Shown: positions 1 to 64,000 of the stretch, piece by piece
How the letters are laid out: each line of letters opens with the position of its first letter
How positions within the stretch are numbered: position 1 is the stretch's first letter
Source: Escherichia coli
GTDB taxonomy: Bacteria > Pseudomonadota > Gammaproteobacteria > Enterobacterales > Enterobacteriaceae
DNA length: 64,000 nt
Assembly: GCF_003019035.1 (NCBI RefSeq)
Contig: NZ_CP027447.1
Reading direction: 5' to 3' (one strand)
Made by a program: the position numbers and the translations under genes
Notes under the pieces: model-generated
Database searches by the model: none
Told to the model about the DNA's origin: nothing
Seen by the model: the letters and a program-made list of their open reading frames with translations, nothing else

Positions 1-233
1 AAACGACTTCACAATTATTGTTTAAAATCTGGACTTTCATTTCATACACCTGCTTTAACATGAGTGCCTAGTGGCACAACATGATTCAACGAATCATCCT
101 GGACTTCATATGCCCCAGGCGGCTACTTCGTGGGCGTCCTGCCTGTTTGTTGTTTCTCTTGGGTACATTATGTATCTCAAAGGTACATTGTCAAGTATAA
201 AAAAACCTGCCGAAGCAGGTTCATAAACATTGA

Positions 234-908
234 TTAGGCTTTGATTTTGTATCTTCTTGGTTTTCCTGAGAAAATCACAGTTCCAATTATAGAGCAATTA
301 CCGTTGATCTTAATGTAAGGCTCAGGCCAGTTTGGGTTTAACGCTTTGAGATAACGCTGTGTCCCATCTTCTATCAACCTTTTGAAGGTGGTTTCACCTG
401 TATCGTGCATCAATGCAATAACGTCGTCACCGTGGCAGGCAGGTACTTCAGGATCGACAAAAATCATGTCTCCCGGGCGGTACTCATCAATCATTGAATC
501 ACCTATCACCCGCAAGATATAAGTCATTTCCCCACAGGGTACAGGGCAGGGGTACGTTTCTGCTGTGCTCAAATCAACCTCAGAATATCCAACTTCTTTC
601 CATGCTCCGGCCTGTACCCATGATATGACAGGGACTAATGTGATTTGTTTATTAGTGATTGAAACATCAGGTTTTTTTGTGATGTTCGTTGTCTGGTGTT
701 CTTGATCGAGCCATCCGACAGGCAGGTCGAAACATTTTTCGATGTGTCGTGCCATGCTGTCACCGATATTTTTAGTAGCACCATCTCCCATAAACCTGCT
801 GGTCTGGGTTGGCTCGCGATCAATCATAGTGGCAAAGGAAGAATTCCCGCCAACACCATCTCTCAGTTTTCTGGCGTTAGACCGCCGGATGTCATGGATT
901 GTTTTCAT
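234..908 (-). CDS. CI-like phage repressor (LexA/S24 peptidase family)
   Basis: 224 aa; C-terminal S24 signature (GDSM serine motif, FKRL lysine motif); divergent from a Cro-like gene. Confidence 0.85.
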   Translation of the reverse strand: MKTIHDIRRSNARKLRDGVGGNSSFATMIDREPTQTSRFMGDGATKNIGDSMARHIEKCFDLPVGWLDQEHQTTNITKKPDVSITNKQITLVPVISWVQAGAWKEVGYSEVDLSTAETYPCPVPCGEMTYILRVIGDSMIDEYRPGDMIFVDPEVPACHGDDVIALMHDTGETTFKRLIEDGTQRYLKALNPNWPEPYIKINGNCSIIGTVIFSGKPRRYKIKA

Positions 909-998
909 AACGAAATTAAAACCCTTGTACCGTTAAGGTACAAGTATCTTGAAGGTTCATTTCAATCATGTAATATGTACACCGGAGGTACATATTGT
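909..998. promoter_or_regulatory. Divergent cI/cro operator-promoter region with palindromic operators
   Basis: Inverted repeats CTTGTACC-n5-GGTACAAG (~925-945) and ATGTAC-n7-GTACAT (~973-991) between divergent repressor and Cro-like genes; SD GGAGGT before the ATG at 999. Confidence 0.5.
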
Positions 999-1199
999 AT
1001 GAAAGCGTATTGGGACTCTTTAACCAAAGAACAGCAGGGCGAGTTGGCCGGAAAAGTTGGCTCAACACCTGGCTACTTACGGCTGGTTTTCAATGGCTAT
1101 AAAAAAGCCAGTTTTGTGCTGGCTAAAAAACTTGAGCAATACACATCAGGTGCAATTACGAAATCTGACTTAAGACCGGATATCTATCCGAAAGATTAG
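999..1199 (+). CDS. Cro-like small HTH regulator
   Basis: 66 aa from ATG 999 with an SD; position divergent from the repressor; the longer 696..1199 frame overlaps the repressor and is rejected. Confidence 0.6.
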   Translation: MKAYWDSLTKEQQGELAGKVGSTPGYLRLVFNGYKKASFVLAKKLEQYTSGAITKSDLRPDIYPKD

Positions 1200-1230
1200 C
1201 AGAACACTTTCAATTTTTAACCACAGAACG

Positions 1231-1794
1231 ATGAGGCTAATCGTGGGTAAGCATCACTGGAAAATAGAAAAACAGCCTGAGTGGTACGTGAAAGCTGTCA
1301 GAAAAACTATCGCGGCGTTGCCGGGTGGTTACGCTGAAGCGGCTGACTGGCTCGATGTAACAGAAAACGCTTTATTCAACCGCCTTCGTGCAGATGGCGA
1401 TCAGATTTTCCCGCTGGGATGGGCAATGGTTTTACAGCGTGCTGGTGGCACTCACTTCATTGCTGATGCTGTGGCGCAGTCTGCAAATGGCGTCTTTGTG
1501 TCTCTTCCTGACGTCGAGGATGTAGACAACGCCGATATCAACCAACGCCTGCTGGAGGTCATTGAACAGATCGGCAGTTATTCAAAACAGATTCGTTCAG
1601 CAATTGAAGACGGTGTAGTGGAACCACATGAGAAGACAGCAATTAACGATGAGCTGTACCTCTCAATTTCGAAGCTGCAGGAGCATGCAGCACTGGTCTA
1701 CAAAATCTTTTGCGTTTCAGAAAGTAGTGACGCCCGCGAGTGTGCAGCTCCGGGCGCCGTGGCGTGTCGTGACTGTGGAGAAACTAACGCATGA
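1231..1794 (+). CDS. Early regulatory protein (YdaT/YmfL-like)
   Basis: 187 aa immediately after cro; size and position match e14 YmfL / Rac YdaT-type proteins (recalled, not aligned). Confidence 0.45.
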
Positions 1795-2129
1795 ACAGTT
1801 TAACAACACACTACCGTCGCTCGCAACTGATTGCGCTTCCGGTTCCGGGTGGAAAAGCGAAGGTGGAGTATTGCTATGCAGTGAATGTACCAGGTGACAG
1901 GGAAATTGTAACCCACAGCTTTGCAGAGTGGGCTGTGGGGGATTTCAACCGGCAGAAGGAGACAGTCCTTTGCGACAAGTTAACCGCTGGTTCAAAGATC
2001 ACTACGGAGTGCCCGTCAGAGTCATTCGTTGGGAGCCGGAAACACAACGGGTTATCTACCTCCGCGAAGGCTATGAGCATGAGTGCTTCAGCCCGCTCGA
2101 ACAGTTTCGTCGTAAATTCAGGGAAATAG
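1791..2129 (+). CDS. Hypothetical early protein (YmfM-like); overlapping alternative frame 1928..2149
   Basis: 112 aa; ATGA start/stop overlap with the upstream gene; C-terminus is low-complexity and a second protein-like frame overlaps, so the exact frame is uncertain. Confidence 0.35.
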
Positions 2130-2138
2130 AGGTCGGTC

Positions 2139-3080
2139 ATGAGCACTAAATTAACCGGCTATGTATGGGATGGTTGCGCTGCGTCAGGCATGAAGTTATC
2201 CAGCGTGGCAATTATGGCCCGCCTGGCTGATTTCAGTAATGACGAAGGTGTGTGCTGGCCATCAATTGAAACCATTGCCCGCCAGATTGGCGCGGGGATG
2301 AGCACCGTCAGAACGGCTATCGCACGGCTGGAAGCAGAAGGCTGGTTAACGCGTAAGGCGCGTCGCCAGGGTAACCGCAATGCGTCGAATGTTTATCAGC
2401 TTAACGTTGCGAAGCTTCAGGCAGCGGCATTTTCTCAACTGTCAGATTCTGACCCGTCAAAATCTGACGCATCAAAATCTGACCAGTCAAAATTTGATGC
2501 GTCGAAATCTGGCAAAAAAGCGGGTTTTCACCCGTCAGAATCTGGCGGGGATCCGTCAGTAAAATCAAAACATGATCCGTCAGATAAAAAACCTTCTCGT
2601 CCGGACGCTTCGCAACCGGACACGCAGACGGATGAACAGGATTTTTTAACTCGCCATCCTGATGCGGTTGTATTCAGCCCTAAAAAGCGCCAGTGGGGAA
2701 CGCAGGATGATTTGACCTGCGCACAGTGGCTCTGGAAAAAAATCATCGCCCTGTACGAGCAGGCCGCCGAGTGTGACGGCGAGGTGGTTCGTCCCAAAGA
2801 ACCTAACTGGACAGCCTGGGCAAACGAAATTCGCCTGATGTGTGTGCAGGATGGTCGTACTCACAAACAAATCTGCGAGATGTATAGCCGCGTCAGCCGC
2901 GATCCGTTCTGGTGCCGTAACGTGCTCAGCCCGTCGAAGCTGCGGGAAAAATGGGATGAGCTTTCCCTGCGCTTATCGCCGTCCGTCAGCACGTACACCG
3001 AAAAACGCGAAGACCCGTACTTCAAAGCCAGTTACGACAATGTGGACTACAGCCAGATCCCGGCAGGATTCAGGGGGTGA
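2139..3080 (+). CDS. Phage replication initiation protein (O-like, N-terminal winged-helix DNA-binding domain)
   Basis: 313 aa; an internal DNA repeat array (iterons) encodes an SKSD-rich linker; position after the cro-proximal genes. Confidence 0.65.
   Translation: MSTKLTGYVWDGCAASGMKLSSVAIMARLADFSNDEGVCWPSIETIARQIGAGMSTVRTAIARLEAEGWLTRKARRQGNRNASNVYQLNVAKLQAAAFSQLSDSDPSKSDASKSDQSKFDASKSGKKAGFHPSESGGDPSVKSKHDPSDKKPSRPDASQPDTQTDEQDFLTRHPDAVVFSPKKRQWGTQDDLTCAQWLWKKIIALYEQAAECDGEVVRPKEPNWTAWANEIRLMCVQDGRTHKQICEMYSRVSRDPFWCRNVLSPSKLREKWDELSLRLSPSVSTYTEKREDPYFKASYDNVDYSQIPAGFRG
2441..2590. repeat. Iteron array (putative phage replication origin) inside the replication gene
   Basis: At least 6 direct copies of a ~12-bp unit (c)GTCAAAATCTGA(c) and variants at ~14-15 bp periodicity. 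Confidence 0.7.
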
Positions 3081-3571
3081 TCATGAGTCTTTTGAATGAC
3101 GTTCAGAAATTCATTGAAGCCCATCCGGGGTGTACTTCCGGAGACATTGCGGATGCTTTTGCAGGTTACTCACGACAGCGCGTTCTGCAGTCAGCAAGCA
3201 AGTTACGTCAGAGTGGGCGTGTGGCTCACCGTTGTGAAGGGGATACACGCAGACATTTCCCGCGGCTGACTGAGATACCGCAGGAGCCGGAACCGCAACC
3301 AGTTCGTGAATCCAGACCTGTGCGCAATTTCTATGTCGGCACTAACGATCCCCGGGTGATTTTGTGCCTGACCCGCCAGGCGGAAGAACTGGAGTCCAGG
3401 GGCTTATACCGTCGTGCTGCAACGGTGTGGATGGCGGCATTCCGTGAAAGCCACTCCCAGCAAGAGCGAAACAATTTTCTTGCGCGTCGTGAGCGGTGTT
3501 TACGGAAAAGCAGCAAGCGCGCTGTATCGGGTGAAGAGTGGTATCTGTCAGGGAATTACGTGGGGGCTTAA
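3077..3571 (+). CDS. PerC-family-like transcriptional regulator (tentative)
   Basis: 164 aa; the YRRAATVWMAAF segment resembles the RRAAxxW core I recall from PerC/Pch proteins; not aligned. Confidence 0.35.
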   Translation: MIMSLLNDVQKFIEAHPGCTSGDIADAFAGYSRQRVLQSASKLRQSGRVAHRCEGDTRRHFPRLTEIPQEPEPQPVRESRPVRNFYVGTNDPRVILCLTRQAEELESRGLYRRAATVWMAAFRESHSQQERNNFLARRERCLRKSSKRAVSGEEWYLSGNYVGA

Positions 3572-3897
3572 TGACGACGTTAACTCAATGCCAGCAGCAG
3601 GTGCTGGATATGCTGATTTCTTATCAGAAAGAGCGTGGCTTTCCGCCAACCAATCAGGAGGTGGCAACCATGCTGGGATACCGTTCGGTGAATGCAGCGG
3701 TGGAGCATCTTCGCGCACTGGAGAAAAAAGGTGTCATCACGATAAAGCGTGGCGTGGCCCGGGGTATCACTCTTCATACCGCGGTGAAGGACGACGACAG
3801 CGAGGCGGTCGGGATTATCCGCTCACTGCTTGCCGGTGAGGAAAACGCAAGGCTGCGTGCAACCCACTGGTTACATGAGAGGGGCCTGAAAGTATGA
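3571..3897 (+). CDS. LexA-N-terminal-type winged-helix DNA-binding protein
   Basis: 108 aa from ATG 3571; pattern similar to the LexA DNA-binding domain without a peptidase domain. Confidence 0.5.
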   Translation: MTTLTQCQQQVLDMLISYQKERGFPPTNQEVATMLGYRSVNAAVEHLRALEKKGVITIKRGVARGITLHTAVKDDDSEAVGIIRSLLAGEENARLRATHWLHERGLKV

Positions 3898-4283
3898 AGC
3901 TGATCCTGCCTTTCCCGCCCAGCGTGAACACGTACTGGCGACACCCCAACAAAGGGGCGTTTGCTGGTAAGAGCCTGATAAGCGCGGCGGGGCGAAAATT
4001 CCAGAGCGCGGCGTGCGCAGCAATAGTTGAGCAGTTACGTCGTCTGCCAAAACCAACGTCGGCACCTGCTTCAGTGGAGATCGTGTTGTTTCCTCCGGAT
4101 AACCGGATCCGCGATCTGGACAACTATAACAAGGCGCTGTTTGACGCCCTGACCCACGCGGGTGTGTGGGAAGACGACAGTCAGGTGAAAAGAATGCTGG
4201 TGGAGTGGGGACCGGTTATCCCGGAAGGGAAGGTCGAGATCACTATCAGTAAGTACGAGAAACCGGCGGGTGCAGCCGCCTGA
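3894..4283 (+). CDS. rusA: Holliday junction resolvase RusA
   Basis: 129 aa; N-terminal PPSVNTYW and central RDLDNYNKALFDAL motifs characteristic of RusA. Confidence 0.85.
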   Translation: MKLILPFPPSVNTYWRHPNKGAFAGKSLISAAGRKFQSAACAAIVEQLRRLPKPTSAPASVEIVLFPPDNRIRDLDNYNKALFDALTHAGVWEDDSQVKRMLVEWGPVIPEGKVEITISKYEKPAGAAA

Positions 4284-4302
4284 TTAAGAGGAGAAACGAA
4301 GT

Positions 4303-5100
4303 ATGAATAATCTGATGGTCATTGATGGTATTGAAGTTCGTCGTGATGCTTATGGGCGTTACAGCCTGAACGATCTGCACAGGGCTGCCGGTTCTCTGGA
4401 TAAGCATAAGCCTGCATTCTGGCTCCGCAATGAGCAAACTGAACGTTTAATAAGCGAGTTGCAGATTTGCAACTCGGTCAATATAGAGCCAGTTAACGTT
4501 ATTCGTGGTGGAAATAACCAGGGGACGTATGTCTGCAAAGAACTGGTGTATGCCTATGCAATGTGGATCAGCCCGTCATTCCATCTGAAGGTGATCCGTA
4601 CTTTCGACATGGTAACCAGCGCACCTGAAAAATTATCCGGACAGGCTGCTGACAAGATGCAGGCTGGCGTGATTCTGCTGGACTTTATGCGCCGGGAGTT
4701 AAATCTGTCTAACTCTTCAGTGCTTGGAGCCTGTCAGAAACTTCAGGAGGCTGTTGGCTTACCGAATCTGGCACCGCGCTATGCCATTGATGCTCCTGCT
4801 GATGCACACGATGGCTCAAGTCGCCCTACGCTGTCACTGAGTGCACTGCTGAAACAGTATGGTATCCGCCTGACGGCTAATCAGGCATATCACCAGATGG
4901 TGAAGCTGGGGATCGTCGAGCAGCGCGAACGATACAGCCGTACCGCGATTAACAACATCAAAAAATTCTGGTCGCTGACAGCGAAAGGCTGCATGTTCGG
5001 CAAGAACATCACCAGTCCCGCAAATCCGCGCGAGACGCAGCCGCATTTCTTCGAGTCCCGATTCCCTGAGCTGTTAAAGCTGCTCGATACCGTTCATTGA
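4303..5100 (+). CDS. KilA-N domain protein
   Basis: 265 aa; N-terminal KilA-N-like region (YSLNDLHRAAG ... KPAFWLRNEQT). Confidence 0.6.
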   Translation: MNNLMVIDGIEVRRDAYGRYSLNDLHRAAGSLDKHKPAFWLRNEQTERLISELQICNSVNIEPVNVIRGGNNQGTYVCKELVYAYAMWISPSFHLKVIRTFDMVTSAPEKLSGQAADKMQAGVILLDFMRRELNLSNSSVLGACQKLQEAVGLPNLAPRYAIDAPADAHDGSSRPTLSLSALLKQYGIRLTANQAYHQMVKLGIVEQRERYSRTAINNIKKFWSLTAKGCMFGKNITSPANPRETQPHFFESRFPELLKLLDTVH

Positions 5101-5101
5101 G

Positions 5102-6097
5102 GTGACCGTGAGAGCACTACTGACCCCTGAAATTGCCCCGCGTATGGGGATCGTATTGTTCAGACCAGGTTCAGAGCTGATGCCCCTGTTTATGCAGGGG
5201 CGTGTCCTGCTGGAGCCTGAGCCGGAACGTTATTCATCTTTCGCCAGTGGTGCCGTTCCGGCGGCATCACAACCGCTGGCGGATGATCCTGCCGTTCGGG
5301 CCGTGTTCCGCAATGAGGCAGTGATCCGTCGTGCTGGTGGCGTGGAATGTCTTGAAAGCTGGTTACTTCGTGAAAAAGGCTGCCAGTGGCCTCATTCCGA
5401 CTGGCACAGCGAGAACATGACCACAATGCGACACGCTCCGGGCGCAATCCGTCTGTGCTGGCACTGCGATAACCAGCTGCGCGATCAGTTCACGGAACGG
5501 CTGGAATCAATGGCAACGGATAACTGTGCCCGCTGGGTGTTGTCTGTTGTGCGTCGGGATCTTGGTTTTGATGACAGTCACGTTGTGACAATGCCGGAAC
5601 TGTGCTGGTGGCTGGTTCGTAATGATCTGGCGGATGCCTTACCGGAAAGCGCAGCCCGTAAGGCACTGAGATTACCGAAGCCTGTTGTGCAGGCGGTCAC
5701 CCGGGAAAGTGACCTTGTACCTTCGGTTCCTGCCACCAGCATTATCCAGGATAAAGCGAAAAAGGTGCTGGCGCTGAAAGTGGATCCGGAGTCGCCGGAG
5801 TCTTTTATGTTACGCCCAAAACGCCGCCGCTGGGTTAATGAAAAGTACACGCGCTGGGTTAAGACACAGCCGTGTGCATGTTGTGGAAAGCCTGCTGATG
5901 ATCCCCACCACCTGATAGGTCACGGTCAGGGTGGAATGGGTACAAAAGCGCATGACCTCTTTGTGTTGCCTTTGTGCAGAAAGCATCACGACGAGCTGCA
6001 TGCGGATACCGTGGCATTTGAAGAGAAGTATGGCTCCCAGCTGGAGCTGATATTTCGTTTTATCGATCGTGCACTGGCAATTGGCGTGCTGGCCTGA
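5102..6097 (+). CDS. Phage protein, DUF968-like (zinc-binding C-terminus)
   Basis: 331 aa; C-terminal CxxC...HH cluster (CACCGKPADDPHHLIGHG ... CRKHHDELH) typical of the lambdoid DUF968 family. Confidence 0.5.
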   Translation: MTVRALLTPEIAPRMGIVLFRPGSELMPLFMQGRVLLEPEPERYSSFASGAVPAASQPLADDPAVRAVFRNEAVIRRAGGVECLESWLLREKGCQWPHSDWHSENMTTMRHAPGAIRLCWHCDNQLRDQFTERLESMATDNCARWVLSVVRRDLGFDDSHVVTMPELCWWLVRNDLADALPESAARKALRLPKPVVQAVTRESDLVPSVPATSIIQDKAKKVLALKVDPESPESFMLRPKRRRWVNEKYTRWVKTQPCACCGKPADDPHHLIGHGQGGMGTKAHDLFVLPLCRKHHDELHADTVAFEEKYGSQLELIFRFIDRALAIGVLA

Positions 6098-6114
6098 TTT
6101 TGTGGAGAAAGTTG

Positions 6115-6456
6115 ATGCGTGATATGTATGAAGTATTGGACCGCTGGGGTGCATGGGCTGCAGCAGATAACAGTGGTGTGGACTGGCAGCCTGTTGCTGC
6201 AGGGTTTAAAGGTTTACTACCTCATGGAAAGAAAACACGCCAACAATGCGATGATGATGAAGGAATCATGATTGACAGCTGTGTTGCGCGATTGCGGAAA
6301 TATAAGCCCGAAGAGTATGAGTTGGTTATTGCTCATTTTGTTATCGGCATCTCACTAAGAACTATTGCAAAGAAGCAGAAGTGTTCTGATGGGACAATAA
6401 GAAAAGAGTTGCAAACAGCTCTTGGTTTTCTGGATGGTGTGCTTTCAATGTTGTAA
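6115..6456 (+). CDS. Late-gene antiterminator Q-like protein
   Basis: ~113 aa; last early gene before the late region; DRWGAW-containing N-terminus resembles small Q-type antiterminators (recalled). Confidence 0.5.
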   Translation: MRDMYEVLDRWGAWAAADNSGVDWQPVAAGFKGLLPHGKKTRQQCDDDEGIMIDSCVARLRKYKPEEYELVIAHFVIGISLRTIAKKQKCSDGTIRKELQTALGFLDGVLSML

Positions 6457-6460
6457 TATT

Positions 6461-6486
6461 AGGGGGAATTACCCCCCTTTTTTTCT
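6461..6486 (+). terminator. Rho-independent terminator after the Q-like gene
   Basis: GGGGG-AATTA-CCCCC hairpin followed by a run of 8 T; overlaps the last codons of the convergent membrane-protein gene. Confidence 0.6.
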
Positions 6487-7017
6487 CTGTTGCTTTAATA
6501 AAATTTTGATATTTTGTCTGATTATGATGAGGCAATGTAATAAAAGAAATACCGTTAGTATTGCAAGCCATACGCAAAATAAGCATGCATATAAATTAGT
6601 TGAAAGTCCAATAGTGAATTGTGCAATTGCTGTTGTGATAGAACATAATATTGATGTATTAATAAATGAGGATAAATTGTCTAAAGGTTTATAAAGTACA
6701 CTATCATTGATTTTGTCAATAGGTATACCAGTGGCAATGCTATAAATTTCCTTATATTCCTGAGTTGCAAAAACCTTATCGCGTAAATTTATTATGACAA
6801 AGGTATGCAGGCTCAATAAAAATGAGCCCACGGAAATAAAACCGGAGAAGAGATAGCCTCGTAAGTTTTTATGATAAAAATCAAAAAAGTTAACACTTAC
6901 TTTAGGTGTGTTTCTGTACAATAGGTAAAGTGCAAGCAATGCCAGGATCGAGAATGCAAGCAGTGTAAGGTACTGATACCTCAATCTTTTATTTATTAGC
7001 CATTCATATAAAGGCAT
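6469..7017 (-). CDS. Small integral membrane protein with four predicted helices, downstream gene of the two-gene moron
   Basis: 182 aa; hydrophobic segments at about residues 16-34, 45-68, 117-137 and 142-165; basic C-terminus (QQRKKGG); translationally coupled to the 308-aa gene. Confidence 0.55.
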   Translation of the reverse strand: MPLYEWLINKRLRYQYLTLLAFSILALLALYLLYRNTPKVSVNFFDFYHKNLRGYLFSGFISVGSFLLSLHTFVIINLRDKVFATQEYKEIYSIATGIPIDKINDSVLYKPLDNLSSFINTSILCSITTAIAQFTIGLSTNLYACLFCVWLAILTVFLLLHCLIIIRQNIKILLKQQRKKGG

Positions 7018-7930
7018 TTTTATTCGTCCCGTTCAGCATTTCTTCTTTTATCATATCAAAAACAGGGTTTGTTGTATAATTATCGTTTGTCAATCCATTG
7101 ACTTTATCGGCAATTATATCGAAATCGTATGTTTCAAAAAAAACAGGGCAGTTCATAAAATCAATGGTTTTTTCTATTCCTGCATGGTTTACTGCAATAA
7201 CCTGTGCTTTAGTAACTCCACTCATAGAATTATAAATATTTGAAAGATTCTGAGATAGTTGTTGCACTTTTGTTCTGTCGCTAGAATTAAAATTCATATC
7301 TATTGTGGTGGTGTTAACAAATTGTTCAAGCGCAGTCATTGGTCCACCTTTAAAATCTATATAATTAAATTTAAAGCTTGTGCTTTTAATCTCTTTGAAT
7401 TGACATAAAACACTCTGAATGTTGTTTTTATTTGTCATAAGGCTGAAAGTCAGTCTTTCTTTGTATTTTTTATTTATTGCAGTTACTTCTTTTTGTTTTG
7501 GTTTATCACCAAGTTTTTTTATTTCTTCTTTATTTTGATTTCTGATAAATTCATTACTTATTGTTTCTAAATGAGAAAAGAGAGTGTTCAGACTGCATGA
7601 ACCGTGGTGATACATATAGAGACCAGAAAGATTAGATTTTTTAATTAAGAAAAAGTTGAAATTAGCAAGTTTGTCACTTCCTTGAAGATCTTCAATTTTA
7701 AGCTGGAATTTACCATCAACAAATTGCGACTTACAGTTCTTTTTTTGGTTTCTGAATGTGACAACTAATCCATAATAGAAATCATTCACATCCGAAATGA
7801 GAATTTTACGAGTATAGTCTGTGCGACTGTGTTCTCTGTTTGATGCGTTGATAAAAGCATTCATTACGTCAACGGTATTAATATTTTTGTTATTGTTATT
7901 TATTGTAAATCCTATGCTTCTAACTTTCAT
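7004..7930 (-). CDS. Hypothetical protein, upstream gene of a two-gene moron (candidate sensor/effector partner)
   Basis: 308 aa, Asn/Lys-rich and AT-rich coding sequence; its stop overlaps the start of the downstream membrane-protein gene by 14 nt; no recognisable catalytic motif. Confidence 0.55.
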   Translation of the reverse strand: MKVRSIGFTINNNNKNINTVDVMNAFINASNREHSRTDYTRKILISDVNDFYYGLVVTFRNQKKNCKSQFVDGKFQLKIEDLQGSDKLANFNFFLIKKSNLSGLYMYHHGSCSLNTLFSHLETISNEFIRNQNKEEIKKLGDKPKQKEVTAINKKYKERLTFSLMTNKNNIQSVLCQFKEIKSTSFKFNYIDFKGGPMTALEQFVNTTTIDMNFNSSDRTKVQQLSQNLSNIYNSMSGVTKAQVIAVNHAGIEKTIDFMNCPVFFETYDFDIIADKVNGLTNDNYTTNPVFDMIKEEMLNGTNKNAFI

Positions 7931-8049
7931 GTGTATTCCAGGACCGACTAAAGATAGCGAGAATGGGGACGCATAGTTTATAAAAATCCTAACGCGTACG
8001 CAAAAAGTATTATATCGTGTTAAGAGTGGTTACTTCGCCACACAACTTA

Positions 8050-8074
8050 AACCCGCCGCTGAGCGGTTTTTTTG
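8050..8074 (+). terminator. Rho-independent terminator (tR'-like) at the start of the late region
   Basis: GC-rich hairpin (CCGC-TGA-GCGG, extended by AAAC/GTTT) followed by 7 T; an AT-rich promoter-like stretch (TATTATAT) lies ~40 bp upstream. Confidence 0.5.
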
Positions 8075-8194
8075 TACCTGTAAACCTTGTGCAGTACAGT
8101 AAACACGCTGGTGGTCGTGAATACTGGCTTTTTATCTTGCTGGCTTTTTAGACAAGAGTTATTGGTATGTCATGTTAACCAGAAGGGAAAAGAC

Positions 8195-8398
8195 ATGCTA
8201 AAACAGCAAGATATGACAGAAACCGCCGCCGCAGTCCTTCATTTCTTACCTGCTGACAAGTGGGTAACGCCACGCATGATGACGAGAACTACCGGAGTAA
8301 GCGAAGCCCGGTGCCAGTTAATACTGACTCAGTTAGTTCTGGCGGGTCTGGCGAAGGATAACGGCGGGTACGGGAATAAATTCAGACGCTGCCAGTAA
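8195..8398 (+). CDS. Small hypothetical protein (possible winged-helix DNA-binding)
   Basis: 67 aa from ATG 8195 with SD AGAAGGGAAAAG; first gene after the tR'-like terminator. Confidence 0.4.
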   Translation: MLKQQDMTETAAAVLHFLPADKWVTPRMMTRTTGVSEARCQLILTQLVLAGLAKDNGGYGNKFRRCQ

Positions 8399-8548
8399 TG
8401 GCGGTTTCCTGCTGTGAAAATGGGCGGCTGGTGGGTGTTGGTAGCACCTGCCAGCCATTCGCTCATGCTTACTGGTCACAAGCGAACCACGGCCCACTGC
8501 TTTAGCGCAAAAGCAGAGTGAGCCTACCAGAGTTACGCTTACTGATCC

Positions 8549-9601
8549 ATGAAAAATACTGTAAAAATAAACAGTGTTGATTTAATCAACGCTGATTGCC
8601 TGCATTTTATTCAGTCCCTGCCTGATGATTCCATTGACCTGATTGTTACCGATCCGCCTTACTTCAAGGTGAAACCTAACGGTTGGGACAATCAGTGGAA
8701 AGGGGACGAAGATTACCTTAAGTGGCTGGACCACTGTCTGGCCCAGTTCTGGCGGGTGTTAAAACCTGCCGGAAGCCTTTACCTGTTCTGTGGGCATCGC
8801 CTGGCATCTGATATTGAGATCATGATGCGTGAACGTTTCAACGTGCTTAACCATATCATCTGGGCGAAGCCGTCCGGACGTTGGAATGGGTGTAATAAAG
8901 AAAGTCTGCGCGCATATTTTCCTGCCACAGAGCGCGTTCTGTTTGCTGAACATTACCAGGGGCCATATCGCGGCAAAAGTGACGGCTATGCGGCAAAAGA
9001 AAGGGAACTCAAACAGCACATAATGGCACCGCTGATATCGTATTTCAGGGATGCTCGTGCCGAACTGGGTATAACGGCAAAACAAATTGCCGAAGCCACA
9101 GGTAAGAAAAATATGGTTTCCCACTGGTTTGGTGCCAGTCAGTGGCAGTTGCCGAATGAGGCTGACTATCGGAAGTTACAGGCACTGTTTTCCCGTATAG
9201 CGGCAGAGAAGTTTCAGGAACAACAACTGGAACAACCACACCACCAGCTGGTGGCATCTTATGATTCACTGAATCGCAAATATTCTGAATTGCTGGATGA
9301 GTTTAAATCTCTCCGGCGCTATTTCTCCGTATCAGTCTCCGTGCCTTATACCGATGTCTGGACGCATAAGCCCGTTCAGTTCTACCCGGGTAAACATCCG
9401 TGCGAGAAACCGGCGGATATGCTCCGGCAAATAATCAATGCCAGTAGTCGACCTGGTGATCTGGTTGCTGATTTCTTTATGGGATCCGGTTCCACAATAA
9501 AAGCAGCAATGGCGCTGGGGCGTCGGGCGTTAGGTGTTGAACTTGAGTCAGAGCGGTTTAATCAGACGGTGAAAGAGGTAAGTGAACTGGTGGGGAAATA
9601 A
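8549..9601 (+). CDS. DNA methyltransferase (N6-adenine/N4-cytosine, beta-class)
   Basis: 350 aa; catalytic DPPY motif (IVTDPPYF) near the N-terminus and AdoMet-binding FxGxG (DFFMGSGST) near the C-terminus. Confidence 0.85.
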   Translation: MKNTVKINSVDLINADCLHFIQSLPDDSIDLIVTDPPYFKVKPNGWDNQWKGDEDYLKWLDHCLAQFWRVLKPAGSLYLFCGHRLASDIEIMMRERFNVLNHIIWAKPSGRWNGCNKESLRAYFPATERVLFAEHYQGPYRGKSDGYAAKERELKQHIMAPLISYFRDARAELGITAKQIAEATGKKNMVSHWFGASQWQLPNEADYRKLQALFSRIAAEKFQEQQLEQPHHQLVASYDSLNRKYSELLDEFKSLRRYFSVSVSVPYTDVWTHKPVQFYPGKHPCEKPADMLRQIINASSRPGDLVADFFMGSGSTIKAAMALGRRALGVELESERFNQTVKEVSELVGK

Positions 9602-9677
9602 TTCTGGTGGCCACGTTGCGTGGCCTTTTTATTTCCAACACAGCACCCGCAAATATCGCGAGGTGAGAGATGACGAA

Positions 9678-10004
9678 ATGCCTCATAACCCAAATACCTG
9701 GCTGGACTTGGTCCAGAGCTGGTGGCGTGGAGACACACCGCTGGGTGCAGTGATTATGTCGATCGTTATGGCTGGTTTGCGCATCGCCTATTTTGGCGGT
9801 GGTGGTGGCTGGAAGCGAAAAACGCTCGAGATTTTGCTATGTGGCGCTCTGACGCTGACCTTTGCATCCGCTCTTGAGTATGTCGGATGGCCTAAATCAC
9901 TATCTGTTGCCATTGGTGGTGGGGTGGGGCTGATCGGTGTCGATGCTATTCGTGGGGCTGCAATGCGAGTAATCGGTAACAAGTTTGGTGGCTCTAAGGA
10001 GTAA
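9678..10004 (+). CDS. Holin
   Basis: 108 aa; hydrophobic helices with a glycine-rich central segment and charged C-terminus; directly precedes the endolysin. Confidence 0.7.
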   Translation: MPHNPNTWLDLVQSWWRGDTPLGAVIMSIVMAGLRIAYFGGGGGWKRKTLEILLCGALTLTFASALEYVGWPKSLSVAIGGGVGLIGVDAIRGAAMRVIGNKFGGSKE

Positions 10005-10007
10005 TTT

Positions 10008-10484
10008 ATGCAGGTACTAAATTCCCAGCGTAAAGCTTTCCTTGATATGGTGGCTTGGTCAGAAGGAACGGATAACGGACGACAACCGACACGTAACCAC
10101 GGTTATGACGTTATTGTCGGTGGTGAACTCTTCACTGATTACTCCGATCACCCTCGCAAACTTGTCACGCTAAACCCGAAACTCAAGTCAACAGCCGCCG
10201 GACGTTACCAGCTTCTTTCACGCTGGTGGGATGCTTACCGTAAACAGCTTGGCCTGAAAGATTTTTCTCCAGAAAGCCAGGACGCTGTAGCTTTGCAGCA
10301 GATTAAAGAGCGTGGCGCTTTACCGATGATTGACCGTGGCAATATTCGTCAGGCAATCGACCGTTGCAGCAATATCTGGGCGTCATTACCTGGTGCAGGT
10401 TACGGTCAGTATGAACATAAAATCGGTGACCTGATTGCACGGTTTGAAGAGGCTGGTGGGGTGATAAATGAAGTTGAGCTATAA
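10008..10484 (+). CDS. Endolysin, lambda R-type lytic transglycosylase
   Basis: 158 aa, near-identical in pattern to lambda R (NSQRKAFLDMVAWSEGTDNGRQ ... WASLPGAGYGQ). Confidence 0.9.
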   Translation: MQVLNSQRKAFLDMVAWSEGTDNGRQPTRNHGYDVIVGGELFTDYSDHPRKLVTLNPKLKSTAAGRYQLLSRWWDAYRKQLGLKDFSPESQDAVALQQIKERGALPMIDRGNIRQAIDRCSNIWASLPGAGYGQYEHKIGDLIARFEEAGGVINEVEL

Positions 10485-10860
10485 GCTGGTTATCGCTGCT
10501 TTCTTCGTTACTGTCATTGGTTCTTTCATCTGGTCAGCCAACCACTACTACAGCAAATATCAGTACGAAAAGAAACGTGCTGATGAGGCTGAACGAAATG
10601 CTGGATCAGCAACAGCCATTACCAATAACGTCCTGCAATCACTGCAAATCGTCAATACAGTACTGGAGGCTAACCAGCGTGCAAAACAGCAGATCGCACT
10701 GGAGTCACAAAGAACCCAGGAAGATATCAAAATGGCCGTTGCGGATGATGATTGTGCTTCACGTCTTGTGCCTGCTGCCGCTGCTGAGCGGTTGCGGAAG
10801 TATGCGGACAGTTTACGTGAACACTCCGACGGTACCACTGCCAGCCAGCCTGACGGCTGA
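10468..10860 (+). CDS. Rz-like inner-membrane spanin
   Basis: 130 aa; N-terminal transmembrane helix then coiled-coil-like region; follows the endolysin. Confidence 0.65.
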   Translation: MKLSYKLVIAAFFVTVIGSFIWSANHYYSKYQYEKKRADEAERNAGSATAITNNVLQSLQIVNTVLEANQRAKQQIALESQRTQEDIKMAVADDDCASRLVPAAAAERLRKYADSLREHSDGTTASQPDG

Positions 10861-11014
10861 AACCCCTCAGCCTGATTTACCTGATCATTTTACGTGGGGC
10901 TCGAGCTTAGATCTGAATGCCGCCTTGTTGTCTGCATTGGCGCAGTGTAATACCGATAAAGCTGACATCAGAAGGATTGAAGTTGAGCGTGGTCACATCA
11001 TGCAAAAAAAATGA
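10745..11014 (+). CDS. Rz1-like outer-membrane lipoprotein spanin
   Basis: ~89 aa in the +1 frame of Rz; lipobox LLSGC after a signal peptide; Pro-rich mature region; extends past the Rz stop. Confidence 0.6.
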   Translation: MMIVLHVLCLLPLLSGCGSMRTVYVNTPTVPLPASLTAETPQPDLPDHFTWGSSLDLNAALLSALAQCNTDKADIRRIEVERGHIMQKK

Positions 11015-11106
11015 TGTTCACTTTATTTTGTTCCTTGATTTGATATGTGATGACCCAATAGATACAAAGCACCTGATTTGGGTGATTTTTTTGAAGGACT
11101 ATACAC

Positions 11107-11427
11107 ATGAAAGACGGCATTTATTTTGTTGTGTTCAGAAGCGGTCATAATGATGTTGGCAATGGCACGGTCGTTGTGAAGGATAATGCGGTTAATGGTG
11201 GTGATTTTGGGTTTACCTATCAGGGGCGTGTACAAGATGGGGTATTGAAACTTCATGTATCCCGCCATAACCCTTCAGCACAAAACGTTATTGCAGGCCT
11301 TAACGATTATGTGATGGATCTCTCTGTGAGAGATATTGGGGATGGTTATTACCTTGAAGGTGGAATTGCTGGTGTTCCTGGTGCGACTCTGTCTGTACAG
11401 GCGAAATTTATCGGCAATTTGATTTAA
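11107..11427 (+). CDS. Hypothetical phage protein
   Basis: 106 aa ORF after the lysis cassette, followed by a terminator. Confidence 0.4.
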   Translation: MKDGIYFVVFRSGHNDVGNGTVVVKDNAVNGGDFGFTYQGRVQDGVLKLHVSRHNPSAQNVIAGLNDYVMDLSVRDIGDGYYLEGGIAGVPGATLSVQAKFIGNLI

Positions 11428-11441
11428 ATCGATTCTCTCCT

Positions 11442-11472
11442 AAACCGCCCACTTTCCACGGGCGGTTTTTTG
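11442..11472 (+). terminator. Rho-independent terminator
   Basis: CCGCCC-n9-GGGCGG hairpin followed by TTTTTTG. Confidence 0.7.
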
Positions 11473-11522
11473 TTGCCATTACGATGGGTAGACCAGTAGT
11501 AATGATTGAAGGAGAAATTTAA

Positions 11523-11873
11523 ATGCCCCCACGAACCCCAAAAGCCTGCCGTGTTCGCGGCTGCCGCCATACCACCACTGACCCGTCAGGCTATTGCGAA
11601 AGCCACAAAAGCGAAGGCTGGAAGCAATACAAACCTGGACAATCCCGTCATCAGCGCGGCTACGGTTCGAAGTGGGACAGTATCCGCGCGCGTGTCCTGA
11701 AGCGTGACAAAGGCCTGTGTCAGTTATGTCTGCGTTCTGGTGTGGTGCGTGAGGCGAAAACTGTTGACCACATCATCCCTAAAGCGCATGGCGGCACTGA
11801 TGCTGACAGTAATCTGCAGAGTCTGTGCTGGCCGTGCCATAAGGCGAAGACGACCCGTGAACGGTTAAAGTGA
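11523..11873 (+). CDS. HNH endonuclease (terminase-associated)
   Basis: 116 aa; paired Cys and His motifs (CRVRGC...C ... DHIIPKAHGG ... CWPCH); sits directly upstream of the small terminase. Confidence 0.8.
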   Translation: MPPRTPKACRVRGCRHTTTDPSGYCESHKSEGWKQYKPGQSRHQRGYGSKWDSIRARVLKRDKGLCQLCLRSGVVREAKTVDHIIPKAHGGTDADSNLQSLCWPCHKAKTTRERLK

Positions 11874-11998
11874 TAATAATTCTCAACTGTCTGAGGGGAG
11901 GGGCGGGTCAAATCCCTGTGACCTGACGTCTTCCGGACTGCCCGCCCCATCGTTTTTTTATACCCGCGAAAAATGAAATTTAACCAGGAGTGCCGCAT

Positions 11999-12493
11999 AT
12001 GGCTGGAACGACGGGGCGTTCCGGGCGTCGCCCCAAGCCAACGGCGCGCAAGGCGCTGGCCGGAAATCCCGGCAAGCGAGCCCTGAACAAAGATGAACCT
12101 GTTTTTACGCCCATCAAAGGTGTTGAGCCACCGGAGTGGTTCGCTGAAGAAGATCTCCCTCTCGCCACGATCATGTGGCAACTGACAACCAAAGAACTCT
12201 GCGGTCAGGGCCTGCTGTGCGTGACTGACCTCGCGGTGCTTGAGCGGTGGTGCGTGGCCTACGAGTTCTGGCGGCGTGCCGTGAAAAATATTGCCAGACA
12301 GGGCAACACCATCACCGGTGCAATGGGTGGCATGGTCAAAAATCCGGAGCTGACCGCCAAGAAAGAACAGGAGTCCGAGATGAGCAGCACGGGGGCAATG
12401 CTCGGACTCGACCCCAGCATCCGCCAGCGTCTGATTGGCCTGGCGGGGCAGAAGAAAGCCACTAACCCGTTTCTGAAAATCATCGAATCATGA
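11999..12493 (+). CDS. Terminase small subunit
   Basis: ~165 aa from ATG 11999 (SD AGGAG); position before the large terminase. Confidence 0.75.
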
Positions 12494-14223
12494 GCCGGAA
12501 ATCTTACCCCAACGTAAATGCTGCCAATCAGTATGCCCGGGATGTCGTGCGCGGAAAGATTGTGGCCTGCCAGTTTGTGATTCAGGCCTGCCAGCGCCAT
12601 CTTGATGACCTGATGGCGGAAAAAAGTAAGTCGTTTCGTTACCGCTTCGACAAGGACCTGGCTGAACGGGCCGCGAAATTTATTCAGCTGTTGCCACACA
12701 CCAAGGGGGAGTGGGCATTCAAGAGGATGCCCATCACGCTGGAACCGTGGCAGCTCTTTGTGATCTGCTGTGCGTTTGGCTGGGTCAATAAAGGCTCCCG
12801 GCTGCGCCGCTTCAGGGAGGTGTATACCGAAATCCCCCGTAAGAACGGCAAATCGGCAATCTCTGCCGGTGTTGCCCTGTATTGTTTTGCCTGTGATAAC
12901 GAGTTTGGCGCGGAAGTGTATTCCGGTGCCACGACAGAGAAACAGGCGTGGGAAGTCTTTCGCCCGGCGCGACTGATGTGTAAACGCACACCCATGCTGA
13001 CGGAAGCGTTCGGGATTGAGGTTAACGCCTCAAACATGAACCGTCCGGAGGATGGCGCGCGGTTTGAACCGCTGATCGGTAACCCCGGTGATGGTTCATC
13101 ACCCCACTGTGCCGTGGTGGATGAATATCACGAGCACGCCACCGATGCGCTTTATACCACGATGCTTACCGGGATGGGCGCGCGACGTCAGCCACTGATG
13201 TGGGCCATTACTACTGCCGGGTACAACATTGAGGGGCCGTGCTACGACAAGCGGCGGGAAGTTATCGAGATGCTCAACGGGTCGGTACCCAACGATGAAC
13301 TGTTCGGGATCATCTATACCGTTGATGAAGGTGACGACTGGACCGACCCGCAGGTGCTGGAAAAAGCCAATCCAAATATTGGCGTGTCGGTTTATCGCGA
13401 ATTTTTGTTAAGTCAGCAGCAGCGTGCGAAAAATAACGCCCGTCTGGCAAACGTCTTTAAAACAAAACACCTCAATATCTGGGTGTCGGCGCGTTCGGCG
13501 TATTTCAACCTGGTGAGCTGGCAGAGCTGCGAGGATAAATCACTGACCCTTGAGCAGTTCGAGGGGCAGCTGTGCATTCTGGCCTTTGACCTGGCGCGTA
13601 AGCTGGATATGAACAGCATGGCGCGACTTTATACCCGCGAGATTGACGGTAAAACGCATTACTACAGTGTGGCCCCGCGTTTCTGGGTACCGTATGACAC
13701 GGTGTACAGCGTCGAGAAAAATGAAGATCGACGGACAGCCGAACGCTTTCAGAAATGGGTGGAAATGGGCGTTCTGACCGTTACCGATGGTGCGGAGGTG
13801 GATTATCGCTATATCCTCGAGGAGGCCAAAGCGGCGAACAAAATCAGCCCGGTCAGTGAGTCACCCATCGACCCCTTCGGGGCGACCGGGTTGTCACATG
13901 ACCTTGCTGATGAAGACCTGAATCCCGTCACTATCATTCAGAACTACACCAACATGTCCGACCCGATGAAAGAGCTGGAAGCGGCAATTGAATCGGGGCG
14001 CTTTCATCATGATGGCAATCCCATCATGACCTGGTGTATCGGCAACGTGGTCGGCAAAACCATTCCGGGTAACGATGATGTGGTGAAGCCCGTCAAAGAG
14101 CAGGCGGAAAACAAAATCGATGGTGCAGTTGCGCTGATTATGGCGGTTGGCAGAGCCATGCTGTACGAGAAAGGAGACACGTTGTCTGACCACATTGAGT
14201 CCTATGGGATCCGCTCGCTTTAA
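12490..14223 (+). CDS. Terminase large subunit
   Basis: 577 aa; ATPase-like N-terminus and nuclease-like C-terminus; ATGA overlap with the small subunit. Confidence 0.9.
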
Positions 14224-14234
14224 CTGAGGTAATT

Positions 14235-14417
14235 ATGATCATGCTGATTCTCGCGCCTCTGGTGGGCGTGCTGGGGGCGCTTTTGCTGGCGTATGGTGCC
14301 TGGCTGATTTATCCCCCGGCGGGGTTTGTTGTTGCCGGGGCGTTGTGCCTGTTCTGGTCGTGGCTGGTGGCGCGATATCTTGACCGTACACAGTCGTCTG
14401 TCGGCGGAGGTAAATAG
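14235..14417 (+). CDS. Small hydrophobic protein
   Basis: 60 aa with two hydrophobic helices, between terminase and portal. Confidence 0.3.
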
Positions 14418-15658
14418 TGTTCTTTTCGGGATTATTTCAACGAAAAAGTGACGCACCGATGACCACGCCAGCAGAGCTGGCGGAGGCTATCGGGTTGTCC
14501 TACGACACCTATACCGGAAAGCAGATCAGCAGCCAGCGGGCCATGCGACTGACGGCGGTTTTTTCCTGTGTCAGGGTGCTGGCGGAGTCGGTCGGGATGT
14601 TGCCCTGCAACCTGTATCACCTGAACGGCAGCCTGAAGCAGAGAGCCACTGGCGAACGTCTGCATAAGCTGATCTCCACGCATCCCAATGGCTATATGAC
14701 GCCGCAGGAGTTCTGGGAGCTGGTGGTCACCTGTCTGTGCCTGCGGGGAAACTTTTACGCCTACAAAGTGAAAGCATTTGGCGAAGTGGCTGAACTGCTG
14801 CCCGTCGATCCCGGCTGTGTGGTACCGAAGCTTAACAGTAGCTGGGAGCCGATCTATCAGGTCACATTCCCGGATGGCTCCACGGATGTACTGAGCCAGG
14901 AGGATATCTGGCATGTGCGCACGCTGACGCTGGACGGACTGGTGGGGCTGAATCCCATCGCCTATGCCCGCGAGGCAATATCGCTGGCAGCTGCGACCGA
15001 AGAGCACGGGGCCAGACTGTTCAGCAATGGCGCGGTGACGTCGGGTGTGTTGCGTACAGAGCAGACGCTGTCAGATCAGGCTTATGAGCGCCTGAAGAAA
15101 GATTTTGAGGAGCGTCACACCGGGCTTGGCAATGCTCACCGCCCGATGATCCTTGAGATGGGGCTGGACTGGAAGTCGATGGCGCTGAACGCCGAGGACA
15201 GCCAGTTCCTGGAAACCCGCAAGTTTCAGCTTGAAGAAATCTGTCGTCTGTTCCGGGTGCCGTTGCACATGGTGCAGAACACCGATCGCGCCACCTTCAA
15301 CAATATCGAAGAGCTGGGGCTGGGATTTATCAACTATTCACTGGTGCCGTATCTGACCCGCATCGAACAGCGGATCAACACCGGACTGGTACGAAAAAGT
15401 AAGCAGGGCGTTTATTACGCCAAATTTAACGCCGGGGCGTTACTGCGCGGGGATATGAAGTCCCGTTTTGAAGCCTACGCCACCGGGATCAACTGGGGAA
15501 TTTACTCTCCCAATGACTGCCGCGACCTGGAAGATATGAATCCGCGTCCCGGTGGTGATGTCTATCTCACACCGATGAACATGACCACGAAACCCTCCGA
15601 TGGCAGTAAAGCCGGTAAGCAGAAGGATAACGCCAATGCAGACGAAACAACGTCTTGA
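14417..15658 (+). CDS. Portal protein
   Basis: 413 aa after the terminase; start may be the internal Met at ~14459. Confidence 0.85.
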   Translation: MFFSGLFQRKSDAPMTTPAELAEAIGLSYDTYTGKQISSQRAMRLTAVFSCVRVLAESVGMLPCNLYHLNGSLKQRATGERLHKLISTHPNGYMTPQEFWELVVTCLCLRGNFYAYKVKAFGEVAELLPVDPGCVVPKLNSSWEPIYQVTFPDGSTDVLSQEDIWHVRTLTLDGLVGLNPIAYAREAISLAAATEEHGARLFSNGAVTSGVLRTEQTLSDQAYERLKKDFEERHTGLGNAHRPMILEMGLDWKSMALNAEDSQFLETRKFQLEEICRLFRVPLHMVQNTDRATFNNIEELGLGFINYSLVPYLTRIEQRINTGLVRKSKQGVYYAKFNAGALLRGDMKSRFEAYATGINWGIYSPNDCRDLEDMNPRPGGDVYLTPMNMTTKPSDGSKAGKQKDNANADETTS

Positions 15659-16286
15659 TGTACCGCTGAGTCTGAAATCTGTCAGTGACTCCGGTGAGTT
15701 TGAAGGGTATGGCTCCGTCTTTGGTGTAAAGGACAGCCACGATGATGTGGTGATGTCCGGGGCATTTGCTGCTTCCCTGCGGGCGTGGAGTGACAGAAAA
15801 GCGTTACCTGCGCTGCTCTGGCAGCACCGCATGGATGAACCCATCGGTGTTTACACCGAAATGAAGGAAGACGATGTCGGGCTTTACGTCAGGGGACGGT
15901 TGCTTATTGATGATGATCCCCTCGCAAAACGCGCACATGCACACATGAAGGCCGGTTCGTTAACCGGCCTTTCTATTGGGTACGTCCTGAAAGACTGGGA
16001 ATACGACCGGAGCAAAGAAGCCTTTCTGCTGAAAGAAATCGACCTCTGGGAAGTCAGCCTGGTGACGTTCCCGTCTAACGACGAGGCGCGGATCAGCGAC
16101 GTCAAGAACGCACTGGCCCGCGGGGAAATCCCCGAACAGAAAAAAATCGAAAGAGTCCTGCGTGATGTCGGACTCTCCCGTACCCAGGCCAAAGCATTCA
16201 TGGCCGGGGGCTATGGCGCACTGTCCCTGCGCGACGCTGAGGATGTGGGCTCTGCACTGAATGCACTGAAAAATCTGAACTTCTAA
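15636..16286 (+). CDS. Prohead maturation protease
   Basis: ~216 aa between portal and capsid genes; start uncertain (15600 or 15636). Confidence 0.75.
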   Translation: MQTKQRLDVPLSLKSVSDSGEFEGYGSVFGVKDSHDDVVMSGAFAASLRAWSDRKALPALLWQHRMDEPIGVYTEMKEDDVGLYVRGRLLIDDDPLAKRAHAHMKAGSLTGLSIGYVLKDWEYDRSKEAFLLKEIDLWEVSLVTFPSNDEARISDVKNALARGEIPEQKKIERVLRDVGLSRTQAKAFMAGGYGALSLRDAEDVGSALNALKNLNF

Positions 16287-16300
16287 TCAGGAGAAATACG

Positions 16301-17506
16301 ATGGCGGTTGATATTAAAGATGTCGAACAGGTCGCGCAGGAGCTGCAGCAGAAGTTTGACGACTTCAAAGCAAAGAACGACAAGCGCGTGGATGCGATTG
16401 AGCAGGAAAAAGGCAAGCTTGCCGGGCAGGTGGAAACCCTGAACGGGAAACTCAGCGAGCTGGAAAATCTCAAAAGCGACCTTGAAAAAGAGCTGCTTGA
16501 GCTGAAACGTCCGGCTGGTGGAGCGCAAAATAAACTGGCCACCGAGCATAAAGAGGCGTTTGTGGGCTTCCTGCGTAAAGGCCGTGAAGACGGTCTGCGC
16601 GATCTGGAGCGTAAGGCATTGCAGGTGGGTACCGATGAAGACGGTGGCTACGCCGTGCCGGAAGAACTGGATCGCAACATTCTTAACCTGCTGAAAGATG
16701 AAGTGGTGATGCGTCAGGAAGCCACGGTGATCACCGTTGGCGGTTCCGACTACAAAAAACTGGTGAATCTGGGCGGTACGGCTTCCGGATGGGTGGGGGA
16801 AACGGATACGCGATCCCAGACTGCCACCTCCAGACTGGAGCTGATTGAACCTCTCATGGGGGAAATCTACGGCAACCCGCAGGCTACCCAGAAAATGCTG
16901 GACGATGCCTTCTTCAACGTGGAGGCCTGGATCAACAGCGAGCTGGCAACCGAATTTGCCGAACAGGAAGAAATTGCCTTTACCTCAGGCGATGGCACCA
17001 AGAAGCCGAAAGGGTTCCTGGCGTATGAATCCACTGATGAAACCGACAAGGTCCGGGCGTTCGGCAAACTTCAGCATATTGTATCTGGCGAAGCGACCGC
17101 GGTGACCGCAGACGCCATTATCAAACTGATTTACACGCTGCGTAAGGCACACCGCACTGGCGCGAAGTTCATGATGAACAACAACAGCCTGTTTACCATC
17201 CGTCTGCTGAAAGACACCGAGGGTAACTATCTGTGGCGTCCGGGGCTGGAACTGGGGCAGCCGTCCTCTCTGGCGGGTTACGGTATCGCTGAAAACGAAC
17301 AGATGCCGGATATCGCCGCTGATGCGAAAGCCATTGCATTTGGTAACTTCAAACGGGGTTACACCATCGTTGACCGTATCGGTACCCGCATTCTTCGCGA
17401 TCCGTACACCAATAAACCGTTTGTCGGTTTTTATACCACCAAGCGCACCGGCGGCATGCTGGTCGATTCGCAGGCCATCAAACTGCTGAAGATTGCTGCG
17501 GCGTAA
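16301..17506 (+). CDS. Major capsid protein (HK97 fold family)
   Basis: 401 aa; N-terminal coiled-coil scaffold-like delta region followed by capsid core; canonical position. Confidence 0.9.
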   Translation: MAVDIKDVEQVAQELQQKFDDFKAKNDKRVDAIEQEKGKLAGQVETLNGKLSELENLKSDLEKELLELKRPAGGAQNKLATEHKEAFVGFLRKGREDGLRDLERKALQVGTDEDGGYAVPEELDRNILNLLKDEVVMRQEATVITVGGSDYKKLVNLGGTASGWVGETDTRSQTATSRLELIEPLMGEIYGNPQATQKMLDDAFFNVEAWINSELATEFAEQEEIAFTSGDGTKKPKGFLAYESTDETDKVRAFGKLQHIVSGEATAVTADAIIKLIYTLRKAHRTGAKFMMNNNSLFTIRLLKDTEGNYLWRPGLELGQPSSLAGYGIAENEQMPDIAADAKAIAFGNFKRGYTIVDRIGTRILRDPYTNKPFVGFYTTKRTGGMLVDSQAIKLLKIAAA

Positions 17507-17512
17507 TCACTC

Positions 17513-17534
17513 AGGGGCGCGGAACCGCGCCCCC
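17513..17534 (+). terminator. GC-rich stem-loop after the capsid gene (possible attenuator)
   Basis: GGGGCGC-GGAACC-GCGCCCC immediately after the capsid stop; no strong T-run. Confidence 0.35.
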
Positions 17535-17555
17535 TGTTCTGACGGGTGAAGAATC

Positions 17556-17756
17556 ATGATCCTGAAACAAGATCTGAAATGGTCACCGGACGGTATGCGT
17601 GTTGAGGTCATTCGGGCCGGTGAGTATGACGACGGGGCGCTTCCTGCCCGGGTGCAGGAGATTGCACTTCAGGCCGGGTTAGCAGAGCGCGGAACCAGTG
17701 CAAAAAGCAGTAAAGCGACAAAAGAGAAAAAAGCCACGACCAGTAAAGAGGGCTGA
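17556..17756 (+). CDS. Small hypothetical head-module protein
   Basis: 66 aa ORF between capsid and connector genes. Confidence 0.3.
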   Translation: MILKQDLKWSPDGMRVEVIRAGEYDDGALPARVQEIALQAGLAERGTSAKSSKATKEKKATTSKEG

Positions 17757-17758
17757 GT

Positions 17759-18082
17759 ATGCTTCTGACAATGGAAGAGATTAAAGCCCAACTCCGGCTG
17801 GATGAGGATTTCGATGCTGATGACCGTCATCTGCAACTGCTGGCCTGTGCGGCGCAAAAGCGGACGGAAACGTATCTGAACCGGAAGCTCTATGCTCCGG
17901 ATGAAACCATTCCGGACAGCGATCCGGACGGGCTGCACCTGCCGGATGATATTCGTCTGGGGATGCTGATGCTTATCAGCCATTTTTACGAAAATCGCTC
18001 GTCGGTTACGGAAGTGGAGAAACTCGACATGCCGCAGAGTTTTGGCTGGCTTGTCGGCCCGTACAGGTACTTTCCGCAATGA
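17759..18082 (+). CDS. Head-tail connector / DNA-packaging protein (gp6-like)
   Basis: 107 aa, canonical position after the capsid gene. Confidence 0.55.
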   Translation: MLLTMEEIKAQLRLDEDFDADDRHLQLLACAAQKRTETYLNRKLYAPDETIPDSDPDGLHLPDDIRLGMLMLISHFYENRSSVTEVEKLDMPQSFGWLVGPYRYFPQ

Positions 18083-18489
18083 AAATTCGTCAGGCGCAGA
18101 CCAGCGCAACCTACATTCTGCCGGACCCCGGTGAACTGAATAAACGCGTCCTGATCCGCCTGCGGGTGGATATGCCCGCGGATAACTTTGGCGTGGAGCC
18201 TCAATACCCGGTTACGTTCCGGACATGGGCGAAGGTTATCCAGACCAGTGCCACCACCTGGCAGGAAACCGCGCAGACCGGGGACGCCATCACCCATTAC
18301 ATCACCATTCGTTACCGCCGGGGGATCACCGCTGATTATGAGGTGGTCTGCGGTGACAGTGTGTACCGGGTGAAACGTCAGCGCGATCTGAACGGGGCGC
18401 GGCGCTTTCTGCTGCTGGAGTGTACGGAGCTGGGCGAATGTAGGCAGAGTCACGGAGGCAACAATGACGACTTCCTTTTTGCACGTTGA
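18079..18489 (+). CDS. Head closure / head-tail adaptor protein
   Basis: 136 aa, overlapping gene chain in the head-tail joining module. Confidence 0.5.
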   Translation: MKIRQAQTSATYILPDPGELNKRVLIRLRVDMPADNFGVEPQYPVTFRTWAKVIQTSATTWQETAQTGDAITHYITIRYRRGITADYEVVCGDSVYRVKRQRDLNGARRFLLLECTELGECRQSHGGNNDDFLFAR

Positions 18490-29512: not shown

Positions 29513-29953
29513 ATGAATTACATATATTCCGCGACTACAAACTCTTTCTATCCGCTGGAGATGAAAGAGGATTACACTCAAGCTGACTCATGGCCAGATG
29601 ATGCTGTTGAAGTTGATGAGCAAGTGTATATTGCGTTTTCCGGATTACCGCCGAAAGGAAAAATCCGTATCGCTGGAGAAAATGGTTTTCCTGCATGGTC
29701 TGAAATTCCACCGCCAACACATGAGGAACAGATTGCTGCAGCCGAACAGGAAAAGCAGCAACTGATTAATCAGGCCAACGATTATATGAACAGTAAACAA
29801 TGGCCTGGTAAAGCGGCTATTGGTCGTCTGAAAGGTGAGGAACTGGCGCAATATAATTTGTGGCTGGATTATCTGGACGCACTGGAACTGGTCGATACTT
29901 CCGGTGCGCCAGATATTGAATGGCCTACGCCTCCGGCAGTTCAGGCCAGATGA
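29513..29953 (+). CDS. Tail fibre assembly protein (Tfa)
   Basis: 146 aa; C-terminal ELVDTSGAPDIEWPTPP resembles the conserved Tfa C-terminus. Confidence 0.75.
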   Translation: MNYIYSATTNSFYPLEMKEDYTQADSWPDDAVEVDEQVYIAFSGLPPKGKIRIAGENGFPAWSEIPPPTHEEQIAAAEQEKQQLINQANDYMNSKQWPGKAAIGRLKGEELAQYNLWLDYLDALELVDTSGAPDIEWPTPPAVQAR

Positions 29954-30514
29954 CATCCGGCGCGGTGCTGGTATCTGTTGCCGTCACCGCGTCAATGTAA
30001 TCCAGCACGGCGTTTAGTCGGGTGGTTTCTGTTTGCGTCAGCTTCCGTCCGGCCTGCAATTTCAGTTGAATAAGACTAATGGACGCCATTGCAGCATTAA
30101 TCAGCGACTGGCGCTGTGTTTCTGCCGCTTCTACTGCAGCACCGTGCTGTGCCTCAGTATCTGTCACCCATTTTTCCCATCCATTTATCGTATGGCGTTA
30201 ACGGTGAAAGCGTGACATAACCGTCTTTGATGGCACCGATATAATCCACTGTAACGGCAGCGCCATTTTCGGTTGAGTAAACAGTCTCATGGCGATGGTC
30301 TTCTTCATGGTGCCATCCTTCCCGTAAATACTGCCACTTTCCCCGAAATGTTTTCGCCCGGGTCAATATAAGTGGAACAAGCGGGCATACTTACACCAGT
30401 ATTAATATATTCATCAGACCAACCCGTATATTCATACGTTACTGTATCATAATAAAAACAACGCATATCACCCGGTACTGTAGCCAGCCCATTTTCATCA
30501 AAAACAGGTTTCAT
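29925..30514 (-). pseudogene. Alternative tail fibre assembly gene (tfa') in the invertible segment, disrupted by two frameshifts
   Basis: Three overlapping minus-strand frames (30514..30305, 30366..30154, 30167..29925) carry the N-terminal (FDENG), middle (EDHRHETVY...YDKWMG) and C-terminal (TDTSTAPDVIWPELP) parts of a Tfa-like protein. Confidence 0.55.
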
Positions 30515-30722
30515 TATTTAGCCCTCACCAGAAAGTTAAATGCGATGTTACGTGGCCTGACGGCAATAAAATTCACACCATCACCCACTGAATTACTGGT
30601 GTAATGGTATCGAGAGAAACCCGGCTCGTGTGCTGATATTCCATCGTGATTAGCAATCGAATGGCCGGAGCCCTCTGGATAATTACCTCCAAATTGCGAT
30701 AAAGATGTTGCTGCCTGCCAGC

Positions 30723-30958
30723 TTAATAATGCTCGCCACTATCCACCCCGCACCCATCATCCCAGATACGAATGAAATCACCCCGTGCGTCAGGTAATAC
30801 CAGCGACGGAAACACTTTCGCCAGCACAGGGTAATCAGTGGCAGAAAATTTCGCTCCGTTGAACTTCAAAAACACCATACCGGACCAGCTGTTGATTACG
30901 GTATTTGGCATTGCAGCGGAGGGCCAGAAGAACGGAACTCCAATAGCCGGAGCACCTT
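30723..30958 (-). CDS. Alternative tail-fibre variable C-terminal segment (Sv'), possibly truncated
   Basis: Minus-strand frame whose N-terminus crosses the right crossover site with the same LGLGE junction residues as the plus-strand fibre gene; ends ~200 nt before tfa'. Confidence 0.45.
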
Positions 30959-30968
30959 CTCCCAAACC
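30949..30968. repeat. Invertase crossover site, right (inverted copy)
   Basis: CTTCTCCCAAACCAACGTTT, inverted repeat of the left site; ~70 bp upstream of pin. Confidence 0.7.
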
Positions 30969-31036
30969 AACGTTTATGAAAATGCAGAAATAACGAGCAA
31001 ATGGCATCATTCCTGCTTTTGTCAGGGAGATCTACC

Positions 31037-31591
31037 ATGCTTATTGGCTATGTACGTGTGTCAACAAATGACCAGAACACAGATCTACAACGTAATGCGC
31101 TGAACTGTGCAGGATGCGAGCTGATTTTTGAAGACAAGATAAGCGGTACAAAGTCCGAAAGGCCGGGACTGAAAAAACTGCTCAGGACATTATCGGCAGG
31201 TGACACTCTGGTTGTCTGGAAGCTGGATCGGCTAGGGCGTAGTATGCGGCATCTGGTCATTCTGGTTGAGGAGTTGCGCGAACGTGGCGTTAATTTTCGC
31301 AGCCTGACGGATGCTATTGATACCAGCACACCGATGGGGCGTTTTTTCTTTCATGTGATGGGTGCCCTGGCTGAAATGGAACGAGAACTGATTGTTGAAC
31401 GAACAAAAGCTGGACTGGAAGCTGCTCGCGCACAGGGACGAATTGGTGGACGTCGTCCCAAACTTACACCAGAACAATGGGCGCAGGCCGGGCGATTAAT
31501 TGCATCAGGCGTTCCTCGCCAGAAGGTGGCGATCATCTATGATGTTGGTATATCGACACTGTATAAGAAGTTTCCGGTCGGAGATAAATGA
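31037..31591 (+). CDS. pin: Site-specific DNA invertase Pin (serine recombinase, Hin/Gin/Pin family)
   Basis: ~184 aa from MLIGYVRVSTNDQ; near-identical in pattern to e14 Pin (catalytic Ser in YVRVST; C-terminal HTH). Confidence 0.9.
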   Translation: MLIGYVRVSTNDQNTDLQRNALNCAGCELIFEDKISGTKSERPGLKKLLRTLSAGDTLVVWKLDRLGRSMRHLVILVEELRERGVNFRSLTDAIDTSTPMGRFFFHVMGALAEMERELIVERTKAGLEAARAQGRIGGRRPKLTPEQWAQAGRLIASGVPRQKVAIIYDVGISTLYKKFPVGDK

Positions 31592-31629
31592 AACCGTAGC
31601 ACGTCGTATGCAAGATCGTGCTGCGGTTT
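31591..31629. repeat. Hairpin repeat copy A (AAACCGTAGCACG-n13-CGTGCTGCGGTTT)
   Basis: 13-bp inverted repeat with one mismatch, directly after the pin stop; core shared with copies at 32609..32720 and 37170..37270. Confidence 0.6.
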
Positions 31630-31648
31630 ATGCTTATCACTTAAAGAC

Positions 31649-32518
<870 letters not shown>

Positions 32519-32608
32519 CTAATCCTTTGAATTTACATAGTAAAAAAGATACTTTTCCTCATAGTGTGAGCTAATTTTATGTTTCGTTTGATGATCGGAC
32601 CGGTCTCA

Positions 32609-32720
32609 AAAACCGCAGGCACGTTGTATGCAAGAACGTGCTGTGGCTGGCTGGTGAACTTCCAATAGTGCGAATATTGAATGATTTCTATCTGTTATAG
32701 ATTTTACCGTATTTCGGCAT
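32609..32720. repeat. Repeat copy B (~110 bp) of a dispersed element
   Basis: Shares the core CCGCAGGCACGTTGTATGCAAGAACGTGCTG and the downstream GGCTGGTGAACTTCCAATAGTGCGAATATTGAATGATTTC with copy C (~70% identity by eye). Confidence 0.55.
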
Positions 32721-32981
32721 GAATGAAACTGAATATCCTCCCACCGATTCTCCATGACTTTACGCCACTGTCTCTAGGGCTGCTATGTGCCAGAGGCGGA
32801 CGTTGTTAAAATAGAAAATATCCCAACCTTGTATGAGTCGTGCAATAATTTCGAACTTTATACAAAGCTTTGGTTGTAAAGGTGTATAACCACAAGTGAC
32901 ATTAATCACATTTGTAAAGGCAAAATGCAACAAACTGAATTAGTTAATTGCGTAAATTTGAAGTTATGTTAAGGTGGTGAT

Positions 32982-33114
32982 GGTTTATGGGCAGATTTTG
33001 GGTCGCGTTTCGCGATCAGTGAAAAAAATGTCCGATAGGATTGCCTTTCAGGATCTCATGTTCCTCGCATTTCTTAAGGTTCTTGTCAAGTTTGCGTAAG
33101 AGTGCCCATAAACC
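32982..33114 (+). ncRNA. Candidate retron msr/msd non-coding RNA flanked by inverted repeats a1/a2
   Basis: 12-bp perfect inverted repeats GGTTTATGGGCA (32982..32993) and TGCCCATAAACC (33103..33114) bracket 109 nt; a G follows a1; small hairpin TCGCG-TTT-CGCGA at 33003..33015; ends 20 bp before the RT start. Confidence 0.4.
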
Positions 33115-33133
33115 CTTTTAGAGGCGATCTAAA

Positions 33134-34969
33134 GTGAAACGACTACAATCATTAAAAGAAGCAAAAACAAAACCAGACTTGGCTAAGCTATTAGGAATCA
33201 AACCTTCAGCGTTAACATACTGCCTATATGTATTAAAACCTGAAAATCAATACACACAGTTTAAGATACCAAAAAAAAATGGCGGCGAACGGATAATAAG
33301 TGCACCTAACGGAATATTAAAGACGATACAGTCATCCTTATCAAGACTGCTTCTAGATTGCTTAGACGAAATAGTTTGCATTAAGTTTCCAGACTCAGAG
33401 TTAGCAAGGCAGAAAGCAAAAAACTCAAAAATATTAAAGTTAAAATGTTCCAACTCAGAAATCAAACAACCCTCACTGTCTCATGGATTTGAAAGAAAGC
33501 GTTCAATTATTACAAATGCAATGATGCACTTGGGGAAAAAATATGTTTTTAATATAGACTTGGATAATTTTTTCGGCAGTTTTAACTTTGGTAGAGTCCG
33601 AGGTTTTTTCATAAAAAATAGAAACTTTGCACTCGATCCGGAAATCGCAACTGTAATTGCTAAAATTGCGTGCTACAACAATGAACTACCCCAAGGCAGC
33701 CCATGCTCCCCAGTAATCACTAATCTAATCACTCACTCGTTAGACATTAAACTGGCAGCGATTGCATCAAGAAACTCATCCACTTTTACAAGATATGCTG
33801 ATGATATTACATTCTCTACGAGGAAGGGGGAGTTTCCTTCTGCTATAGCAAAAAATCAAAATGGTAAATATATCGTTAGTAAGAAAATTAGGGGCGAGAT
33901 AACTCGCTCAGGTTTTATAATTAATGATGGGAAGACAAGAAATCAGTATAAAGACTCGAGGCAAGATGTAACAGGCTTAGTGGTTAATAAAAAGCCAAAC
34001 ACGAAAAAAGAATATTGGAGGCTTGTGCGTGCGCAATGTGACCATTTATTTAAACATGGTGAGTTCTTAGAGGTGATTGACGGCAAGGAAATAAAGGGGA
34101 ATGTTAATACCCTTGCAGGCAAACTTAACTTCATAGACCAAGTTGACCACTATAATAGATTGCGTCAAGGCGAAAAATTAAATCCAAAATATCACTTAAA
34201 AAAAGATGCCAATAAAAATGGCCATGCCAAAAAAAGGCGTTACTTACATAGTTCTAGAGAAAAAACGTTTAGTGAGTTTCTCTTCTATCGTTTATTTTAT
34301 GGCAATGAATTACCAACAATTCTTACGGAAGGTAAAACTGACAATATTTATCTGAAGGCAGCAATACATAAGTTAGCCTCATCATTCCCTAATTTGGCGG
34401 TCGCTGAAAGTCCAGGGCTCTCTTATAAGCCACGGACTAAATTTGTTAACTACAATGAGCGGACAAAATATTTACTTGAACTTTATGGTGGTGCTGATTA
34501 TTTAAAGGATTTTGTTATTCATTATAAACAACACTTTAATCGTTATAAGGCTCCCAAACCATCTAATCCAGTAATTATACTTGTTGATAATGATAGCGGA
34601 CCAAAAGATCTGATTAATTACGTTAGTAAAGTTGATAATATTGGTATTTTCCCCACAGGTGTTCCAGATATCCGCGCCTCTGAGTTTGTACATATTTTTT
34701 GTAATCTTTATTTAGTGCTTACCCCTCAAGTTAAGGGATATACAGGAACTGATATAGAGCATTTTTTTAAAGATGCAGATCGACTTAGACCACATAAAGG
34801 TAAGTTTTTCAATACAGTCTCTAAGCGTGATCATGATAATGATTTGAGCAAGGAATCTTTCGCAACTCATATTGTTCATGCCCACAAGCATGAAATTGAT
34901 TTTAGTGGATTTACAAGCCTGTTAGAACGGTTAGTAAAAGTCATAAATCACTTTGACACTGTTAAGTAA
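33134..34969 (+). CDS. Retron-type reverse transcriptase fused to a C-terminal Toprim-like domain
   Basis: 611 aa (GTG start). RT motifs: IPKKNGGER, NAMMH (retron NAxxH), FNIDLDNFF (A), LPQGSPCSPVITNL (B), YADD (C), VTGLVVN (retron VTG); core resembles retron Ec86 RT as recalled. C-terminus carries acidic motifs ILTEGKTD and IILVDND. Confidence 0.8.
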   Translation: MKRLQSLKEAKTKPDLAKLLGIKPSALTYCLYVLKPENQYTQFKIPKKNGGERIISAPNGILKTIQSSLSRLLLDCLDEIVCIKFPDSELARQKAKNSKILKLKCSNSEIKQPSLSHGFERKRSIITNAMMHLGKKYVFNIDLDNFFGSFNFGRVRGFFIKNRNFALDPEIATVIAKIACYNNELPQGSPCSPVITNLITHSLDIKLAAIASRNSSTFTRYADDITFSTRKGEFPSAIAKNQNGKYIVSKKIRGEITRSGFIINDGKTRNQYKDSRQDVTGLVVNKKPNTKKEYWRLVRAQCDHLFKHGEFLEVIDGKEIKGNVNTLAGKLNFIDQVDHYNRLRQGEKLNPKYHLKKDANKNGHAKKRRYLHSSREKTFSEFLFYRLFYGNELPTILTEGKTDNIYLKAAIHKLASSFPNLAVAESPGLSYKPRTKFVNYNERTKYLLELYGGADYLKDFVIHYKQHFNRYKAPKPSNPVIILVDNDSGPKDLINYVSKVDNIGIFPTGVPDIRASEFVHIFCNLYLVLTPQVKGYTGTDIEHFFKDADRLRPHKGKFFNTVSKRDHDNDLSKESFATHIVHAHKHEIDFSGFTSLLERLVKVINHFDTVK

Positions 34970-35298
34970 TATTATGATGCGCACTGATTATTCCTTATTC
35001 AGCTAAAATTTCTACTGTAGTCCCAACTTCCGTTCCTCGCTCATAACAGACATTCACTACAGTTATGGTAGAAGGTATGCATGCTGGGTGGGGAAAGTAT
35101 GAAGGAAAAGAAGACTGCTGCGCCGTTTGTTGTCACATTTATCTTCATTGGCTATGCAAGTCGTAATACAAGGTGGGACAAAACTGAGACACATAAGGCC
35201 TCGCAATGACTTGCAAGGCTTTACATGTTTTGATGTGGTGGGACGTGTGAGCGCAGTGTTGATGGGGTAATGCTTTGAATTAGAAGCGGATTCTTATA

Positions 35299-35343
35299 AT
35301 TCGTAATGCGAAGGTCGTAGGTTCGACTCCTATTATCGGCACC
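35299..35343 (+). other. Partial tRNA-Thr 3' end (thrW-like pseudo-tRNA), prophage attR core
   Basis: ATTCGTAATGCGAAGGTCGTAGGTTCGACTCCTATTATCGGCACCA matches the anticodon-stem-to-CCA portion of E. coli tRNA-Thr(CGU) as recalled; no matching 5' acceptor strand upstream. Confidence 0.75.
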
Positions 35344-35941
35344 ATTTAAATCAATAAGTTATCTCACATTTAAGTAAACTACGTTCTCCTCTTGTGCCTT
35401 TGATTTTGCTCGCGTGCGCGGTGAAATGCCTGACTGAAAGGTGAGCATATCGACGAACCATTTCGAGAGTTTCCCATCTGCTCATTTTTAAGTGCAAGCA
35501 GGAAAACACCGGACTAAACCAATCAGCTGTTCGAAAATGGCAAGCGGATTAATATGCCATGGCGGGGCAGCTTTGAGCCGCACGCATGGGGTGTGGCAAG
35601 CCTGATGGATTTTGCTGTGCCTGTGGTGGCGTGTTTGCTGGTTTGGCTGTTGGTTAAACGCGAAAGTCATAATGCCAGGGGAATACCGCAGGGTGTTCAG
35701 GTTTTGCATAAAAAAGCCCACCATTAAGGTGGGCAAAAGGAATGATTTATATTCTCTGAGAGAAACATTACATTTCTCCTTGTCACTTCTAACATAAAAA
35801 TATGGAGAAATAATGGAGCTTATATTAATTGGCGATTAGGTAACCATGTGGTTATACAAAACAATACAGTTCTTTACATTTGCCTTGTTTTATGAATACT
35901 CCTGAAGAGGTGTACAACATAATTAAACAAACAGGGTAAAT

Positions 35942-36556
35942 ATGAATATATTTGAACAAACTCCACCGAACCGCAGACGTTATGGTCTTGCTGCATTCAT
36001 TGGGCTGATTGCTGGCGTTGTTTCCGCATTTGTGAAGTGGGGGGCTGAAGTTCCATTGCCGCCACGTAGCCCGGTGGATATGTTTAATGCAGCGTGTGGT
36101 CCGGAATCATTAATCAGGGCTGCTGGGCAAATTGATTGCTCCCGTAATTTTCTCAATCCTCCGTATATTTTTCTTCGAGACTGGCTGGGGCTGACAGATC
36201 CCAATGCGGCTGTTTATACCTTTGCCGGGCATGTCTTTAACTGGGTTGGTGTTACGCACATTATCTTTTCGATAGTGTTTGCTGTCGGTTATTGTGTGGT
36301 CGCTGAAGTATTTCCAAAAATTAAACTCTGGCAGGGCTTACTGGCAGGTGCTTTAGCCCAACTTTTTGTTCATATGATTTCATTCCCTCTCATGGGACTG
36401 ACGCCACCTCTGTTTGATCTCCCGTGGTATGAGAATGTTTCTGAAATTTTTGGACATTTAGTCTGGTTCTGGTCCATTGAAATTATTCGCAGAGATTTAC
36501 GAAACAGAATTACTCATGAGCCAGACCCTGAGATCCCTTTAGGCTCAAACAGATAA
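35942..36556 (+). CDS. yagU: Inner membrane protein YagU (DUF1440)
   Basis: 204 aa, multi-helix membrane protein; recognised as the E. coli YagU sequence. Confidence 0.85.
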
Positions 36557-36805
36557 TGCATTGAATGATAAAAATGGCGCAAATACAGCGCCATTTTTAT
36601 AGGTTAAAAACATTGTTTTTAACTTTCTGATGGCAGATAGCCAGTGAGTACATCGCGCTACTTCAGGATGCTGTAGATCCGGAGAACACTATAGAGGAAG
36701 AGGCATTGTTGCTGGCAGATGGAAGAAGTTTCGGGTTTTGTTATCCCTGAAAAACGAAGCCCCGCGATTATAGCTGGCGGGGCAGTGCAATTAATTATTG
36801 CATAT

Positions 36806-37135
36806 TTATAACGGTGTCAGCCCGTATTTAGCTCTTGCACGATTGCAAGCCTCATTGACGACTCCGTTCTCACCAGACATGGCGAATTCTCTGCACGTGG
36901 AAGATCGATTTTTATATATCGTGCAGCAGGCATTTTTGCCCGGTGTTCCTGCAAGGGCAATACATCGGGGGTTTTTCTGATTGGTACCGCTCATGCATCG
37001 GTGAAAAGGGGATATTTGTTCAGTGAGCCTGGCGGGAATGGTACCGCCAGCATCGTCGGCTTCGGCCCAGTAAAAAGAGACGCGGAAAAATGCACAACAG
37101 GCACCACACGTCATGCATGGATTCAGATTGCTCAT
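36806..37135 (-). CDS. ykgJ: Cys-rich ferredoxin-like protein YkgJ
   Basis: 109 aa with CxxCxxCC and further Cys clusters; conserved neighbour of yagU and the ecp operon. Confidence 0.8.
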
Positions 37136-37169
37136 AATTCACCAGTACAGCTATAAATCGTAAAGAGAA

Positions 37170-37270
37170 CTGCGGTACGTCGTATGCAGGGACGTATCGC
37201 GGTTGGCTGGTGTACTTTCGATAGTGTGAGTATTGAATGATTTCCAGCCGTTACCGATTTTACGTCCTAA
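37170..37270. repeat. Repeat copy C (~100 bp) of the dispersed element, in the chromosome
   Basis: Aligns with copy B across the hairpin core and the ...TATTGAATGATTTC... tail; lies 35-135 bp upstream of the ykgJ start. Confidence 0.55.
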
Positions 37271-37447
37271 TTAGTGAAGAAACCACTCGTTAGCAGGCCG
37301 CCTGGTACCTTTCCGTGTCTCCTGAACACTATGGTGTACATATGAGAAAGCTCATCGTTACAGGTGACATTGACGATCGCTTCCACATCATTTAAACGAT
37401 TTTTGAGTCTCTGAGGTGGAATTCTTCCCTCGTCCGATGGATAAGTC

Positions 37448-38158
37448 TTAGTCCGCCGAAGGGGGCTTAGCAGGACAGGAATCGCTAATCTTAATGAATT
37501 TGTCGTTATAGACCAGATAATGATTCCCCGGCTGACGTAACTCAGGCTGATGAACCACGTCTCCCGGACGTAGATACCAGGCGTCGCCTTCCTCTTCGGT
37601 CGAATCACATCCTGGTTTAATCAGTAGCTTAAACCACGTGTTGCCGGTGTTACTTACCGTTCCTGTCACCTGGTCGAAGGACCATTTAAACTGAACCTGA
37701 CGTGGTCGTACTACCAGAATGGTATCCATCACCACCACCGGCTCCGTGCTGACCTCACCGCCGGTTGGGCTGCGTTTTGTCAGGTTACGAGTGGGGACCT
37801 CGCGAAATGAGACCCGGTAGTAGCGCTCGCGGTTATCCCGTGGACCATGATAGTAAAATTTAAAATACTCGCTCTCACCAGCCTGCAACGCCAGCTGGCG
37901 GGGGGCGAAAAGCAGTTCACCATCCACCGGTCGGGTGCGCAATTCACTGCTGCCCGGGCTATCAATAGCACTGATGGCAATACGGTATATCCGTGCGCTT
38001 TTGTTGTTATTCACTACACGTTTGCTGACAAAGTCAGTCTCGGACGGCAGCGAAAATGTCAGATTGCCGACCGAAATCGCCTGTGTCAAAGGTGCCGACA
38101 GCATACAGACCGCTGTCAGCAGGGCCTTAGTTAATGTTACGCCACGTCGCCTGAACAT
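37448..38158 (-). CDS. ecpE: E. coli common pilus chaperone EcpE
   Basis: ~236 aa from MFRRRGV; signal peptide; last gene of the ecp operon. Confidence 0.85.
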
Positions 38159-39770
38159 GAATTTCTCCTGAAGCGCTGACTTCGCCAAACCAGCCGTTAT
38201 CATCTACCGTACGCAGCGAAATGGCGTTATCCATTGGAATCGAAAATTTGACTGTGGTCTTATCCATCTGCCCCACTTCGCCAGAGATATCAGTCCACGG
38301 TGTAGTCAGCCACAGCGCATCGGTCATATCCCGCCAGCTATCATCGCACCCGGCATCGTAGGTTTTTGTAGCTCCGTTGCGGGTAATAAAGGAAAGCGTC
38401 GCCGGGAACGGTACTTTCGCCTTACCGTCATCGGAGCTGAGGACACAATAGGAGCGTCCGCCAATCACCTGCGCGGGTCCGGTCACCTTGATCAGCACTT
38501 CGTCGGCAGCTGTTTTACCGCTGGTGGTTACGATATAGCCGAAATCGAGTGCCGACTCGCCGCTGCCAACATATCCCTCCCGCGACGGTGTCTGAGTATA
38601 TTCATCGGAGATAATACTGATGCTGAAATCACGGGGTTTGATAATCAGCGTGTTGGAGGTAGAAAATTCATACCAGCCAGACTCCGGTGATGTGGTGTTC
38701 TGAAAGCGAAAGTTGAACAGATCTTTGGTGTTGATATCGCTGATCCCAAGGTTCACCATTTGCTTAAAGAAGTTGCTCGAGAAGAAAACATAGATCGAGT
38801 CTGCGCTCTTCATCTCGTTGAAGGTGTAGTAATAGGCGGTATTGCTCACCGGTTTCCATGAACTGCCATTCAGACTGAACTGCATATCGTACGCCCCGAC
38901 GGCCGAGGCTAACGACGAGTTGGCGATCGCCGGGAAGATATGGATTGAGGTGTTGCTGAGCCCGTTTGTTTGCAGGGTATAGTTAACCATCTTACAACTT
39001 AATCCTGAACGGCTGCCGATGGTTTGCGTCCGGCAGTCGGCGTTCCCTTCGCCCAGAGTCGGAACTCCGTCGCTGTTGATAAATACTTCCGCCAGCGAGT
39101 GGGTATTTATCAACCGCAGATTTGCTGCTTTCGTATGGGTGACGTTGCGAACATACCAGTTGCCGGAGGCCTGATCCTTACAGCGTGCGCCGCTGCTGGC
39201 ATCATAGTTCACAGAGGTCTGGCAGGCATTGATGGTCATTGTAAAGCTGCTGCCGACGGGCATTTGTTGCAGATACTGGTAAAACGCGTCTGACAACATG
39301 CCGTGCATCCACTTCGCGCCGCCGCTGGTCACCGTCGCGCCATAAAATCCACTGGCGTCGGTGGTTTGCGGCAGGATAAGACTGGTGGTCATATTACACC
39401 CAGCGTACCAGTTGATGCAGCGCAAGCCAGTTAAAGGAGATGAAACTGGTGAATTTTCCAGCCACATATCAAACTTCCAGTTGGTATAAAGGCCGGTGTT
39501 GTAACCGTTATCAATGTAGCCGAGGCTTTGCTGATAGATGGTTCCTGAACCATTGTATTTTAAACCGGTCCAGCGGTTGGCACCGGTCAGGCGCGGATCC
39601 AGCGCCCCGCCAGGAGTGACGAAAAAGTTGTCGTCTGAGTTGTTTTCGACAAACACAAACTCGCGTGCCGGAGCATCCGCCCAGGTTGTTTTGCTCACTG
39701 CCGCTCTGAGCGCGGTTGCAGGCCAGATTAGCGCAAAGATTATCATCGCTATCAGTAGGTTAACTCTCAT
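38127..39770 (-). CDS. ecpD: E. coli common pilus tip adhesin EcpD
   Basis: 547 aa with signal peptide; operon position. Confidence 0.9.
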
Positions 39771-53614: not shown

Positions 53615-56600
53615 ATGTCACGTTATAAAACAGGTCATAAACAACCACGATTTCGTTATTCAGTTCTGGCCCGCTGCGTGGCGTGGGCAAATATCTCTGT
53701 TCAGGTTCTTTTTCCACTCGCAGTCACTTTTACCCCAGTAATGGCGGCACGTGCGCAGCATGCGGTTCAGCCACGGTTGAGCATGGGAAATACTACGGTA
53801 ACTGCTGATAATAACGTGGAGAAAAATGTCGCGTCGTTTGCCGCAAATGCCGGGACATTTTTAAGCAGTCAGCCAGATAGCGATGCGACACGTAACTTTA
53901 TTACCGGAATGGCCACCGCTAAAGCTAACCAGGAAATACAGGAGTGGCTCGGGAAATACGGTACTGCGCGCGTCAAACTGAATGTCGATAAAAATTTCTC
54001 GCTGAAGGACTCTTCGCTGGAAATGCTTTATCCGATTTATGATACACCGACAAATATGTTGTTCACTCAGGGGGCAATACATCGTACCGACGATCGTACT
54101 CAGTCAAATATTGGTTTTGGCTGGCGCCATTTTTCAGAAAATGACTGGATGGCGGGGGTGAATACTTTTATCGATCATGATTTATCCCGTAGTCATACCC
54201 GCATTGGTGTTGGTGCGGAATACTGGCGTGATTATTTGAAACTGAGCGCCAATGGTTATATCCGGGCTTCTGGCTGGAAAAAATCGCCGGATGTTGAGGA
54301 TTATCAGGAACGCCCGGCGAATGGCTGGGATATTCGTGCTGAGGGCTATTTACCTGCCTGGCCGCAGCTTGGCGCAAGCCTGATGTATGAACAGTATTAT
54401 GGCGATGAAGTCGGGCTGTTTGGTAAAGATAAACGCCAGAAAGATCCACATGCGATTACCGCTGAAGTGAATTACACGCCAGTGCCTCTTCTGACCCTGA
54501 GTGCCGGGCATAAGCAGGGCAAGAGTGGTGAGAATGACACTCGCTTTGGCCTGGAAGTTAATTATCGTATTGGCGAACCCCTGGAAAAACAACTCGATAC
54601 AGACAGCATTCGCGAGCGTCGAATGCTGGCAGGCAGCCGCTATGACCTGGTTGAGCGTAATAACAATATCGTTCTTGAGTATCGCAAATCTGAAGTGATC
54701 CGTATTGCTCTGCCTGAGCGTATTGAAGGCAAGGGCGGCCAGACGGTTTCCCTGGGGCTTGTGGTCAGCAAAGCAACTCACGGTCTGAAAAATGTGCAAT
54801 GGGAAGCGCCGTCTTTGCTGGCCGCAGGCGGAAAAATTACGGGGCAGGGCAATCAGTGGCAAGTGACGCTCCCGGCTTATCAGGCAGGCAAAGACAATTA
54901 TTATGCGATTTCAGCGATTGCCTACGATAACAAAGGCAATGCCTCGAAACGTGTGCAGACAGAAGTGGTTATTAGCGGAGCTGGTATGAGCGCCGATCGT
55001 ACGGCGTTAACGCTTGACGGTCAGAGCCGTATTCAAATGCTTGCTAACGGTAATGAGCAAAAGCCGCTGGTGCTGTCTCTGCGCGACGCCGAGGGCCAGC
55101 CAGTCACGGGCATGAAAGATCAGATCAAGACTGAACTAACCTTCAAACCGGCTGGAAATATTGTGACTCGTACCCTGAAGGCCACTAAATCACAGGCAAA
55201 GCCAACACTGGGTGAGTTCACCGAAACTGAAGCAGGGGTGTATCAGTCTGTCTTTACTACCGGAACGCAGTCAGGTGAGGCAACGATTACTGTTAGCATT
55301 GATGGCATGAGCAAAACCGTCACTGCAGAATTGCGCGCCACGATGATGGATGTGTCGAAGTCTACCCTGAGCGTGAATGAACTCTCAGGAGACGTGGTTG
55401 CTGATGGTCAGCAATCCCACACGCTGACGCTTACTGCGGTGGATACTGATGGTAACCCGGTGACGGGAGAAGCCAGCCGCCTGCGACTTGTTCCGCAAGA
55501 CACTAATGGTGTAACCGTTGGTGCCATTTCGGAAATAAAACCAGGGGTTTACAGCGCCACGGTTTCTTCGACCCGTGCCGGAAACGTTGTTGTGCGTGCC
55601 TTCAGCGAGCAGTATCAGCTGGGCACATTACAACAAACGCTGAAGTTTGTTGCCGGGCCGCTTGATGCAGCACATTCGTCCATCACACTGAATCCTGATA
55701 AACCGGTGGTTGGCGGTACAGTTACGGCAATCTGGACGGCAAAAGATGCTAATGACAACCCTGTAACCAGCCTCACGCCGGAAGCGCCGTCATTAGCGGG
55801 TGCTGCGGCTGTAGGTTCTACGGCATCTGGCTGGACAAATAATGGTGATGGAACATGGACTGCGCAGATTACTCTCGGCTCTACGGCGGGTGAATTAGAC
55901 GTTATGCCGAAGCTAAATGGACAGGATGCGGCAGCAAATGCGGCAAAAGTAACCGTGGTGGCTGATGCATTATCTTCAAACCAGTCGAAAGTCTCTGTCG
56001 CAGAAGATCACGTAAAAGCCGGTGAAAGCACAACCGTGACGCTTATTGCAAAAGATGCGCATGGCAACGCTATCAGTGGCCTTTCCCTGTCGGCAAGCCT
56101 GACGGGTGCTGCGTCTGAAGGGGCGACGGTATCCAACTGGACCGAGCAGGGCGATGGTTCCTATGTCGCTACGCTGACCACAGGGGGAAAGACGGGTGAG
56201 CTTCTCGTTATGCCGCTATTCAACGGTCAGCCAGCAGCCACCGAAGCCGCGCAGCTGACTGTTATTGCCGGAGAGATGTCATCAGCGAACTCTACGCTTG
56301 TTGCGGACAATAAGGCTCCGACCGTCAAAGCGACGACGGAACTTACCTTCACCGCGAAGGATGCGTATGGGAACCCTGTTAGTGGCCTGAAGCTCGATGC
56401 ACCAGTGTTTAGCGGTGCCGCCAGCACGGGATCAGAGCGACCTTCAGCAGGAAGCTGGACAGAGCAAAGTAATGGGGTCTACGTGGCGACCTTAACGCTG
56501 GGATCGGCTGCAGGCCAGCTATCAGTCATGCCGCGCGTGAACGGCCAAAATGCCGTTGCTCAACCACTGGTGCTGAATGTTGCAGGTGACGCTTCCCGGG

Positions 56601-57868
56601 CAGTGATCAGTGATATGGCGGTGAAGGTGAATAACCAACTGGCAAATGGACAGTCTGCTAACCAGGTAACCCTGACCGTCGTGGACAGCTATGGTAACCC
56701 GTTGCAGGGGCAAGAAGTTACGCTGACTTTACCGCAGGGTGTGACCAGCAAGACGGGGAATACAGTAACAACCAATGCGGCAGGTAAAGCGGATATTGAG
56801 TTGATATCAACCGTTGCAGGGGAACTTGAAATCGCGGCCGCGGTGAAAAACTCTAAGAAGACGGTCACGGTGAAATTCAACGCGGATGCCAGCACCGGTC
56901 AGGCAAACCTGCAGGTAGACACCGCCGTTCAAAAAGTGGCAAACGGCAAAGATGCCTTTACGCTGACGGCGACCGTTGAGGATAAAAACGGTAACCCTGT
57001 TCCAGGAACTCTGGTGACCTTTAATCTGCCTCGGGGTGTCAAGCCGCTTACAGGCGATAATGTCTGGGTGAAAGCCAACGATGAGGGGAAAGCAGAGTTG
57101 CAGGTGGTTTCAGTGACTGCCGGAACGTATGAGATCACGGCATCGGCAGGGAATAGCCAGCCTTCGAATACGCAGACTATAACGTTTGTAGCCGATAAGG
57201 CTACCGCAACCGTCTCCGGTATTGAGGTGATTGGCAACTATGCACTGGCGGACGGCAAAGCCAAACAAACGTATAAAGTTACGGTGACTGATGCCAATAA
57301 GAATTTGGTGAAAGATAGCGAAGTGACGCTGACCGCCAGCCCGGCTTCGTTAAACCTGGAACCGAATGGCACTGCGACAACGAATGAGCAAGGGCAGGCT
57401 ATTTTCACCGCCACGACCACTGTCGCAGCGACATATACACTCACAGCGAAAGTGGAACAGGCCAACGGTCAGGAATCGACGAAAACTGCTGAATCTAAAT
57501 TCGTCGCGGATGATAAAAACGCGGTGCTCGCCGCATCATCTGATGTGACTTCTCTGGTGGCGGATGGGGTACAGACCGCAACAATGACGGTTACCCTGTT
57601 CTCGGCAAATAACCCTGTTGGGGGGAATGTGTGGGTCGACATTGAGGCTCCGGAAGGGGTGACAGAGGCGGATTATCAGTTCCTGCCGTCGAAGGCCGAC
57701 CATTTCGCGAGCGGGAAAATCACGCGTACATTTAGTACCAACAAGCCAGGTACATACACATTCACATTCAACTCTTTGACATATGGAGGGTATGAAATGA
57801 AACCAGTGACTGTGACCATTACCGCGGTGGATGCCAATACGGCAACGGGCGAGGAGGCGATGAAATAA
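53615..57868 (+). CDS. eaeH: Intimin/invasin-like adhesin with tandem bacterial Ig-like domains (EaeH/FdeC, full length)
   Basis: 1417 aa; N-terminal beta-barrel-like region then many ~90-aa Thr/Val/Ala-rich repeats; locus position matches eaeH. Confidence 0.8.
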   Translation: MSRYKTGHKQPRFRYSVLARCVAWANISVQVLFPLAVTFTPVMAARAQHAVQPRLSMGNTTVTADNNVEKNVASFAANAGTFLSSQPDSDATRNFITGMATAKANQEIQEWLGKYGTARVKLNVDKNFSLKDSSLEMLYPIYDTPTNMLFTQGAIHRTDDRTQSNIGFGWRHFSENDWMAGVNTFIDHDLSRSHTRIGVGAEYWRDYLKLSANGYIRASGWKKSPDVEDYQERPANGWDIRAEGYLPAWPQLGASLMYEQYYGDEVGLFGKDKRQKDPHAITAEVNYTPVPLLTLSAGHKQGKSGENDTRFGLEVNYRIGEPLEKQLDTDSIRERRMLAGSRYDLVERNNNIVLEYRKSEVIRIALPERIEGKGGQTVSLGLVVSKATHGLKNVQWEAPSLLAAGGKITGQGNQWQVTLPAYQAGKDNYYAISAIAYDNKGNASKRVQTEVVISGAGMSADRTALTLDGQSRIQMLANGNEQKPLVLSLRDAEGQPVTGMKDQIKTELTFKPAGNIVTRTLKATKSQAKPTLGEFTETEAGVYQSVFTTGTQSGEATITVSIDGMSKTVTAELRATMMDVSKSTLSVNELSGDVVADGQQSHTLTLTAVDTDGNPVTGEASRLRLVPQDTNGVTVGAISEIKPGVYSATVSSTRAGNVVVRAFSEQYQLGTLQQTLKFVAGPLDAAHSSITLNPDKPVVGGTVTAIWTAKDANDNPVTSLTPEAPSLAGAAAVGSTASGWTNNGDGTWTAQITLGSTAGELDVMPKLNGQDAAANAAKVTVVADALSSNQSKVSVAEDHVKAGESTTVTLIAKDAHGNAISGLSLSASLTGAASEGATVSNWTEQGDGSYVATLTTGGKTGELLVMPLFNGQPAATEAAQLTVIAGEMSSANSTLVADNKAPTVKATTELTFTAKDAYGNPVSGLKLDAPVFSGAASTGSERPSAGSWTEQSNGVYVATLTLGSAAGQLSVMPRVNGQNAVAQPLVLNVAGDASRAVISDMAVKVNNQLANGQSANQVTLTVVDSYGNPLQGQEVTLTLPQGVTSKTGNTVTTNAAGKADIELISTVAGELEIAAAVKNSKKTVTVKFNADASTGQANLQVDTAVQKVANGKDAFTLTATVEDKNGNPVPGTLVTFNLPRGVKPLTGDNVWVKANDEGKAELQVVSVTAGTYEITASAGNSQPSNTQTITFVADKATATVSGIEVIGNYALADGKAKQTYKVTVTDANKNLVKDSEVTLTASPASLNLEPNGTATTNEQGQAIFTATTTVAATYTLTAKVEQANGQESTKTAESKFVADDKNAVLAASSDVTSLVADGVQTATMTVTLFSANNPVGGNVWVDIEAPEGVTEADYQFLPSKADHFASGKITRTFSTNKPGTYTFTFNSLTYGGYEMKPVTVTITAVDANTATGEEAMK

Positions 57869-57988
57869 TATTAAGAGTATGAAAGTAACATTCTAATAAA
57901 CAATAATGGCGTTGACATCTTCAACGCCATTATTTATTGAATTGCCTGACAGTAGTCTCGTTATAAATTCATTTAGATATAGCGATAA

Positions 57989-58879
57989 CTAAACCGGACG
58001 AACAGGGATAAATATTTCGCAAACAACATCATTGCTATCCTTTTCTACGAAATCTTCATTGTAATAAAATCGCTCAATATCACTGCCGTTCATTCTGGCT
58101 AACCTCCTGGCGGGTAATTCCATCAGATAGAGGTTTCGCGCCCATTCAGGGTAGTGCTCCCACTCACCTTCATAGCGGAAAGAGGCATACAGTCCTCGGT
58201 TAATTGTCCACTCTTTCGACATCTCTGAATCGGTTTGTTTGCATACCGTACCGGCAAAAGTTTCAACTGTGAGCAAATCGACCGATTTTGTTGACGGTTC
58301 GAACGTGGAGACGAAATAGATATCCGTCTTAAAATTCTTCATACATCTGGCTAAATGATGACGTCGCAGTTTGACTTCTTCATCCGGTGATTTATTCGAC
58401 ACTTCAATATCATATTTAAATGAATTGCCAAAAATAGGTGTCTCAGGAAAGTTGACTAATCTACACTCCGTCTTTTGCTGTTGACGTATTAAAAAAGAAG
58501 GGAAGATATTTGCGAGATCCCAATAATCACGGTGGCGGTATTCACGGGGAGAGCAGCCGAATAACTTTTTAAATTCGCGGCTGAATGATTGCTGTGAATC
58601 AAAATGCAAAGAGAGTGCAATATCAAGCATAGATTTCGCGGAGAGCCGGACAAGAATGGCGGCACGACAAAGCCTTCGTTTGCGAATGTATTCTCCCAAA
58701 GGCACATGCATGAAATTTCGGAAAAGAAGCTGGATGTTGCGTCTGCTGTAGCCAGATTTCTGTGCGATATCTTCGATTGAAATAGGGTGCTCAAGATTGC
58801 ACTCAATCCACTCCAGGAGCTGCTGTAGAATCTTCTGCCTGATCATCACATTCTCCGTTAATTCTTTGTCATATCGCAC
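57989..58879 (-). CDS. AraC-family transcriptional regulator with ligand-binding C-terminal domain
   Basis: 296 aa (start uncertain); AraC HTH in the N-terminal half (IEDIAQKSGYSRRNIQLLF ... FKKLFGCSPREYR). Confidence 0.7.
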   Translation of the reverse strand: MRYDKELTENVMIRQKILQQLLEWIECNLEHPISIEDIAQKSGYSRRNIQLLFRNFMHVPLGEYIRKRRLCRAAILVRLSAKSMLDIALSLHFDSQQSFSREFKKLFGCSPREYRHRDYWDLANIFPSFLIRQQQKTECRLVNFPETPIFGNSFKYDIEVSNKSPDEEVKLRRHHLARCMKNFKTDIYFVSTFEPSTKSVDLLTVETFAGTVCKQTDSEMSKEWTINRGLYASFRYEGEWEHYPEWARNLYLMELPARRLARMNGSDIERFYYNEDFVEKDSNDVVCEIFIPVRPV

Positions 58880-59078
58880 ATTTTCGTTATGTCCTGGGCC
58901 CTAAGTGTATCAAAAACAGCAAGGGCGAAGGCAAAAGCACTGATAGCGTCTGCTTCATTGCCCCAAAAATAGAGAGATTTCTGCCCTACATTATTAATGA
59001 ATTTTTTGCATAAGTGATATCAAAATCCACATACTAATTTGAGGTTACGTTTTAACGTAGACTCATTGTTCATACCTA

Positions 59079-59963
59079 ATGGAGGGACTGACAGTGGAAT
59101 TTTCCGTATTAAGTAACAATCTGAAAATGCCGATGATGGGATTTGGTGTTTTTCAGGTTACCGATAAAGACGTGTGCAAACAGTCAGTGTTGAATGCTAT
59201 CCGCACGGGTTATCGACTCATCGACACTGCAGCGGTATACGGTAATGAAGATGCCGTCGGTGAAGCCGTTCGTGAAGCCATATCTGAAGGTTTATGTACC
59301 CGAGATGAGTTATTTATAACGTCTAAATTGTGGGTGCAGGATATGTTGAATCAGGATACGGCAAAAGCAGGTATTGAAGCGTCATTAAAAAAATCGGGAC
59401 TAGAATACTTCGACCTCTATTTATTGCACCAGGCTATGCGCGATTATTTCAGTGCGTGGCGTGCACTCGAAGATACCTATGAAGAGGGGAAATTAAAAGC
59501 AATTGGGGTTTCCAATTTCTATCCTCATGTTCTGGCGAACTTTTGTGAAACGGTAAGAGTTAAACCGATGGTCAACCAGGTCGAGTTGCATCCCTATTTT
59601 GCCCAACCAGAGGCGCTGGCTACCATGAAGTATTATAGCGTGCAGCCTGAAGCATGGGCTCCGTTAGGTGGTGGACGACATAAACCCTTTGAAAATAATC
59701 TGCTTCAGAGTATTGCAGATGCCCATCAAAAATCGATTTCTCAAGTCATTCTGCGTTGGAATATTCAACGGGGAGTAGTCGTTATTCCGAAATCGACACA
59801 TCAACAGCGTATCGAAGAAAATTTTGCTATCTGGGATTTCTCACTGACAGAGAAAGAAATGGCACAAATTAGCTCGCTTGATTTGGGTTATGTTGGCGAA
59901 TCGGTAAAACATTTTAATCCTGAGTTTGTTCGTGGTTGTCTTGCTGTAAAAATACATGGTTGA
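59079..59963 (+). CDS. Aldo-keto reductase
   Basis: 294 aa; MPMMGFGVFQV...[14 protein letters not shown]...LFITSKLW pattern. Confidence 0.75.
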   Translation: MEGLTVEFSVLSNNLKMPMMGFGVFQVTDKDVCKQSVLNAIRTGYRLIDTAAVYGNEDAVGEAVREAISEGLCTRDELFITSKLWVQDMLNQDTAKAGIEASLKKSGLEYFDLYLLHQAMRDYFSAWRALEDTYEEGKLKAIGVSNFYPHVLANFCETVRVKPMVNQVELHPYFAQPEALATMKYYSVQPEAWAPLGGGRHKPFENNLLQSIADAHQKSISQVILRWNIQRGVVVIPKSTHQQRIEENFAIWDFSLTEKEMAQISSLDLGYVGESVKHFNPEFVRGCLAVKIHG

Positions 59964-60124
59964 TATTAATCACTTATTTTACCTGAGATGACATAAATGT
60001 TTTAATAAGGGAGTTATATTGAACCTTACATTGTCCTGTTTCAGGTAATATGGCGTCAGGCTTCACCCATTAGCAAGGAAAGCCTGACGCCTGAAAAAGT
60101 GAACAACAGACAGTGTTCGGATTA

Positions 60125-60718
60125 TCAATATTCAGTTTTTAACGTTGAACTGGATTCATTACTGCGTTGTTTAAGAATGTCCCGCGCCGAATCTGCCATT
60201 ATCATGACAGCACCTGCCAGCATCAGAGTATCTTTCAATACCAGGCGACCAGCACCGGATAAATAAGGGAAACCATGATGAGCGTCACCCAATGCGGGTA
60301 CCCATGCCTCCGGGGTGGTGATTAAAAATGAGAGTGTTACCAGCGGCGTGGTAAATGCCATCAGCCCACCCAATAAACCTAACCAGCGATTGACAGGATT
60401 AGCCAAAACCAGCAGAGCAATAATCACCTCCACGACGCCAAGACCGTTGGAAAAACCATAGGTATTATTAGCCGTTTGCCATGCTCTTGCTTCTGGTTTG
60501 TATTCGCCTTCGTGAGTCAGATACTGTTTATAGTCTTCTGGGTGTTCATAAAAGAACGACATTAGTGGACTGTTTGCGACGAATGGTGTAATGCTGTCTG
60601 CCTCGTAAGGGACAAACTTTAATAACCCAATCCACATAAAAACAATCGCAATACTCAGACGAATCAATGTCAGGCCAATTTTATCTCCCCGACTTAACAG
60701 GTGCAGGTATTTCTCCAT
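60125..60718 (-). CDS. rclC: Reactive chlorine resistance inner membrane protein RclC
   Basis: ~197 aa from MEKYLHLL; multi-helix membrane protein; part of the rclCBA-rclR locus. Confidence 0.85.
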   Translation of the reverse strand: MEKYLHLLSRGDKIGLTLIRLSIAIVFMWIGLLKFVPYEADSITPFVANSPLMSFFYEHPEDYKQYLTHEGEYKPEARAWQTANNTYGFSNGLGVVEVIIALLVLANPVNRWLGLLGGLMAFTTPLVTLSFLITTPEAWVPALGDAHHGFPYLSGAGRLVLKDTLMLAGAVMIMADSARDILKQRSNESSSTLKTEY

Positions 60719-60729
60719 TGTAAACATCC

Positions 60730-60966
60730 TTATTTATACAATACTGCTGTTGCGGTTGAATTATTATCAATTCGCATCGATGTGACTTTCCAGGATGAAG
60801 CATTATATTTTCTGGCCATATCAGCAATGGCATCCTCAAGAACTGTCGGTGATGCTGATACTGACGAGACGCTGATATGTTTCAGAATTATTTTATCATC
60901 TGCATTGGTGGAAAATGCCATAACGCCAGATAATAGTGTTGCAAATAAAACAGATTTTTTAAACAT
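60730..60966 (-). CDS. rclB: Reactive chlorine resistance periplasmic protein RclB (DUF1471)
   Basis: ~78 aa from MFKKSV; signal peptide plus DUF1471-like domain. Confidence 0.8.
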   Translation of the reverse strand: MFKKSVLFATLLSGVMAFSTNADDKIILKHISVSSVSASPTVLEDAIADMARKYNASSWKVTSMRIDNNSTATAVLYK

Positions 60967-61074
60967 ATAAAATACCATCAATGAAGTGATTAAGAAGTTA
61001 TAAAGTAACAGGGAATTAATAAGATTCTTTTCTCTGAGACGCCAGAATATTTGTTCTGGCGTCTGATTTTGAGT

Positions 61075-62400
61075 TTATTTGACTAATGAAAATAGATCAT
61101 TGAGTGATTCGCTCATCGACGGATGAGTAAATATCTGATCGCGTAATATGCTATAAGGCAGCCCGGCATCCATCACCATTTTCACTATATTGATCATCTC
61201 GTGGGAGTCAACACACAGCAGTGATGCCCCTAATATACGTTGGGTTTTATTATCAACAATCGCTTTTAATACCCCACGAGTATCATTCATCACTCTGGCA
61301 CGCGGAATTGCAGCTACAGGCAATGTCACCACCTGAATATCAGCACCACTCTCTCTGGCCTGTTCTTCTGTCATACCAACCCTGGACAGTGGCGGTGTCA
61401 TGAATACGGAATAAGGCACATTTTTCCGATCATCAGTACTACGTCTGCCTTCTCCCAGCAATTCATCACGCACAATGCGGTAATCATCCAGTGAAATGTA
61501 AGTAAATTGCAGCCCGCCGGTAACATCTCCCATCGCCCAAATATTGTTTGCGGTGGTATGTAATTGCTTGTCAACGACAATTGCCCCGCGCTCGTTTACT
61601 GCGATACCTGCATTTTCTGGATGTAACGAAGCGGTAGCCGGTTGACGACCGGAAGCTATTAACAGTGCATCCACCGCCAGTTGGGCGTGCTCGCTATGCA
61701 CTTGCACTTGATTTTCATGGTGACTGATTCGCTCCACATGGGCATTGAGGATTATATCGACGCCCTGATCGCGTAAAATCGTCGCGATATTATCAGCAAT
61801 ATCCCGATCTTCCCGAGGCAAAAACAGCGAAGCTGCCTCTAAAATGGTTACTTTGCTGCCAAAATTAGCGAATATAGAGGCGAACTCAACGCCAATATAT
61901 CCGCCGCCCAAAATACCTAAATGTGCAGGCAATTCTTTTAGATGAAGTAATCCGGTGCTGTCATATACACCAGGCGTGGTGGTAATTCCAGGAATTGGCG
62001 GAACCACGGTTTGTGCACCGGTATTAATAAAAATTTTCTCGCCATGAATCTCCTGATTTCCCTCAGGCCGATGAACACGCAGGCTATGATTATTGATAAA
62101 CTCCGCCTGGCCGTCGATCACGTCGATATTGGGCATATCCGCAAGATTATGAAAATTCTTATTACGTAAAAAATTAACCACTTCATTTTTACGCTGTATG
62201 GCACGGACAAAATCTGTGTGCTGCTGTGCGTCATGAACCAATGTTTTGGTTGGGATACAGCCGATATTAATACAGGTCCCGCCATACATTGCATTTGATT
62301 GTTCGATGAGAGCCACACGCCAACCTGCTTTTGCCAGCGTGACGGCTAATGTTTTTCCAGCCTTGCCAAAACCAATAATAACTGCCTGATATTTATTCAT
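61075..62400 (-). CDS. rclA: Pyridine nucleotide-disulfide oxidoreductase RclA
   Basis: ~441 aa from MNKYQAVIIGFGKAG; FAD-binding GxGxxG and redox-active CINIGC motif. Confidence 0.85.
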   Translation of the reverse strand: MNKYQAVIIGFGKAGKTLAVTLAKAGWRVALIEQSNAMYGGTCINIGCIPTKTLVHDAQQHTDFVRAIQRKNEVVNFLRNKNFHNLADMPNIDVIDGQAEFINNHSLRVHRPEGNQEIHGEKIFINTGAQTVVPPIPGITTTPGVYDSTGLLHLKELPAHLGILGGGYIGVEFASIFANFGSKVTILEAASLFLPREDRDIADNIATILRDQGVDIILNAHVERISHHENQVQVHSEHAQLAVDALLIASGRQPATASLHPENAGIAVNERGAIVVDKQLHTTANNIWAMGDVTGGLQFTYISLDDYRIVRDELLGEGRRSTDDRKNVPYSVFMTPPLSRVGMTEEQARESGADIQVVTLPVAAIPRARVMNDTRGVLKAIVDNKTQRILGASLLCVDSHEMINIVKMVMDAGLPYSILRDQIFTHPSMSESLNDLFSLVK

Positions 62401-62626
62401 GATGATTTCCTGTCTAAACGCGTTCATTTGACATCATGACTATAGACGCAAAAGAGCAAATAACATTTCTTCACAACGCTTGATATTTTGTCTTATCGTC
62501 TGGTATTTTCTTTTTCTTAATCAGAATCACAAAACAAAAATCATGATTAACCATTTGATGGTATTAGATTAATTATTGACTAAGATTGTTGGTGTTTGTA
62601 ATCAAAAACCCACTCAGGAGTCTAAT

Positions 62627-63481
62627 ATGGATGCTCTTAGCCGTTTGTTGATGCTTAACGCTCCACAAGGAACGATCGATAAGAATTGCGTGTTAGGAAG
62701 TGACTGGCAACTTCCACATGGTGCCGGGGAATTGTCGGTTATTCGTTGGCATGCGTTAACGCAAGGAGCGGCGAAGCTGGAAATGCCGACGGGAGAGATT
62801 TTTACATTACGCCCGGGAAATGTGGTCCTGCTACCACAAAATTCAGCTCATCGCCTGAGTCATGTCGATAATGAATCGACCTGTATTGTCTGTGGCACTC
62901 TTCGGCTGCAACATTCGGCGCGTTATTTTTTAACGTCTTTGCCGGAAACGCTGTTTGTAGCACCAGTGAACCATAGCGTGGAATATAACTGGCTGAGGGA
63001 GGCGATCCCGTTTTTACAACAGGAATCCAGATCGGCAATGCCGGGAGTGGATGCTCTGTGTAGCCAGATCTGCGCTACATTCTTTATCCTCGCGGTGCGT
63101 GAATGGATTGCACAGGTTAATACAGAGAAAAACATTCTCAGTTTGCTTCTGCATCCACGTCTTGGTGCGGTAATACAGCAAATGATGGAAATGCCAGGAC
63201 ACGCCTGGACCGTCGAATCGCTGGCCAGCATCGCCCACATGTCCCGGGCAAGTTTTGCCCAGCTTTTCCGTGATGTTTCCGGAACCACGCCGCTGGCTGT
63301 ATTAACAAAGTTGCGTCTACAAATAGCGGCCCAGATGTTTTCCCGGGAAATGCTCCCTGTTGTGGTGATCGCTGAGTCAGTAGGCTATGCCAGCGAATCA
63401 TCTTTTCACAAGGCGTTTGTCCGCGAGTTTGGTTGTACTCCGGGAGAATATCGGGAAAGGGTCAGACAGCTTGCACCCTGA
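62627..63481 (+). CDS. rclR: AraC-family transcriptional activator RclR
   Basis: ~284 aa from MDALSRL; C-terminal AraC HTH; divergent from rclA. Confidence 0.85.
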   Translation: MDALSRLLMLNAPQGTIDKNCVLGSDWQLPHGAGELSVIRWHALTQGAAKLEMPTGEIFTLRPGNVVLLPQNSAHRLSHVDNESTCIVCGTLRLQHSARYFLTSLPETLFVAPVNHSVEYNWLREAIPFLQQESRSAMPGVDALCSQICATFFILAVREWIAQVNTEKNILSLLLHPRLGAVIQQMMEMPGHAWTVESLASIAHMSRASFAQLFRDVSGTTPLAVLTKLRLQIAAQMFSREMLPVVVIAESVGYASESSFHKAFVREFGCTPGEYRERVRQLAP

Positions 63482-64000
63482 ATAAAATCGCCAGAAATCG
63501 GGGCAAAGATAATCCGCATTCCGGGAGTTGTGAGCCTTTCGACTATTTCTATTTCCAACGGTGGTTTTGGGCTTTATATATTTTTTTGATGGACTCTAGT
63601 TCAGTTTTTAAATAAAAATGCAAACTAAATTGCTTCAATTAAATAAAATCCCGACTATTACTTGATACGTGATTATTGTCGGTGATTTTTTTGTACACCA
63701 TCAGTGTATATCTCAATAACCCCTGAATAAGTAGCTCTGAATAGGTATAAGGGATGTAGCCTTTTTAAATGGATTTCTTATGCCAAAAATGATCGTCGAT
63801 TTCCCTATAAAATGTGAGCGATGCCGAAAGAAATAAAATTAGTTATTGCATTTGAAGTTTAGATGAAAGATTATCATTTGTCATACAAATGAGGGGTGGT
63901 ATGTTGCTAGCCAATTAAAAAAGAACGCCATATTTATTGATGATTGATCCCCCGGAAGGGGGGAACCATCGGGCATAAATGGGTATGAAGTAATGGAGTA

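Follow-up and report, generated by a model that had tools for sequence, protein, structure and literature searches.

In phage lambda the operators of the lysis/lysogeny switch are partly symmetric sites of 17 bp that lie between the divergent cI and cro genes and overlap the PR and PRM promoters, and a second operator cluster is found on PL beyond cI. One of the sites, OR2, is centred near -42/-43 of PRM, the position from which this promoter is activated, and the lambda half-site is TATCAC, unrelated to the TGTACC of the sites described below. The lambda repressor combines a helix-turn-helix (HTH) with an S24 domain carrying a VQAG cleavage motif. For the Stx2 phage 933W, Tyler, Mills and Friedman reportedly described three OR and two OL sites in 2004, the same numbers as found here, and the repressor and operator sequences of 933W are said to differ from those here.

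Gel shift and DNase I footprinting experiments have mapped the switch of prophage CP-933P from E. coli O157:H7 (PaaR2/YdaS/YdaT), and the footprints of repressor and Cro overlap on palindromes covering PRM and PR (PMC8630535). These palindromes are 18 bp long with the consensus GTTTAGTAA, four of them being intergenic and three located at OL. A toxin-antitoxin pair follows PaaR2, and the cII equivalent is YdaT, compared with a protein of the Phage_CP76 type at the locus analyzed here.

Two further systems provide background. Among proteins of solved structure, the one nearest to the N-terminal DNA-binding domain of our repressor is Rep from a Salmonella temperate phage (PDB 5d50). Rep is inactivated by an antirepressor as a tetramer (PMC9638917). 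In E. coli K-12, the repressor of prophage e14 has been described as SOS-sensitive (PMC8249747), and its gene ymfK is one of five leaderless mRNAs identified by differential RNA-seq, with a leader length of 0 (PMC4681348, Table S3). The lambda cI mRNA is leaderless as well (PMC4681348).

Here we analyze an immunity region in a window of 64,000 nucleotides of E. coli DNA (contig NZ_CP027447.1 of assembly GCF_003019035.1), within which no tRNA genes were found. The locus resembles lambda in each of the respects given above, from the 17-bp sites on both divergent promoters, one of them centred close to -43 of PRM, to the second cluster on PL and the domain structure of the repressor. It is unlike lambda in having two OL sites and not three, in having two neighbouring sites (A and C) that abut at 17 bp centre to centre compared with 23-24 bp in lambda, and in having its best consensus match on PRM, where the lambda OR3 site is weak. 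It also has a Cro of the YdaS type and a terminator between cI and PL, and it has no rex genes. A Cro of the YdaS family lies opposite a cI-like repressor gene with a leaderless mRNA in CP-933P (PMC8630535) and here alike, and both loci have a further PL promoter with OL sites. We consider it highly probable, at roughly 0.9, that the five sites described below serve as operators in a lambda-style switch between lysis and lysogeny, located in the immunity region common to e14 and SfV.

Results and discussion

Features of the immunity region

The genes, promoters and candidate operators are listed here by position in the window, with the number of half-site positions matching the consensus given for each site.

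151..167, unstranded: OL2, TGTTTC tcttg GGTACA, 10/12
152..1218, unstranded: exchangeable immunity module (OL/PL, terminator, cI, OR, cro), by comparison with hetero-immune E. coli prophages
167..194, minus strand: PL, proposed leftward early promoter, -35 TTGACA (194-189), 16-nt spacer, -10 CATAAT (172-167)
171..187, unstranded: OL1, TGTATC tcaaa GGTACA, 11/12
203..222, minus strand: intrinsic terminator of the repressor transcript, located immediately ahead of PL and separating PL from the end of cI
234..908, minus strand: cI-type repressor gene (YmfK/CohE of e14; cI of SfV), 224 aa, N-terminal HTH and C-terminal S24
915..943, minus strand: PRM, repressor promoter, -35 TTGTAC (943-938), 17-nt spacer, -10 TTTAAT (920-915)
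926..942, unstranded: site A (OR3-like), TGTACC gttaa GGTACA, 12/12
943..959, unstranded: site C (OR2-like, probable, weak), AGTATC ttgaa GGTTCA, 9/12
949..976, plus strand: PR, proposed cro promoter, -35 TTGAAG (949-954), 16-nt spacer, -10 TAATAT (971-976)
976..992, unstranded: site B (OR1-like), TGTACA ccgga GGTACA, 11/12
999..1199, plus strand: Cro-like gene (YmfT/CroE), 66 aa, YdaS/HTH_3 type
1231..1794, 3' of cro: cII-like gene, Phage_CP76

The ranking of the sites by strength in this text describes their match to the consensus and not their affinity.

A single 17-bp site behind both palindromes

Positions 909-998 are the exact intergenic space from the ATG of the cI-like gene (908, minus strand) to the ATG of the cro-like gene (999, plus strand). 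A sequence-only reading of this DNA had reported two inverted repeats with GTAC-containing half-sites between a divergent repressor gene and a Cro-like gene, and both repeats are indeed present there. The first consists of CTTGTACC (924-931), the spacer gttaa and GGTACAAG (937-944), and the second of ATGTAC (975-980), seven nucleotides and GTACAT (988-993). The perfect arms of the second repeat amount to 9 bp (AATATGTAC/GTACATATT, 972-996), and with arms of 15 nt at 966-1002 the match is 87%. The palindromes had been described as two types, and this part of the description has to be changed: both contain one and the same 6-N5-6 site, TGTACC gttaa GGTACA at 926-942 (site A) and TGTACA ccgga GGTACA at 976-992 (site B). 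The operator consensus spans 17 bp and reads TGTAYC-N5-GRTACA, with the half-sites placed 11 bp, or about one helical turn, apart.

All copies of the half-site were then searched for, a check that the sequence-only reading had proposed. With at most one mismatch allowed, TGTACC-N5-GGTACA occurs three times in the 64-kb window compared with 0.04 expected from dinucleotide-preserving shuffles, and none of 100 such shuffles reached three matches. All three matches (A, B and OL1) fall within 822 bp around cI. The search brought out a cluster beyond cI, OL1 and OL2, that was absent from the earlier reading. Its view of the gap as an operator region is supported, and was incomplete in that both this cluster and a probable third OR site, site C, had been missed. 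The OL pair lies past the 3' end of cI, coincides with a strong proposed promoter that reads leftward, and is equivalent to OL/PL. The arrangement agrees with that expected of lambdoid operators, with several copies of one partly symmetric site between repressor and cro and a second cluster on the leftward early promoter. The distance is 17 bp from A to C, 33 bp from C to B and 20 bp from OL1 to OL2, and the OL and OR clusters are approximately 0.77 kb apart.

Other matches with two mismatches, at 527-543 (inside cI), 5157-5173, 6137-6153, 7598-7614 and 51666-51682, were not counted as sites because such matches are at chance level (16 found vs 6.5 ± 3.1).

Overlap of the sites with PRM and with the proposed PR and PL promoters

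When the mapped K-12 start of ymfK is moved to the window it falls at position 908, the A of the ATG, so that the PRM mRNA is leaderless. Counted from this start the -10 hexamer of PRM is at -12 to -7 and the -35 hexamer at -35 to -30. Site A then covers -18 to -34, site C covers -35 to -51 with its centre at -43, and the centre of site B is at -76. The leaderless start of ymfK therefore places the best site, A, on the repressor's own promoter.

The proposed PR promoter matches the sigma-70 consensus at 8 of 12 positions, which is below the threshold of the promoter scan. Its layout is kept in the related phages yong2 (TTGAAG/TAATAT) and EPP-1 (TTGCAG/CATAAT). Site A directly adjoins site C, and the proposed -35 hexamer of PR lies inside the spacer of site C. 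At the other end, the last T of the PR -10 hexamer is the first base of site B, which adjoins this hexamer, extends over the likely PR start near 983 and includes the Shine-Dalgarno sequence GGAGG (984-988) of cro. As in the lambdoid operators, the sites thus overlap the cores of both PRM and the lytic promoter, the latter being a predicted promoter. In the passages of the Reg-Seq preprint that name ymfT or e14, ymfT is included among the targets and no result for its promoter is given.

On the left side, PL is the strongest promoter-like match of the region (11/12), and a promoter is annotated at the equivalent place in the record of phage Ayreon. OL1 fills the spacer of PL, and OL2 covers the edge of its -10 hexamer and the likely start near 160. 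The terminator at 203-222 is annotated as a putative rho-independent terminator in the records of both SfV and Ayreon.

Repressor and Cro

The sequence-only reading had assigned the flanking genes to a repressor and a Cro-like protein, and this is what we find: a repressor with HTH and S24 domains and, divergent from it, a Cro of the YdaS/HTH_3 type. The S24 domain of the repressor is recognized by Pfam (PF00717, E = 1.5e-26), and the C-terminal domain matches the structures of lambda cI, UmuD and LexA. It contains the self-cleavage motifs VQA-G (Ala100-Gly101), Ser138 in GDSM and Lys176 in TFKRL, and these motifs fit RecA-dependent self-cleavage.

In the N-terminal 92 residues Pfam found no family, even at E = 10. 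This domain does match Rep (PDB 5d50; phmmer E = 5e-4, 36-38% identity), and its AlphaFold model, with a pLDDT of 85.5 and four helices, aligns with 5d50 in Foldseek at a TM of 0.77. The next Foldseek matches (E = 0.2 or weaker, TM 0.5-0.65) include the HTH folds of 434, P22, HigA and C-protein. In the model, a segment IDRExTQxSR, invariant among the relatives described below, runs from the end of helix 2 across the turn and through helix 3 of the HTH. The protein accordingly has the two parts of a lambdoid repressor, an HTH (from the model and Foldseek) and a LexA-like self-cleaving domain. Rep has a different C-terminal domain, in place of the S24 self-cleavage domain found here. The recognition helix also differs (SQNLVNRW in Rep vs TQTSRFMG here), and different operators are therefore expected for the two proteins. 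In the literature collection that was searched, we did not find binding, footprinting or reporter data for YmfK or YmfT.

Conservation of the sites among loci with the same repressor

A scan of viral contigs with an alignment of the DNA-binding domain gave 80 loci with 33 distinct OR alleles. The domain is 99-100% identical in all of them, so the scan yields allele statistics only and not deeper covariation. It is clear from the alleles that variation avoids the half-sites. Only 3 of the 36 half-site positions of A, C and B are variable, compared with 24 of the 54 other positions in the gap, and among the latter the central N5 spacers vary at 10 of 15. Fisher's test gives p = 3e-4 for half-sites against all other positions and p = 5e-5 for half-sites against spacers, values which are approximate because the alleles share ancestry.

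In site A the half-sites vary in one singleton and the spacer at three of its five positions. Site B has the only common half-site polymorphism of the set, C or T at position 980 (TGTACA/TGTATA), and its remaining 11 half-site positions are invariant. This is position 5 of the half-site, where T is also found in OL1 and in relatives. In the spacer of site B the three cro-side bases, which are part of GGAGG, are nearly fixed, and the other two vary freely. On the OL side, 70 of the 73 loci that carry the same repressor have unchanged OL1 half-sites, across at least 10 different spacers, and the spacing between OL1 and OL2 is 20 bp in all 73. The sequence-only reading had named absence of the palindromes from close relatives with the same repressor as one finding that would speak against it; they are present in every such relative.

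Conservation in distant relatives

Deeper relatives were collected by tblastn of the N-terminal 92 residues against GenBank phages. The N-terminal domains of the repressors from Hafnia phage yong2, Edwardsiella phage EPP-1, a Vibrio phage and Pseudomonas phages CF3a and LESphi3 are 55-72% identical to ours. Over the first 100 residues the identity to the window repressor is 42-74%, with IDRExTQxSR invariant. All five sites are found in yong2 and EPP-1, at the same positions and with the same spacings (17, 33 and 20 bp). CF3a and LESphi3 have three OR sites, TGTACCTCCTGGGTACA, TGTACCGTCAAGGTTCT and TGTACATTTCTGGTACA, and the Vibrio phage has two. Site A is kept at the same position in the Hafnia, Edwardsiella, Vibrio and Pseudomonas phages, and the position of site C matches the consensus at 9/12 in yong2 and EPP-1. 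The pooled matrix of 46 half-sites reads T37 G45 T41 A43 C38/T8 C40.

Operators change together with the repressor

Two hetero-immune E. coli prophages, L008 and L012, are homologous to the window up to position 151 and again from 1219 onward, and the segment in between is replaced by one with a different LexA-family repressor and Cro and with CTAAG/CTTAG repeats at the OR and OL positions. By this break in homology, 152-1218, with both operator clusters inside it, behaves as an exchangeable immunity module. The cI of phage H-19B, which is 40% identical and has the recognition helix SPSQLTQVSG, is accompanied by TTTATCA-type repeats instead. The operators are thus exchanged with the repressor and altered with its recognition helix, as is typical of lambdoid operators. 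The conservation of the half-sites, the joint swap in the mosaic prophages and the different repeats of H-19B collectively support the earlier proposal that the repeats define immunity specificity.

A model for the switch

We take both palindromes to be, almost certainly, binding sites of the cI-type repressor of the prophage, an assignment made from sequence comparison. In the proposed mechanism YmfK dimers would bind the 17-bp sites by their N-terminal HTH. Judged from position, site B would cover the -10/start of PR and site C its -35, PR being a promoter expected to drive cro, the cII-like gene and the replication genes, and repressor bound to B, C, OL1 and OL2 would shut off PR and PL. 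Site A on PRM would mediate negative autoregulation, and site C at -43 may stimulate PRM in the manner of lambda OR2. The repression would presumably be released when the S24 domain, stimulated by RecA, cleaves the repressor at Ala100-Gly101, as its motifs suggest. Cro (YmfT) probably binds the same sites, by analogy with lambda Cro and the YdaS protein of CP-933P.

The best-surviving alternative concerns site C, which we regard as a probable operator from its sequence. It is possible, although we consider it the less likely outcome, that only two right-hand sites exist, A and B, together with OL1 and OL2, and that 943-959 is conserved for its promoter elements and holds no OR2-like site. Site C matches the consensus at only 9 of 12 positions, and the proposed PR -35 TTGAAG in its spacer could explain part of the conservation. 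The abutment with site A, at 17 bp centre to centre, would moreover turn the two dimers toward different sides of the helix, unlike in lambda, a geometry that is unusual for cooperative dimers. Against this, the half-sites of C lie mostly outside the -35 hexamer and are nearly invariant among the 33 alleles (1 of 12 positions, a singleton), compared with 7 of 16 variable positions in the interval between C and B. The Pseudomonas phages have at the same relative position a 10/12 site with one perfect TGTACC half. Measured from the mapped start of PRM, the centre of site C at -43 is, in addition, the activating position of lambda OR2.

More doubtful is the idea that the switch is something other than a plain copy of lambda, with dominant negative autoregulation, a different mode of cooperativity and one operator code, possibly with cross-immunity, across genera. 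The symmetric best site on PRM, the abutting weak site and the OL cluster of two sites could together mean that negative autoregulation dominates and that cooperativity differs. Likewise, phages of Escherichia/Shigella, Hafnia, Edwardsiella, Vibrio and Pseudomonas have an identical TGTACC half-site and an invariant TQxSR helix, and this could define a single code. Our assessment is that the feature is the known and already annotated e14/SfV operator region, an ordinary lambdoid switch with no new principle.

It is very unlikely that the sites serve a regulator other than the cI-type repressor, be it host LexA, the cII-like YmfL or Cro alone. Cro homologues accompany the repressor and its sites in all of the diverged relatives, which makes Cro a plausible binder too, and e14 has been described as SOS-sensitive (PMC8249747). 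However, the LexA box CTGT-N8-ACAG was not found when the sequences 909-998 and 140-200 were read, and it is absent from the sites themselves, which are swapped with the phage module and not kept with the host. As for YmfL, activators of the cII type use direct repeats, as lambda cII does. Cro identity among the relatives falls to 32% (21/66) while the half-site is conserved alongside the invariant TQxSR helix of the repressor. The location of sites on the mapped promoter of the repressor and on PL also fits the cI-type repressor.

Even less probable is a role of the palindromes as RNA or DNA hairpins, for example with site A acting as a terminator or attenuator before cI for leftward transcripts. 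The minus strand at 944-924 was listed as terminator-like by the scan, having an 8-bp stem followed by GGTTTTAATT. Site A is, however, outside the main transcripts, as cI starts downstream of it at 908 and PR starts to its right, and the apparent U-tract is the -10 hexamer of PRM (TTTAAT). Where relatives differ, as in yong2 (GGTACT) and the Vibrio phage (TGTACG), the changes do not compensate one another, and a hairpin would not need one sequence common to five sites, two of which, C and OL2, lack the symmetry needed for folding. Site A was for these reasons rejected as a rho-independent terminator: it is outside the mapped transcript, its T-run is the PRM -10, and its stem pairs are lost in relatives.

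A chance origin of the palindromes in an AT-rich intergenic region has a negligible probability: any inverted repeat with arms of at least 8 bp appears in 1.6%, and two separate repeats with arms of at least 6 bp in 1.2%, of 20,000 mononucleotide shuffles of the 90-bp region, but the enrichment of the 17-mer (3 vs 0.04 expected), the conservation of the sites across five host genera and their change with the repressor effectively exclude it.

Identity with e14 and SfV, and distribution

The sequence-only reading had suggested a comparison with the operators of e14, and the intergenic region proves to be identical to that of K-12 e14, the only difference within 895-1010 being in the last aligned column, 1010, inside cro. 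Over 88-1300 the window is 99% identical to the ymfK-ymfT-ymfL region of e14, and over 1-1300 its identity to the cI-cro region of Shigella phage SfV is 98.1%. In the SfV record U82619.2 positions 26377-26445 are annotated as "putative operator region", corresponding to 925-993 of the window, precisely the two palindromes. The repressor is 100% identical to cI of SfIV, and SfV, SfIV, Ayreon, 2H10 and the Stx2c phages have DNA-binding domains that are 98.9-100% identical to its own. With the same DNA-binding domain and the same half-sites, the locus belongs to the e14/SfV immunity group.

To the annotated region our analysis adds minor points: one 17-bp consensus for the sites, the OL pair, a third OR site that is probable, and the finding that the best site falls on the leaderless PRM whose start is mapped. 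It also shows that this half-site is conserved across phages from several genera. The region is found at a coverage of at least 80% in 1315 of 5426 complete E. coli genomes, approximately a quarter, and is also carried by serotype-converting Shigella phages and by Stx2c- and Cdt-converting phages. A map of the five operator sites would tell which of these prophages are co-immune and show where SOS induction frees division-inhibitor and toxin genes, and it would guide the building of reporters or repressor-resistant mutants.

Between the window and its counterparts in e14 and SfV there is no difference of substance. The e14 element is a defective remnant, and the prophage in the window has an SfV-like structural module, the rest of it being SfV-like and 96-97% identical to SfV and vB_EcoM-689R6. 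SfV and many of the alleles have TGTATA in place of TGTACA in site B, together with different central spacers.

A probable second operator cluster and the immunity cassette

The operators of the cI-type repressor had been placed between cI and cro by the sequence-only reading, which lacked a second cluster of sites that we found at 151-194, directly beyond the cI terminator, together with a leftward promoter:

151-167 and 171-187, two 17-bp operator-type sites, 20 bp apart, of the same type as the cI-cro sites
within 151-194, leftward promoter under these sites, near-consensus, TTGACA-16-CATAAT

The 151-194 cluster is the predicted equivalent of OL/PL. The hetero-immune E. coli prophages L008 and L012 match the window at 95-98% identity as far as 151 and again from 1219 onwards. 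Between these two points they carry another repressor/Cro pair and repeats of the CTAAG/CTTAG type. On this comparison, we regard 152-1218 as an exchangeable immunity cassette with sharp borders. The left half of the window (1-31000, as against 31000-64000) is an SfV-like myovirus prophage that is 96-97% identical to SfV and vB_EcoM-689R6 across the early, head, and tail genes. A search for tRNA genes in the whole 64-kb window found none.

A further match to the operator consensus was seen within the cI coding sequence at 527-543 (TTTCCC-cacag-GGTACA, 10/12), and its counterparts in SfV and Ayreon, two phages with a near-identical repressor DNA-binding domain, score 10/12 and 9/12, respectively. 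It has two mismatches, and the number of such matches is within the chance expectation; it is probably not an operator site. The promoter/terminator scan also reported site A, one of the cI-cro operators, as a terminator-like hairpin (924-944, minus strand), a spurious call that arises because the operator palindrome adjoins the T-rich -10 region of the repressor promoter PRM.

Symmetry and the ribosome-binding site at site B

The symmetry of site B, the cro-proximal operator, reaches far past the 17-mer: its perfect arms measure 9 bp, and arms of 15 nt still match at 87% (966-1002). The extended symmetry covers the proposed -10 region of the cro promoter PR on one flank and the cro start-codon region on the other. 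It is kept in part in the Hafnia phage yong2 and the Edwardsiella phage EPP-1, and may reflect either recognition by Cro or coincidence. Site B also contains a translation signal:

984-988, cro Shine-Dalgarno sequence GGAGG, within site B, in its central spacer and at its inner edge

GGAGG has this position in every lineage that was compared, Pseudomonas and Vibrio phages among them, and the ribosome-binding site and the operator half-site therefore have bases in common.

The annotated start codons seem to be wrong in three relatives. The cro-like CDS of Vibrio phage Va_PF430-3_p42 (1219-1494 of its stretch, L005) and the annotated repressor CDS of EPP-1 (1435-2169 of L004) extend across operator sites, and the yong2 repressor CDS (1618-2175 of L003) is annotated from a start that lies 39 codons downstream of the ATG indicated by homology. 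The starts that homology indicates fit a short cro and a leaderless repressor gene.

A LexA-domain protein

One phage gene encodes a LexA-type DNA-binding domain:

3571-3897, plus strand, 108-aa phage protein with the LexA DNA-binding domain alone (PF01726, E = 2.9e-19)

The protein is without the S24 cleavage domain, and its gene is flanked by a PerC-like gene (3077-3571) and rusA (3894-4283). The protein could act as a non-cleavable LexA mimic.

Follow-up and report, generated by a model that had tools for sequence, protein, structure and literature searches.

The DNA between positions 2441 and 2597 of the Escherichia coli stretch analysed here (64,000 nucleotides, referred to as the window) is very likely the vegetative replication origin of an SfIV/SfII/CPS-53-type lambdoid prophage, located inside the part of the initiator gene that encodes a disordered linker. 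An origin within the initiator gene is the expected arrangement in lambdoid phages and represents a known class, of which this member has been uncharacterised so far. The original prediction had already pointed to the repeats found here as the likely phage origin, and this assignment is supported at the sequence level by the position of the repeats in the linker, the conservation of codons across them, a repeat copy kept out of frame and the co-variation of the repeats with the N-terminal domain of the initiator.

A lambdoid prophage with a chimeric initiator

The early-right and immunity region of a lambdoid prophage occupies positions 234-6456 of the window (Table 1). Its replication gene matches PHROG 391 ('replication initiation O-like', E=9e-135) and is, over its full length, 97.7-98.8% identical to the corresponding genes of 14 phage records, which include the Shigella phages SfIV and SfII, whose initiator genes are 98-99% identical to that of the window, and the E. 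coli phages Kati and PhiR29. Among 5426 complete E. coli genomes, 1575 contain at least 80% of the initiator gene, and the window gene is the intact form of the yfdO pseudogene of the K-12 cryptic prophage CPS-53/KpLE1, which is truncated at its N-terminal end. Scans for other signals were negative: a sigma-70-like promoter was not detected between 900 and 3700, Rfam and tRNA scans gave no match at the initiator locus, and no DnaA-box or IHF consensus site was seen in 2000-3200.

Table 1. Genes, protein domains and DNA elements of the initiator locus (positions in the window)
Feature	Position	Strand	Description
cI-like S24 repressor	234-908	-	
CII/CP76-like protein	1231-1794		
DUF4222 protein	1928-2149		
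Replication initiator gene	2139-3080	+	313 aa; ORF list, phage matches, PHROG 391
N-terminal winged-helix DNA-binding domain	2139-2444	+	aa 1-102; predicted iteron reader
Five tandem iterons	2441-2513	none	13-bp palindromes, spacing exactly 15 bp (5 codons)
Iteron 1	start 2441		GTCAGATTCTGAC
Iteron 2	start 2456		GTCAAAATCTGAC
Iteron 3	start 2471		ATCAAAATCTGAC
Iteron 4	start 2486		GTCAAAATTTGAT
Iteron 5	start 2501		GTCGAAATCTGGC
Spacer between iterons 5 and 6	2514-2533		A6 tract, then T4 tract; AAAAAAGCGGGTTTTCACCC
Iteron 6, isolated	2534-2546		GTCAGAATCTGGC; 33 bp beyond the fifth copy
Candidate DNA-unwinding element	2550-2597		48 bp; two copies of a 24-bp repeat (GATCCGTCAGtAAAAtcAAAACAT), one from 2550 and one from 2574; GC 0.35
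Conserved joint	2595-2621	+	TCTCGTCCGGACGCTTCGCAACCGGAC (SRPDASQPD); N- and C-terminal modules swapped here between phages
C-terminal helical domain	2622-2978	+	aa 162-280; homologous to lambda O C-terminal (P-interacting) domain
C-terminal tail	3042-3077	+	VDYSQIPAGFRG; common to initiators with three unrelated C-domains
PerC-like protein	3077-3571		directly 3' of the initiator gene
Genes after the PerC-like gene			in order: LexA-DBD protein, RusA, KilA-N protein, DUF968/HNH protein, antiterminator Q

The initiator is a chimera, composed of an HTH_36 N-terminal domain and a lambda-O-type C-terminal domain. HTH_36 is matched at aa 23-70 (E=4e-11), and the Pfam matches of the protein are confined to HTH_36, GntR, HTH_29, PaaX, DnaD_N, RP-C and MarR; the Phage_rep_O N-terminal domain is absent from them, there is no Rep_3 (WH1-WH2) match, and nothing of the lambda O N-domain aligned with the initiator in a BLASTP comparison. 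In an AlphaFold2 model built on a 36-sequence alignment, the N-domain has an H-H-H-H-E-E topology (pLDDT 73-90), and its Foldseek matches are winged helices of the MarR/ArsR type, several of them solved on DNA. Winged helices of this type bind palindromes as dimers. The model places a disordered linker (aa 103-161, pLDDT <40) between the winged helix and a confidently predicted helical domain (aa 162-280), and the repeat array and the AT-rich element lie within this linker, because they span aa 101-153. Over aa ~130-277, the protein aligns in BLASTP with lambda O residues 138-270 (E=1e-25), and a tblastn search with lambda O matched window positions 2529-2969 (E=5e-23). The two C-domains share the core WGTxxDLTxAxW...NWxxWANxIRLMxxxDGRxH...FWxxNVLSPxKLRxKW, and it is this match, together with that to PHROG 391, that upholds the earlier description of the product as an O-like replication protein. 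The breakpoint between the two modules can be read from relatives that share only one of them, as similarity to mEp460_4F5 begins at window position 2581 and similarity to phiNP stops at 2617.

The C-terminal domain of lambda O is the domain that interacts with P. No homologue of lambda P was found by tblastn in the whole 64-kb window, and the early-right ORFs examined (1-8000) included none recognisable as a gene for a helicase or a helicase loader. The initiator ends instead in a tail of the form VDYSxIPxGFR[GSTV], which occurs at 12 loci on three unrelated types of C-domain, and at none of these 12 is a loader or helicase gene found downstream. Conversely, all six loci that have P, DnaC, toprim or helicase genes downstream are without the VDYSxIPxGFR tail, and two Pantoea homologues carry a lambda-like tail (...NTDWIYGIEE...) followed by a Phage_lambda_P gene. 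Because the type of tail correlates with the partner gene, across loci that are themselves correlated and not independent, the tail is a candidate site at which a host replication factor may dock.

Palindromic iterons, the AT-rich element and their co-variation with the N-domain

At least six direct repeats had been proposed within the initiator gene, and five tandem copies plus one isolated copy are indeed present, the array being detected both by a repeat search and by Tandem Repeats Finder (2448-2511, period 15, 4.3 copies). The dimensions need correction: the unit had been given as about 12 bp and the spacing as 14-15 bp, whereas the unit, read directly from the sequence, is a 13-bp imperfect palindrome (GTCArAwTCTGAC) and the tandem copies are exactly 15 bp, or five codons, apart. 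When up to two mismatches are allowed, the pattern GTCARAWTCTGAC has 18 strand-matches across the 64 kb, compared with 4.8 +/- 2.4 in shuffled sequence, and none of 100 shuffles reached 18; 11 of the 18, representing six sites, cluster within 106 bp. Owing to the dyad symmetry GTCAGA-T-TCTGAC, the pattern is matched on both strands at five of the six sites; the repeat search likewise lists three inverted repeats (I3, I5 and I7). A second sizeable tandem array is not present elsewhere in the 64-kb window. Iteron 6, which is kept in all relatives, follows a third half-site (TTTCAC-CC-), and the pattern of an A-run and a T-run in the spacer before it is seen again in relatives. The spacer also contains a terminator-like hairpin on the minus strand (2521-2534), which we do not take to be functional because relatives do not conserve it. 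Folding of the array as single-stranded DNA gives z=-5, a value that provides no evidence since palindromes make such folding trivial, and two small ORFs in other frames (2380-2562 on the plus and 2401-2568 on the minus strand) owe their open frames solely to the symmetry of the repeats.

As proposed, the repeats are part of the coding sequence and specify a repetitive SKSD linker: the array is in frame within the 313-aa ORF (2139-3080), and the encoded peptide, SDSDPSKSDASKSDQSKFDASKSG, falls in the segment predicted to be disordered. With a period of five codons, loss or gain of a repeat never shifts the frame of the initiator. Copy number varies from one (P0017) and two (P0016) to the six of the window, among alleles that are otherwise ~98-99% identical in protein, and a Klebsiella relative (P0046) has 10 copies; all of these deletions and expansions are in register.

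Directly to the right of the array lies the candidate unwinding element, both 24-bp repeats of which begin with GATC and contain the left half-site CCGTCAG. By nearest-neighbour stability, it includes the least stable 30- and 45-bp duplexes of the gene; the least stable 45-mer starts at 2557, 11 bp past the last iteron, and deviates by +2.7 SD, yet its GC content is 0.36, compared with 0.24 in lambda, and among all positions of the 64-kb window the element ranks only in approximately the least stable tenth to sixth. As a positive control, the calculation was applied to lambda O, where it recovers the known AT-rich region just right of iteron 4. An AT-rich unwinding stretch just downstream of the array had been suggested as a check; the weakest duplex within the gene does lie there, but with a GC content of 0.36 it is AT-rich to a moderate degree only. 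Conservation of the element at the DNA level extends over all 11 loci examined, among them those of subfamilies with different iterons, the GATC pair is kept, 24 or 21 bp apart, in 10 of the 11, and the encoded DPSV residues are invariant in 36 homologues.

Codon conservation, independence of reading frame and fixed serine codons all indicate that the DNA of the repeats, rather than the peptide, is the entity on which selection acts. Compared with the initiator of Citrobacter phage phiNP, the N-terminal domain shows 87% aa and 79% nt identity, and 52% of the conserved residues are specified by the same codon; in the repeat and unwinding region (aa 101-153) the relation is inverted, with 81% aa and 90% nt identity and the same codon at 95% of conserved residues (Fisher p=2e-7). 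Six further phages show the contrast in codon conservation in the same direction, with p values from 9e-7 to 0.05. In phiP27 (L009:1952) and Stx2_KH16-043 (L008:1967), a full copy, tttGACCCTTCAGAATCTGrc, is kept in a different reading frame, so that it is translated as LTLQNL and not as FDPSDSG. The two serines of each unit are specified by different codons, TCA and TCT, both of which are fixed, and the dyad arises from them.

The repeats are shared along with the N-domain and not with the C-domain. Seven phages, namely phiNP, a Klebsiella phage, Flotzy, YeP1, EKP1, KH16-043 and phiP27, whose hosts include Citrobacter, Klebsiella, Escherichia and Yersinia, have the same N-domain (60-87% aa identity) and the same motif at 15-bp spacing, yet four different C-domains. 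A position matrix of 39 copies from eight phages yields the consensus cc-G-TCA-R-A-W-TCTG-A-C. mEp460_4F5, on the other hand, has the same C-domain and an unrelated N-domain, and at the equivalent place it carries different repeats of 21-23 bp; SfV, phage 24B and a Vibrio phage represent further N-domains, each with repeats of its own. In E. coli prophages, the N-domain has diverged into three subfamilies, and these are accompanied by three iteron variants, GTCArAwTCTGAC, GTCAA-N3-TTGAC (L012) and GTCCAGAwTCTGGAC (L013), with the 15-bp period kept throughout, and a Klebsiella prophage (L014) has the variant GTTCAGAwTCTGAAC. Klebsiella, Citrobacter and Yersinia phages as well as Pantoea prophages share the conserved array; far from repeats being missing in functional relatives, every isolated phage examined has an array. 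These comparisons indicate that N-domain and iterons form one specificity module, following the classical lambdoid pattern, and that C-domains are freely swapped.

The origin model, the SrsR boxes of K-12 and alternative readings

In the proposed model, the winged-helix N-terminal domain of the initiator would bind the 13-bp palindromes GTCArAwTCTGAC, probably as dimers, given a dimeric fold class and the dyad symmetry of the sites. Occupation of the six sites, five of them at a centre-to-centre spacing of 15 bp, could then build an O-some-like nucleoprotein complex, which would strain and open the adjacent 48-bp GATC-bearing AT-rich element (2550-2597). Finally, the lambda-O-type C-domain and the VDYSxIPxGFRG tail would recruit the helicase machinery of the host, with no need for P, DnaC or helicase genes from the phage. 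Some points speak against the origin reading: the candidate unwinding element is only moderately AT-rich, the early-right ORFs examined offer no loader or helicase for the step after opening, a spacing of 15 bp, or ~1.4 helical turns, is atypical for iterons, chromosomal variants with one and two copies (P0017 and P0016) exist, and the sole published binder of the array is a host regulator and not the initiator.

This published binder is the LysR-type regulator SrsR (YgfI), for whose targets the K-12 genome was screened by Kobayashi et al. 2022 (PMC9181523). The K-12 copy of the gene is truncated N-terminally but retains both array and AT-rich element in intact form; had the gene not lost its first 233 nt in K-12, there would be no yfdO/yfdP 'spacer', which corresponds to the 5' remnant of the initiator gene. 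In genomic SELEX, this spacer gave the top SrsR peak, with an intensity of 1206 compared with ~150-300 for the other peaks read from Table 1 of that study, and it formed several complexes with SrsR in gel shifts; DNase I footprinting, performed in vitro on the K-12 remnant only and requiring 10-40 uM SrsR, revealed a 66-bp protected region with four 11-bp boxes (PMC9181523). In an srsR mutant, the yfdO mRNA was reduced 3.7- to 9.5-fold, and the yfdONMLK mRNA was affected by SrsR (PMC9181523). In the study, the region is taken to be intergenic promoter DNA, and neither iterons nor an origin are mentioned (PMC9181523). We find that the four boxes (TCAaATTTTGa, TCAGATTTTGa, TCAGATTTTGa and TCAGAgTcTGa) correspond exactly to K-12 iterons 4, 3, 2 and 1, respectively, when these are reverse-complemented; the array of the window differs from that of K-12 by one base in iteron 1 (GATTC vs GACTC) and one in a spacer. 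According to the published footprinting, the K-12 array is a specific multi-site protein target.

The SELEX, gel-shift, footprint and mRNA data, and the identity of the boxes with the iterons, would all fit an array that serves primarily as an operator cluster for SrsR, controls the downstream yfdONMLK genes in K-12 and is no origin, which we nevertheless consider decidedly improbable. In intact phages the array is located within coding sequence and not in a promoter region, the K-12 'spacer' being a product of the gene truncation, and it is conserved in the Klebsiella, Citrobacter, Yersinia and Pantoea elements named above. Furthermore, a single host regulator cannot explain an array of which one species, E. 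coli, has three variants, each matched to a diverged N-domain. For these reasons, and because binding needed 10-40 uM of a protein that has no sequence similarity to the initiator N-domain, SrsR is in our view not the primary reader of the array, and we regard its binding as a secondary or adventitious use. That the footprint marks the DNA as a specific protein target in turn argues against repeats that are a mere by-product of selection for, or slippage in, a flexible linker rich in Ser, Lys and Asp, with no function at the DNA level. The encoded peptide is repetitive, (SKSD)n, and predicted to be disordered, and copy number does change in steps of five residues, as slippage would have it; we find this reading very hard to credit all the same, given that nucleotides are more conserved than amino acids, with 95% of codons identical at conserved residues, that the dyad is made by fixed, different serine codons (TCA and TCT), and that one copy survives out of frame.

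Repeats bound by the initiator could also serve autoregulation or copy control only, by titration or handcuffing, while opening and initiation take place elsewhere in the phage. Plasmid iterons have such roles (reviewed in PMC4980987), the AT-rich element is weak, and DnaA or IHF consensus sites are not found nearby; this is improbable in our view, as the 64-kb window has no second tandem array, the GATC-bearing element travels with the array in 11 of 11 loci examined, and the layout, with iterons adjoining the opening site, mirrors that of the lambda origin. A further possibility, which we regard as rather unlikely, is that the array has a dual use, as origin iterons and as the strongest genomic target of the stationary-phase regulator SrsR/YgfI, so that a host transcription factor could occupy the prophage origin and gate replication or drive expression from it; separately, the VDYSxIPxGFRG tail would let 'solo' initiators recruit the host helicase directly.

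Related origins and significance

The origin proposed here for 2441-2597 has its closest well-known counterpart in lambda, whose record annotates four 18-bp iterons within gene O, at the equivalent position and with starts 20-24 bp apart, in agreement with the premise of the original prediction that lambdoid phages place origin iterons inside the initiator gene. In both systems, repeats that are each dyad-symmetric occupy an interdomain linker within the initiator ORF and have the least stable duplex directly to their right, and N-domain and iterons form one exchangeable module; the C-terminal domains are homologous (E=1e-25). In contrast to lambda, the N-domain is HTH_36 and not Phage_rep_O, the units are 13 bp at 15-bp spacing and not 18 bp with starts 20-24 bp apart, and they occur in 5+1 copies, with a natural range of 1 to 10, and not in four. 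The unwinding element is less AT-rich than that of lambda (GC 0.35-0.36 vs 0.24) and has two GATC sites, the window is without a P gene, its next gene being PerC-like, and the C-terminal tail differs.

The origins in gene 18 of P22 and of phage L are likewise associated with lambdoid initiators that have family-specific short intragenic repeats (PMC8022706); in phage L, six imprecise 11-bp repeats in gene 18 led to an inferred origin by the same reasoning (PMC8022706). Unlike the locus described here, P22 and phage L have other repeat sequences and N-domains, and a DnaB-type helicase gene (gp12) adjoins their initiator, whereas none adjoins the initiator here. The yfdO-yfdP spacer of CPS-53/KpLE1 is the same DNA, with the difference that the gene is intact in the window and truncated in K-12. 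Iteron plasmid replicons (pPS10 RepA, R6K pi and RK2 TrfA) also combine a winged-helix initiator with a tandem array beside an unwinding element, binding by the initiator being predicted in the present case. Their iterons, however, are located outside the rep gene, are 17-22 bp long and lie about two helical turns (~22 bp) apart, and their Reps are of the WH1-WH2 (Rep_3) type and usually accompanied by DnaA boxes, neither of which was found here. What would set the present system apart is the combination of an HTH_36 domain with a lambda-O C-domain, 13-bp palindromes at an in-frame period of 15 bp, a GATC-bearing candidate unwinding element, the lack of a phage loader and an unrecognised identity with SrsR boxes.

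A study by Kozlowska et al. 2020 (PMC7466680) was considered as experimental support and set aside: its 'P27' O is lambda-like, with two substitutions and ATCCCTCAAAACGAGGGA iterons, unlike the GenBank phiP27 L17 protein (AJ298298), which belongs to the family of the window initiator, and the study therefore has no bearing on this family. Full-text literature searches aimed at the origin of this initiator yielded no description of it, and the SfIV genome paper is silent on it.

The initiator is widespread, being present over at least 80% of its gene in 1575 of the 5426 E. coli genomes, in serotype-converting phages of Shigella and, as a remnant, in CPS-53 of K-12, and its origin seems to have gone undescribed, even though the K-12 array has been published as the main SrsR binding site without recognition of its repeats as those of an origin. 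The array is a clear case of dual coding, in which DNA bound by protein is written into a disordered linker and a period of five codons tolerates changes in copy number. The correlation between the type of C-terminal tail and the partner gene provides a lead on how lambdoid initiators without a P, DnaC or helicase gene may recruit the host helicase. For K-12 itself, the consensus 'SrsR box' was derived for the most part from what are very probably origin iterons of a phage, left in a replication gene that has decayed, which alters how the SrsR regulon is to be read.

Initiator modules and iteron variants

A short joint within the initiator gene, TCTCGTCCGGACGCTTCGCAACCGGAC, is kept across phages that differ in their N- or C-modules, and is the apparent recombination point of module exchange. 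The initiator of mEp460_4F5, for example, shares the C-domain of the window's protein and has a different N-domain; its palindromic repeats are followed downstream by three 12-bp AT-rich repeats (ACAGAGAATAmAAC). In phage 24B, the linker of gene O encodes a (GGAGAA) peptide, and the palindromes found there are presumably the iteron set of this phage.

Natural alleles carry one (locus L017, protein P0017), two (L016, P0016) or ten (L018, P0046) iteron copies, which arose by in-register deletion or expansion. In phiP27 (L009:1952-1964) and Stx2_KH16-043 (L008:1967-1979), one copy is out of frame with the others and encodes LTLQNL rather than FDPSDSG. The ‘P27’ O protein that Kozlowska et al. studied resembles that of lambda and comes with lambda-type iterons (PMC7466680). 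It does not correspond to the GenBank phiP27 record AJ298298, where the initiator (L17) is of the HTH_36 type and DnaC is encoded after it.

Coordinates of the features discussed (L-handles denote loci of relatives)
Feature	Position	Strand	Remarks
GATC pair	window 2550 and 2574		in candidate unwinding element; same element in L001, L004-L007, L009, L012-L014
Joint TCTCGTCCGGACGCTTCGCAACCGGAC (SRPDASQPD)	window 2595-2621		
Tail VDYSxIPxGFR[GSTV]	window 3042-3077 (aa 302-313)		also L001, L002, L003, L004, L005, L012-L014, L016-L018
Two-gene insert	window 6469-7930	minus	just downstream of Q, opposite strand
IS009 (RF02111)	window 36562-36763	plus	Rfam match, 191.7 bits, above gathering score
mEp460_4F5 repeats ATCGGGTCAAAGTGACCTGAT	L002:2355-2513		four or five, 21-23 bp, palindromic, lambda-style; 23-24-bp spacing
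Phage 24B gene O linker palindrome GGGGCAGGAGCTGCCC	L011, about 1708-1790		three copies
K-12 yfdO-yfdP ‘intergenic spacer’	NC_000913.3 2473247-2473603 (L023:3248-3604)		listed with L015:2502-2740

C-terminal tail and neighbouring genes

The C-terminal tail is common to initiators of three unrelated C-domain types and occurs only at loci without a loader or helicase gene downstream, and is a candidate host-factor docking motif. Two Pantoea homologues end in a lambda-like NTDWIYG tail, and here a Phage_lambda_P gene follows.

Elsewhere in the window, the two-gene insert encodes a 308-aa protein and a hydrophobic-looking 182-aa protein, neither of which has a Pfam or PADLOC match, and may be a moron or defence cargo. 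IS009 is the sole Rfam match in the window.

GATC sites and the K-12 remnant

The two GATC sites of the candidate unwinding element form a conserved pair, spaced by 24 or 21 bp, and control of the origin by Dam/SeqA is possible. In many relatives, the first or second gene downstream codes for an adenine methylase (phiNP, SfV, mEp460_4F5, Klebsiella phage ST101-KPC2phi6.3, YeP1, L017, L018, L020 and, as yfdM, K-12); such a gene is absent from this position in the window. In K-12, the yfdO-yfdP ‘intergenic spacer’ is a 5' remnant of the initiator gene that contains the entire iteron array and the AT-rich element, and iterons 1-4 are the published SrsR boxes of this strain (PMC9181523).

What the first reader, a model, noticed from the sequence alone, without database searches (positions are those of the whole stretch)
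3077..3571. Possible PerC-like regulator carried in the early region
The 164-aa protein contains a YRRAATVWMAAF segment reminiscent of the conserved core of PerC/Pch regulators, which in pathogenic E. coli are prophage-encoded activators of host virulence genes. The assignment rests on a short motif only.
Basis: inference. Interest (0 to 1): 0.3.

Follow-up and report, generated by a model that had tools for sequence, protein, structure and literature searches.

The report
Prophage gene yfdN, a PerC-family regulator

Summary
The ORF at 3077-3571 (+) is real and its DNA is 100% identical to yfdN of E. coli CFT073. RefSeq already names that gene "PerC family transcriptional regulator". The gene occurs in 2673 of 5426 complete E. 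coli genomes and in the phages SfV, SfII, mEp460 and ST64B and in Stx2c phages.

Pfam PerC scores 39.1 bits against a cut-off of 22.6. BLASTP gives 30% identity to EPEC PerC and 42% to a group 1 Pch. The YRRAA..W motif is kept in 41 homologues down to 24% identity (L105, R113 and A114 invariant).

Only the roughly 50-residue PerC core is present. The protein has two domains: an N-terminal winged helix, a disordered linker, and a three-helix PerC/ANR-type core. It lacks the C-terminal half of PerC and Pch.

In all 11 loci examined the gene sits immediately after the phage replication-initiator gene, inside the early rightward operon.

Its function is untested. By analogy with Pch and ANR proteins, I infer a DNA-tethered modulator of H-NS or of another regulator that serves the phage. 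A dedicated activator of host virulence genes is unlikely. The finding is already known and of low interest.

The parts
3077..3571 (+). yfdN ORF. It is 164 aa from the GTG at 3077, as in RefSeq; the probable true start is ATG 3083, giving 162 aa.
   Evidence: start codon from the alignment of 41 homologues
3086..3262 (+). N-terminal winged helix-turn-helix domain, residues 4-62: three helices followed by a beta-hairpin wing.
   Evidence: AlphaFold2 model, pLDDT about 80-86. Foldseek matches to ArsR/SmtB, MarR, BlaI/MecI and PerR DNA-binding domains at rmsd 1.5-3 A over 58-73 columns. Family profile against PDB sequences: BlaI E 3e-4, MarR-type 3e-3.
3263..3349 (+). Pro/Glu-rich linker, residues 63-91, predicted disordered and variable in length among homologues.
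   Evidence: pLDDT below 50 for residues 65-78; gapped, unconserved columns in alignment A1
3350..3511 (+). PerC/ANR-type core, residues 92-145: three helices (92-108, 111-124, 128-145).
   Evidence: Pfam PerC matches residues 100-152 to profile positions 5-57 of 90. pLDDT is 93-96. hhalign against PerC/Pch/ANR proteins gives 99.3% probability, E 3e-20. The NCBIfam ANR model gives 24 bits, below its cut-off of 32.
3407..3442 (+).
   Evidence: Conservation in 41 homologues: R113 41/41, A114 41/41, A115 39/41, W118 34/41, A121 35/41.
3539..3565 (+). Conserved C-terminal tail W-Y-L-(A/S)-G-(N/R)-Y-V-G, residues 155-163. It is specific to the two-domain YfdN type and absent from PerC and Pch.
   Evidence: G159 36/41, Y161 27/41 (plus F 12/41), G163 38/41; absent from PerC and Pch in alignment A3
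2139..3080 (+). Upstream replication-initiator gene (O-like, HTH_36). Its stop codon overlaps the yfdN GTG start or lies 2 nt before the ATG start.
   Evidence: Pfam HTH_36; PHROG 391 'replication initiation O-like' E 9e-135; the same gene order in all 11 loci examined
3571..3897 (+). Downstream gene for a 108-aa protein with only the LexA DNA-binding domain. Its ATG overlaps the yfdN stop (TAATG).
   Evidence: Pfam LexA_DNA_bind E 4e-19; PHROG 362; RefSeq coordinates in CFT073

Best explanation
The ORF is yfdN, a conserved early-operon gene of SfV/ST64B/mEp460-like lambdoid prophages. It encodes a two-domain protein: an N-terminal winged helix-turn-helix, a disordered linker, and a C-terminal three-helix module that is homologous to the core of PerC, Pch and ANR regulators. 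These points are shown here: the identity of the gene, its family membership by score, its domain anatomy, and its fixed position directly behind the phage replication-initiator gene in the transcript that becomes active when the repressor is lost.

The mechanism is inferred. Pch relieves H-NS/StpA/Hha silencing, and ANR proteins bind H-NS and AraC-type activators. By analogy, the PerC/ANR core of YfdN most likely acts by protein-protein contact with a nucleoid-associated silencer or another regulator. The winged helix would then tether that activity to DNA. Expression alongside the replication genes suggests a job in phage lytic development, for example keeping phage or AT-rich DNA free of silencing. 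Effects on host genes would be secondary.

My confidence differs by layer: about 0.97 for the identity and family, about 0.35 for this particular mechanism.
For: Identity: the DNA is 100% identical to CFT073 yfdN, annotated 'PerC family transcriptional regulator', and a paper calls yfdN the only PerC homologue of K-12.

Family: Pfam PerC scores 39.1 bits against a cut-off of 22.6. BLASTP gives E 1e-6 to PerC and 5e-9 to a group 1 Pch. hhalign gives 99.3% probability. The motif is conserved down to 24% identity.

Anatomy: the AlphaFold2 model has a winged helix, a linker and three helices at pLDDT 93-96. The winged helix is confirmed by Foldseek and by a family profile against PDB sequences.

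Mechanistic analogy: Pch activation depends wholly on H-NS/StpA/Hha/YdgT silencing, and Pch reduces H-NS binding (PMC4764244). ANR proteins are three-helix proteins that bind AraC-family activators, and they modulate H-NS (PMC4983702; abstract of PMC5570504). The published ANR signature positions A10, E14, A22, W26, A29, R47 and C51 correspond to A102, E106, A114, W118, A121, R137 and C141 of YfdN (this mapping is my own inspection). The PerC and ANR models overlap: protein P0196 passes both cut-offs.

Phage-centred role: in 11 of 11 loci, spanning 24-100% identity, the gene directly follows a replication initiator with a 4-nt overlap or a 2-nt gap, and it precedes a DNA methyltransferase, a LexA-DBD gene and/or rusA. 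The gene is present in about half of complete E. coli genomes.
Against: No experiment on YfdN itself was found. The papers that mention it list it only in screens or delete it as a precaution. The H-NS link rests entirely on relatives that share 30-42% identity over about 50 residues. YfdN lacks the C-terminal half of PerC and Pch, whose role is unknown to me. PerC-like proteins differ in their effect on LEE1: some activate it, some have little or no effect, and one represses it. The direction of any YfdN effect therefore cannot be predicted. The N-terminal domain matches winged-helix folds only weakly in sequence terms (best E 3e-4), and DNA binding is not shown.
Confidence: 0.55

Rival explanations
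1. YfdN is a Pch/PerC-like activator of host virulence genes: it switches on LEE1/ler or comparable H-NS-silenced islands when the prophage is induced.
For: It shares the PerC core with Pch and PerC. Group 1 Pch proteins activate ler at least four-fold. Uhlich and co-workers judged yfdN a possible confounder and deleted it before measuring ler::lacZ.
Against: YfdN matches only profile positions 5-57 of 90 and lacks the C-terminal half present in all three activators. PchD had no effect on ler and PchE had less than two-fold, and a PICI-borne PerC-like protein represses LEE1. Identical alleles sit in CFT073, IHE3034, APEC O18 and NCTC86, and K-12 carries a yfdN copy of its own. From general knowledge, CFT073 and K-12 carry no LEE. 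The gene's location is also different: it lies in the replication/early module, whereas the group 1 pch gene examined lies between the lysis and terminase genes.
Confidence: 0.1
2. YfdN is an ANR-type anti-activator: its three-helix core binds an AraC/XylS-family activator, or H-NS, and turns host genes down.
For: The NCBIfam ANR model hits residues 98-144 with E 2.5e-5, a better score than it gives EPEC PerC (18 bits) or Pch (14 bits). Seven of the eight ANR signature positions are present. A PerC-annotated PICI protein behaves as a repressor, and its authors suspect it is an ANR.
Against: The score is below the curated cut-off (24 against 32 bits). At 18 kDa with an added winged helix, YfdN is larger than ANR proteins, which are below 10 kDa. 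No AraC-family gene lies in the operon around it.
Confidence: 0.15
3. YfdN is a replication accessory factor that works with the O-like initiator. It would occupy the slot that lambda P or Ren holds, for example by loading or recruiting host replication proteins at the origin.
For: The gene order initiator then yfdN is invariant, with overlapping or abutting stop and start codons, in 11 of 11 loci. No P-, DnaC- or DnaB-like gene was seen in the module. An iteron-like array lies about 550 bp upstream inside the O-like gene. There is a weak PHROG hit to Ren-like proteins, E 0.012. The last 33 residues of otherwise different initiators are conserved next to yfdN.
Against: YfdN has no sequence or fold similarity to any known helicase loader. 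Nearly identical yfdN alleles sit behind quite different initiators, which suggests mosaic exchange rather than a co-evolving partner. The only detectable family relationship is to transcription modulators.
Confidence: 0.1
4. The ORF is a decaying or hitch-hiking prophage remnant with no current function.
For: Many copies lie in cryptic prophages, and truncated or fused versions exist in the databases.
Against: The full-length two-domain architecture and specific residues are kept down to 24% identity, across Escherichia, Salmonella, Citrobacter and Hafnia and in viable phages.
Confidence: 0.03

Closest known systems
YfdN of E. coli K-12 (CPS-53/KpLE1 prophage) and CFT073; also SfV Orf40, ST64B Sb43 and mEp460 gp44
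   Same: It is the same gene. The DNA is 100% identical to CFT073 yfdN, the phage copies are 93-97% identical at protein level, and ST64B Sb43 is 68% identical. Gene order is the same.
   Different: There is no difference of substance. Neighbouring modules (repressor, initiator, presence or absence of a methyltransferase) vary through phage mosaicism.
PerC of EPEC (EAF plasmid, perABC) and PchA/B/C of EHEC prophages (Pfam PF06069)
   Same: They share a homologous ~50-residue core carrying A-x2-LE-x2-G-x-[YFW]-RRAA-x2-W ... RR-x2-C. Identity is 30% to PerC and 42% to Pch, and the profile-profile probability is 99.3%.
   Different: PerC (89 aa) and Pch (104 aa) are single-domain proteins in which the core lies at the N-terminus, followed by a conserved C-terminal half that YfdN lacks. 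YfdN instead has a winged helix and linker in front of the core and its own WYLxGNYVG tail. PerC is plasmid-borne next to the AraC-type gene perA, and the pch gene examined lies between lysis and terminase genes, whereas yfdN lies behind the replication gene. LEE1 activation has been shown for PerC and Pch but not tested for YfdN.
ANR (AraC negative regulator) family, e.g. Aar of EAEC (NCBIfam NF033650)
   Same: Both have a predicted three-helix module, and seven of the eight published signature positions are shared. The ANR and PerC models cross-hit the same proteins.
   Different: YfdN scores below the ANR cut-off (24 against 32 bits), is twice the size, carries a DNA-binding-type domain and has no AraC-family partner gene nearby.
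PerC-like proteins of phage-inducible chromosomal islands (EcCIMP1_025; PICI homologues in EDL933 and CFT073)
   Same: They are PerC-family genes carried by mobile elements alongside replication functions, and their function is not predictable from the family name.
   Different: I did not compare their sequences or architecture with YfdN here. EcCIMP1_025 represses LEE1, while the EDL933 and CFT073 PICI homologues were reported to have no effect.

Membership tests
PerC family (Pfam PF06069) | Score above the curated gathering threshold of the family HMM | tested here: met
   39.1 bits against a cut-off of 22.6, E 9e-10, residues 100-152. Precomputed PF06069 hits are recorded for nearly all close homologues.
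PerC family (Pfam PF06069) | Conserved core motif (A..LE..G.[YFW]RRAA..W ... RR..C), shared with PerC and Pch and kept among homologues | tested here: met
   L105, R113 and A114 are invariant, and A102, A115, R138 and C141 are kept in at least 90% of 41 homologues. The same columns are invariant in the PerC/Pch/ANR set. hhalign gives 99.3% probability.
PerC family (Pfam PF06069) | Full-length architecture of PerC/Pch: a small single-domain protein covering all 90 profile positions, including the C-terminal half | tested here: not met
   Only profile positions 5-57 of 90 are matched, whereas PerC and Pch match 1-89/90. YfdN adds an N-terminal winged helix and a linker.
PerC family (Pfam PF06069) | Activation of the LEE1 (ler) promoter and relief of H-NS silencing | not testable with these tools
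   No experiment on YfdN was found. Among relatives the outcome varies: PchA-C activate, PchD and PchE have little or no effect, and a PICI homologue represses.
ANR family (NCBIfam NF033650) | Score above the curated cut-off | tested here: not met
   24.0 bits against a cut-off of 32, E 2.5e-5, residues 98-144.
ANR family (NCBIfam NF033650) | Small (<10 kDa) protein made of three alpha-helices carrying the signature A10, E14, A22, W26, A29, W43, R47, C51 | tested here: inconclusive
   Three helices are predicted at high confidence and seven of the eight signature positions are present. However, the protein has 164 residues and an extra domain.
ANR family (NCBIfam NF033650) | Genomic association with an AraC/XylS-family activator | tested here: not met
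   The operon genes I scanned, from 1231 to 6456, are cII-like, an unknown 112-aa ORF, O-like, YfdN, LexA-DBD, RusA, KilA-N, DUF968 and Q. None is AraC-like. The rest of the window and the host genome were not examined.
[quoted passage not shown] | Fold of three helices followed by a beta-hairpin wing, similar to solved winged-helix domains | tested here: met
   AlphaFold2 secondary structure is H5-15, H21-27, H33-46, E49-54, E57-62. Foldseek matches 3cuo, 6j05, 7p6f, 1p6r and 3eco at rmsd 1.5-3 A with probability 1.0 but E only 0.03-0.1. Family profile against PDB: BlaI E 3e-4. DNA binding itself is not shown.

The most novel reading that the evidence does not exclude
YfdN-type proteins could be the original, phage-serving form of the PerC/Pch/ANR module. 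In this reading they are early-operon factors, translationally coupled to the replication initiator, that use a winged helix to place an H-NS-displacing three-helix module on phage DNA (the origin or AT-rich late and moron regions) so that replication and late transcription can proceed. The small 'virulence regulators' PerC, Pch and ANR would then be truncated, re-deployed derivatives of that module.
Probability: 0.15. Interest if true: 0.5.

Novelty: already known. Interest (0 to 1): 0.15.

Why it matters
As a finding it adds little. The gene, its name and its PerC-family label are already in RefSeq, Pfam and PHROGs, and at least one paper treats yfdN as a PerC homologue.

What remains open is the biology. 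The protein is present in about half of complete E. coli genomes, including strains I know to lack LEE (CFT073, and a K-12 copy), yet it has never been tested directly. The family name 'transcriptional activator' is unreliable, because relatives activate, ignore or repress the same promoter.

The two-domain architecture and the invariant coupling to the phage replication gene suggest a phage-centred role. That would be cheap to test. If it involves H-NS, it would connect Pch/ANR-type virulence regulation to ordinary prophage biology.

Tried and rejected
- A sequence search of the protein against all PDB chains found nothing at E up to 10. There is therefore no solved PerC/ANR-like structure to compare the core with.
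- Foldseek against PDB and BFVD returned only winged-helix matches for the N-terminal domain and nothing informative for the three-helix core.
I replaced it with seven exact-protein look-ups.
- PADLOC found no defence-system hit for YfdN.
- I considered that the core might be a TPR-like repeat, because a 462-aa protein (P0202) matched it six times. That protein is low-complexity and gave only spurious Pfam hits, and YfdN has no TPR hit, so I dropped the idea.
- Porter et al. 2005 (J Bacteriol 187:458), which tested PerC-like proteins on LEE1, is not held in the library. I know its result only through citing papers.
- The weak PHROG hit to Ren-like exclusion proteins (E 0.012) and the weak NCBIfam hit to BilQ (E 0.011) reflect generic winged-helix similarity, and I did not pursue them.

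Full report
**Observation.** The window has an ORF from GTG 3077 to the TAA stop at 3569-3571 on the + strand, 164 codons long. The segment YRRAATVWMAAF is residues 111-122, nt 3407-3442. The upstream gene (2139-3080) ends in TGA at 3078-3080, so the GTG overlaps it (GTGA). An ATG follows at 3083. In an alignment of 41 homologues, 36 start at the Met that corresponds to ATG 3083 (MSL...), so the real product is probably 162 aa. RefSeq uses the GTG.

**Identity.** The 495 bases are 100% identical to yfdN of E. coli CFT073 (WP_001573323.1). PGAP names that gene "PerC family transcriptional regulator". Matches occur in 2673 of 5426 complete E. coli genomes, almost all on chromosomes. Among phages, matches occur in SfV (orf40), SfII, SfIV, mEp460 (gp44), several Stx2c and Stx2a phages and newly isolated ECOR13 phages at 93-99% protein identity. 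Salmonella phage ST64B (Sb43) matches at 68%. PHROG 1324 ("transcriptional activator") matches with E 5e-78. A 2018 paper calls yfdN "the K12 unique PerC homologue" and deletes it before measuring ler::lacZ (PMC5931665). The feature and its family label are therefore already known.

- Pfam PF06069 (PerC) matches residues 100-152 with 39.1 bits and E 9e-10, against a gathering cut-off of 22.6.
- I took EPEC PerC from plasmid pMAR2 (translated). I took a 104-aa group 1 Pch from an O157:H7 prophage; it is 315 bp long, as described for pchA-C.
- BLASTP gives 30% identity over 56 residues to PerC (E 1e-6) and 42% over 50 residues to Pch (E 5e-9). Both alignments run through the motif.
- A search of 1.84 billion cluster representatives gave 103 relatives. 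These include full-length two-domain proteins down to 24-48% identity.
- In the 41-sequence alignment L105, R113 and A114 are invariant, and A102, A115, R138, C141 and G163 are at least 90% conserved. W118 is kept in 34 of 41 and A121 in 35 of 41.
- A profile of the C-terminal halves against a profile of PerC, Pch and five small PerC/ANR proteins gives hhalign probability 99.3%, E 3e-20.

**Anatomy.** YfdN matches only profile positions 5-57 of 90, whereas PerC and Pch match the whole profile. An AlphaFold2 model built on the 41-sequence alignment (mean pLDDT 78.9) shows four parts:
- residues 4-62: three helices and a beta-hairpin, pLDDT 80-86;
- residues 63-91: a Pro/Glu-rich linker, with pLDDT below 50 for 65-78;
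- residues 92-145: three helices at pLDDT 93-96;
- residues 146-164: a short tail.

The N-terminal domain superposes on ArsR/SmtB, MarR, BlaI/MecI and PerR DNA-binding domains at 1.5-3 A. The family profile finds BlaI (E 3e-4) and MarR-type chains among PDB sequences. No solved structure matches the three-helix core by sequence. The tail motif W-Y-L-(A/S)-G-(N/R)-Y-V-G is conserved within the two-domain family and absent from PerC and Pch. YfdN is thus a winged helix fused to a PerC-type core, and it lacks the C-terminal half of PerC and Pch.

**PerC and ANR.** The NCBIfam model for ANR (AraC negative regulator) proteins hits residues 98-144 with 24 bits, E 2.5e-5, below its cut-off of 32. It also hits EPEC PerC (18 bits) and Pch (14 bits). 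One small relative, P0196, passes both the ANR cut-off (45 bits) and the PerC cut-off (72 bits).

The published ANR signature has conserved A10, E14, A22, W26, A29, W43 and R47, plus a cysteine, spread over three predicted helices (PMC4983702). By my inspection it maps onto A102, E106, A114, W118, A121, R137 and C141 of YfdN; only W43 has no counterpart. PerC, Pch, ANR and the YfdN core therefore belong to one superfamily. The overlap has been noticed before: a 2025 paper found that a PICI-borne "PerC family" protein represses LEE1 and suggested it is really an ANR (PMC11773190).

**Context.** Pfam and PHROG assignments give the following gene order.

| Coordinates | Strand | Product |
|---|---|---|
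| 234-908 | - | cI-type repressor |
| 1231-1794 | + | cII-like CP76 |
| 1791-2129 | + | 112-aa unknown |
| 2139-3080 | + | O-like replication initiator (HTH_36; PHROG 391, E 9e-135) |
| 3077-3571 | + | YfdN |
| 3571-3897 | + | protein with only a LexA DNA-binding domain |
| 3894-4283 | + | RusA |
| 4303-5100 | + | KilA-N |
| 5102-6097 | + | DUF968/HNH |
| 6100-6456 | + | Q antiterminator |

The genes overlap or abut, and the first strong + strand terminator-like site is at 6461. "Early region" is therefore correct.

I looked at ten further loci. These were CFT073, mEp460, ST64B and seven metagenome or assembly contigs that encode homologues of 24-48% identity. In every one the yfdN-like gene directly follows a replication-initiator gene (O-like, HTH_36 and/or Phg_2220_C, or DnaD-like by PHROG). 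The junction is a 4-nt overlap or a 2-nt gap wherever the gene calls allow it to be read. Downstream come a DNA methyltransferase (Dam, MT-A70 or D12 class), a LexA-DBD gene and/or rusA. In L013 the upstream gene is cut by the contig end and was not identified.

The initiators themselves differ. mEp460 and the Stx2c phages share only the last 33 residues of the window's O-like protein, yet their YfdN is 95-96% identical. No P-, DnaC- or DnaB-like gene was seen in the module.

The group 1 pch gene I examined lies elsewhere, between lysis and terminase genes. perC lies on a plasmid behind the AraC-type perA.

**What it most likely does.** I found no direct experiment on YfdN. It appears in an overexpression screen for glycogen accumulation, in an expression library region that caused filamentation, in a nitric-oxide transcriptome and in a predicted interactome, always as an uncharacterised protein.

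For relatives, the best-supported mechanism is modulation of nucleoid-protein silencing. Pch activation of LEE1 depends entirely on H-NS/StpA/Hha/YdgT repression, and Pch lowers H-NS occupancy in vivo and in vitro (PMC4764244). ANR proteins bind AraC-family activators, and the abstract of PMC5570504 reports that they modulate histone-like proteins, H-NS among them.

From this I infer three steps. The three-helix core of YfdN acts by protein-protein contact with such a factor. The winged helix supplies DNA targeting. Co-expression with the replication genes on induction points to a role in phage development. The domain structure, homology and synteny are shown here; every mechanistic step is inference.

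**Rivals.**
- A Pch-like activator of host virulence genes is unlikely as the primary role. The C-terminal half of Pch is missing, PchD and PchE have little or no effect on ler, and identical alleles sit in CFT073, which by general knowledge has no LEE.
- An ANR-like negative role is possible, but the score is below the cut-off and no AraC partner gene is nearby.
- A replication-accessory role is suggested by the invariant coupling to the initiator and by the missing helicase loader. It has no support from sequence or fold, and the free exchange of initiators argues against a specific partnership.
- A functionless remnant is contradicted by the conservation.

**Novelty and score.** The points that go beyond the label are the core-only match, the winged-helix fusion, the PerC/ANR continuity and the fixed position behind the replication gene. 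These are modest refinements. The finding is already known, and I score its interest at 0.15.

Noticed in passing
window 2427-2549 (inside the O-like gene 2139-3080): There is an array of about six 15-nt units (TCAAAATCTGAC plus 3 nt) spaced 15 nt apart. It encodes the Ser/Asp/Lys-rich low-complexity stretch of the initiator. It looks like origin iterons lying within the initiator gene, as in phage lambda.
   Followed up: partly
window 6469-7930 (- strand; ORFs 6469-7017 and 7004-7930): An AT-rich island (30-32% GC against about 52-58% in the flanks) lies just after the Q gene and its terminator. It holds two overlapping minus-strand genes, a hydrophobic 182-aa protein and a 308-aa protein. 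Neither has a Pfam or PADLOC hit. It may be a moron or an unknown defence or exclusion cassette.
   Followed up: partly
window 3571-3897 (+): This 108-aa protein consists only of a LexA DNA-binding domain (Pfam E 4e-19) and has no S24 peptidase domain. It is conserved next to or near yfdN in many loci. It could occupy SOS boxes without being cleavable, but its function is untested.
   Followed up: partly
window 2979-3077 (last 33 codons of the O-like gene): This C-terminal stretch is 82% identical in mEp460 and the Stx2c phages, although the rest of their replication proteins does not match. It is either a mosaic recombination junction just upstream of yfdN or a conserved interaction peptide (PHROG 22793 hits).
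   Followed up: no
window 3077-3085: There is an annotation discrepancy at the yfdN start. RefSeq starts yfdN at GTG 3077 (164 aa), but 36 of 41 homologues align from the Met at ATG 3083 (162 aa).
   Followed up: yes
proteins P0196, L002:18487-18756 (perC), L004:1457-1771 (pch): The curated PerC (Pfam) and ANR (NCBIfam) models are not disjoint. P0196 passes both cut-offs, and PerC and Pch give sub-threshold ANR hits. Annotation as 'activator' or 'negative regulator' therefore depends on which model is applied.
   Followed up: partly
window 1791-2129 (+): A conserved 112-aa ORF of unknown function (PHROG 1170) lies between the cII-like gene and the replication initiator. An ORF of similar size (108-112 aa, no Pfam hit) sits at the same position in three distant loci (L008, L011, L014), but I did not compare the sequences.
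   Followed up: no

Follow-up and report, generated by a model that had tools for sequence, protein, structure and literature searches.

In the window, i.e. the whole stretch of 64,000 nucleotides of Escherichia coli DNA analyzed here, positions 7990-8074 very probably represent a late promoter pR' and its terminator tR', which are matched to the antiterminator gene Q (6115-6456) and separated from it by a foreign two-gene cassette encoded on the minus strand (Table 1). A sequence-only reading of the same DNA had proposed that 8050-8074 and the stretch upstream of it resemble a pR'-tR' unit, which was moved by about 1.5 kb from Q by the cassette, and this proposal is supported by comparative evidence and by one start site mapped in the prophage DLP12. 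The direct observations comprise the anatomy of the locus, the module boundaries among related phages, the conservation and covariation of its elements and the start site in a homologous block. The same layout is common among relatives, for instance in the DLP12 prophage of E. coli K-12, and the locus is thus an ordinary, though tidy, example.

Table 1. [quoted passage not shown]
Feature	Position	Strand	Evidence and remarks
Q antiterminator gene	6115..6456	+	113 aa; short (QuuD-like) branch, Q21 family; PF06530
Intrinsic terminator, Q-proximal edge of the cassette	6461..6486	+	consensus scan, RNAfold; overlaps the stop codon of cassette gene 2
Cassette gene 2, 182-aa membrane protein	6469..7017	-	ORF list; hydropathy scan with 3-4 hydrophobic segments
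Cassette gene 1, 308-aa soluble protein	7004..7930	-	predicted fold RexA/RdgC-like
Leftward promoter of the cassette (predicted)	7975..8003	-	-35 TTGCGT (8003->7998), 17-bp spacer, -10 TAAACT (7980->7975)
Candidate Q-binding element, palindrome GCGTACGC (-31..-24) and A-tract	7994..8006	.	covaries with Q class
pR' -10 hexamer TATCGT	8013..8018	+	TAnnnT signature across ~210 loci; 7 nt before the start mapped in DLP12
Invariant block GTTAAGAGTGGTTAC	8019..8033 (-6..+9)	+	near-invariant in all three Q classes; contains AAGAGT (8022-8027)
Inferred pR' start, A in GTTAAG-A-GTGG	8025	+	DLP12 Cappable-seq start at the equivalent base
tR'	8050..8074	+	hairpin 8053-8066 and seven T at 8067-8073; terminated RNA ~47-50 nt
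67-aa ORF	8195..8398	+	first gene past tR'; part of the 8195..9601 segment with the methylase
DNA methyltransferase	8549..9601	+	PF01555; PADLOC 'Type II methyltransferase'
Second terminator in the late operon, between methylase and holin	9609..9635	+	scan: 7 pairs, 6 of them G-C, then TTTTTATTTC

Phage mEp460_4F5 and the window share 99.8% identity. The Q protein of the window is covered over the whole length by PF06530 (E 2e-45) and therefore falls into one of the three families of Q proteins; it belongs to PHROG 79, 'anti-termination protein Q-like', matches the Q21 structures 6p18/6jnx weakly (E 3e-4) and shares 90% identity with the Q proteins of Stx2a_1447 and Kp4865-4. In the window, pR' does not adjoin Q; the promoter block (~7990) lies 1.53 kb past the stop codon of Q (6456), because the foreign cassette (~1.53 kb, 6457-7980) lies in between. 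The 1.5 kb between the two terminator sites have a GC content of 0.28-0.34, compared to ~0.5-0.58 in the flanks, and contain two minus-strand open reading frames according to the ORF list. The start codon that follows the predicted leftward promoter of the cassette lies at 7930, as read from the sequence, and gene 2 is located directly downstream of gene 1, the end of which it overlaps. No family match was found for the cassette proteins in Pfam, PADLOC or NCBIfam, nor for the 182-aa protein among the PHROG families. With regard to its predicted protein fold and its organization, the cassette looks like an exclusion pair of the RexA/RexB type: the larger protein has a predicted RexA-like fold, and, as in lambda, the gene for a soluble protein of ~300 aa precedes that for a small membrane protein, which is a putative multi-pass partner with a proposed RexB-like role; both pairs are carried by temperate lambdoid phages outside of the late operon. 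However, the two pairs share no sequence similarity, RexB has 144 aa as compared to 182 aa of the cassette protein, and RexA/RexB are encoded next to cI, whereas the cassette is located between Q and pR'. By sequence, the cassette proteins do not belong to the RexA or RexB families, and the hhalign probability against lambda RexA is 0.7%.

An AT-rich, promoter-like stretch had been noted upstream of the second terminator, and this observation is borne out: 7975-8018 is AT-rich and surrounds a GC palindrome, the -10 hexamer is conserved and the start mapped in DLP12 corresponds to 8025. The hexamer occurs in 15 variants among ~210 loci, with T at position 1 in 14 of the 15, A at position 2 and T at position 6 in all of them and free middle positions. 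The promoter prediction anticipated upstream of 8050, however, failed, as a simple two-hexamer sigma-70 scan of 7950-8050 calls no promoter; this is due to the -35 position, which reads AACGCG/TAACGC and does not match the consensus. The promoter assignment thus rests on the comparison and on the DLP12 start site. The latter corresponds to position 577229 of NC_000913.3, i.e. the same base of the identical block in DLP12. The coordinate shift from U00096.2 to NC_000913.3 at DLP12 is presumably 777 bp; as a cross-check, a second start site (576081) then also lies 7 nt after a hexamer, TATTAT. The start was mapped by Cappable-seq to U00096.2 position 576452 on the plus strand (PMC4782308 supplement); it is the only start-site datum, stems from a class C locus with a -35-like TTTACG and has a weak signal with a relative read score of 1.7.

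The invariant block GTTAAGAGTGGTTAC is found once in the window. Within the initial transcribed region, AAGAGT is the best candidate for a pause element, which would have an unusual position at -3..+3 relative to the mapped start; neither AAGAGT nor TACTTC (+7..+12) fits a pause element in both sequence and position. The AAGAGT block can be likened to the pause element TAAGCT of phage 21 and to AACGAT-GGG-TTAATTCGC of lambda, but this likeness is statistically not compelling, and the lambda-like similarity of GGTTAATTCGC (p ~0.01 against shuffles, equaled by 1.5% of genome windows) is suggestive at most. Three further candidates were rejected: an alternative -10, TATTAT (8008-8013), is not conserved in class C and does not match the mapped start; CRP sites annotated in the PA-2 record of 1986 extend over the block, but the window has no TCACA half-site; and for a leader hairpin GUGGU...GCCAC (+3..+18), the variants, read by eye, give no consistent support. 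A text search of the literature returned no match to the block sequence or to 'QDLP12', and the pR' comparison of Zhang 2018, whose sole reference is of the 933W type, does not extend to the block.

The second hairpin/T-run terminator is located where the sequence-only reading had placed it. In its hairpin, CCGC/GCGG is flanked by AAA/UUU pairs, and the consensus scan also calls it (8055-8067); it is an intrinsic terminator situated shortly past the start and ahead of the late genes, with lysis genes downstream. On its own, the hairpin is weak, with 4-5 pairs, ~-7 kcal/mol and a z-score against shuffles that is not significant, and such z-scores are uninformative for both short hairpins of the locus. 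The case for tR' being more than a chance occurrence is based on the comparison, since 44 of 48 distinct homologous leaders keep a hairpin and T-run at +24..+58, using 26 different hairpin sequences, among which that of the window is one of the weaker variants. Near essD, the Term-seq tables of E. coli K-12 list no 3' end; RNAs that are short or unstable may escape this detection.

Comparison with related phages places the module boundaries at 6109 and 8050. Phages with a Q of the lambda family (PF03589) match the window up to 6109 and then again from exactly 8050, and they possess their own lambda-like late promoter just 5' of the same terminator. In SfV, this promoter (TTGCAT, 17 bp, TAAGAT, then AACGATGGG) directly precedes the terminator; thus, 8050-8074 is a tR' common to two types of Q/pR' modules. 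Its homologue in SfV, 720R4 and Ayreon follows a lambda-type pR' and carries a terminator annotation in the records of SfV and Ayreon. In phages that have a Q of the same family and different inserts, homology resumes at 7979-7999, ~70 bp before 8050. The block directly adjoins Q in ~29 loci, including PhiR5_1, Stx2_14040 and L072, while in other relatives, Q and block are separated by at least 41 unrelated insert families, which are mostly found on the minus strand. A literature search found no description of an insertion hot spot between Q and pR'.

Zero exceptions to the pairing of the element at -31..-24 with the Q class were found in ~210 loci, which represent more than 70 distinct Q sequences. 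The element is GCGTACGC in class A, with 41 distinct Q, GCGG[T/C]CCGC in class B, with 30 distinct Q, and TTTACGTACGTAAA in class C. The conserved core is the palindrome (GCGTACGC, GCGGTCCGC or ACGTACGT); the bases upstream of the core vary, and the inserts and the middle positions of the -10 hexamer, unlike the palindrome, vary freely. In the window, the palindrome is found once, at 7994, in the upstream half of the promoter and near the position of the annotated QBE of phage 21 (-27..-12). A loading site of the Q21 type, which consists of two direct 8-bp repeats and binds two Q protomers (Yin et al. 2019), was not found here. A search for a Q-utilization site, as suggested by the sequence-only reading, delivers a candidate, the class-tracking palindrome at 7994-8006, rather than a proven site, and its association with the Q class could in part be due to physical linkage instead of binding specificity.

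Downstream of tR', the segment 8195..9601, formed by the 67-aa ORF and the methyltransferase, contains a match to PHROG 331, and the 9609 terminator has homologous sites with a terminator annotation in both SfV and Ayreon. In Stx1_14040, Stx2_14040 and Stx2a_1447, a block of the type found in the window is located upstream of stx.

The system of phage 21 (Q21, pR'21 and tR'; 6P18, 6P1A; OL657228) shares with the window the Q family PF06530, an element in the upstream promoter half that is specific to Q and is a candidate here, an intrinsic terminator within ~50 nt of the start, so that the leader of phage 21 likewise has ~50 nt, and late lysis genes downstream. In contrast, Q of phage 21 comprises 162 aa instead of 113 aa, with ~27% identity over ~80 residues, its site consists of the direct 8-bp repeats ATTGAGCA and AATGAGCA at -27..-12 instead of a candidate GC palindrome, its pR' has a -35 (TTGACA), which is missing here, and the gap between Q and pR' measures 7 bp as opposed to 1.5 kb. 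Similarly organized is the quuD-nmpC-essD region of DLP12 (also present in phages 434 and PA-2), which has a Q of the same short subfamily, the same invariant block and terminator before the lysis genes and a minus-strand accessory gene between Q and block; however, its Q belongs to class C and is 45% identical to Q of the window, its palindrome TTTACGTACGTAAA differs and doubles as -35, and a porin gene takes the place of the two-gene cassette. Rueggeberg et al. (2013) reportedly found that the Q of DLP12 controls the essD lysis cassette. The same logic applies to Q, pR', 6S RNA and tR' of lambda and to the lambda-type module of SfV, mEp460 and Ayreon, and in SfV-type phages, terminator and late leader are literally identical to the window from 8050 on. 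Lambda-type Q proteins, however, belong to the unrelated family PF03589, Q and pR' are adjacent, and lambda has a defined binding site and pause element (AACGAT) and a terminated RNA of 194 nt. In 933W and Sakai Sp5 (Q933, pR', StxS and tR'), pR' is constitutive, transcription terminates early in lysogens and the Shiga toxin genes are located downstream; the leader of 258 nt, compared to ~50 nt here, is processed to a 74-nt Hfq-binding small RNA (PMC7547250).

A strong terminator right after Q had been read as part of the late control region. Such a terminator is indeed present, as 6461-6486 is a good plus-strand intrinsic terminator, which begins 5 nt past the Q stop codon and consists of the hairpin AGGGGG-AATTAC-CCCCCT (6461-6478), followed by TTTTTTTCTCT; it is called by the consensus scan (6 pairs, 5 of them G-C) and has an RNAfold energy of -11.4 kcal/mol. 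As it is the stronger terminator and lies where a tR' region usually starts, one could argue that the true pR'-tR' is located at Q, with a promoter in the 3'-terminal part of Q, 6461-6486 as tR' and the 8055 hairpin as an incidental attenuator. However, the scan detected no plus-strand promoter-like site at 6300-6460, late transcripts would be forced to run 1.5 kb antisense across the cassette, a plus-strand terminator is found in only 9 of 72 distinct Q/insert junctions, and cassette-free relatives carry the 8019-type block beside Q and not the 6461 hairpin. Furthermore, the hairpin travels with the cassette, since the homology to Stx2a_1447, a phage with the same Q, stops at 6456. Judged by these comparisons, the 6461 hairpin is part of the cassette and not of the late switch, and a late promoter within Q is extremely improbable.

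The assignment of 7990-8074 to late transcription also has to be weighed against the leftward promoter predicted for the cassette. The minus strand of the palindrome provides a good -35, TTGCGT, a -10-like hexamer is found 16-18 bp from it in 44 of 60 distinct insert-bearing upstream variants, and the rightward promoter has no -35 in Q classes A and B. The block might thus mainly control the cassette, with the palindrome as -35 or operator, and the late genes would be reached by polymerases that read through from the early rightward operon or start at a different promoter. This is improbable, because block and palindrome are retained in the ~29 cassette-free loci, where the leftward -10 is found in 0 of 6 insert-free loci, the block follows the Q class and not the cassette family, DLP12 has a mapped rightward start and a terminator directly downstream is sensible only for rightward transcription; moreover, the two functions are not exclusive, as both promoters may share the site. 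It is very improbable that the block is a constitutive promoter independent of Q, which would serve the 67-aa ORF and the methylase, include a leader attenuator or small RNA and be adjacent to Q merely by inheritance, even though this segment is flanked by two terminators (8055 and 9609) and terminated pR' RNAs can work as small RNAs, such as StxS (PMC7547250). The segment is missing in SfII, 434 and DLP12, which could be taken as a further sign of its independence, but in these methylase-free phages the block is still present directly before the holin gene of the lysis genes, and it is thus assigned to the late operon instead of the methylase. In addition, the pairing with the Q class is exceptionless despite 41 unrelated insert families in between, and Rfam has no family within 5800-8700.

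For the preferred reading, a pR'-tR' unit matched to Q, the following sequence of events is proposed. RNA polymerase would initiate at ~8025 from the -10 hexamer TATCGT without a recognizable -35 and, as long as Q is absent, would stop at the small hairpin and T-run (8053-8073), yielding an RNA of ~47-50 nt. After its accumulation, Q would bind to the GC palindrome of its class and to the A-tract, which both lie in the upstream half of pR' (-31..-18), and load onto the early elongation complex, leading to read-through of tR' and of the 9609 terminator and thereby to transcription of the methylase, holin, endolysin, spanin and structural genes. We infer the binding of Q to the palindrome, the pause and the antitermination itself from this arrangement. 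The 6461 hairpin would halt unmodified polymerases leaving Q, so that they would not run antisense through the cassette.

It is conceivable, albeit rather doubtful, that the gap between short Q genes and the late promoter serves as a landing site for accessory or defense cassettes, which use the palindrome of the Q site as their divergent -35, that Q binding also shuts the cassette off, and that Q reads the palindrome, probably as a symmetric dimer, unlike the tandem repeats of Q21. If this were true, Q would load the rightward polymerase at late onset and simultaneously silence the leftward cassette, e.g. an abortive-infection pair of the Rex type, which is potentially harmful to the phage's own lytic growth. 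The understanding of Q antitermination is not changed by this locus, which places the late promoter for widespread temperate phages of E. coli, Shigella and Klebsiella, including Stx1- and Stx2-converting phages. As the block is located upstream of the toxin genes in Stx phages, predictions of toxin and lysis control need to consider the block and not just the DNA adjacent to Q. Furthermore, the pairing of Q class and palindrome offers three natural, swappable specificity classes for DNA recognition by short Q proteins, and the insertion hot spot is a practical source for the mining of prophage-borne defense genes.

The region under study is the late-control region of a lambdoid phage, and its 5800-8600 segment shares 99.8% identity with Escherichia virus mEp460_4F5; the phage in the window is essentially one that has already been sequenced. 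A minus-strand cassette of two genes separates the antiterminator gene Q from a block (7990-8074), in which the sequence-only reading had proposed a late promoter and an early terminator that is read through when Q acts (a pR'-tR' unit). The GC content is 0.28-0.34 across 6460-7980 and 0.5-0.58 in the flanks. Both terminator-like sites described in that reading are real; the second is weak on its own (4-5 pairs, approximately -7 kcal/mol).

Features of the late-control region, in rightward reading order
Feature	Position	Strand	Remark
DUF968/HNH protein	5102-6097
Q protein, 113 aa	6115-6456	+	PF06530, E 2e-45
GC-rich hairpin with T-run	6461-6486
182-aa ORF	6469-7017	-
308-aa ORF	7004-7930	-
Short intergenic region			between 308-aa ORF and small hairpin
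Predicted leftward cassette promoter	7975-8003	-	-35 TTGCGT from candidate Q-site palindrome
Small hairpin with seven T	8053-8073
67-aa ORF, DNA methyltransferase, holin, endolysin, spanin			in this order after small hairpin

The block is present in about 80 phage records, in every case 3' of a short PF06530 Q, and its carriers include 434, PA-2 and the K-12 prophage DLP12, where it sits between nmpC and essD. In PhiR5_1 and Stx2_14040, it begins about 10-40 nt from the Q stop codon without any insert. The addition of 240 loci from IMG/VR yielded 225 loci with such a Q, about 210 of which carry the block downstream. In some 29 of these, the block and Q adjoin each other (-2 to 16 nt apart); in the remaining loci, the distance is 595-3751 bp and 41 insert families with a GC content of 0.30-0.46 intervene, the main ORFs being on the minus strand in all but one or two families. 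Since the block adjoins Q in insert-free relatives and diverse inserts separate the two elsewhere, the proposal that the cassette was inserted into a canonical Q-pR'-tR' unit is borne out. The interval from the short Q gene to the promoter block (6457-7990 in the window; compared loci L002-L258) is an insertion hot spot; many of its inserts are pairs of a 300-400-aa protein and a small membrane protein, and porins (nmpC/lc) and a lipoprotein are also found.

The boundaries of the module were determined by BLAST of the window against related phages. SfV, 720R4 and Ayreon/mEp460 encode a 250-aa lambda-family Q (PF03589), unlike that of the window; their homology to the window breaks off at 6109, where Q starts, and resumes exactly at 8050, at the foot of the second hairpin. 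This hairpin carries a terminator annotation in both SfV and Ayreon. In SfV, about 100 bp lie between Q and the shared hairpin, and they contain a late promoter of the lambda type (TTGCAT, 17 bp, TAAGAT) followed by the lambda pause element AACGATGGG. In PhiR40_1, cdtI and Stx2a_1447, which have the same Q family and other inserts, homology returns 50-70 bp earlier, at 7979-7999. Judged by these positions, 6110-8049 behaves as one exchangeable unit with Q on its left and, on its right, a Q-type-specific stretch of 70 bp that is joined to a terminator and late leader common to both Q types. The recombination boundaries with the lambda-family-Q phages are sharp, at 6109 and 8050: the Q-to-promoter module is swapped whole, and the terminator and late leader are common.

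The hairpin directly after Q had been counted as part of late control, which did not hold: homology to Stx2a_1447, which has the same Q, ends at the Q stop codon, among 72 distinct Q/insert junctions only nine have a plus-strand terminator, and the hairpin contains the stop codon of the 182-aa ORF. The hairpin thus marks the edge of the cassette and is not a conserved element of the late switch; it likely stops unmodified polymerases leaving Q from antisense transcription of the cassette.

A promoter before the late genes had also been predicted. A consensus scan calls none, because the window reads AACGCG at the -35 position, where DLP12 has a -35-like TTTACG; a conserved -10 element and a start mapped in DLP12 nevertheless support it. 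The hexamer at 8013-8018 (TATCGT) occurs in 15 variants across the loci, with A2 and T6 kept in all 15, T1 in 14 and the middle free, a pattern that reads as the signature of a -10 element. The following 15 bp (GTTAAGAGTGGTTAC) are nearly invariant among the loci and occur once in the window. A plus-strand start at U00096.2 576452 appears in a published Cappable-seq table (PMC4782308). Its signal is weak, with a relative read score of 1.7. The offset between U00096.2 and NC_000913.3 is 777 bp, which places this start at 577229; as a cross-check, a second listed start, 576081, then falls 7 nt past a TATTAT hexamer. Position 577229 is the central A of GTTAAG-A-GTGG in the DLP12 block and corresponds to 8025 in the window, 7 nt past the -10. 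An RNA of 47-50 nt is expected from 8025 to termination in the T-run, and 44 of 48 distinct leaders retain a hairpin and T-run at +24..+58, the hairpin sequence taking 26 different forms. No 3' end is listed at this block in the K-12 Term-seq tables, and the late switch region has no match in Rfam. In DLP12, a far stronger plus-strand Cappable-seq start (relative read score 90) lies at NC_000913.3 576858 (6859 in L011, the DLP12 locus), some 370 nt before the pR'-like start, beside the nmpC start codon; its transcripts would also reach the tR'-like terminator.

The Q proteins split into three classes by their C-terminal, putatively DNA-binding half, and the element at -31..-24 tracks these classes with zero exceptions: GCGTACGC in class A, which includes the window (75 loci, 41 distinct Q sequences), GCGG[T/C]CCGC in class B (67 loci, 30 sequences) and TTTACGTACGTAAA in class C, with DLP12 and 434 (82 loci, 2 sequences). 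Within a class, there is free variation in the inserts, in the bases just 5' of the palindrome core and in the central -10 positions. The element thus behaves as expected of a candidate Q-binding element. Physical linkage could contribute to the association; yet no chimera was seen, although the invariant block, common to all three classes, would offer recombination points. As in phage 21 and lambda, the candidate lies in the upstream half of the promoter, but it is a palindrome, whereas the phage 21 site is a pair of direct repeats. Phage 21, the structural model of this Q family, has the same annotated layout of a -35, a Q-binding element in the spacer and a start, with a pause element at +2 and a terminator that ends at +50. 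The block itself yielded no secure sigma-dependent pause element; the best candidate, AAGAGT (8022-8027), resembles TAAGCT of phage 21 and AACGAT of lambda, and the subsequent GGTTACTTCGC resembles GGGTTAATTCGC of lambda, but these similarities are statistically unconvincing and AAGAGT would fall at an unusual position, -3..+3 of the mapped start.

Of 5426 complete E. coli genomes, 218 carry the cassette. Its 308-aa protein has no family assignment except a PHROG of unknown function, and its homologs are unannotated enterobacterial proteins; the 182-aa protein encoded downstream has 3-4 membrane segments. The pair resembles lambda RexA/RexB in predicted fold, gene order and setting. Read on the minus strand, the right half of the palindrome gives TTGCGT; TAAACT follows after 17 bp and lies 45 nt ahead of the ATG at 7930. 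Of 60 distinct insert-bearing variants, 44 have a -10-like hexamer at a distance of 16-18 bp, as against none of six insert-free ones. As a lead rather than a result, this suggests a divergent promoter that shares the Q-site region and drives the inserts. Since the palindrome would supply the -35 of this predicted leftward promoter, Q binding might also affect expression of the cassette.

Further downstream, a strong plus-strand terminator (9609-9635; 7 pairs, 6 of them G-C) lies between the methyltransferase and holin genes, so that the ORF67-methylase segment is flanked by a terminator on either side. This segment is missing from SfII, 434 and DLP12, where the block immediately precedes the holin gene, and may itself represent an accessory insertion within the late leader. 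The holin ORF as listed (140 aa, 9582-10004) has a GTG start overlapping the methylase end and spans the 9609 terminator; its Pfam match is confined to residues 33-134, which makes a true start further downstream probable.

Taken together, the feature would work like a textbook Q/pR'/tR' switch. Within the Q21 family it belongs to the DLP12/434/PA-2 subgroup, in which database entries already show an accessory gene on the minus strand between Q and the promoter of the lysis genes. The DLP12 Q reportedly acts on the essD promoter. The window-type Q and block also lie upstream of stx1 or stx2 in Stx1_14040, Stx2_14040 and Stx2a_1447 (loci L014, L017 and L007), and in some Shiga-toxin phages a minus-strand cassette separates the two. 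Surveys seeking a 933W-type pR' beside Q would overlook the promoter of this block in Shiga-toxin phages. Three by-products may be worth following up: the pairing of three palindrome classes with Q, the Rex-like cassette, and the insertion hot spot together with its putative shared divergent promoter.

Follow-up and report, generated by a model that had tools for sequence, protein, structure and literature searches.

M.EcoGII is a biochemically characterised prototype among prophage-borne adenine methyltransferases, and is sold as a reagent. It methylates both DNA and RNA with no discernible motif (PMC5778455, Murray et al. 2018), and enzymes of this type are also active on single-stranded DNA and RNA (PMC5778455). 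M.EcoGI and M.EcoGII were reported to be silent in the lysogen and harmful if constitutively expressed, and the anti-restriction role attributed to M.EcoGII is an assumption or inference made by its authors themselves (PMC5778455). Anc291, a reconstructed ancestor of the M.EcoGII clade, likewise methylates DNA and RNA with no discernible motif (PMC11551740). The retron Ec67 offers another described pairing of prophage and methylase; as later papers describe it, the Ec67 element is 34 kb long, carries a Dam methylase and is set in a 186-related prophage (PMC7826664, PMC8989520; Hsu 1990, Dodd & Egan 1996).

Here we analyse a methyltransferase locus within a 64-kb stretch of Escherichia coli DNA, referred to throughout as the window. 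An initial annotation had placed a beta-class amino-methyltransferase at the head of a phage late operon and had linked it to the Dam-type methylase described with retron Ec67.

The methyltransferase gene and its surroundings

The features that bear on the locus are as follows.

6115..6456, plus strand: antiterminator Q, 113 aa (Phage_antitermQ, PF06530, E 2.5e-45)
6461..6478, no strand assigned: terminator hairpin separating Q from the minus-strand genes that converge on it (terminator scan)
6469..7930, minus strand: two cargo genes, of 182 aa and 308 aa (ORFs)
7990..8054, plus strand: conserved block common to Stx2a_WGPS2 and phiP27 (alignment)
8055..8074, plus strand: tR'-like intrinsic terminator, GCCGCTGAGCGGT then T7 (terminator scan; hairpin 8055-8067)
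8195..8398, plus strand: 67-aa protein with a predicted winged-helix fold, PHROG 331, equivalent to SfV orf47
8389..8412, plus strand: hairpin across the small ORF stop codon, then a T-rich tract (read from sequence)
8413..8551, plus strand: conserved structured leader RNA (covariance model, covariation), ending at the methyltransferase ATG
8549..9601, plus strand: M.EcoGII-family beta-class N6-adenine methyltransferase, 350 aa (Pfam, motifs, identity to M.EcoGII and Anc291)
9609..9635, plus strand: strong intrinsic terminator straight after the methyltransferase stop (terminator scan; hairpin 9609-9625)
9678-10004, 10008-10484 and 10468-10860, plus strand: lysis cassette of lambda-family holin, GH104 endolysin and Rz-like protein
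33134-34966: Ec67-family reverse transcriptase (NF038237, 742 bits against a cut-off of 450)

The methyltransferase ORF starts with the ATG at 8549 and runs for 350 codons to its end at 9601. Its earlier description as a 350-aa beta-class amino-methyltransferase, with DPPY followed by FxGxG, is borne out. The PF01555 profile (N6_N4_Mtase) is matched over positions 1-220 of its 221 (E 1.3e-42; 146.6 bits, cut-off 26.7), and chance is not a credible explanation for this match. The protein aligns to M.RsrI, CcrM and M.MboIIA, and has DPPY at residue 35, HPCEKP at residue 283 and FMGSG at residue 310, all intact. The order of motifs, with IV followed by the target-recognition domain and then I, places the methyltransferase in the beta class. 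Dam, by contrast, is GATC-specific and of the alpha class, with motif I before IV. The Dam-type framing was thus abandoned, as PF01555 was the only Pfam match, motif IV precedes motif I and the protein is 81% identical to M.EcoGII. The Pfam search gave no match to Dam (PF02086), and no Dam homologue was found anywhere in the 64-kb window.

No restriction endonuclease partner was recognised adjoining the gene, which is flanked by the winged-helix ORF and the holin, and so the methyltransferase appears to be an orphan on the prophage. PADLOC returned only generic 'MTase_II' matches. The start codon at 8549 is preceded by no recognisable Shine-Dalgarno or ribosome-binding site, such that the enzyme could be poorly expressed. 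The gene itself is already known, and this is an ordinary copy of a very common prophage methyltransferase.

The small putative DNA-binding protein noticed earlier does precede the methyltransferase, as a predicted winged-helix protein. The ORF has an ATG at 8195 and 67 codons, ends at 8398, and falls in PHROG 331 (E 4.6e-26), while Pfam and NCBIfam gave no match; in many phages it lies directly upstream of the methyltransferase. The fold is confidently predicted to be a three-helix winged helix (pLDDT 88.8), and the model resembles the winged-helix domains of TrmBL2, IclR, Z-alpha and SelB, with TM scores of 0.6-0.8. We considered whether this could be the C-protein of a restriction-modification system, but the winged-helix fold, the lack of an Xre-type HTH match and the lack of an endonuclease led us to reject this.

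Together, the small ORF and the methyltransferase sit between Q and the lambda-family holin, bracketed by intrinsic terminators. Their placement at the head of the late operon agrees with this layout, as Q ends at 6456 and the holin starts at 9678 with terminators flanking, with the caveat that two minus-strand genes lie between. The Q homologue in ECONIH5 carries the RefSeq label 'antiterminator Q family protein'. The 182-aa and 308-aa minus-strand genes gave no match in Pfam, NCBIfam or PADLOC; they belong to PHROG 2802 (function label unknown), are missing from the SfV, Ayreon and Morganella versions, and form an insertion between Q and the late-promoter block that lies outside the methyltransferase cassette. 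The conserved block at 7990..8054 probably represents the late promoter and initial transcribed region, and a late promoter consensus scan of 7931-8054 gave no convincing site. Because of the intervening minus-strand genes, and because the promoter was not located by consensus, Q dependence rests on synteny. The arrangement fits a gene that is expressed late under Q and stays silent in the lysogen.

The terminators recur in relatives. The element at 8055..8074 carries a terminator annotation in SfV and Ayreon, and its homologue in N15 is the terminator downstream of that phage's annotated late promoter. The hairpin at 8389..8412 makes a weak terminator in the window and a strong one in relatives, its stem varying in sequence while the hairpin is retained. 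The terminator at 9609..9635 has an annotated counterpart in the equivalent position of SfV, Ayreon and N15.

A search of 5426 complete E. coli genomes found the cassette DNA in 1690 (~31%). Proteins 98-100% identical to the window enzyme occur in phages vB_EcoM-720R4, cdtI, SfV, mEp460 and PhiR40_1, and identical or near-identical genes are found in SfV (orf48), mEp460, cdtI, Ayreon and Stx2 phages. The gene order is Q, terminator, small ORF, methyltransferase, then either tRNAs and stx or a terminator, and finally holin; this Q-to-holin order is kept in SfV, Ayreon, Stx2a_WGPS2, phiP27 and a Morganella phage. The Stx2a_WGPS2 methyltransferase at the equivalent locus has 93% identity to M.EcoGII. 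Further afield, the methyltransferase adjoins a holin or lysin in N15, Yersinia P840, a Vibrio phage and the P2-like Aeromonas phage phiO18P. Some relatives (L053 and L124) have lost the methyltransferase and carry an AraC-family gene instead.

A covarying leader RNA before the start codon

Between the upstream terminator and the methyltransferase ATG lies a leader of ~105-135 nt, comprising a three-way junction (P0/P1/P2) and a hairpin (P3). In the window, P0 pairs 8421-8425 with 8492-8496, P1 pairs 8426-8437 with 8445-8456 and contains a Chi site (8427-8434), P2 pairs 8458-8466 with 8478-8486, and P3 pairs 8498-8503 with 8510-8515. There is a conserved tail, GAGCCUACCA, at 8520-8529, and the nucleotides of the junction and loops are also conserved. 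The leader lies upstream of M.EcoGII-family methyltransferases in lambdoid, N15-like and Vibrio phages.

The structure was written by hand from the window row, tested by pair counts and controls, and then realigned with a covariance model. In a sequence-only alignment, 80.8% of cells were paired, compared to 30-46% for slid controls, and double changes were seen at 20 of the 32 pairs. In the model alignment the paired fraction was 86.8% and compensatory changes were found at 26 of 32 pairs, values that none of 500 shuffles reached. RNAalifold applied to a plain MAFFT alignment recovered P0 and two P3 pairs only, as the hairpin arms are too variable for sequence alignment. The covariance model gave a single match in the window, at 141 bits. 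It matched once per locus in 80 of 86 loci, and every match but that of the Vibrio phage stops at the methyltransferase ATG.

No Rfam 15 family covered the leader at E <= 1, either in the window or in four diverse loci, and none did when the whole window was searched at gathering score. The Rfam matches that were returned are chance-level ones to fstAT, isrJ and sR52, plus IS009 elsewhere. A literature search on the leader motif sequence, or on a methyltransferase between Q and stx, found nothing. A small ORF within the leader (ATG at 8420, 33 codons) was set aside, as relatives show indels of 1-2 nt in the hairpin loops and arms and some have GTG where the window has this ATG. A pseudoknot between the P1 loop UGGUAG and CUACCA at 8525-8530, complementary in the window, was also discarded, the complementarity being lost in many relatives. 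An additional helix, P4, appears to form in several clades by pairing of the invariant GAGCCUA with bases close to the start codon, in a register that differs among them.

Another reading of the spacer is that it acts at the level of DNA, as a recombination linker with Chi or as a protein-binding site, and not as a functional RNA. It does contain Chi (GCTGGTGG, 8427-8434), a motif with nine-fold enrichment across the window; the small ORF and methyltransferase on either side occur in varied allele combinations, as expected from recombination; and the adjacent winged-helix protein could bind spacer DNA. However, Chi is missing from N15, Yersinia and other versions, in which the hairpins are kept with different sequences. 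The compensatory changes at 26 of 32 pairs also speak for RNA, and G-U pairs are common on the plus strand, where the opposite strand would have C-A mismatches. The distance from leader to ATG is moreover fixed in nearly all loci. A purely DNA-level explanation is consequently unlikely in our view, although DNA and RNA roles could coexist.

We consider the leader as a candidate new cis-regulatory element, apparently dedicated to M.EcoGII-family methyltransferases, which may control how far the message of a toxic, non-specific enzyme is translated or how stable it is; on this function our judgement is evenly balanced. With no U-tract after it, P3 is not an obvious attenuator. Possible feedback partners could be the methyltransferase, which binds and methylates RNA and favours A-rich stretches, or the winged-helix protein.

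Target specificity and the retron

Alignment to Dam-family and phage methyltransferases had been proposed earlier as a guide to target specificity; comparison with M.EcoGII and Anc291 pointed to an M.EcoGII-type enzyme, and Pfam gave no Dam match. [quoted passage not shown] Given 81-89% identity to tested enzymes, we infer non-specific activity, the target most likely being any adenine and not GATC, a specificity that is extrapolated across 19% divergence from M.EcoGII. A likely specificity of 'none' changes what methylome experiments should look for.

Could the enzyme instead be a sequence-specific orphan methyltransferase, like CcrM or YhdJ or with a new motif? NCBIfam showed partial similarity, below family cut-offs, to PRK11524 (YhdJ) and CcrM, the closest solved structures (M.RsrI, M.MboIIA and CcrM) are of sequence-specific enzymes, and few substitutions in the target-recognition domain can change specificity. 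Those matches, however, are confined to the catalytic core (residues ~7-154 and 269-345) and leave out the central domain, which is 77-86% identical to two non-specific enzymes, and M.EcoGII and Anc291 bracket the window enzyme phylogenetically. We judge a sequence-specific enzyme to be very improbable.

The retron was the second point of comparison. The initial annotation stated that Ec67 was described on a prophage-like element with a Dam-type methylase, which matches the literature (PMC7826664), and proposed that this would fit the retron locus at 33134..34969. An Ec67-family reverse transcriptase is indeed present there, but the fit fails in its other parts, as the backbone is lambdoid and the methyltransferase is of a different class. 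The prophage has a lambda-type Q and holin, HK97-type head genes and a sheathed tail, and is lambdoid/SfV-like, not 186-like. The original Ec67 prophage, as described in those papers, resembles the window in combining an Ec67-family retron with an adenine methyltransferase on one prophage, but has a Dam homologue, a P2/186-type backbone and a retron beside cos, whereas in the window the enzyme is beta-class and M.EcoGII-like, the backbone is lambdoid/SfV-like and the retron adjoins a tail-fibre invertase. Considering the lambdoid backbone, the other methyltransferase class and the occurrence of the cassette in ~1690 genomes, with no retron seen in the cassette-bearing phage regions examined (flanks of 2.5-4 kb only), the Ec67 parallel is superficial.

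There is also little to be said for functional coupling of the methyltransferase and the retron, for example by methylation of msDNA that arms or disarms the retron. Both loci lie inside one prophage-like block, Dam methylation of msDNA triggers retron-Sen2 (bioRxiv 10.1101/2020.06.22.160242), and single-stranded DNA and RNA are substrates for M.EcoGII-type enzymes (PMC5778455). Against this, the cassette is far commoner than the retron (1690 genomes) and turned up in many phage regions that showed no retron. The two loci also belong to different modules separated by 23.5 kb, and in the relative H60 the site by pinE and a GIY-YIG gene is occupied instead by a cytosine methyltransferase and restriction enzyme.

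Finally, the idea of a passenger gene, silent or decaying and without function in the window prophage, is scarcely tenable: M.EcoGI and M.EcoGII are unexpressed in their native lysogen (PMC5778455), the start lacks a Shine-Dalgarno and L053 and L124 have lost the gene, but the frame is full-length with every motif intact, 100% identical proteins occur in isolated phages, and gene order, leader RNA and terminators are conserved across genera, which together with the intact frame indicates purifying selection.

Proposed role and comparison with known systems

Overall, we favour with some confidence a reading in which an M.EcoGII-family adenine methyltransferase, acting in any sequence context, is carried on a late, Q-dependent, portable cassette and serves in anti-restriction, with the leader setting its translation. 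The cassette consists of terminator, 67-aa winged-helix gene, leader RNA, methyltransferase and terminator, with the methyltransferase as payload, placed directly after the presumed Q-dependent late promoter and before the holin. In the lysogen, transcripts from the late promoter would stop at the first terminator and the toxic enzyme would not be made. Upon induction, Q-modified RNA polymerase would read through, and the enzyme would appear alongside the lysis and morphogenesis proteins. It could then methylate replicated phage DNA ahead of packaging, which would protect progeny entering the next host from many adenine-sensitive restriction systems. The leader RNA, which abuts a start codon without a Shine-Dalgarno, would most likely set the amount of enzyme translated.

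Lambdoid, N15-like, Vibrio and P2-like phages alike keep the gene beside the lysis genes and downstream of a late terminator, a position that would explain the silence of the enzyme in lysogens. The covarying leader travels with the gene, joined in lambdoid phages by the winged-helix partner, and offers a defined target for mutation in asking how phages prevent an adenine methylase that acts across the chromosome from doing harm before the last minutes of infection. In Stx2 phages, the leader is also part of the transcript that runs on into the toxin genes.

Comparison with described systems sets this locus in context. M.EcoGII of E. coli O104:H4 C227-11 is, like the window enzyme, a beta-class, prophage-borne orphan of ~350 aa, from which the window enzyme, an allele of the SfV/mEp460 type, diverges by 19%. 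The Stx2a_WGPS2 copy likewise lies between Q and the lysis genes and has the same small ORF and leader as the window, but the M.EcoGII-type locus continues into tRNAs and stx, whereas in the window the holin follows the methyltransferase directly. Anc291 and SUPREM are synthetic reconstructed ancestors, without genomic context and without a leader (PMC11551740). Among natural phages, SfV (orf47-orf48), mEp460, cdtI and Ayreon ('DNA methylase') have a 98-99% identical methyltransferase with the same terminators and leader, and differ from the window in their Q genes; the SfV small ORF is another allele, ~51% identical to that of the window. We found no functional study of these methylase genes in the literature.

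In common with known cis-acting leaders, such as riboswitch-like 5' UTRs, autoregulatory leaders and HK022 put, the leader described here is structured and covarying and has a fixed 5' UTR position downstream of a terminator, but it matches no Rfam 15 family in sequence or structure. A further comparison is with N15 gp52 and its phiKO2 and Yersinia phage relatives, in which the methyltransferase is 56-61% identical to that of the window. These N15-type versions are without the winged-helix ORF, their hairpin sequences are entirely different and P1 has no Chi, yet the order is the same as in the window: late promoter, terminator, leader architecture, methyltransferase, terminator and holin.

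Identity and distribution of the methyltransferase

Two open reading frames were read in the cassette between the antiterminator Q and holin genes, at the same coordinates as in the initial annotation:

8195..8398, plus strand: small ORF, 67 codons
8549..9601, plus strand: methyltransferase ORF, 350 codons

The 350-aa protein matches the Pfam family PF01555 (N6_N4_Mtase) across the whole profile (E 1.3e-42), with DPPY at residue 35, HPCEKP at 283 and FMGSG at 310. This motif order is beta-class, as the initial annotation had read from DPPY followed by FxGxG. NCBIfam gave sub-threshold matches only, to YhdJ-type and CcrM-type models, and the closest solved structures (an unnamed methyltransferase, 9c3u/8urk; M.RsrI; M.MboIIA; CcrM) align in the catalytic core only.

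A Dam-type reading, raised through the retron-Ec67 comparison, did not hold. The Pfam family PF02086 is not matched by the protein. Using M.EcoGII and ancestral sequences machine-read, with a few OCR errors, from Supplementary Table S1 of PMC11551740, we see 81% identity over 349 positions to M.EcoGII and 89% to Anc291, the reconstructed ancestor of its clade. Judged by sequence, the enzyme is not Dam-type. [quoted passage not shown] For Anc291, methylation of DNA and RNA was demonstrated with no discernible motif (PMC11551740). The identities to both therefore place our protein in a clade whose members have proved non-specific when tested. Its most probable activity would be to methylate adenines of progeny DNA non-specifically, late in infection.

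The methyltransferase is of an already known kind, and is even an already sequenced protein, labelled 'DNA-methyltransferase' in RefSeq (WP_000799659.1). Proteins of 98–100% identity occur in phages vB_EcoM-720R4, cdtI, SfV (orf48, annotated 'unknown'), mEp460 and PhiR40_1, versions of 80–86% in Stx2a, Stx2c, Stx2d and Stx2e phages, and versions of 48–64% in Morganella, Yersinia, Klebsiella (phiKO2), N15, Vibrio and Aeromonas phages. Methyltransferase DNA was found in 1690 of 5426 complete E. coli genomes.

The late cassette and its small winged-helix protein

The best-matching annotated relatives form a lambdoid/SfV-like prophage with the order cI/Cro, replication, RusA, KilA-N, DUF968, Q, lysis, HNH, terminase, HK97-type head and sheathed tail. 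The features flanking the two ORFs are:

ending at 6456, plus strand: antiterminator Q (PF06530)
6469-7930, minus strand: two overlapping AT-rich genes (182 aa and 308 aa) separating Q from the putative late-promoter block; PHROG 2802, function unknown
after the minus-strand genes and before the 8055 terminator: block of ~65 bp shared with Stx2a_WGPS2 and phiP27 (alignment)
8055-8067, plus strand: terminator (terminator scan)
9609-9625, plus strand: strong terminator 3' of the methyltransferase (terminator scan)
starting at 9678, plus strand: lambda-family holin (NCBIfam and annotated relatives)

In SfV the same first terminator lies ~100 nt past Q and is annotated as such; in N15 the homologous terminator comes after the annotated late promoter. 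The order Q, terminator, small ORF, methyltransferase, then either tRNAs and stx or a terminator, then holin, is shared by SfV, Ayreon, Stx2a_WGPS2 (whose methyltransferase is 93% identical to M.EcoGII), phiP27 and a Morganella phage. Distant members still adjoin a holin or lysin gene, as in N15, Yersinia P840, a Vibrio phage and the P2-like Aeromonas phage phiO18P. A promoter scan did not map a late promoter upstream of the cassette. We infer that methyltransferase expression is late and Q-dependent, with silence in the lysogen.

The minus-strand pair gave no Pfam, NCBIfam or PADLOC match and is a candidate for cargo or defence genes. The 182-aa product appears hydrophobic, and Stx2a_WGPS2 carries a similarly placed pair.

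The 67-aa protein has no Pfam or NCBIfam family and is assigned to PHROG 331; in lambdoid-type phages its ORF lies 145–157 nt upstream of the methyltransferase. AlphaFold predicts a confident winged helix (pLDDT 88.8), and Foldseek matched this model to TrmBL2, IclR-type, Z-alpha and RNA-binding SelB winged helices. The initial description as a putative DNA-binding protein is thus reasonable on the predicted fold, and RNA binding may also occur. Two allelic types, ~50% identical, combine freely with methyltransferase alleles, and the other allele is named 'TrmB family transcriptional regulator' by NCBI. In the protein alignment the N-terminus MLKQQDMTETA and third helix RCQLILTQL are invariant and the middle is variable. 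Some sequences are chimeras of both types. Unlike the window, N15-like phages lack the small protein.

A conserved structured leader RNA

In a six-phage alignment of the cassette, conservation in the spacer 5' of the methyltransferase exceeds that of both flanking coding regions. A 21-mer from it matched exactly in at least 120 viral contigs, whose methyltransferases are 54–100% identical to ours, and lies ~130 nt 5' of the ATG in every contig with a methyltransferase. Since this sample was selected by the 21-mer itself, 80 further loci were gathered via the N15 protein; most show the same architecture with different stem sequences. The proposed structure, on the plus strand, is:

8421-8425 with 8492-8496: helix P0
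8426-8437 with 8445-8456: helix P1
8458-8466 with 8478-8486: helix P2
8498-8503 with 8510-8515: helix P3
3' of P3: conserved tail GAGCCUA

A fold comprising a three-way junction plus a hairpin is well supported by the sequence comparisons. When 40 representatives (<90% identity) were aligned by sequence alone, 80.8% of cells were paired, versus 30–46% with slid partners, and both sides changed in 20 of 32 pairs; each observed measure was reached by at most 1 of 500 shuffles. A covariance model built from this alignment gave a single match in the window (8413-8551, 141 bits) and one match each in 80 of 86 loci. Matches run up to the methyltransferase ATG; the one exception is a Vibrio phage, which has a short ORF in between. 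In the model alignment, which is biased towards structure by construction, 86.8% of cells were paired, 26 of 32 pairs covaried, and the covariation score reached 0.32 (slid controls, 0.105 at most). Covariation is strong and spans phages of the lambdoid, N15-like and Vibrio groups. G-U pairs are frequent, which points to the plus strand as the one that folds.

The P1 loop UGGUAG (8440-8444) is perfectly complementary to the tail segment CUACCA (8525-8530), making a pseudoknot possible; in other clades the tail pairs with sequence closer to the start codon, and loop–tail complementarity is inconsistently kept.

The window holds 18 copies of Chi (GCTGGTGG), where 2.05 would be expected. Of the 16 that lie within the first 21 kb (1-21000), 14 are on the plus strand, six of them within 2.4 kb (8107-10459) around the methyltransferase and lysis genes. 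With this orientation, they would face a RecBCD enzyme that comes in from the right (cos-proximal) end of the packaged genome. One site lies inside P1; as it is absent from P1 of other clades, Chi does not explain the conservation of the leader.

No Rfam 15 family matched over the leader, and a literature search found no description of it; it appears to be the sole new part of the locus. A hairpin and T-tract lie 5' of it in all clades, strong in N15-like phages and many others and weak in the window. The methyltransferase start codon has no Shine-Dalgarno sequence. Our best guess is that the leader is cis-regulatory, limiting or timing translation of a toxic enzyme; it could possibly be bound by the methyltransferase or the winged-helix protein. 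In some Stx-type prophages (L053, 3340-3530, minus strand; L124), an AraC-family regulator gene takes the place of the methyltransferase and of the leader's 3' two-thirds; what is retained is the small ORF and about the P1 portion of the leader, followed by Met/Arg/Arg tRNA genes.

Comparison with the retron-Ec67 element

At its distal end, the prophage-like block that holds the methyltransferase carries:

31001-34969: distal cargo, comprising the pinE invertase, a LEM-3-like GIY-YIG gene (minus strand) and the retron gene that follows them
33134-34969: Ec67-family reverse transcriptase/endonuclease (NF038237, 742 bits)

An Rfam scan found no msr/msd RNA 5' of the reverse transcriptase. In another strain (H60) the neighbouring slot is occupied instead by genes for a cytosine methyltransferase and a restriction enzyme. 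Just past the prophage end, beside yagU/ecp-type host genes, is an Rfam IS009 RNA (36562-36763, 191.7 bits).

At window positions 3077-3897 a PerC-like gene is directly followed by a LexA-DNA-binding-domain gene; in the relative ECONIH5 a 654-bp 'phage N-6-adenine-methyltransferase' lies between the two. The window contains neither this early gene nor a Dam homologue.

Dam methylation of msDNA can trigger retron-Sen2 (bioRxiv 10.1101/2020.06.22.160242), so an interaction between methyltransferase and retron is conceivable by analogy; data from the window and its relatives offer no support for it.

The initial annotation placed retron-Ec67 on a prophage-like element with a Dam-type methylase, and the literature agrees: it describes an element of 34 kb that carries a Dam methylase and lies in a 186-related prophage (PMC7826664, PMC8989520). 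Overall, what that annotation observed is confirmed and its interpretation is supported in part. The methyltransferase cassette is far more widespread than the retron and, compared with the retron-Ec67 element, the window prophage has a different backbone and a different class of methyltransferase.

Follow-up and report, generated by a model that had tools for sequence, protein, structure and literature searches.

HK97-type head and Mu-type contractile tail combined in the complete virion gene set of a probable SfV-family prophage of Escherichia coli

Positions 11523–31591 of the window, by which we mean the whole 64,000-nucleotide stretch analysed here, hold a complete set of particle-building genes in which a head of HK97 type is combined with a contractile tail of Mu type. 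With high confidence, we read this region as the late operon, encoding the virion, of a temperate myovirus of the SfV family whose prophage occupies the thrW tRNA site in a chromosome of E. coli type. The region is a single co-linear block on the + strand in which start and stop codons of neighbouring genes overlap throughout, and every class of gene named in the original prediction was found where it had been placed. Gene content, gene order, family membership, near-identity to characterised phages and an attR were all observed directly. The block opens with packaging and head genes, as follows.

11523–11873 (+): HNH endonuclease, last late gene before cos, an HK97-style packaging accessory (Pfam HNH, E 1.6e-16)
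11931–11932 (no strand): putative cos junction, joining the two ends of the linear SfV genome
11990–12493 (+): terminase small subunit TerS, P27 family (Pfam Terminase_4, E 5e-20; TIGR01558)
12490–14223 (+): terminase large subunit TerL (Pfam TerL_ATPase and TerL_nuclease)
14235–14417 (+): small YmfR-like membrane protein (100% identical to e14 ymfR; phrog_502)
14417–15658 (+): portal, HK97 family (Pfam Phage_portal, E 6e-108; TIGR01537)
15600–16286 (+): prohead serine protease, S78, HK97 family (Pfam, E 1.2e-31; TIGR01543); the annotated start in a relative corresponds to 15636
16301–17506 (+): major capsid protein, HK97 family (Pfam Phage_capsid, residues 115–398, E 9e-79; TIGR01554), with an N-terminal extension of about 114 aa before the capsid domain
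17556–17756 (+): 66-aa protein after the capsid gene (phrog_1020, unknown function; 100% identical to SfII_07)

The order HNH, cos, TerS, TerL, portal, protease, capsid, gp6 and gp7, with no scaffold gene, is shared with HK97, and the Pfam and NCBIfam families are the same, at identities of 26–36%. TerL is 26% identical to HK97 gp2 across 537 aa and the capsid protein 26% identical to that of HK97 (both by tblastn), the portal 32% identical to gp3 and the protease 36% identical to gp4; the HNH protein is 37% identical to its HK97 counterpart. Curated NCBIfam models scored far above their cut-offs for major_cap_HK97 (382 bits versus 27.5), portal_HK97 (260 bits versus 112) and proheadase_HK97 (158 versus 59). 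HK97 differs in that its gp1 has no Pfam match, whereas TerS here is of the P27 family, and in that its tail is lambda-like rather than contractile. In a three-sequence alignment, the HK97 cross-link residues K169, N356 and E363 had no counterpart in the capsid protein, and "HK97-type" therefore denotes family and gene order, with no implication of chainmail chemistry. Since SfV 36666–37074 corresponds to window 11523–11931 and SfV 1–2211 to window 11932–14142, the cos position taken from this relative would fall at 11931/11932.

Downstream of the capsid, the two halves of the virion meet in a short neck region.

17759–18082 (+): head-tail adaptor (Pfam Phage_connect_1, the family also of HK97 gp6)
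18079–18489 (+): head closure protein (Pfam Phage_HCP, the family also of HK97 gp7)
18464–18970 (+): neck/tail-completion protein (phrog_879)
18967–19527 (+): tail terminator (Pfam Phage_tail_terminator, E 2.8e-25; phrog_209)

The neck protein had no Pfam match and no significant BLASTP similarity to Mu gp36 or HK97 gp10, and the terminator showed no detectable kinship to Mu gp37 (PF08873, phrog_490); for neither was similarity to HK97 or Mu detected. Since gp6/gp7-type connectors, the terminator and a neck protein specific to this family link head and tail, the evolutionary joint lies in 18464–19536. From there the tail genes run to the fibre.

19536–19706 (+): DUF2635 protein, Mu gp38 homologue, the first clearly Mu-type gene (Pfam DUF2635, E 1.2e-15)
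19690–21186 (+): tail sheath, Mu L type (three Pfam sheath domains; 36% identity to Mu gpL across 500 aa, E 1e-83, tblastn)
21186–21542 (+): tail tube, Mu M family (PF10618, E 2.4e-33; phrog_185; both are also families of Mu gpM)
21542–21960 (+): tail assembly chaperone with a putative -1 frameshift extension (Pfam Phage_TAC_7)
21953–23788 (+): tape measure protein (Pfam PhageMin_Tail; 99% identical to SfV and SfII)
23807–25177 (+): Mu N-like tail/DNA circularisation protein (Pfam DNA_circ_N, E 7e-34, Mu gp43 family; 26% identical to Mu gp43)
25174–26253 (+): baseplate hub, Mu P type (Pfam GpP-like first, second and fourth domains; 35% identical to Mu gp44, E 1e-53)
26253–26801 (+): baseplate spike, Mu gp45, P2 V analogue (Pfam Phage_Mu_Gp45; 27% identical to Mu gp45)
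26798–27226 (+): baseplate wedge, Mu gp46 (Pfam GP46, E 1.5e-32; 42% identical to Mu gp46)
27213–28271 (+): Baseplate J-like protein, Mu gp47 (Pfam Baseplate_J, E 1.2e-51; 30% identical to Mu gp47)
28262–28846 (+): baseplate wedge, Mu gp48/YmfQ (Pfam Phage_Mu_Gp48; 30% identical to Mu gp48)

These genes follow Mu in the order gp38, L, M, chaperone, tape measure, N, P, gp45–48, invertible fibre (the S/U region of Mu) and invertase (gin). The tail protein families are those of Mu, yet identity is only 26–42%, and for the tube the pairwise BLASTP against Mu gpM was not significant. The window has no counterpart of the Mu head (Portal_Mu, gpT), of its neck (gp36, gp37) or of its transposition genes, nor does it have Mu-type regulation. 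The chaperone zero frame ends at 21811; direct reading of the sequence placed a slippery T_TTT_TTC at 21793–21799 and the end of the extension at 21960. Frameshifting at this site would yield in silico products of 89 and 139 aa, with the extension stopping over the tape measure start.

A protein-level comparison with e14, Mu and HK97 thus supports the mosaic reading of head and tail in the original prediction, in which an HK97-type head and packaging set was joined to a contractile tail "of the Mu/P2 type." The family assignments and tblastn matches to HK97 agree with the first half of that description. For the second half, co-linearity with Mu upholds the Mu part, and the P2 part fails: P2 gave no tblastn match to the window at E 1e-3, and only the generic sheath, chaperone and Baseplate_J families are common to both. 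A P2-type tail was rejected, as tube, hub, N, spike, wedge and gp48 all belong to Mu families.

The module ends in a fibre region with the invertible segment and Pin invertase that had been anticipated.

28850–29491 (+): tail fibre, expressed orientation (Pfam Gp53-like_C; phrog_1396)
29134–30975 (no strand): invertible fibre segment, 1.84 kb, with inverted crossover sites at 29134–29158 and 30951–30975
29513–29953 (+): tail fibre assembly protein for the expressed fibre (Pfam Caudo_TAP, E 2e-38)
29925–30514 (−): alternative tail fibre assembly gene, tfaE-like (ORF fragments 29925–30167 and 30305–30514)
30515–30975 (−): alternative fibre C-terminal coding part, stfE-like (59% identical to e14 stfE)
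31001–31591 (+): Pin-type serine DNA invertase (Pfam Resolvase, E 1e-51, and HTH_7; 93% identical to e14 PinE, 78% to Mu Gin); in relatives the start is annotated at the equivalent of 31037

The fibre, 60% identical to e14 StfP, has a constant N-terminal part of about 100 aa and a variable C-terminus within the invertible segment, with a crossover site inside the gene. The crossover sites are present as 25-nt arms with 88% complementarity, and in silico inversion joins the constant N-terminus to the alternative C-terminus in frame. In a relative, L001, the resulting fibre has 248 aa; the version in the window stops at 178 aa, since a 1-nt deletion at 30735 ends the stfE-like part early. The tfaE-like gene, intact in L001 at 197 aa, is broken by four further 1-nt deletions (30178, 30180, 30318 and 30320). 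The silent arm has five private 1-nt deletions in all and, provided that the sequence is free of error here, one fibre state of the two would not function.

Upstream of the module lie genes for lambdoid early and late control, in line with the lambdoid early regulation of the original prediction, and beyond it lies the right end of the prophage.

234–908 (−): S24 cI-type repressor
999–1199: Cro-like protein
2139–3080: O-like replication gene
6100–6456: Q antiterminator (E 2.5e-45)
35174–35361 (+): attR, containing a copy of the thrW (tRNA-Thr) 3′ end, the right end of the prophage, outside 11523–31591

The attR is well preserved, at 96% identity to the SfV attP region 20467–20654; no complete tRNA gene was found in the window. 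The slot after pin carries PD-T4-3 and an Ec67-type retron as cargo.

The closest relatives are isolated phages. In one-piece DNA comparisons the module was 97.9% identical to SfII (86% of the span), 97.7% to SfI and 97.3% to vB_EcoM-689R6. SfI, SfII, SfIV and SfV are myoviruses by electron microscopy that package by cos and integrate at thrW, and SfIV has HK97-family head proteins and a contractile tail visible by electron microscopy (PMC3851460). SfII and SfI, together with SfIV and vB_EcoM-689R6/720R4, are co-linear with the window from cos to the fibre N-terminus at 97–98% DNA identity, and share its portal, protease and capsid allele, lambdoid early genes and thrW attachment site. All 22 structural proteins from HNH to gp48 are full length and 93–100% identical to SfII, with the protease and capsid at 100%, the portal at 99% and TerS at 98% (as also to SfV). 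This group differs in lacking Pin and in carrying gtr O-antigen modification genes after a non-invertible fibre, where the window has an e14-type invertible segment and Pin followed by its cargo. SfV has the same architecture, with tail proteins 98–100% identical, an HNH protein (orf53) 94% identical and, in its own record, annotated similarity to Mu gp38, L, N, P and gp45–48. Its portal, protease and capsid represent another, divergent allele of the HK97 family (27%, no hit and 25%, respectively), its Q is different, and it has neither Pin nor an invertible segment.

The view of this element as a full-length relative of e14 is likewise well founded. e14 aligns in five co-linear blocks, four at 92–98% DNA identity (covering cI/cro/ymfL/ymfM, the TerL C-terminus, ymfR, the portal N-terminus, the gp47 C-terminus, ymfQ and pinE) and a fifth, with the tail fibre assembly genes, at 87%; for the fibre proteins of e14 the identity is about 60%. 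The only gaps are two internal deletions, equivalent to window 2373–13086 and 14825–27483, and these account for the e14 fusion pseudogenes oweE/aaaE and beeE/jayE: the C-terminal 378 aa of TerL are 99% identical to aaaE, the N-terminal 139 aa of the portal are the counterpart of beeE, and the C-terminal part of the gp47-like protein is that of jayE (92% over 281 aa). YmfQ is 98% identical to the gp48-like wedge. In other respects e14 differs, sitting in icd with a different integrase site and carrying mcrA in the cargo slot.

The word "intact," also applied to this element, holds for the virion module only. A prophage grounded like e14, with complete-looking virion genes but with excision, replication or infectious particles blocked by damage to the fibre switch or to sequence beyond the module, is an unlikely alternative. 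It would fit the frameshifted alternative fibre and chaperone, and the location of int, xis and attL to the left of the window (about 5 kb by comparison with SfV, window position 1 mapping to SfV 25453). The flank has also been rearranged, because the stretch after attR is replaced relative to L001, in which attR is followed by a LysR (yagP-like) fragment and then the pao operon, where the window has a different 382 bp (35399–35780). Against this, compared with SfII or SfV no structural, lysis or regulatory gene in the window is shortened, both the expressed fibre and its chaperone are intact, matching those of one relative exactly, and attR is well conserved.

A recent recombinant private to this strain, and hence a new phage type, is very improbable. 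Although no deposited phage record covers as much as 80% of the stretch from fibre to attR, and the best E. coli genome match to 28000–37000 covers 82%, this novelty is limited to cargo and flank; fibre, pin and cargo are 98.9% identical in E. coli 2018-05-5CC, within a block spanning 23821–35398, and the HK97/Mu joint and the whole virion module recur at 97–99% identity in many phages and genomes, which contradicts a private origin for the module. Still less credible is an adjoining of two unrelated remnants, one a cluster of HK97-like head genes and the other a Mu-like tail cluster or tailocin, that do not form a single functional module: the neck genes at 18464–19527 do match neither parent lineage, but the reading is refuted by co-linearity with the isolated phages SfII, SfI, SfIV and SfV, whose genomes consist of this uninterrupted arrangement and are bounded by cos ends mapping to 11931/11932. 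Retention of the joint region (17700–20200, at least 80% coverage) in 1040 of 5426 complete E. coli genomes also counts against it.

For the SfV-family prophage favoured here, we propose that Q drives a single rightward late transcript spanning the lysis, packaging, head, tail and fibre genes. HNH, acting with TerS and TerL, would cut concatemers at cos and package the DNA into a prohead composed of the portal, S78 protease and capsid protein of the HK97 family, a set that includes no separate scaffold gene. The contractile tail would be assembled apart, from the Mu gp38–gp48 homologues, and then joined to the head through the connectors, neck protein and terminator to form particles. Inversion of the 1.84-kb segment by Pin would swap the receptor-binding C-terminal part of the fibre together with its assembly chaperone. 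The mosaic itself is not new, being that of the SfV/SfI/SfII/SfIV family, which is very common in E. coli and Shigella and has already been described.

Window 11523-31591 forms one rightward block in the ORF map, its reading frames tightly packed and many of them overlapping, with a GC content of 52-58% versus 35-39% in the flanking cargo. The original prediction that the portal, protease, capsid, terminase, and HNH genes are of the HK97 type was borne out by Pfam, NCBIfam, gene order, and comparison with the HK97 proteins. Pfam assignments in the first part of the block are HNH, P27-type TerS, TerL, portal, S78 protease, Phage_capsid, a gp6-type connector, and head completion. Three products pass the NCBIfam HK97 models by wide margins, namely the portal (TIGR01537, 260 bits; cut-off, 112), the prohead protease (TIGR01543, 158 bits; cut-off, 59), and the major capsid protein (TIGR01554, 382 bits; cut-off, 27.5), and the same three share their Pfam families with HK97 gp3, gp4, and gp5. 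The portal and capsid proteins of Mu, in contrast, fall into Portal_Mu and Mu-like_gpT. Direct identity between the HK97 and window head and packaging proteins is 26-36%, and the HK97 gene order is kept, with HNH just ahead of cos, the succession TerS-TerL-portal-protease-capsid, and no separate scaffold gene. The capsid Pfam domain begins only at residue 115 of 401, leaving an N-terminal extension, and the protease gene abuts the capsid gene. In a MAFFT alignment of three sequences, HK97 gp5 residues K169, N356, and E363 are all paired with a gap or a different residue; at 23% identity, this alignment is too weak to exclude the cross-link triad.

The second part of the block encodes a contractile tail, which had been described as Mu/P2 type; the Mu half of that description holds and the P2 half does not. 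Its Pfam families run from DUF2635 (Mu gp38 family), sheath, tube, chaperone, and tape measure to DNA_circ_N (Mu N), a GpP-like hub, Mu_Gp45, GP46, Baseplate_J, and Mu_Gp48. A homology search for Mu-likeness found the tail genes to be Mu-like: homologues of Mu gp38, L, M, gp41, gp42, N, P, and gp45-48 are co-linear in the window in exactly the Mu order, and L, N, P, and gp45-48 are 26-42% identical to their window counterparts by tblastn (E values of 1e-13 to 1e-83). The tube was matched to Mu gpM by profile only (PF10618 and phrog_185). The chaperone gene contains a T_TTT_TTC heptamer (21793-21799) from which the -1 frame runs on to 21960, over the start of the tape measure gene, so that products of 89 and 139 amino acids would be predicted. 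In some relatives, an extra hypothetical gene separates the tape measure gene from the Mu N-like gene (15258-15788 in L001, the locus of the close relative E. coli 2018-05-5CC, and 6786-7274 in L009, the locus of a further relative); the corresponding gap in the window (23788-23807) holds no extra gene, and none is present in SfII or SfV either.

A P2-type tail was rejected. P2 tail proteins gave no tblastn match to the window at an E value of 1e-3, and the families of the tube, hub, U/N, spike, wedge, and I/gp48 proteins differ, the P2 proteins belonging to PF04985, PF06995, PF05954, PF04717, PF04965, and PF09684, none of which is matched by a window protein. Since what P2 has in common with the window is limited to the generic families of sheath, TAC_7, and Baseplate_J, and since its gene order differs as well, the tail is of Mu type rather than P2 type.

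At the junction of the two parts, genes are clearly of HK97 type up to 18489 and clearly of Mu type from 19536 on, with only two genes in between:

18464-19527, neck/tail-completion protein and tail terminator

Neither HK97 nor Mu kin of these two proteins was found by BLASTP, Pfam, or PHROG searches; the Mu neck proteins gp36 and gp37 gave no significant BLASTP match to the window and belong to different Pfam and PHROG families. A Mu or HK97 origin of the pair is thus without support from these three sources. Both proteins are conserved within the SfV family (the Shigella myoviruses SfV, SfI, SfII, and SfIV), and the joint region is present at a coverage of at least 80% in 1040 of 5426 complete E. 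coli genomes, or about a fifth.

A mosaic of HK97 head and Mu tail under lambdoid control is the architecture by which the SfV family is defined, and this family has already been sequenced and described. By megablast, the virion module is found in one piece in SfII (97.9% identity over 86% of the span), SfI (97.7%), and vB_EcoM-689R6 (97.3%); SfIV and SfV match it in several pieces. All 22 SfII proteins from HNH to gp48 are 93-100% identical to those of the window, where all are full length. The window portal, protease, and capsid represent the SfI/SfII/SfIV allele, from which that of SfV diverges, an allelic difference already described (PMC3851460), and the SfV record itself annotates similarities to Mu gene by gene. 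Electron micrographs of the relatives show an isometric head and contractile tail (PMC3851460). Family members package by cos, integrate at thrW, and are under lambdoid cI/Cro/Q control (PMC3851460). The lambdoid early regulation that had been proposed was likewise evident upstream in the window, where a cI-type S24 repressor, Cro, an O-like replication gene, RusA, KilA-N, DUF968, Q, a DNA methylase, and lysis genes are encoded.

Comparison with SfV also places the landmarks of the prophage. The two termini of the linear SfV genome fall on neighbouring bases of the window, 11931/11932, which is the predicted position of cos; the HNH gene (11523-11873) and TerS (from 11990) lie on either side, such that HNH adjoins both cos and the terminase genes. 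The attP region of SfV has its counterpart at 35174-35361 (96% identity), a stretch that contains the 3' end of a tRNA-Thr (thrW) copy and delimits the prophage on the right. Position 1 of the window is equivalent to SfV 25453, and hence int, xis, and attL are located beyond the left edge of the window. Nothing in the window corresponds to SfV 17022-20466, which includes the gtr genes.

The prophage had further been taken for an intact, full-length relative of e14, the cryptic prophage of E. coli K-12. This stands for the part visible in the window, the left end lying outside it. Five co-linear blocks of e14 can be aligned to the window, four of them at 92-98% DNA identity:

88-2372, cI region as far as the beginning of the replication gene
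13087-14824, TerL C-terminus, ymfR, and portal N-terminus
27484-29161, gp47 C-terminus, ymfQ, and fibre N-terminus
29776-30204, tail fibre assembly genes (87% DNA identity)
30955-31592, crossover site and pin

From this alignment, e14 is a prophage of the present type minus two internal deletions, corresponding to window 2373-13086 and 14825-27483, which account for its fusion pseudogenes oweE/aaaE and beeE/jayE. Unlike the window prophage, e14 is attached at icd and has mcrA as cargo.

An invertible fibre segment with Pin, also part of the original prediction, was supported by crossover sites, an in-frame alternative fibre, and the domains of the invertase. Inverted 25-nt crossover sites lie inside the fibre gene (29134-29158) and some 60 nt ahead of the invertase gene (30951-30975). 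The invertase carries a resolvase catalytic domain (E value of 1e-51) and HTH_7 (E value of 5.5e-13) by Pfam and is 93% identical to PinE of e14 and 78% identical to Gin of Mu. Flipping the segment in silico joins the constant 100 N-terminal fibre residues in frame to a different C-terminus. In L001, the same operation yields a fibre of 248 aa, with an intact assembly protein of 197 aa encoded after it; in the window, the alternative fibre is truncated by a deletion. The silent arm (the unexpressed part of the segment) carries five 1-nt deletions, all in C-runs, at 30178, 30180, 30318, 30320, and 30735, and these break both the alternative fibre and its assembly gene. No other coding indel occurs in the 11.6 kb aligned to L001 at 98.9% identity, and all 25 of the E. 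coli genomes listed have 706 nt where the window has 701, none carrying the deletions. Because the arm holds only 16 of the 96 C-runs of the 11.6-kb stretch, this clustering is not random. The deletions represent either an assembly artefact at a region of mixed orientation or a private inactivation.

The slot between the fibre/pin region and attR (window 31592-35361) looks like a hot spot for cargo or defence genes. Three features were located in it:

31649-32473, reverse strand, PD-T4-3 GIY-YIG protein (PADLOC, E value of 2.7e-140)
32982-33114, candidate msr-msd of 133 nt, bracketed by a perfect 12-nt inverted repeat and situated shortly before the RT gene
33134-34969, forward strand, reverse transcriptase of an Ec67-family, type I-C RT-Toprim retron (NCBIfam, 742 bits)

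The fold z-score of the candidate msr-msd is only -1.9. No retron RNA family matched in Rfam at the gathering threshold over the whole window, and a search by E value on 32400-33200 gave no match to such an RNA save a chance-level hit to CssrB.

The slot was also inspected in other genomes. It holds gtrABV in SfV; gtr, an acyltransferase, and an IS in SfII; mcrA in e14; a cytosine methyltransferase and a type II restriction enzyme in E. coli ECE313; an FRG-domain gene in E. coli WP4-S18-ESBL-09; and an ImmA/HTH/BRO-N set in E. coli LR-62-2. The E. coli genomes searched probably do not include that of the window itself, the best match to window 28000-37000 covering 82% of it. Beyond attR, L001 carries a LysR (yagP-like) fragment and paoDCBA (27404-32925). 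A different 382 bp replaces this stretch in the window (35399-35780), with yagU (35942-36556) almost directly after; yagU is likewise near-adjacent in ECE313, WP4-S18-ESBL-09, and LR-62-2, whose annotation has a short integrase fragment at that place. Rfam IS009 (RF02111) scores 191.7 bits on the forward strand downstream of yagU (36562-36763).

Directly after Q, a low-GC (34.5%) gene pair interrupts the late region:

6469-7017, reverse strand, 182-aa protein
7004-7930, reverse strand, 308-aa protein

The 182-aa protein had no match in Pfam, NCBIfam, PADLOC, or PHROGs; the 308-aa protein had none in Pfam, NCBIfam, PADLOC, or PDB and matched only PHROG families of unknown function, phrog_2802 first. 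The pair (6469-7930) is a moron of unknown function, and a comparable pair, also on the reverse strand, occupies this position after Q in SfII.

In sum, the gene content originally observed was confirmed, and its interpretation was supported with the tail assigned to Mu rather than to Mu/P2. By analogy with its relatives, this prophage would be expected to form particles, to frameshift in the chaperone gene, to invert its fibre segment, and to depend on Q for transcription. As a discovery the mosaic matters little, being an ordinary and known phage architecture. We see the chances as evenly balanced that the pin-attR stretch of SfV/e14-type prophages is a systematic exchange slot for defence and lysogenic conversion, with the present prophage a previously undescribed family member; if true, that member combines an SfII-type virion and an e14-type Pin switch with a PD-T4-3/Ec67-type (I-C) retron pair. 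In practical terms, the prophage provides a clean, undeleted template showing exactly which two deletions gave rise to e14, and it pins down the prophage end together with a cargo slot that holds two known anti-phage systems.

Follow-up and report, generated by a model that had tools for sequence, protein, structure and literature searches.

The segment between positions 11874 and 11998 of the window (the whole 64,000-nt stretch of Escherichia coli contig NZ_CP027447.1 analyzed here) is very probably the cos site of an SfV/SfI-type temperate myovirus prophage with HK97-type packaging, which includes a P27-family small terminase (TerS), a large terminase (TerL) and an accessory HNH endonuclease. 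Judging by its sequence, the site belongs to the HK97-type, HNH-assisted cos family and appears to be effectively the same as the published SfI/SfV cos. The sequence-only reading had proposed a cos region between the HNH and TerS genes, had pointed to a GC-rich inverted repeat in it and had suggested that the segment also serves as a terminator. The cos part of this proposal stood, while the hairpin as a hallmark of cos and the terminator did not. The cos site as such is already known; the added value of the comparison presented here is modest and consists of a family-wide, apparently modular layout with a conserved upstream element, the G-box.

The intergenic gap between the HNH and terS open reading frames is 125 nt long (11874–11998). 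Upstream of cos lies the gene of a packaging-associated HNH endonuclease (116 aa, 11523–11873, + strand; Pfam PF01844, E 1.6e-16). Downstream, on the same strand, lie the genes of the P27-family TerS (164 aa, 11999–12493, with the ATG at 11999; PF05119, E 4.9e-20) and of TerL (577 aa, 12490–14223; PF03354 and PF20441). The Shine-Dalgarno sequence of terS, AGGAG (11986–11990, + strand), is located 8 nt before the ATG at 11999 and is kept in relatives. Pfam searches gave the order HNH (PF01844), TerS (PF05119), TerL (PF03354/PF20441), portal (PF04860) and S78 prohead protease (PF04586), all five being full-length ORFs. This order is the one expected of an HK97-type cos and is common to the HK97, D3, phiP27 and SfI records.

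The region is 96–98% identical to the Shigella phages SfV, SfI, SfII and SfIV (Megablast), and about 70–80% of window positions 1–25000 match SfV and two isolated E. coli phages, vB_EcoM-689R6 and vB_EcoM-720R4, with 96–97% identity. The SfV/SfI-type cos module was found in 1222 of 5426 complete E. coli genomes. The PGAP annotation gives no feature at the cos site. Other roles of the segment were considered as well. ARAGORN detected no tRNA or tmRNA gene in the window, and an Rfam search of 11874–11998 with E up to 1 returned no match; the T-loop-like GGGTCAAATCCC is accordingly part of no tRNA. A scan for sigma-70-like promoters found none within or near 11874–11998, so the promoter reading of the segment was dropped. 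An IHF site at TCAAATCCC was rejected by inspection, as relatives show TCAAAAGT or TCGAAAGT without TTR at the right distance.

Several features of the neighboring prophage late region were noted separately. A 350-aa DNA methylase (PF01555, N6_N4_Mtase, E 1.3e-42) is encoded at 8549–9601, upstream of the lysis genes. A GrlR-family ORF (11107–11427) occupies a low-GC patch (0.37–0.45) between the lysis genes and the HNH gene. It is directly followed by a canonical intrinsic terminator (11442–11474, hairpin 11442–11468; AAACCGCCC, 9 nt, GGGCGGTTTTTT; −14.8 kcal/mol, z = −3.36), which was missed by a simple terminator scan because of its 9-nt loop. This ORF looks like a moron carrying its own terminator.

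The cohesive end in the window can be located by homology to a mapped one. The virion DNA ends of SfI were sequenced directly and compared with the prophage, which revealed a 10-nt gap, 5'-TGCCCGCCCC-3', and SfI packaging was assigned to cos by its authors (PMC3636060). SfIV was reported to have the same cos as SfI (PMC3851460). This 10-mer occurs once in the window, unchanged, at 11939–11948 (+ strand). The linear SfI record stops at ...CTGCCCGCCCC, which corresponds exactly to window position 11948 (record end ...GGACTGCCCGCCCC, restart GTCGTTTTTTT). The 10-nt 'cos-site' of the phiP27 GenBank record, CGCCCGCCCC, aligns to the columns of 11939–11948, and the record ends of HK97 (...GACCGCCGCCAAA/GTTTGAA, the slash marking the end) and D3 (...GGACACCGCGCCCCCA/GGTCTTT) both fall at the homologous junction. 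Comparison with the cos sites of HK97-like phages, which the sequence-only reading had in view, thus gives strong support to its placement of cos between the HNH and TerS genes of an HK97-type module.

Record boundaries within the SfV group differ. The SfV record (U82619.2) starts at the equivalent of window position 11932, i.e., 7 nt upstream of the SfI-mapped end, the SfII record (KC736978.1) at 11874 and the SfI record (JX509734.1) at 11949; among them, only the SfI boundary agrees with the mapped cohesive end. The SfV cos was termed only 'postulated' in the SfI paper (PMC3636060).

By analogy, the cohesive end in the window is predicted to have 3' polarity, since run-off sequencing of SfI gave a gap and no overlap, and HK97 ends carry a 10-nt 3' overhang (PMC11331095; PMC9410871, Figure 1 legend). 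The Discussion of PMC9410871 mentions '10-nt 5' overhangs' for lambda and '12-nt 3' overhangs' for HK97, the numbers apparently being swapped; the HK97 overhang was taken here as 10 nt, consistent with PMC11331095. The SfI gap and the HK97 polarity together would place the bottom-strand nick between 11938 and 11939 and the top-strand nick between 11948 and 11949. With such a cut, the virion genome would have its right end on the HNH side and its left end on the terS side.

Conservation around the cut was assessed at two depths. For the deep comparison, one genome per species was scanned with a TerS alignment, which yielded 80 loci (TerS 42–98% identical) from Enterobacterales, Pseudomonas, Burkholderiales, Moraxella and others. 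A scan of IMG/VR with the TerS alignment returned only loci 98–99% identical, which were used for microevolution and are useless for deep comparison. When anchored on one motif, 78 of the 80 species loci align almost without gaps and share the same layout with fixed spacing.

This layout is composite, and all its elements are given on the + strand. The upstream element, the G-box GAGGGGAGGGGCGGGTCAAATCCC (11893–11916), has the consensus GGGGAGGGG(C/G)(G/A)GGGTC(A/G)AA; G11901 and G11902 are invariant, and G11903, A11911 and A11912 are at least 90% conserved among 58 non-redundant relatives. It is followed by a spacer of variable sequence (low column information in 81 relatives) with a fixed length of 18 nt (11917–11934). 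Directly 5' of the cohesive end stands the conserved GGAC (11935–11938), with A11937 and C11938 at least 90% conserved. The conserved flank on the other side of the cut, ATCG and a T7 run (11949–11959), includes the invariant T11956 and at least 90% conserved T11955 and T11958. The downstream box ACCCGCGAAAAATGAAATTT (11962–11981), a candidate cosB-like TerS site, lies 14–33 nt downstream of the predicted top-strand nick. Conservation peaks at the G-box, at AC 11937–11938 with the C-rich end, at the T-run 11955–11959 and, most strongly, at CCGCGAAA. The latter (11964–11971, +16 to +23 from the cut) is found within ACCCGCGAAA(A/T)(A/T)(T/G)AAATT and tracks TerS relatedness; CCGCG 11964–11968, A11970 and A11976 are invariant in the 58 non-redundant sequences. 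In the species loci found via the TerS protein, the downstream box is kept in 78 of 80.

Among 42 haplotypes with TerS at least 98% identical, positions 11935–11998 are almost invariant, and the spacer and the 3' end of the HNH gene vary freely. This pattern reflects strong purifying selection on the cos core among close relatives. A 5.6-kb contig labeled 'MAG: Bacillota bacterium' (JAEWTL010000102.1) encodes a TerS 98% identical to that of the window and has an almost identical cos region; most likely, it comes from an enterobacterial prophage and was mis-binned with the Bacillota MAG.

Some loci depart from the common layout. In Pseudomonas punonensis, P. argentinensis, PA15 and phage PotUPM1, the cut region is the variant GACCGCCCGAACGACGGGGGGAGCC/AAATTT, where the sequence directly before the T-run is G-rich and no longer C-rich, so that this subgroup may have another cohesive end. 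In the Vibrio phage pVa-2 (656–1495 of its locus; TerL 68% and TerS 48% identical to those of the window) and in Vibrio injensis, a gap of only about 6 nt separates the HNH gene from terS. The layout of G-box and CCGCGAAA was sought up to 1.5 kb upstream in both Vibrio loci and was not found, so their cos, if any, would lie elsewhere. In the Staphylococcus phage phiSa2wa_st78 (TerL 29%), a G/C island CGCCGGGTACCGGCGGGGGCCC is located between HNH and terS (1029–1136 of its locus), and this segment contains no G-box/TCAAA element. The difference of phiSa2wa_st78 indicates that the layout is specific to a proteobacterial lineage and not universal among HNH-cos phages.

The GC-rich inverted repeat with a loop of about 33 nt and a subsequent T-run, as described in the sequence-only reading, is exact. 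Its arms, GGGGCGGG (11900–11907, + strand, within the G-box) and CCCGCCCC (11941–11948, + strand, within the cohesive end), are 8 nt long, 100% complementary and 33 nt apart, and after ATCG the T7 run occupies 11953–11959. With the SfI 10-mer at 11939–11948, the 3' arm makes up eight of the ten cohesive-end bases. Perfect 8-bp inverted repeats with loops of 3–40 nt number 110 in the window versus about 42 in first-order Markov simulations, and those with all-G/C arms number two versus 0.0. The pair GGGGCGGG/CCCGCCCC is the sole G/C-rich repeat on the + strand of the window with T6 within 14 nt. As RNA, the hairpin 11896–11960 has an energy of −26.8 kcal/mol (z = −2.18; 6 of 200 shuffles as good); the fold of the entire intergenic segment is unremarkable against shuffles (z = −0.64).

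The complementarity is not maintained in relatives. An 8-bp complementary run is present in only 3 of 79 distinct relatives; the typical run is 4–5, the same as in mismatched pairs of loci. The longest complementary run averages 4.94 within loci versus 4.89 across loci, and the pairing of the G-arm with the C-arm has −18.39 kcal/mol within loci versus −18.25 kcal/mol across loci (p = 0.26; range over the pairing tests 0.26–0.31). No covariation was detected in the stem in the 58-sequence alignment (paired cells 68.8% versus a shuffled mean of 71.0%; score 0.189 versus 0.190), 50 of the 58 sequences do not keep the central C-G pair, and RNAalifold yields no consensus pairs. C11904 and G11905 vary in 6–7 of the 42 close haplotypes without a compensating change in the 3' arm. 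The repeat is thus real and locally unusual but corresponds to no conserved structure in relatives. It is best seen as an apparent by-product of a G-rich box facing a C-rich cohesive end, without a functional hairpin. As a hallmark of cos it turned out to be incidental, its 3' arm being the cohesive end and its 5' arm part of the separate G-box.

Two further symmetries were observed around the cut. A longer inverted repeat (11943–11954 and 12007–12018; 12 nt, 92% complementary, 52 nt apart) joins CGCCCC/ATCGTT to TerS codons 3–7; in SfV and SfI it is likewise 11/12 complementary, with another mismatch. As a cos element it was rejected and is treated as probably incidental, because its second arm consists of TerS codons and is missing in the Pseudomonas group. 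Within 11950–11976, a weak inverted repeat (TCGTTTTTT ... AAAAATGA), made up of the T-run and the A-run, encloses the invariant CCCGCG core. Such A/T tracts flank the core in many relatives too and may reflect DNA bending around the predicted TerS site.

It is unlikely that the hairpin and the T-run constitute, possibly in addition to cos, a Rho-independent terminator that ends the HNH transcript or blocks non-antiterminated read-through into the head genes in the lysogen. The stability of the hairpin 11896–11960 and the U7 run after it would be consistent with such a role. The G-rich and C-rich elements and the T-run recur in almost every relative, and whichever G-arm and C-arm are combined, their pairing has about −18 kcal/mol, so the potential to form a hairpin followed by U's is general to these sites. 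However, instead of a short loop and an immediate U-tract, the structure has a 33-nt loop and a stem set off from the U-run by four nucleotides (AUCG); nor is the site called by the consensus terminator scan. The stem is not maintained either, given the lack of covariation and of RNAalifold pairs and the equality of within-locus and cross-locus pairing; the changes in the 5' arm of close relatives go uncompensated, and the intergenic segment as a whole folds like its shuffles. A canonical terminator is already available upstream (11442–11468), and, as established for lambdoid phages, the late operon has to read through cos for head-gene expression. The terminator part of the sequence-only reading is therefore unsupported, the hairpin not being conserved in relatives, and nothing in the sequences compared points to selection for a terminator. 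Weak termination at the site may occur, since these cos sites generally combine G- and C-rich arms with subsequent T's.

It is highly improbable that the inverted repeat itself is the recognition feature of cos, acting as a cruciform or hairpin or as symmetric half-sites for a dimeric nuclease. The arms are perfectly complementary in the window phage, in SfV/SfI and in phiP27, and the 3' arm coincides with the cut site. But the full 8-bp run is confined to 3 of the 79 distinct relatives, the usual 4–5 being that of mismatched pairs; both boxes are retained in HK97, D3 and the Klebsiella phages, where they are not complementary; and the conserved TCAAA makes the G-box asymmetric, having no counterpart beside the C-rich arm. 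Equally improbable is headful (pac) packaging, or a decayed prophage remnant in which the segment has no present packaging role, even though prophages are often defective. SfI packages from cos and its ends are defined, in contrast to Sf6 and SfX, which are pac phages (PMC3636060, PMC3851460). The HNH, TerS, TerL, portal and protease ORFs are full-length, the 96–97% matches to isolated phages vB_EcoM-689R6 and vB_EcoM-720R4 and to SfV extend over about 70–80% of window positions 1–25000, and the cos core is under strong purifying selection in close relatives.

Comparison with the sites of more distant phages reveals that the two halves of the layout are retained differently, a pattern drawn from a handful of lineages. 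The CCGCGAAA box is retained where TerS is at least 45% identical (phiP27, Moraxella Mcat18) and is swapped for another sequence where TerS identity is at most 32%. The latter applies to D3 (TerL 46%, HNH 51%, TerS similarity not significant; TTTCCATTTCCACAGAATTT), PotUPM1 (TerL 47%, HNH 35%, D3-type TerS; TTTCCATTTCCGCAAAAT), HK97 (TerL 26%, HNH 38%, no TerS similarity detected; CTAACCCGATTTTTTT), Kp4880-2 (TerL 36%, HNH 66%, TerS 32%; ACACCGCCGCAGG) and Klebsiella 020009 (TerL 54%, no HNH found, TerS 25%; GCGCGTGAGAAAT). In phages related by TerL but having a different TerS, the G-box and the C-rich end occur at the same spacing. The G-box is also found in Kp4880-2, Klebsiella 020009 and PotUPM1, whose TerS differ, and persists with the TerL/HNH lineage down to 26% TerL identity. 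D3, Kp4880-2 and Klebsiella 020009, with TerS of other types, likewise carry a T-run at about +3 to +11. The GGTC/GATC of the G-box begins 43 nt before the top-strand end, which is the record end in the phages, both in HK97 and in the window; in D3 this distance is 42 nt.

In HK97, the minimal TerS site CTAACCCGATTTTTT is located at +15 to +29, and its A-tract is essential (PMC11331095). TerS bound to this site was proposed to stall the motor so that TerL, aided by the HNH protein gp74, which stimulates cos cleavage, cuts cos (PMC11331095, PMC9410871). The TerS of the window shares the HK97 TerS fold. From the mapping of the HK97 site and the pattern linking box and TerS, the downstream box 11962–11981 can be considered a candidate TerS binding site, and reading of the G-box with the cut-site flank would fall to TerL and HNH. 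The G-box itself could be a candidate cosQ-like element or a nuclease-positioning site. The HK97 packaging papers PMC11331095 and PMC9410871 make no mention of a G-box.

The following scheme could be suggested for the window prophage. The terminase complex would cut concatemers with a 10-nt stagger around TGCCCGCCCC (11939–11948), the nicks between 11938 and 11939 (bottom strand) and between 11948 and 11949 (top strand) producing 10-nt 3' overhangs. The site would act as a composite with fixed spacing: the G-box (11893–11916), the 18-nt spacer, GGAC with the C-rich end, ATCG with the T-run, and ACCCGCGAAAAATGAAATTT. A TerS ring could bind the downstream box, as HK97 TerS does at +15 to +29, and stall the motor, after which TerL and HNH would cut; the G-box and the cut-site flank would be recognized by the TerL/HNH part of the machine. 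A broader generalization is put forward tentatively, with rather less than even confidence: the proteobacterial HK97-type cos would consist of two modules. The upstream half, consisting of the G-box GGGnGGGTCAAA, the C-rich cut site with its AC flank and the T-run, would evolve jointly with TerL and HNH and act in the manner of lambda cosQ plus cosN. The evolution of the downstream box, ACCCGCGAAAAAT in the window, would be coupled to that of TerS. Located about 33 bp from the bottom-strand nick, the G-box would be an element not dissected before, which positions or licenses the second nick at the termination of packaging.

For the window itself these results matter little, as its prophage carries the standard, experimentally characterized cos of the SfV/SfI group. 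Exact genome-end coordinates help to linearize and annotate such prophages, and the G/C-rich inverted repeat should be viewed with caution and not be read as a terminator. The comparison of about 80 species provides a testable map of the bases important in HK97-type cos, including the conserved upstream G-box. A further suggestion from it is that an exchange of TerS and its downstream box as a pair could redirect packaging specificity, which is relevant to satellites and to the engineering of cos-based transduction.

Among known systems, the closest are the cos sites of the serotype-converting Shigella phages SfI, SfV, SfII and SfIV (Sun et al. 2013, PMC3636060; Jakhetia et al. 2013, PMC3851460), which have the same position between HNH and terS and the identical TGCCCGCCCC. 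SfI differs from the window by two mismatches in 11893–11998 (at 11915 and 11949), and its TerS and HNH are identical to those of the window at 161 of 164 and 112 of 116 residues, respectively. SfV differs by two mismatches over the full 125-nt intergenic segment. Position +1 is A in the window and SfV and G in SfI. The window copy is an integrated prophage known from its sequence, whereas the SfI ends came from virion DNA, and the window has a GrlR-like moron upstream of HNH, unlike the SfI/SfV-group systems.

In the Stx2e phage phiP27 (AJ298298, misc_feature 'cos-site'), the layout is the same, with the G-box GGGGAGGGGCGGGTCAAATCCC, the end CGCCCGCCCC, a T-run and the ACCCGCGAAA box. Its TerS belongs to the same Pfam family as that of the window, a family named after phiP27. 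TerS is 48% and HNH 79% identical to those of the window, the first base of the 10-mer is C instead of T, and the spacer differs. D3 (NC_002484; TerL 46%, E 1e-170; HNH 51%) has the G-box GGGGTGGGGCGGGTCAAAACC and the C-rich end ...GGACACCGCGCCCCCA at the same spacing as in the window. Its TerS, however, is unrelated by sequence, and its downstream box is TTTCCATTTCCACAGAATTT instead of ACCCGCGAAA. The D3 overhang is 9 nt long. HK97 is more distant, with TerL (gp2) 26% and HNH (gp74) 38% identical and a TerS without detectable sequence similarity. Its TerS box CTAACCCGATTTTTT at +15 resembles ACCCGCGAAAAAT at +14 in the window but differs in sequence and offset, and its intergenic stretch from HNH to cos is much longer.

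A lambda-type cos was rejected for the window, where TerS is of the P27 family (PF05119), HNH is present and the end is a 10-nt one of the HK97 type. The overhangs of lambda are 12-nt 5' ones, its TerS is of the gpNu1 type and uses IHF-assisted R sites, an HNH protein is absent, and there is no sequence similarity. The tripartite logic of its cosQ–cosN–cosB is nevertheless alike, with a cut site, a downstream small-terminase site beside the terminase genes and a separate upstream element. Lambda cosQ is reported to be required for bottom-strand nicking at termination (Cue and Feiss 1998), and the G-box could, purely hypothetically, be regarded as its analog.

Follow-up and report, generated by a model that had tools for sequence, protein, structure and literature searches.

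A Pin-type tail-fibre switch in an Escherichia coli prophage, with a silent arm probably crippled by five single-nucleotide deletions

In phages Mu and P1, a serine invertase acts on two sites of ~26 bp, one of which lies inside a fibre gene, and opposed cassettes encoding fibre C-termini and assembly functions give alternative host ranges. The G segment of Mu (gin; S-U versus S'-U') and the C segment of P1 (cin) follow the same logic as the locus described here, which was found in a window of E. coli DNA, meaning the whole stretch of 64,000 nucleotides that was analysed. The baseplate genes in the window are similar to those of Mu (gp44-48). However, the fibre, at 213 or 248 aa, is much shorter than in Mu and P1, the invertase belongs to the Pin type, and only one arm is functional, whereas both arms are functional in Mu and P1.

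The e14 element of E. coli K-12 carries a P segment (stfP-tfaP / tfaE-stfE, pinE) with the same gene order as the window, located directly 3' of ymfQ. The e14 repeats are TTGGTTTGGGAGAAGG and CCTTCTCCCAAACCAA, and the P segment spans 1797 bp (PMC12529663). A K-12 analogue of the leader on the pinE side has been described, as has StfE2, which is made by P-segment inversion in K-12 and blocks adsorption of phage T2 (PMC12529663). Relative to e14, the window encodes PinE with 95.1% and YmfQ with 98.5% identity and has the same inverted-repeat core, TTGGTTTGGGAGAAG; measured core to core, its segment is 1828 bp long, as compared to 1797 bp in K-12. In both e14 and the window, a leader open reading frame (ORF) adjoins pinE, and both orientations occur in nature. 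The variable parts in the window, however, are just 40-62% identical to those of K-12, and the arm facing pinE has five frameshifts, whereas K-12 tfaE is intact.

The first ~35.4 kb of the window constitute a complete temperate prophage of the e14/SfV-like kind in the E. coli chromosome, with head genes, a Mu-type tail and lysis genes, whereas e14 is a 15-kb remnant. Annotated relatives of this prophage have a cI/Cro-like region, HK97-type head genes, a Mu-type contractile tail and baseplate genes gp44-48. On the 3' side of the baseplate genes, the gene order is ymfQ, an stfP-like gene and tfa, then tfa' and a fibre C-terminus on the minus strand, then pinE. The features of the locus, in window positions, are as follows.

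28850-29491, plus strand: stfP-like tail-fibre gene, 213 aa, intact and in the expressed orientation; residues 1-101 are constant
29127-29152: pix-L, the left crossover site, inside stfP at the constant/variable junction; core TT at 29139-29140
29513-29953, plus strand: tfa, tail-fibre assembly chaperone, 146 aa, intact; Pfam Caudo_TAP, E=2e-38
29925-30514, minus strand: tfa' of the silent set, split over three frames by four 1-nt deletions; intact form 197 aa
30514-30956, minus strand: variable C-terminal part of the alternative fibre, stfE-like, frameshifted; premature stop at 30723-30725
30957-30982: pix-R, the right crossover site, adjoining pinE; core AA at 30969-30970
30976-31010, minus strand: short leader with its own ATG at 31010, outside the invertible segment; part of ORF 30723-31010
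31037-31591, plus strand: pinE, serine DNA invertase, 184 aa, intact; Pfam Resolvase (E=9e-52) and HTH_7

Elsewhere in the prophage, positions 8549-9601 encode an N6/N4 DNA methyltransferase; more than 10,000 blocks of the searched collection contain the same gene, and related prophages have a Dam-like methylase nearby. At 35398-35781, the paoABCD operon and a LysR fragment that are present in NZ_AP027886.1 are missing from the window, and the prophage end joins yagU almost directly; this junction is common to the sister isolates of the clone. Beyond yagU, immediately outside the prophage, positions 36562-36763 give a full-length IS009 match in Rfam (RF02111, 191.7 bits).

The cargo 3' of pinE distinguishes the two elements, as K-12 e14 carries mcrA whereas the window carries genes for a GIY-YIG protein and an Ec67-type reverse transcriptase. 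In the window, this cargo occupies 31649-34969, directly 3' of pinE; the GIY-YIG protein, encoded on the minus strand, is LEM-3-like, and the reverse transcriptase (611 aa, 33134-34969) is assigned to the retron Ec67 family in the annotation of relatives. No Rfam match for a retron non-coding RNA was obtained at the gathering threshold in the 660-bp gap (32474-33133) upstream of the reverse transcriptase. Relatives have Avs2, GmrSD, or a DUF3037/HipA-like pair in the same slot, which looks like a hotspot for defence cargo.

PinE matched a PHROG family of DNA invertases (E=6e-97) and contains the motif GYVRVSTNDQ. The pix-L sequence equals the first e14 repeat and pix-R contains the second, as in K-12; the e14 repeat strings, whole or at 15 of 16 bases, are present at 29140-29154 and 30955-30970, and the inverted-repeat arms (29134-29158 and 30951-30975) are 88% complementary. 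Among flipped sister isolates, the left inversion breakpoint falls between 29138 and 29141, and the cores lie at 29139-29140 and 30969-30970. The two cassettes are opposed: the plus-strand set contains Gp53-like_C and Caudo_TAP domains, and the minus-strand set contains a collar-type C-terminus and Caudo_TAP that are readable only across frames. The leader reads into whichever cassette faces pinE, giving an stfE-type or StfE2-type ORF; in flipped relatives, an ORF of 129-131 aa composed of leader and Gp53-like_C is found at the leader position. Thus, the locus has what characterises Pin/Gin/Cin/Hin-type switches (an adjoining invertase, two inverted sites of ~26 bp, opposed cassettes and the occurrence of both orientations), except that its minus-strand arm has five frameshifts where both arms would be functional. 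It is a crippled member of the Pin-type switch family and not a different system; the system itself is already known.

In the expressed set, the variable C-terminus of the stfP-like protein is a Gp53-like_C domain (Pfam PF21882, E=1.6e-14). The gene is annotated as intact in near-identical relatives, its position matches that of ycfK/stfP in e14, and the adjacent tfa is identical in the sister isolates. The convergent 3' ends of tfa and tfa' overlap by 29 nt (29925-29953), and the conserved C-terminal regions of the two genes are 83% complementary to each other as an imperfect inverted repeat (29863-29880 and 29989-30006). Between the convergent tfa genes, terminator predictions did not rise above chance, and counts of promoters and terminators across 28700-31700 did not exceed those in shuffled sequences.

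A first-pass annotation of the window had described tfa' as divided among three frames that encode the N-terminal, middle and C-terminal parts of a Tfa protein, and this description agrees with our translations. ORF 30305-30514 encodes residues 1-65 of the 197-aa Tfa', followed by RMAP and a stop; ORF 30154-30366 encodes residues 67-112; and ORF 29925-30167 encodes residues 115-197. We placed the underlying changes by alignment to NZ_AP027886.1, the closest complete genome (99.7% identical), and to other relatives. Compared with intact relatives, this alignment identified exactly five 1-nt deletions, each of which shortens a run of three or four C on the plus strand.

30176-30182: first deletion pair; CCC at 30176-30178 was CCCC and CC at 30181-30182 was CCC; Tfa' codons D113-G114, net -2 nt
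30317-30323: second deletion pair; CC at 30317-30318 was CCC and CCC at 30321-30323 was CCCC; Tfa' codons K66-G67, net -2 nt
30736-30737: fifth deletion; CC was CCC; fibre frame shifted after residue G175 of the hybrid fibre

The annotation had counted two frameshifts in tfa'. Two places are indeed disrupted; however, the members of each pair lie 5-6 nt apart with a net loss of 2 nt, so each supposed frameshift is a pair of 1-nt deletions, four in all. It had also noted that the alternative fibre frame stops ~200 nt before tfa'. We found that the stop at 30723-30725, caused by the fifth frameshift, is 208 nt ahead of the tfa' ATG (30514); the remaining 73 codons of the fibre are readable in another frame, whose end stop overlaps that ATG. 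The alignment to intact relatives therefore bears out the suspicion that the genes of the alternate orientation are degenerate.

A full-length match to the arm is present in 540 E. coli genomes; all 40 of the matches listed span 5 nt more than the query, and most of these 40 are annotated with two tail-fibre assembly genes. Comparison with relatives from 11.9 to 30.1 kb identified no other coding indels. We rejected programmed frameshifting or recoding on the grounds that the shift is not conserved and all listed relatives have single continuous frames that are 5 nt longer. A phase-variable homopolymer tract was likewise rejected, as the runs are just 3-4 nt long and do not vary in length among the 40 listed relatives or in any sister isolate.

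Sister isolates provided both a reference for the intact arm and a record of inversion. The isolate assembly GCA_026088675.1 (L038), which has the orientation of the window, matches positions 19925-40513 with 0 mismatches and with five gaps as the sole differences; both of its silent-arm genes are intact, and its chromosomal junction is the same as that of the window. In GCA_025991315.1 (L018), the segment is flipped. After reversal of the segment, the only differences between L018 and the window over 6.7 kb are the five gaps and positions 29138 and 30971; these two mismatches stem from the choice of cut and put the crossover at the core dinucleotides. The Tfa' of L018 is intact at 197 aa and has the same D16/T24 residues. 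L040 is likewise flipped, whereas L039 is oriented as L038 and the window; in all four of these isolates, the five gaps are the sole difference from the window. Comparison of the clone at ~9 kb and at 49.5 kb recovered just relatives with 96-98% identity.

We predicted the fibre that the intact segment would encode after inversion by joining constant residues 1-101, at GLGE, to the repaired C-terminus. This 248-aa hybrid, which matches tail-fibre and tail-collar PHROGs, was found exactly in 14 contigs; all 14 encode an intact 197-aa Tfa' after it and have the Gp53-like cassette inverted beside pinE. Two other E. coli sequences annotated with one tfa (H43 and H64) were set aside, since their cassette is intact and in the expressed orientation. 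In several short-read isolate assemblies of the same clone (L042-L045), the segment (~29155-30954) is a separate contig of ~1.8 kb that ends at the repeats, which suggests mixed orientation in the sequenced cultures.

Because otherwise identical sisters occur in both orientations, the switch is active in the clone. The pinE sequence is identical to that of sister isolates in either orientation, and since pinE and both sites match the flipping sisters base for base, the DNA in the window should still flip. The flipped allele with deletions, searched for as a 178-aa product and as a 137-aa version with an alternative start, is not on record, and inversion is thus unobserved in this exact lineage; this negative result is weak because the Logan contigs are short. 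The deletion-bearing contigs all run straight through the repeats in a single orientation.

As a check, the first-pass annotation had proposed resequencing to see whether continuous frames would be restored. Sequencing of independent origin, in the form of Logan contigs from at least 12 named SRA runs, leaves the frames broken. The 69-, 80- and 94-aa ORF products that are specific to the frameshifts occur in 13-15 Logan contigs, with the 94-aa ORF that results from the fifth deletion in 15. We fetched 12 of these contigs, and 11 show 100% identity to the window from end to end, at each covered deletion site as well. In the twelfth (L035), divergence is restricted to the invertase gene, and the deletion at 30736 is retained. 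The supporting runs belong to two accession series; the assembled contigs are shorter than 2.4 kb, and the sequencing platform is unstated. An allele-specific 40-mer was absent from viral_contigs and from JGI metagenome contigs, and a deletion-spanning 33-mer was absent from GTDB representative genomes. We conclude from these assembled sequences that the five deletions are probably present in the DNA and are not the error of one assembly.

The contig L035 (SRR27538941), which matches 30386-31545, combines the frameshifted fibre arm with an invertase gene that has a different 3' part (193 aa), and a Mu Com-like zinc-ribbon gene comes next. This combination reflects either recombination in a second Mu-like phage or the formation of a graph chimera via conserved invertase sequence.

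A sequencing or assembly artefact would require that the five missing C's are systematic homopolymer undercalls over intact DNA, produced by flow-based or nanopore chemistry or by polishing across a region of mixed orientation. The five differences are all 1-nt homopolymer losses, which is the classic type of error, and outside the window the deletions occur solely in the Logan contigs mentioned above, of unstated platform and less than 2.4 kb, with none in an NCBI assembly or long contig. A source for the window was likewise not recovered from the viral, JGI-metagenome or GTDB-representative collections or from RefSeq complete E. coli genomes. Against this, the deletions are reproduced in contigs from at least 12 named runs of two accession series at 100% identity to the window; there are zero other indels in 20.6 kb relative to a sister isolate; and the deletions are confined to 560 bp, with no difference in the other 800 bp of the invertible segment. 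Only 5 of the 14 C runs in 575 bp are affected, whereas the A5 and T5 runs within this stretch, although longer, are intact. A context-specific miscall was rejected because the context CATCCCA, shortened at 30179, is unchanged at ~30762. In addition, six contigs share the end coordinate 30108, which we read as graph branch points in accurate reads and not as noise. We consider an artefact very unlikely.

In Mu, P2, lambda and T4, assembly and receptor binding depend on the fibre tip and on fibre assembly proteins. In the flipped state, the fibre of the window is predicted to contain constant residues 1-101 and 74 of the 147 variable residues, that is, 175 native residues followed by EHY, or 178 aa as compared to 248 aa. 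The lost residues (176-248) fall within the match to a tail-collar module (phrog_6459 "tail collar protein", residues 172-248). The flipped-state Tfa' is predicted to stop after residue 65 of 197, leaving a 69-aa stub. Since the truncated fibre and the Tfa' stub would both lack parts needed in Mu, P2, lambda and T4, flipped cells should release fibre-defective particles, and loss of function in the flipped state is predicted from the sequence. The StfP2-type product (constant part plus alternative C-terminus) would thereby be truncated in this strain. The same inversion would fuse the leader to the intact Gp53-like C-terminus, and the deletions leave that product unaffected. This fusion would join a leader of the same type as in K-12 StfE2 to a Gp53-like C-terminus.

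The annotation had further proposed that host range would be locked to the current orientation. In functional terms this appears to hold, given the truncated products; in physical terms it does not, as pinE and the sites are identical to those of sisters that occur in both orientations.

The explanation that we favour, and consider highly probable, is that this locus is the silent arm of a Pin-type tail-fibre switch (an e14/SfV-like P segment) crippled by five real deletions. Late transcription would enter from stfP, and PinE would exchange DNA at the two 26-bp sites, so that the constant N-terminus is joined either to the Gp53-like C-terminus and tfa, as at present, or to the collar-type C-terminus and tfa'. 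Five single-base deletions in short G:C runs would have inactivated both genes of the second set and left the invertase and sites untouched. The flipped state would then yield a fibre without its last 73 residues and a 69-aa chaperone stub, giving fibre-defective or non-adsorbing particles, and a switch between two host ranges would become an on/off switch. The deletions would have arisen very recently within one clone, as a localised cluster and not through slow decay.

The clustering of the deletions is the sole surprising element of the locus, and ordinary decay does not explain the pattern. All five -1 deletions fall within 560 bp and in G:C runs, with zero substitutions in the 20.6 kb compared with L038. 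The silent arm contains 24 of the 234 G:C runs in 12.2 kb, and all five deletions fall in this subset ((24/234)^5 ~ 1e-5); 0 of 33 A:T runs in the silent arm are affected. Both of the close C-run doublets in the span lost a base in both members (10/2002 = 0.005, calculated by hand), whereas nine other doublets elsewhere in the 12.2 kb, the majority of them in late genes, remain intact. Runs of the minus-strand GGGA type were affected in four of five cases versus one of nine for other runs (46/2002 = 0.023, calculated by hand); four of the five deletions are thus at GGGA or GGGGA, and all five are on one strand, 215-800 bp from pix-R.

Further sources for such a pattern were considered and rejected. 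For templated mutation or gene conversion, the three deletion contexts have no second copy in the window, even with up to 3 mismatches allowed, and similarity between the mutated tract and the retron/GIY-YIG cargo is not above chance. For a diversity-generating retroelement, the changes are deletions of C and not substitutions of A, and the tract has no second copy, despite the presence of a reverse transcriptase 2.2 kb away.

Slow pseudogenisation, in which an unexpressed arm under relaxed selection gains slippage deletions one by one, is consistent with lesions limited to the arm left unread by the late operon in the present orientation. Short homopolymer runs, such as those affected here, are the usual sites of spontaneous -1 slippage. 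However, mutation-accumulation studies in E. coli give a ratio of spontaneous indels to substitutions of roughly 1:10. At this ratio, five indels would be accompanied by tens of substitutions, whereas the 1-kb arm and the surrounding 20.6 kb have none relative to a sister isolate. Moreover, sister isolates flip, so the arm is periodically exposed to selection. No intermediate allele was found, as every carrier contig has each deletion that it covers; a Tfa' product with the first deletion pair alone is not on record. A homology search with intact Tfa' returned just clusters at 90% identity, and the near-identical outliers (P0001 and P0002) carry unrelated changes. We judge gradual decay to be a very improbable origin indeed.

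Positive selection in the lysogen offers another origin for the same lesions. The arm would be read from the leader on the pinE side, its StfE-like and TfaE-like products would harm the host, for example by helping superinfecting T-even phages, and knock-outs would be favoured. The ORF that begins with the leader's own ATG (31010) continues into the arm, and in K-12, survival of infection by T2 was abolished by TfaE production, and StfE proved ineffective or deleterious (PMC12529663). Selection of this kind would account for lesions confined to the arm, with neutral late genes spared. On the other hand, one knock-out would suffice, which leaves five unexplained; promoter-like matches in the region are no commoner than in shuffled sequences; expression of the arm in the prophage is putative; and the arm is matched at full length in 540 E. 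coli genomes, with the 40 listed all 5 nt longer. This origin seems unlikely to us.

It is also possible, although improbable, that the five deletions are the footprint of a single localised, strand-coordinated mutational episode at the invertase-side arm. This reading is allowed by the zero substitutions, the placement on one strand near pix-R, the GGGA/GGGGA bias and the doublets affected in both members. One possible route would be error-prone repair synthesis after abortive double-strand cleavage by Pin at pix-R; an unrecognised process linked to the adjacent reverse-transcriptase/GIY-YIG cargo is another. Among the explanations considered, there was no demonstrated process that yields five -1 deletions in 560 bp without a substitution. 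For mutation research, the cluster is a sharp and testable anomaly, which would matter only upon confirmation in raw reads and with a genome-wide comparison to establish whether it is unique.

For annotation, the locus indicates that frameshifts on the silent side of an invertible segment can be genuine, and annotators should refrain from "correcting" them. About 30% of K-12 cells carry the segment in inverted form (PMC12529663). A prediction for the strain studied here is that a sizeable fraction of its induced particles would be fibre-defective. With crippling of the silent arm as the favoured explanation, the locus would represent a natural case in which a two-state host-range switch has become an on/off switch while the recombinase is still active, and the intact sisters in both orientations serve as controls. 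If the deletions did arise in a single episode, invertible phage switches could lose an arm in one step and not by slow decay.
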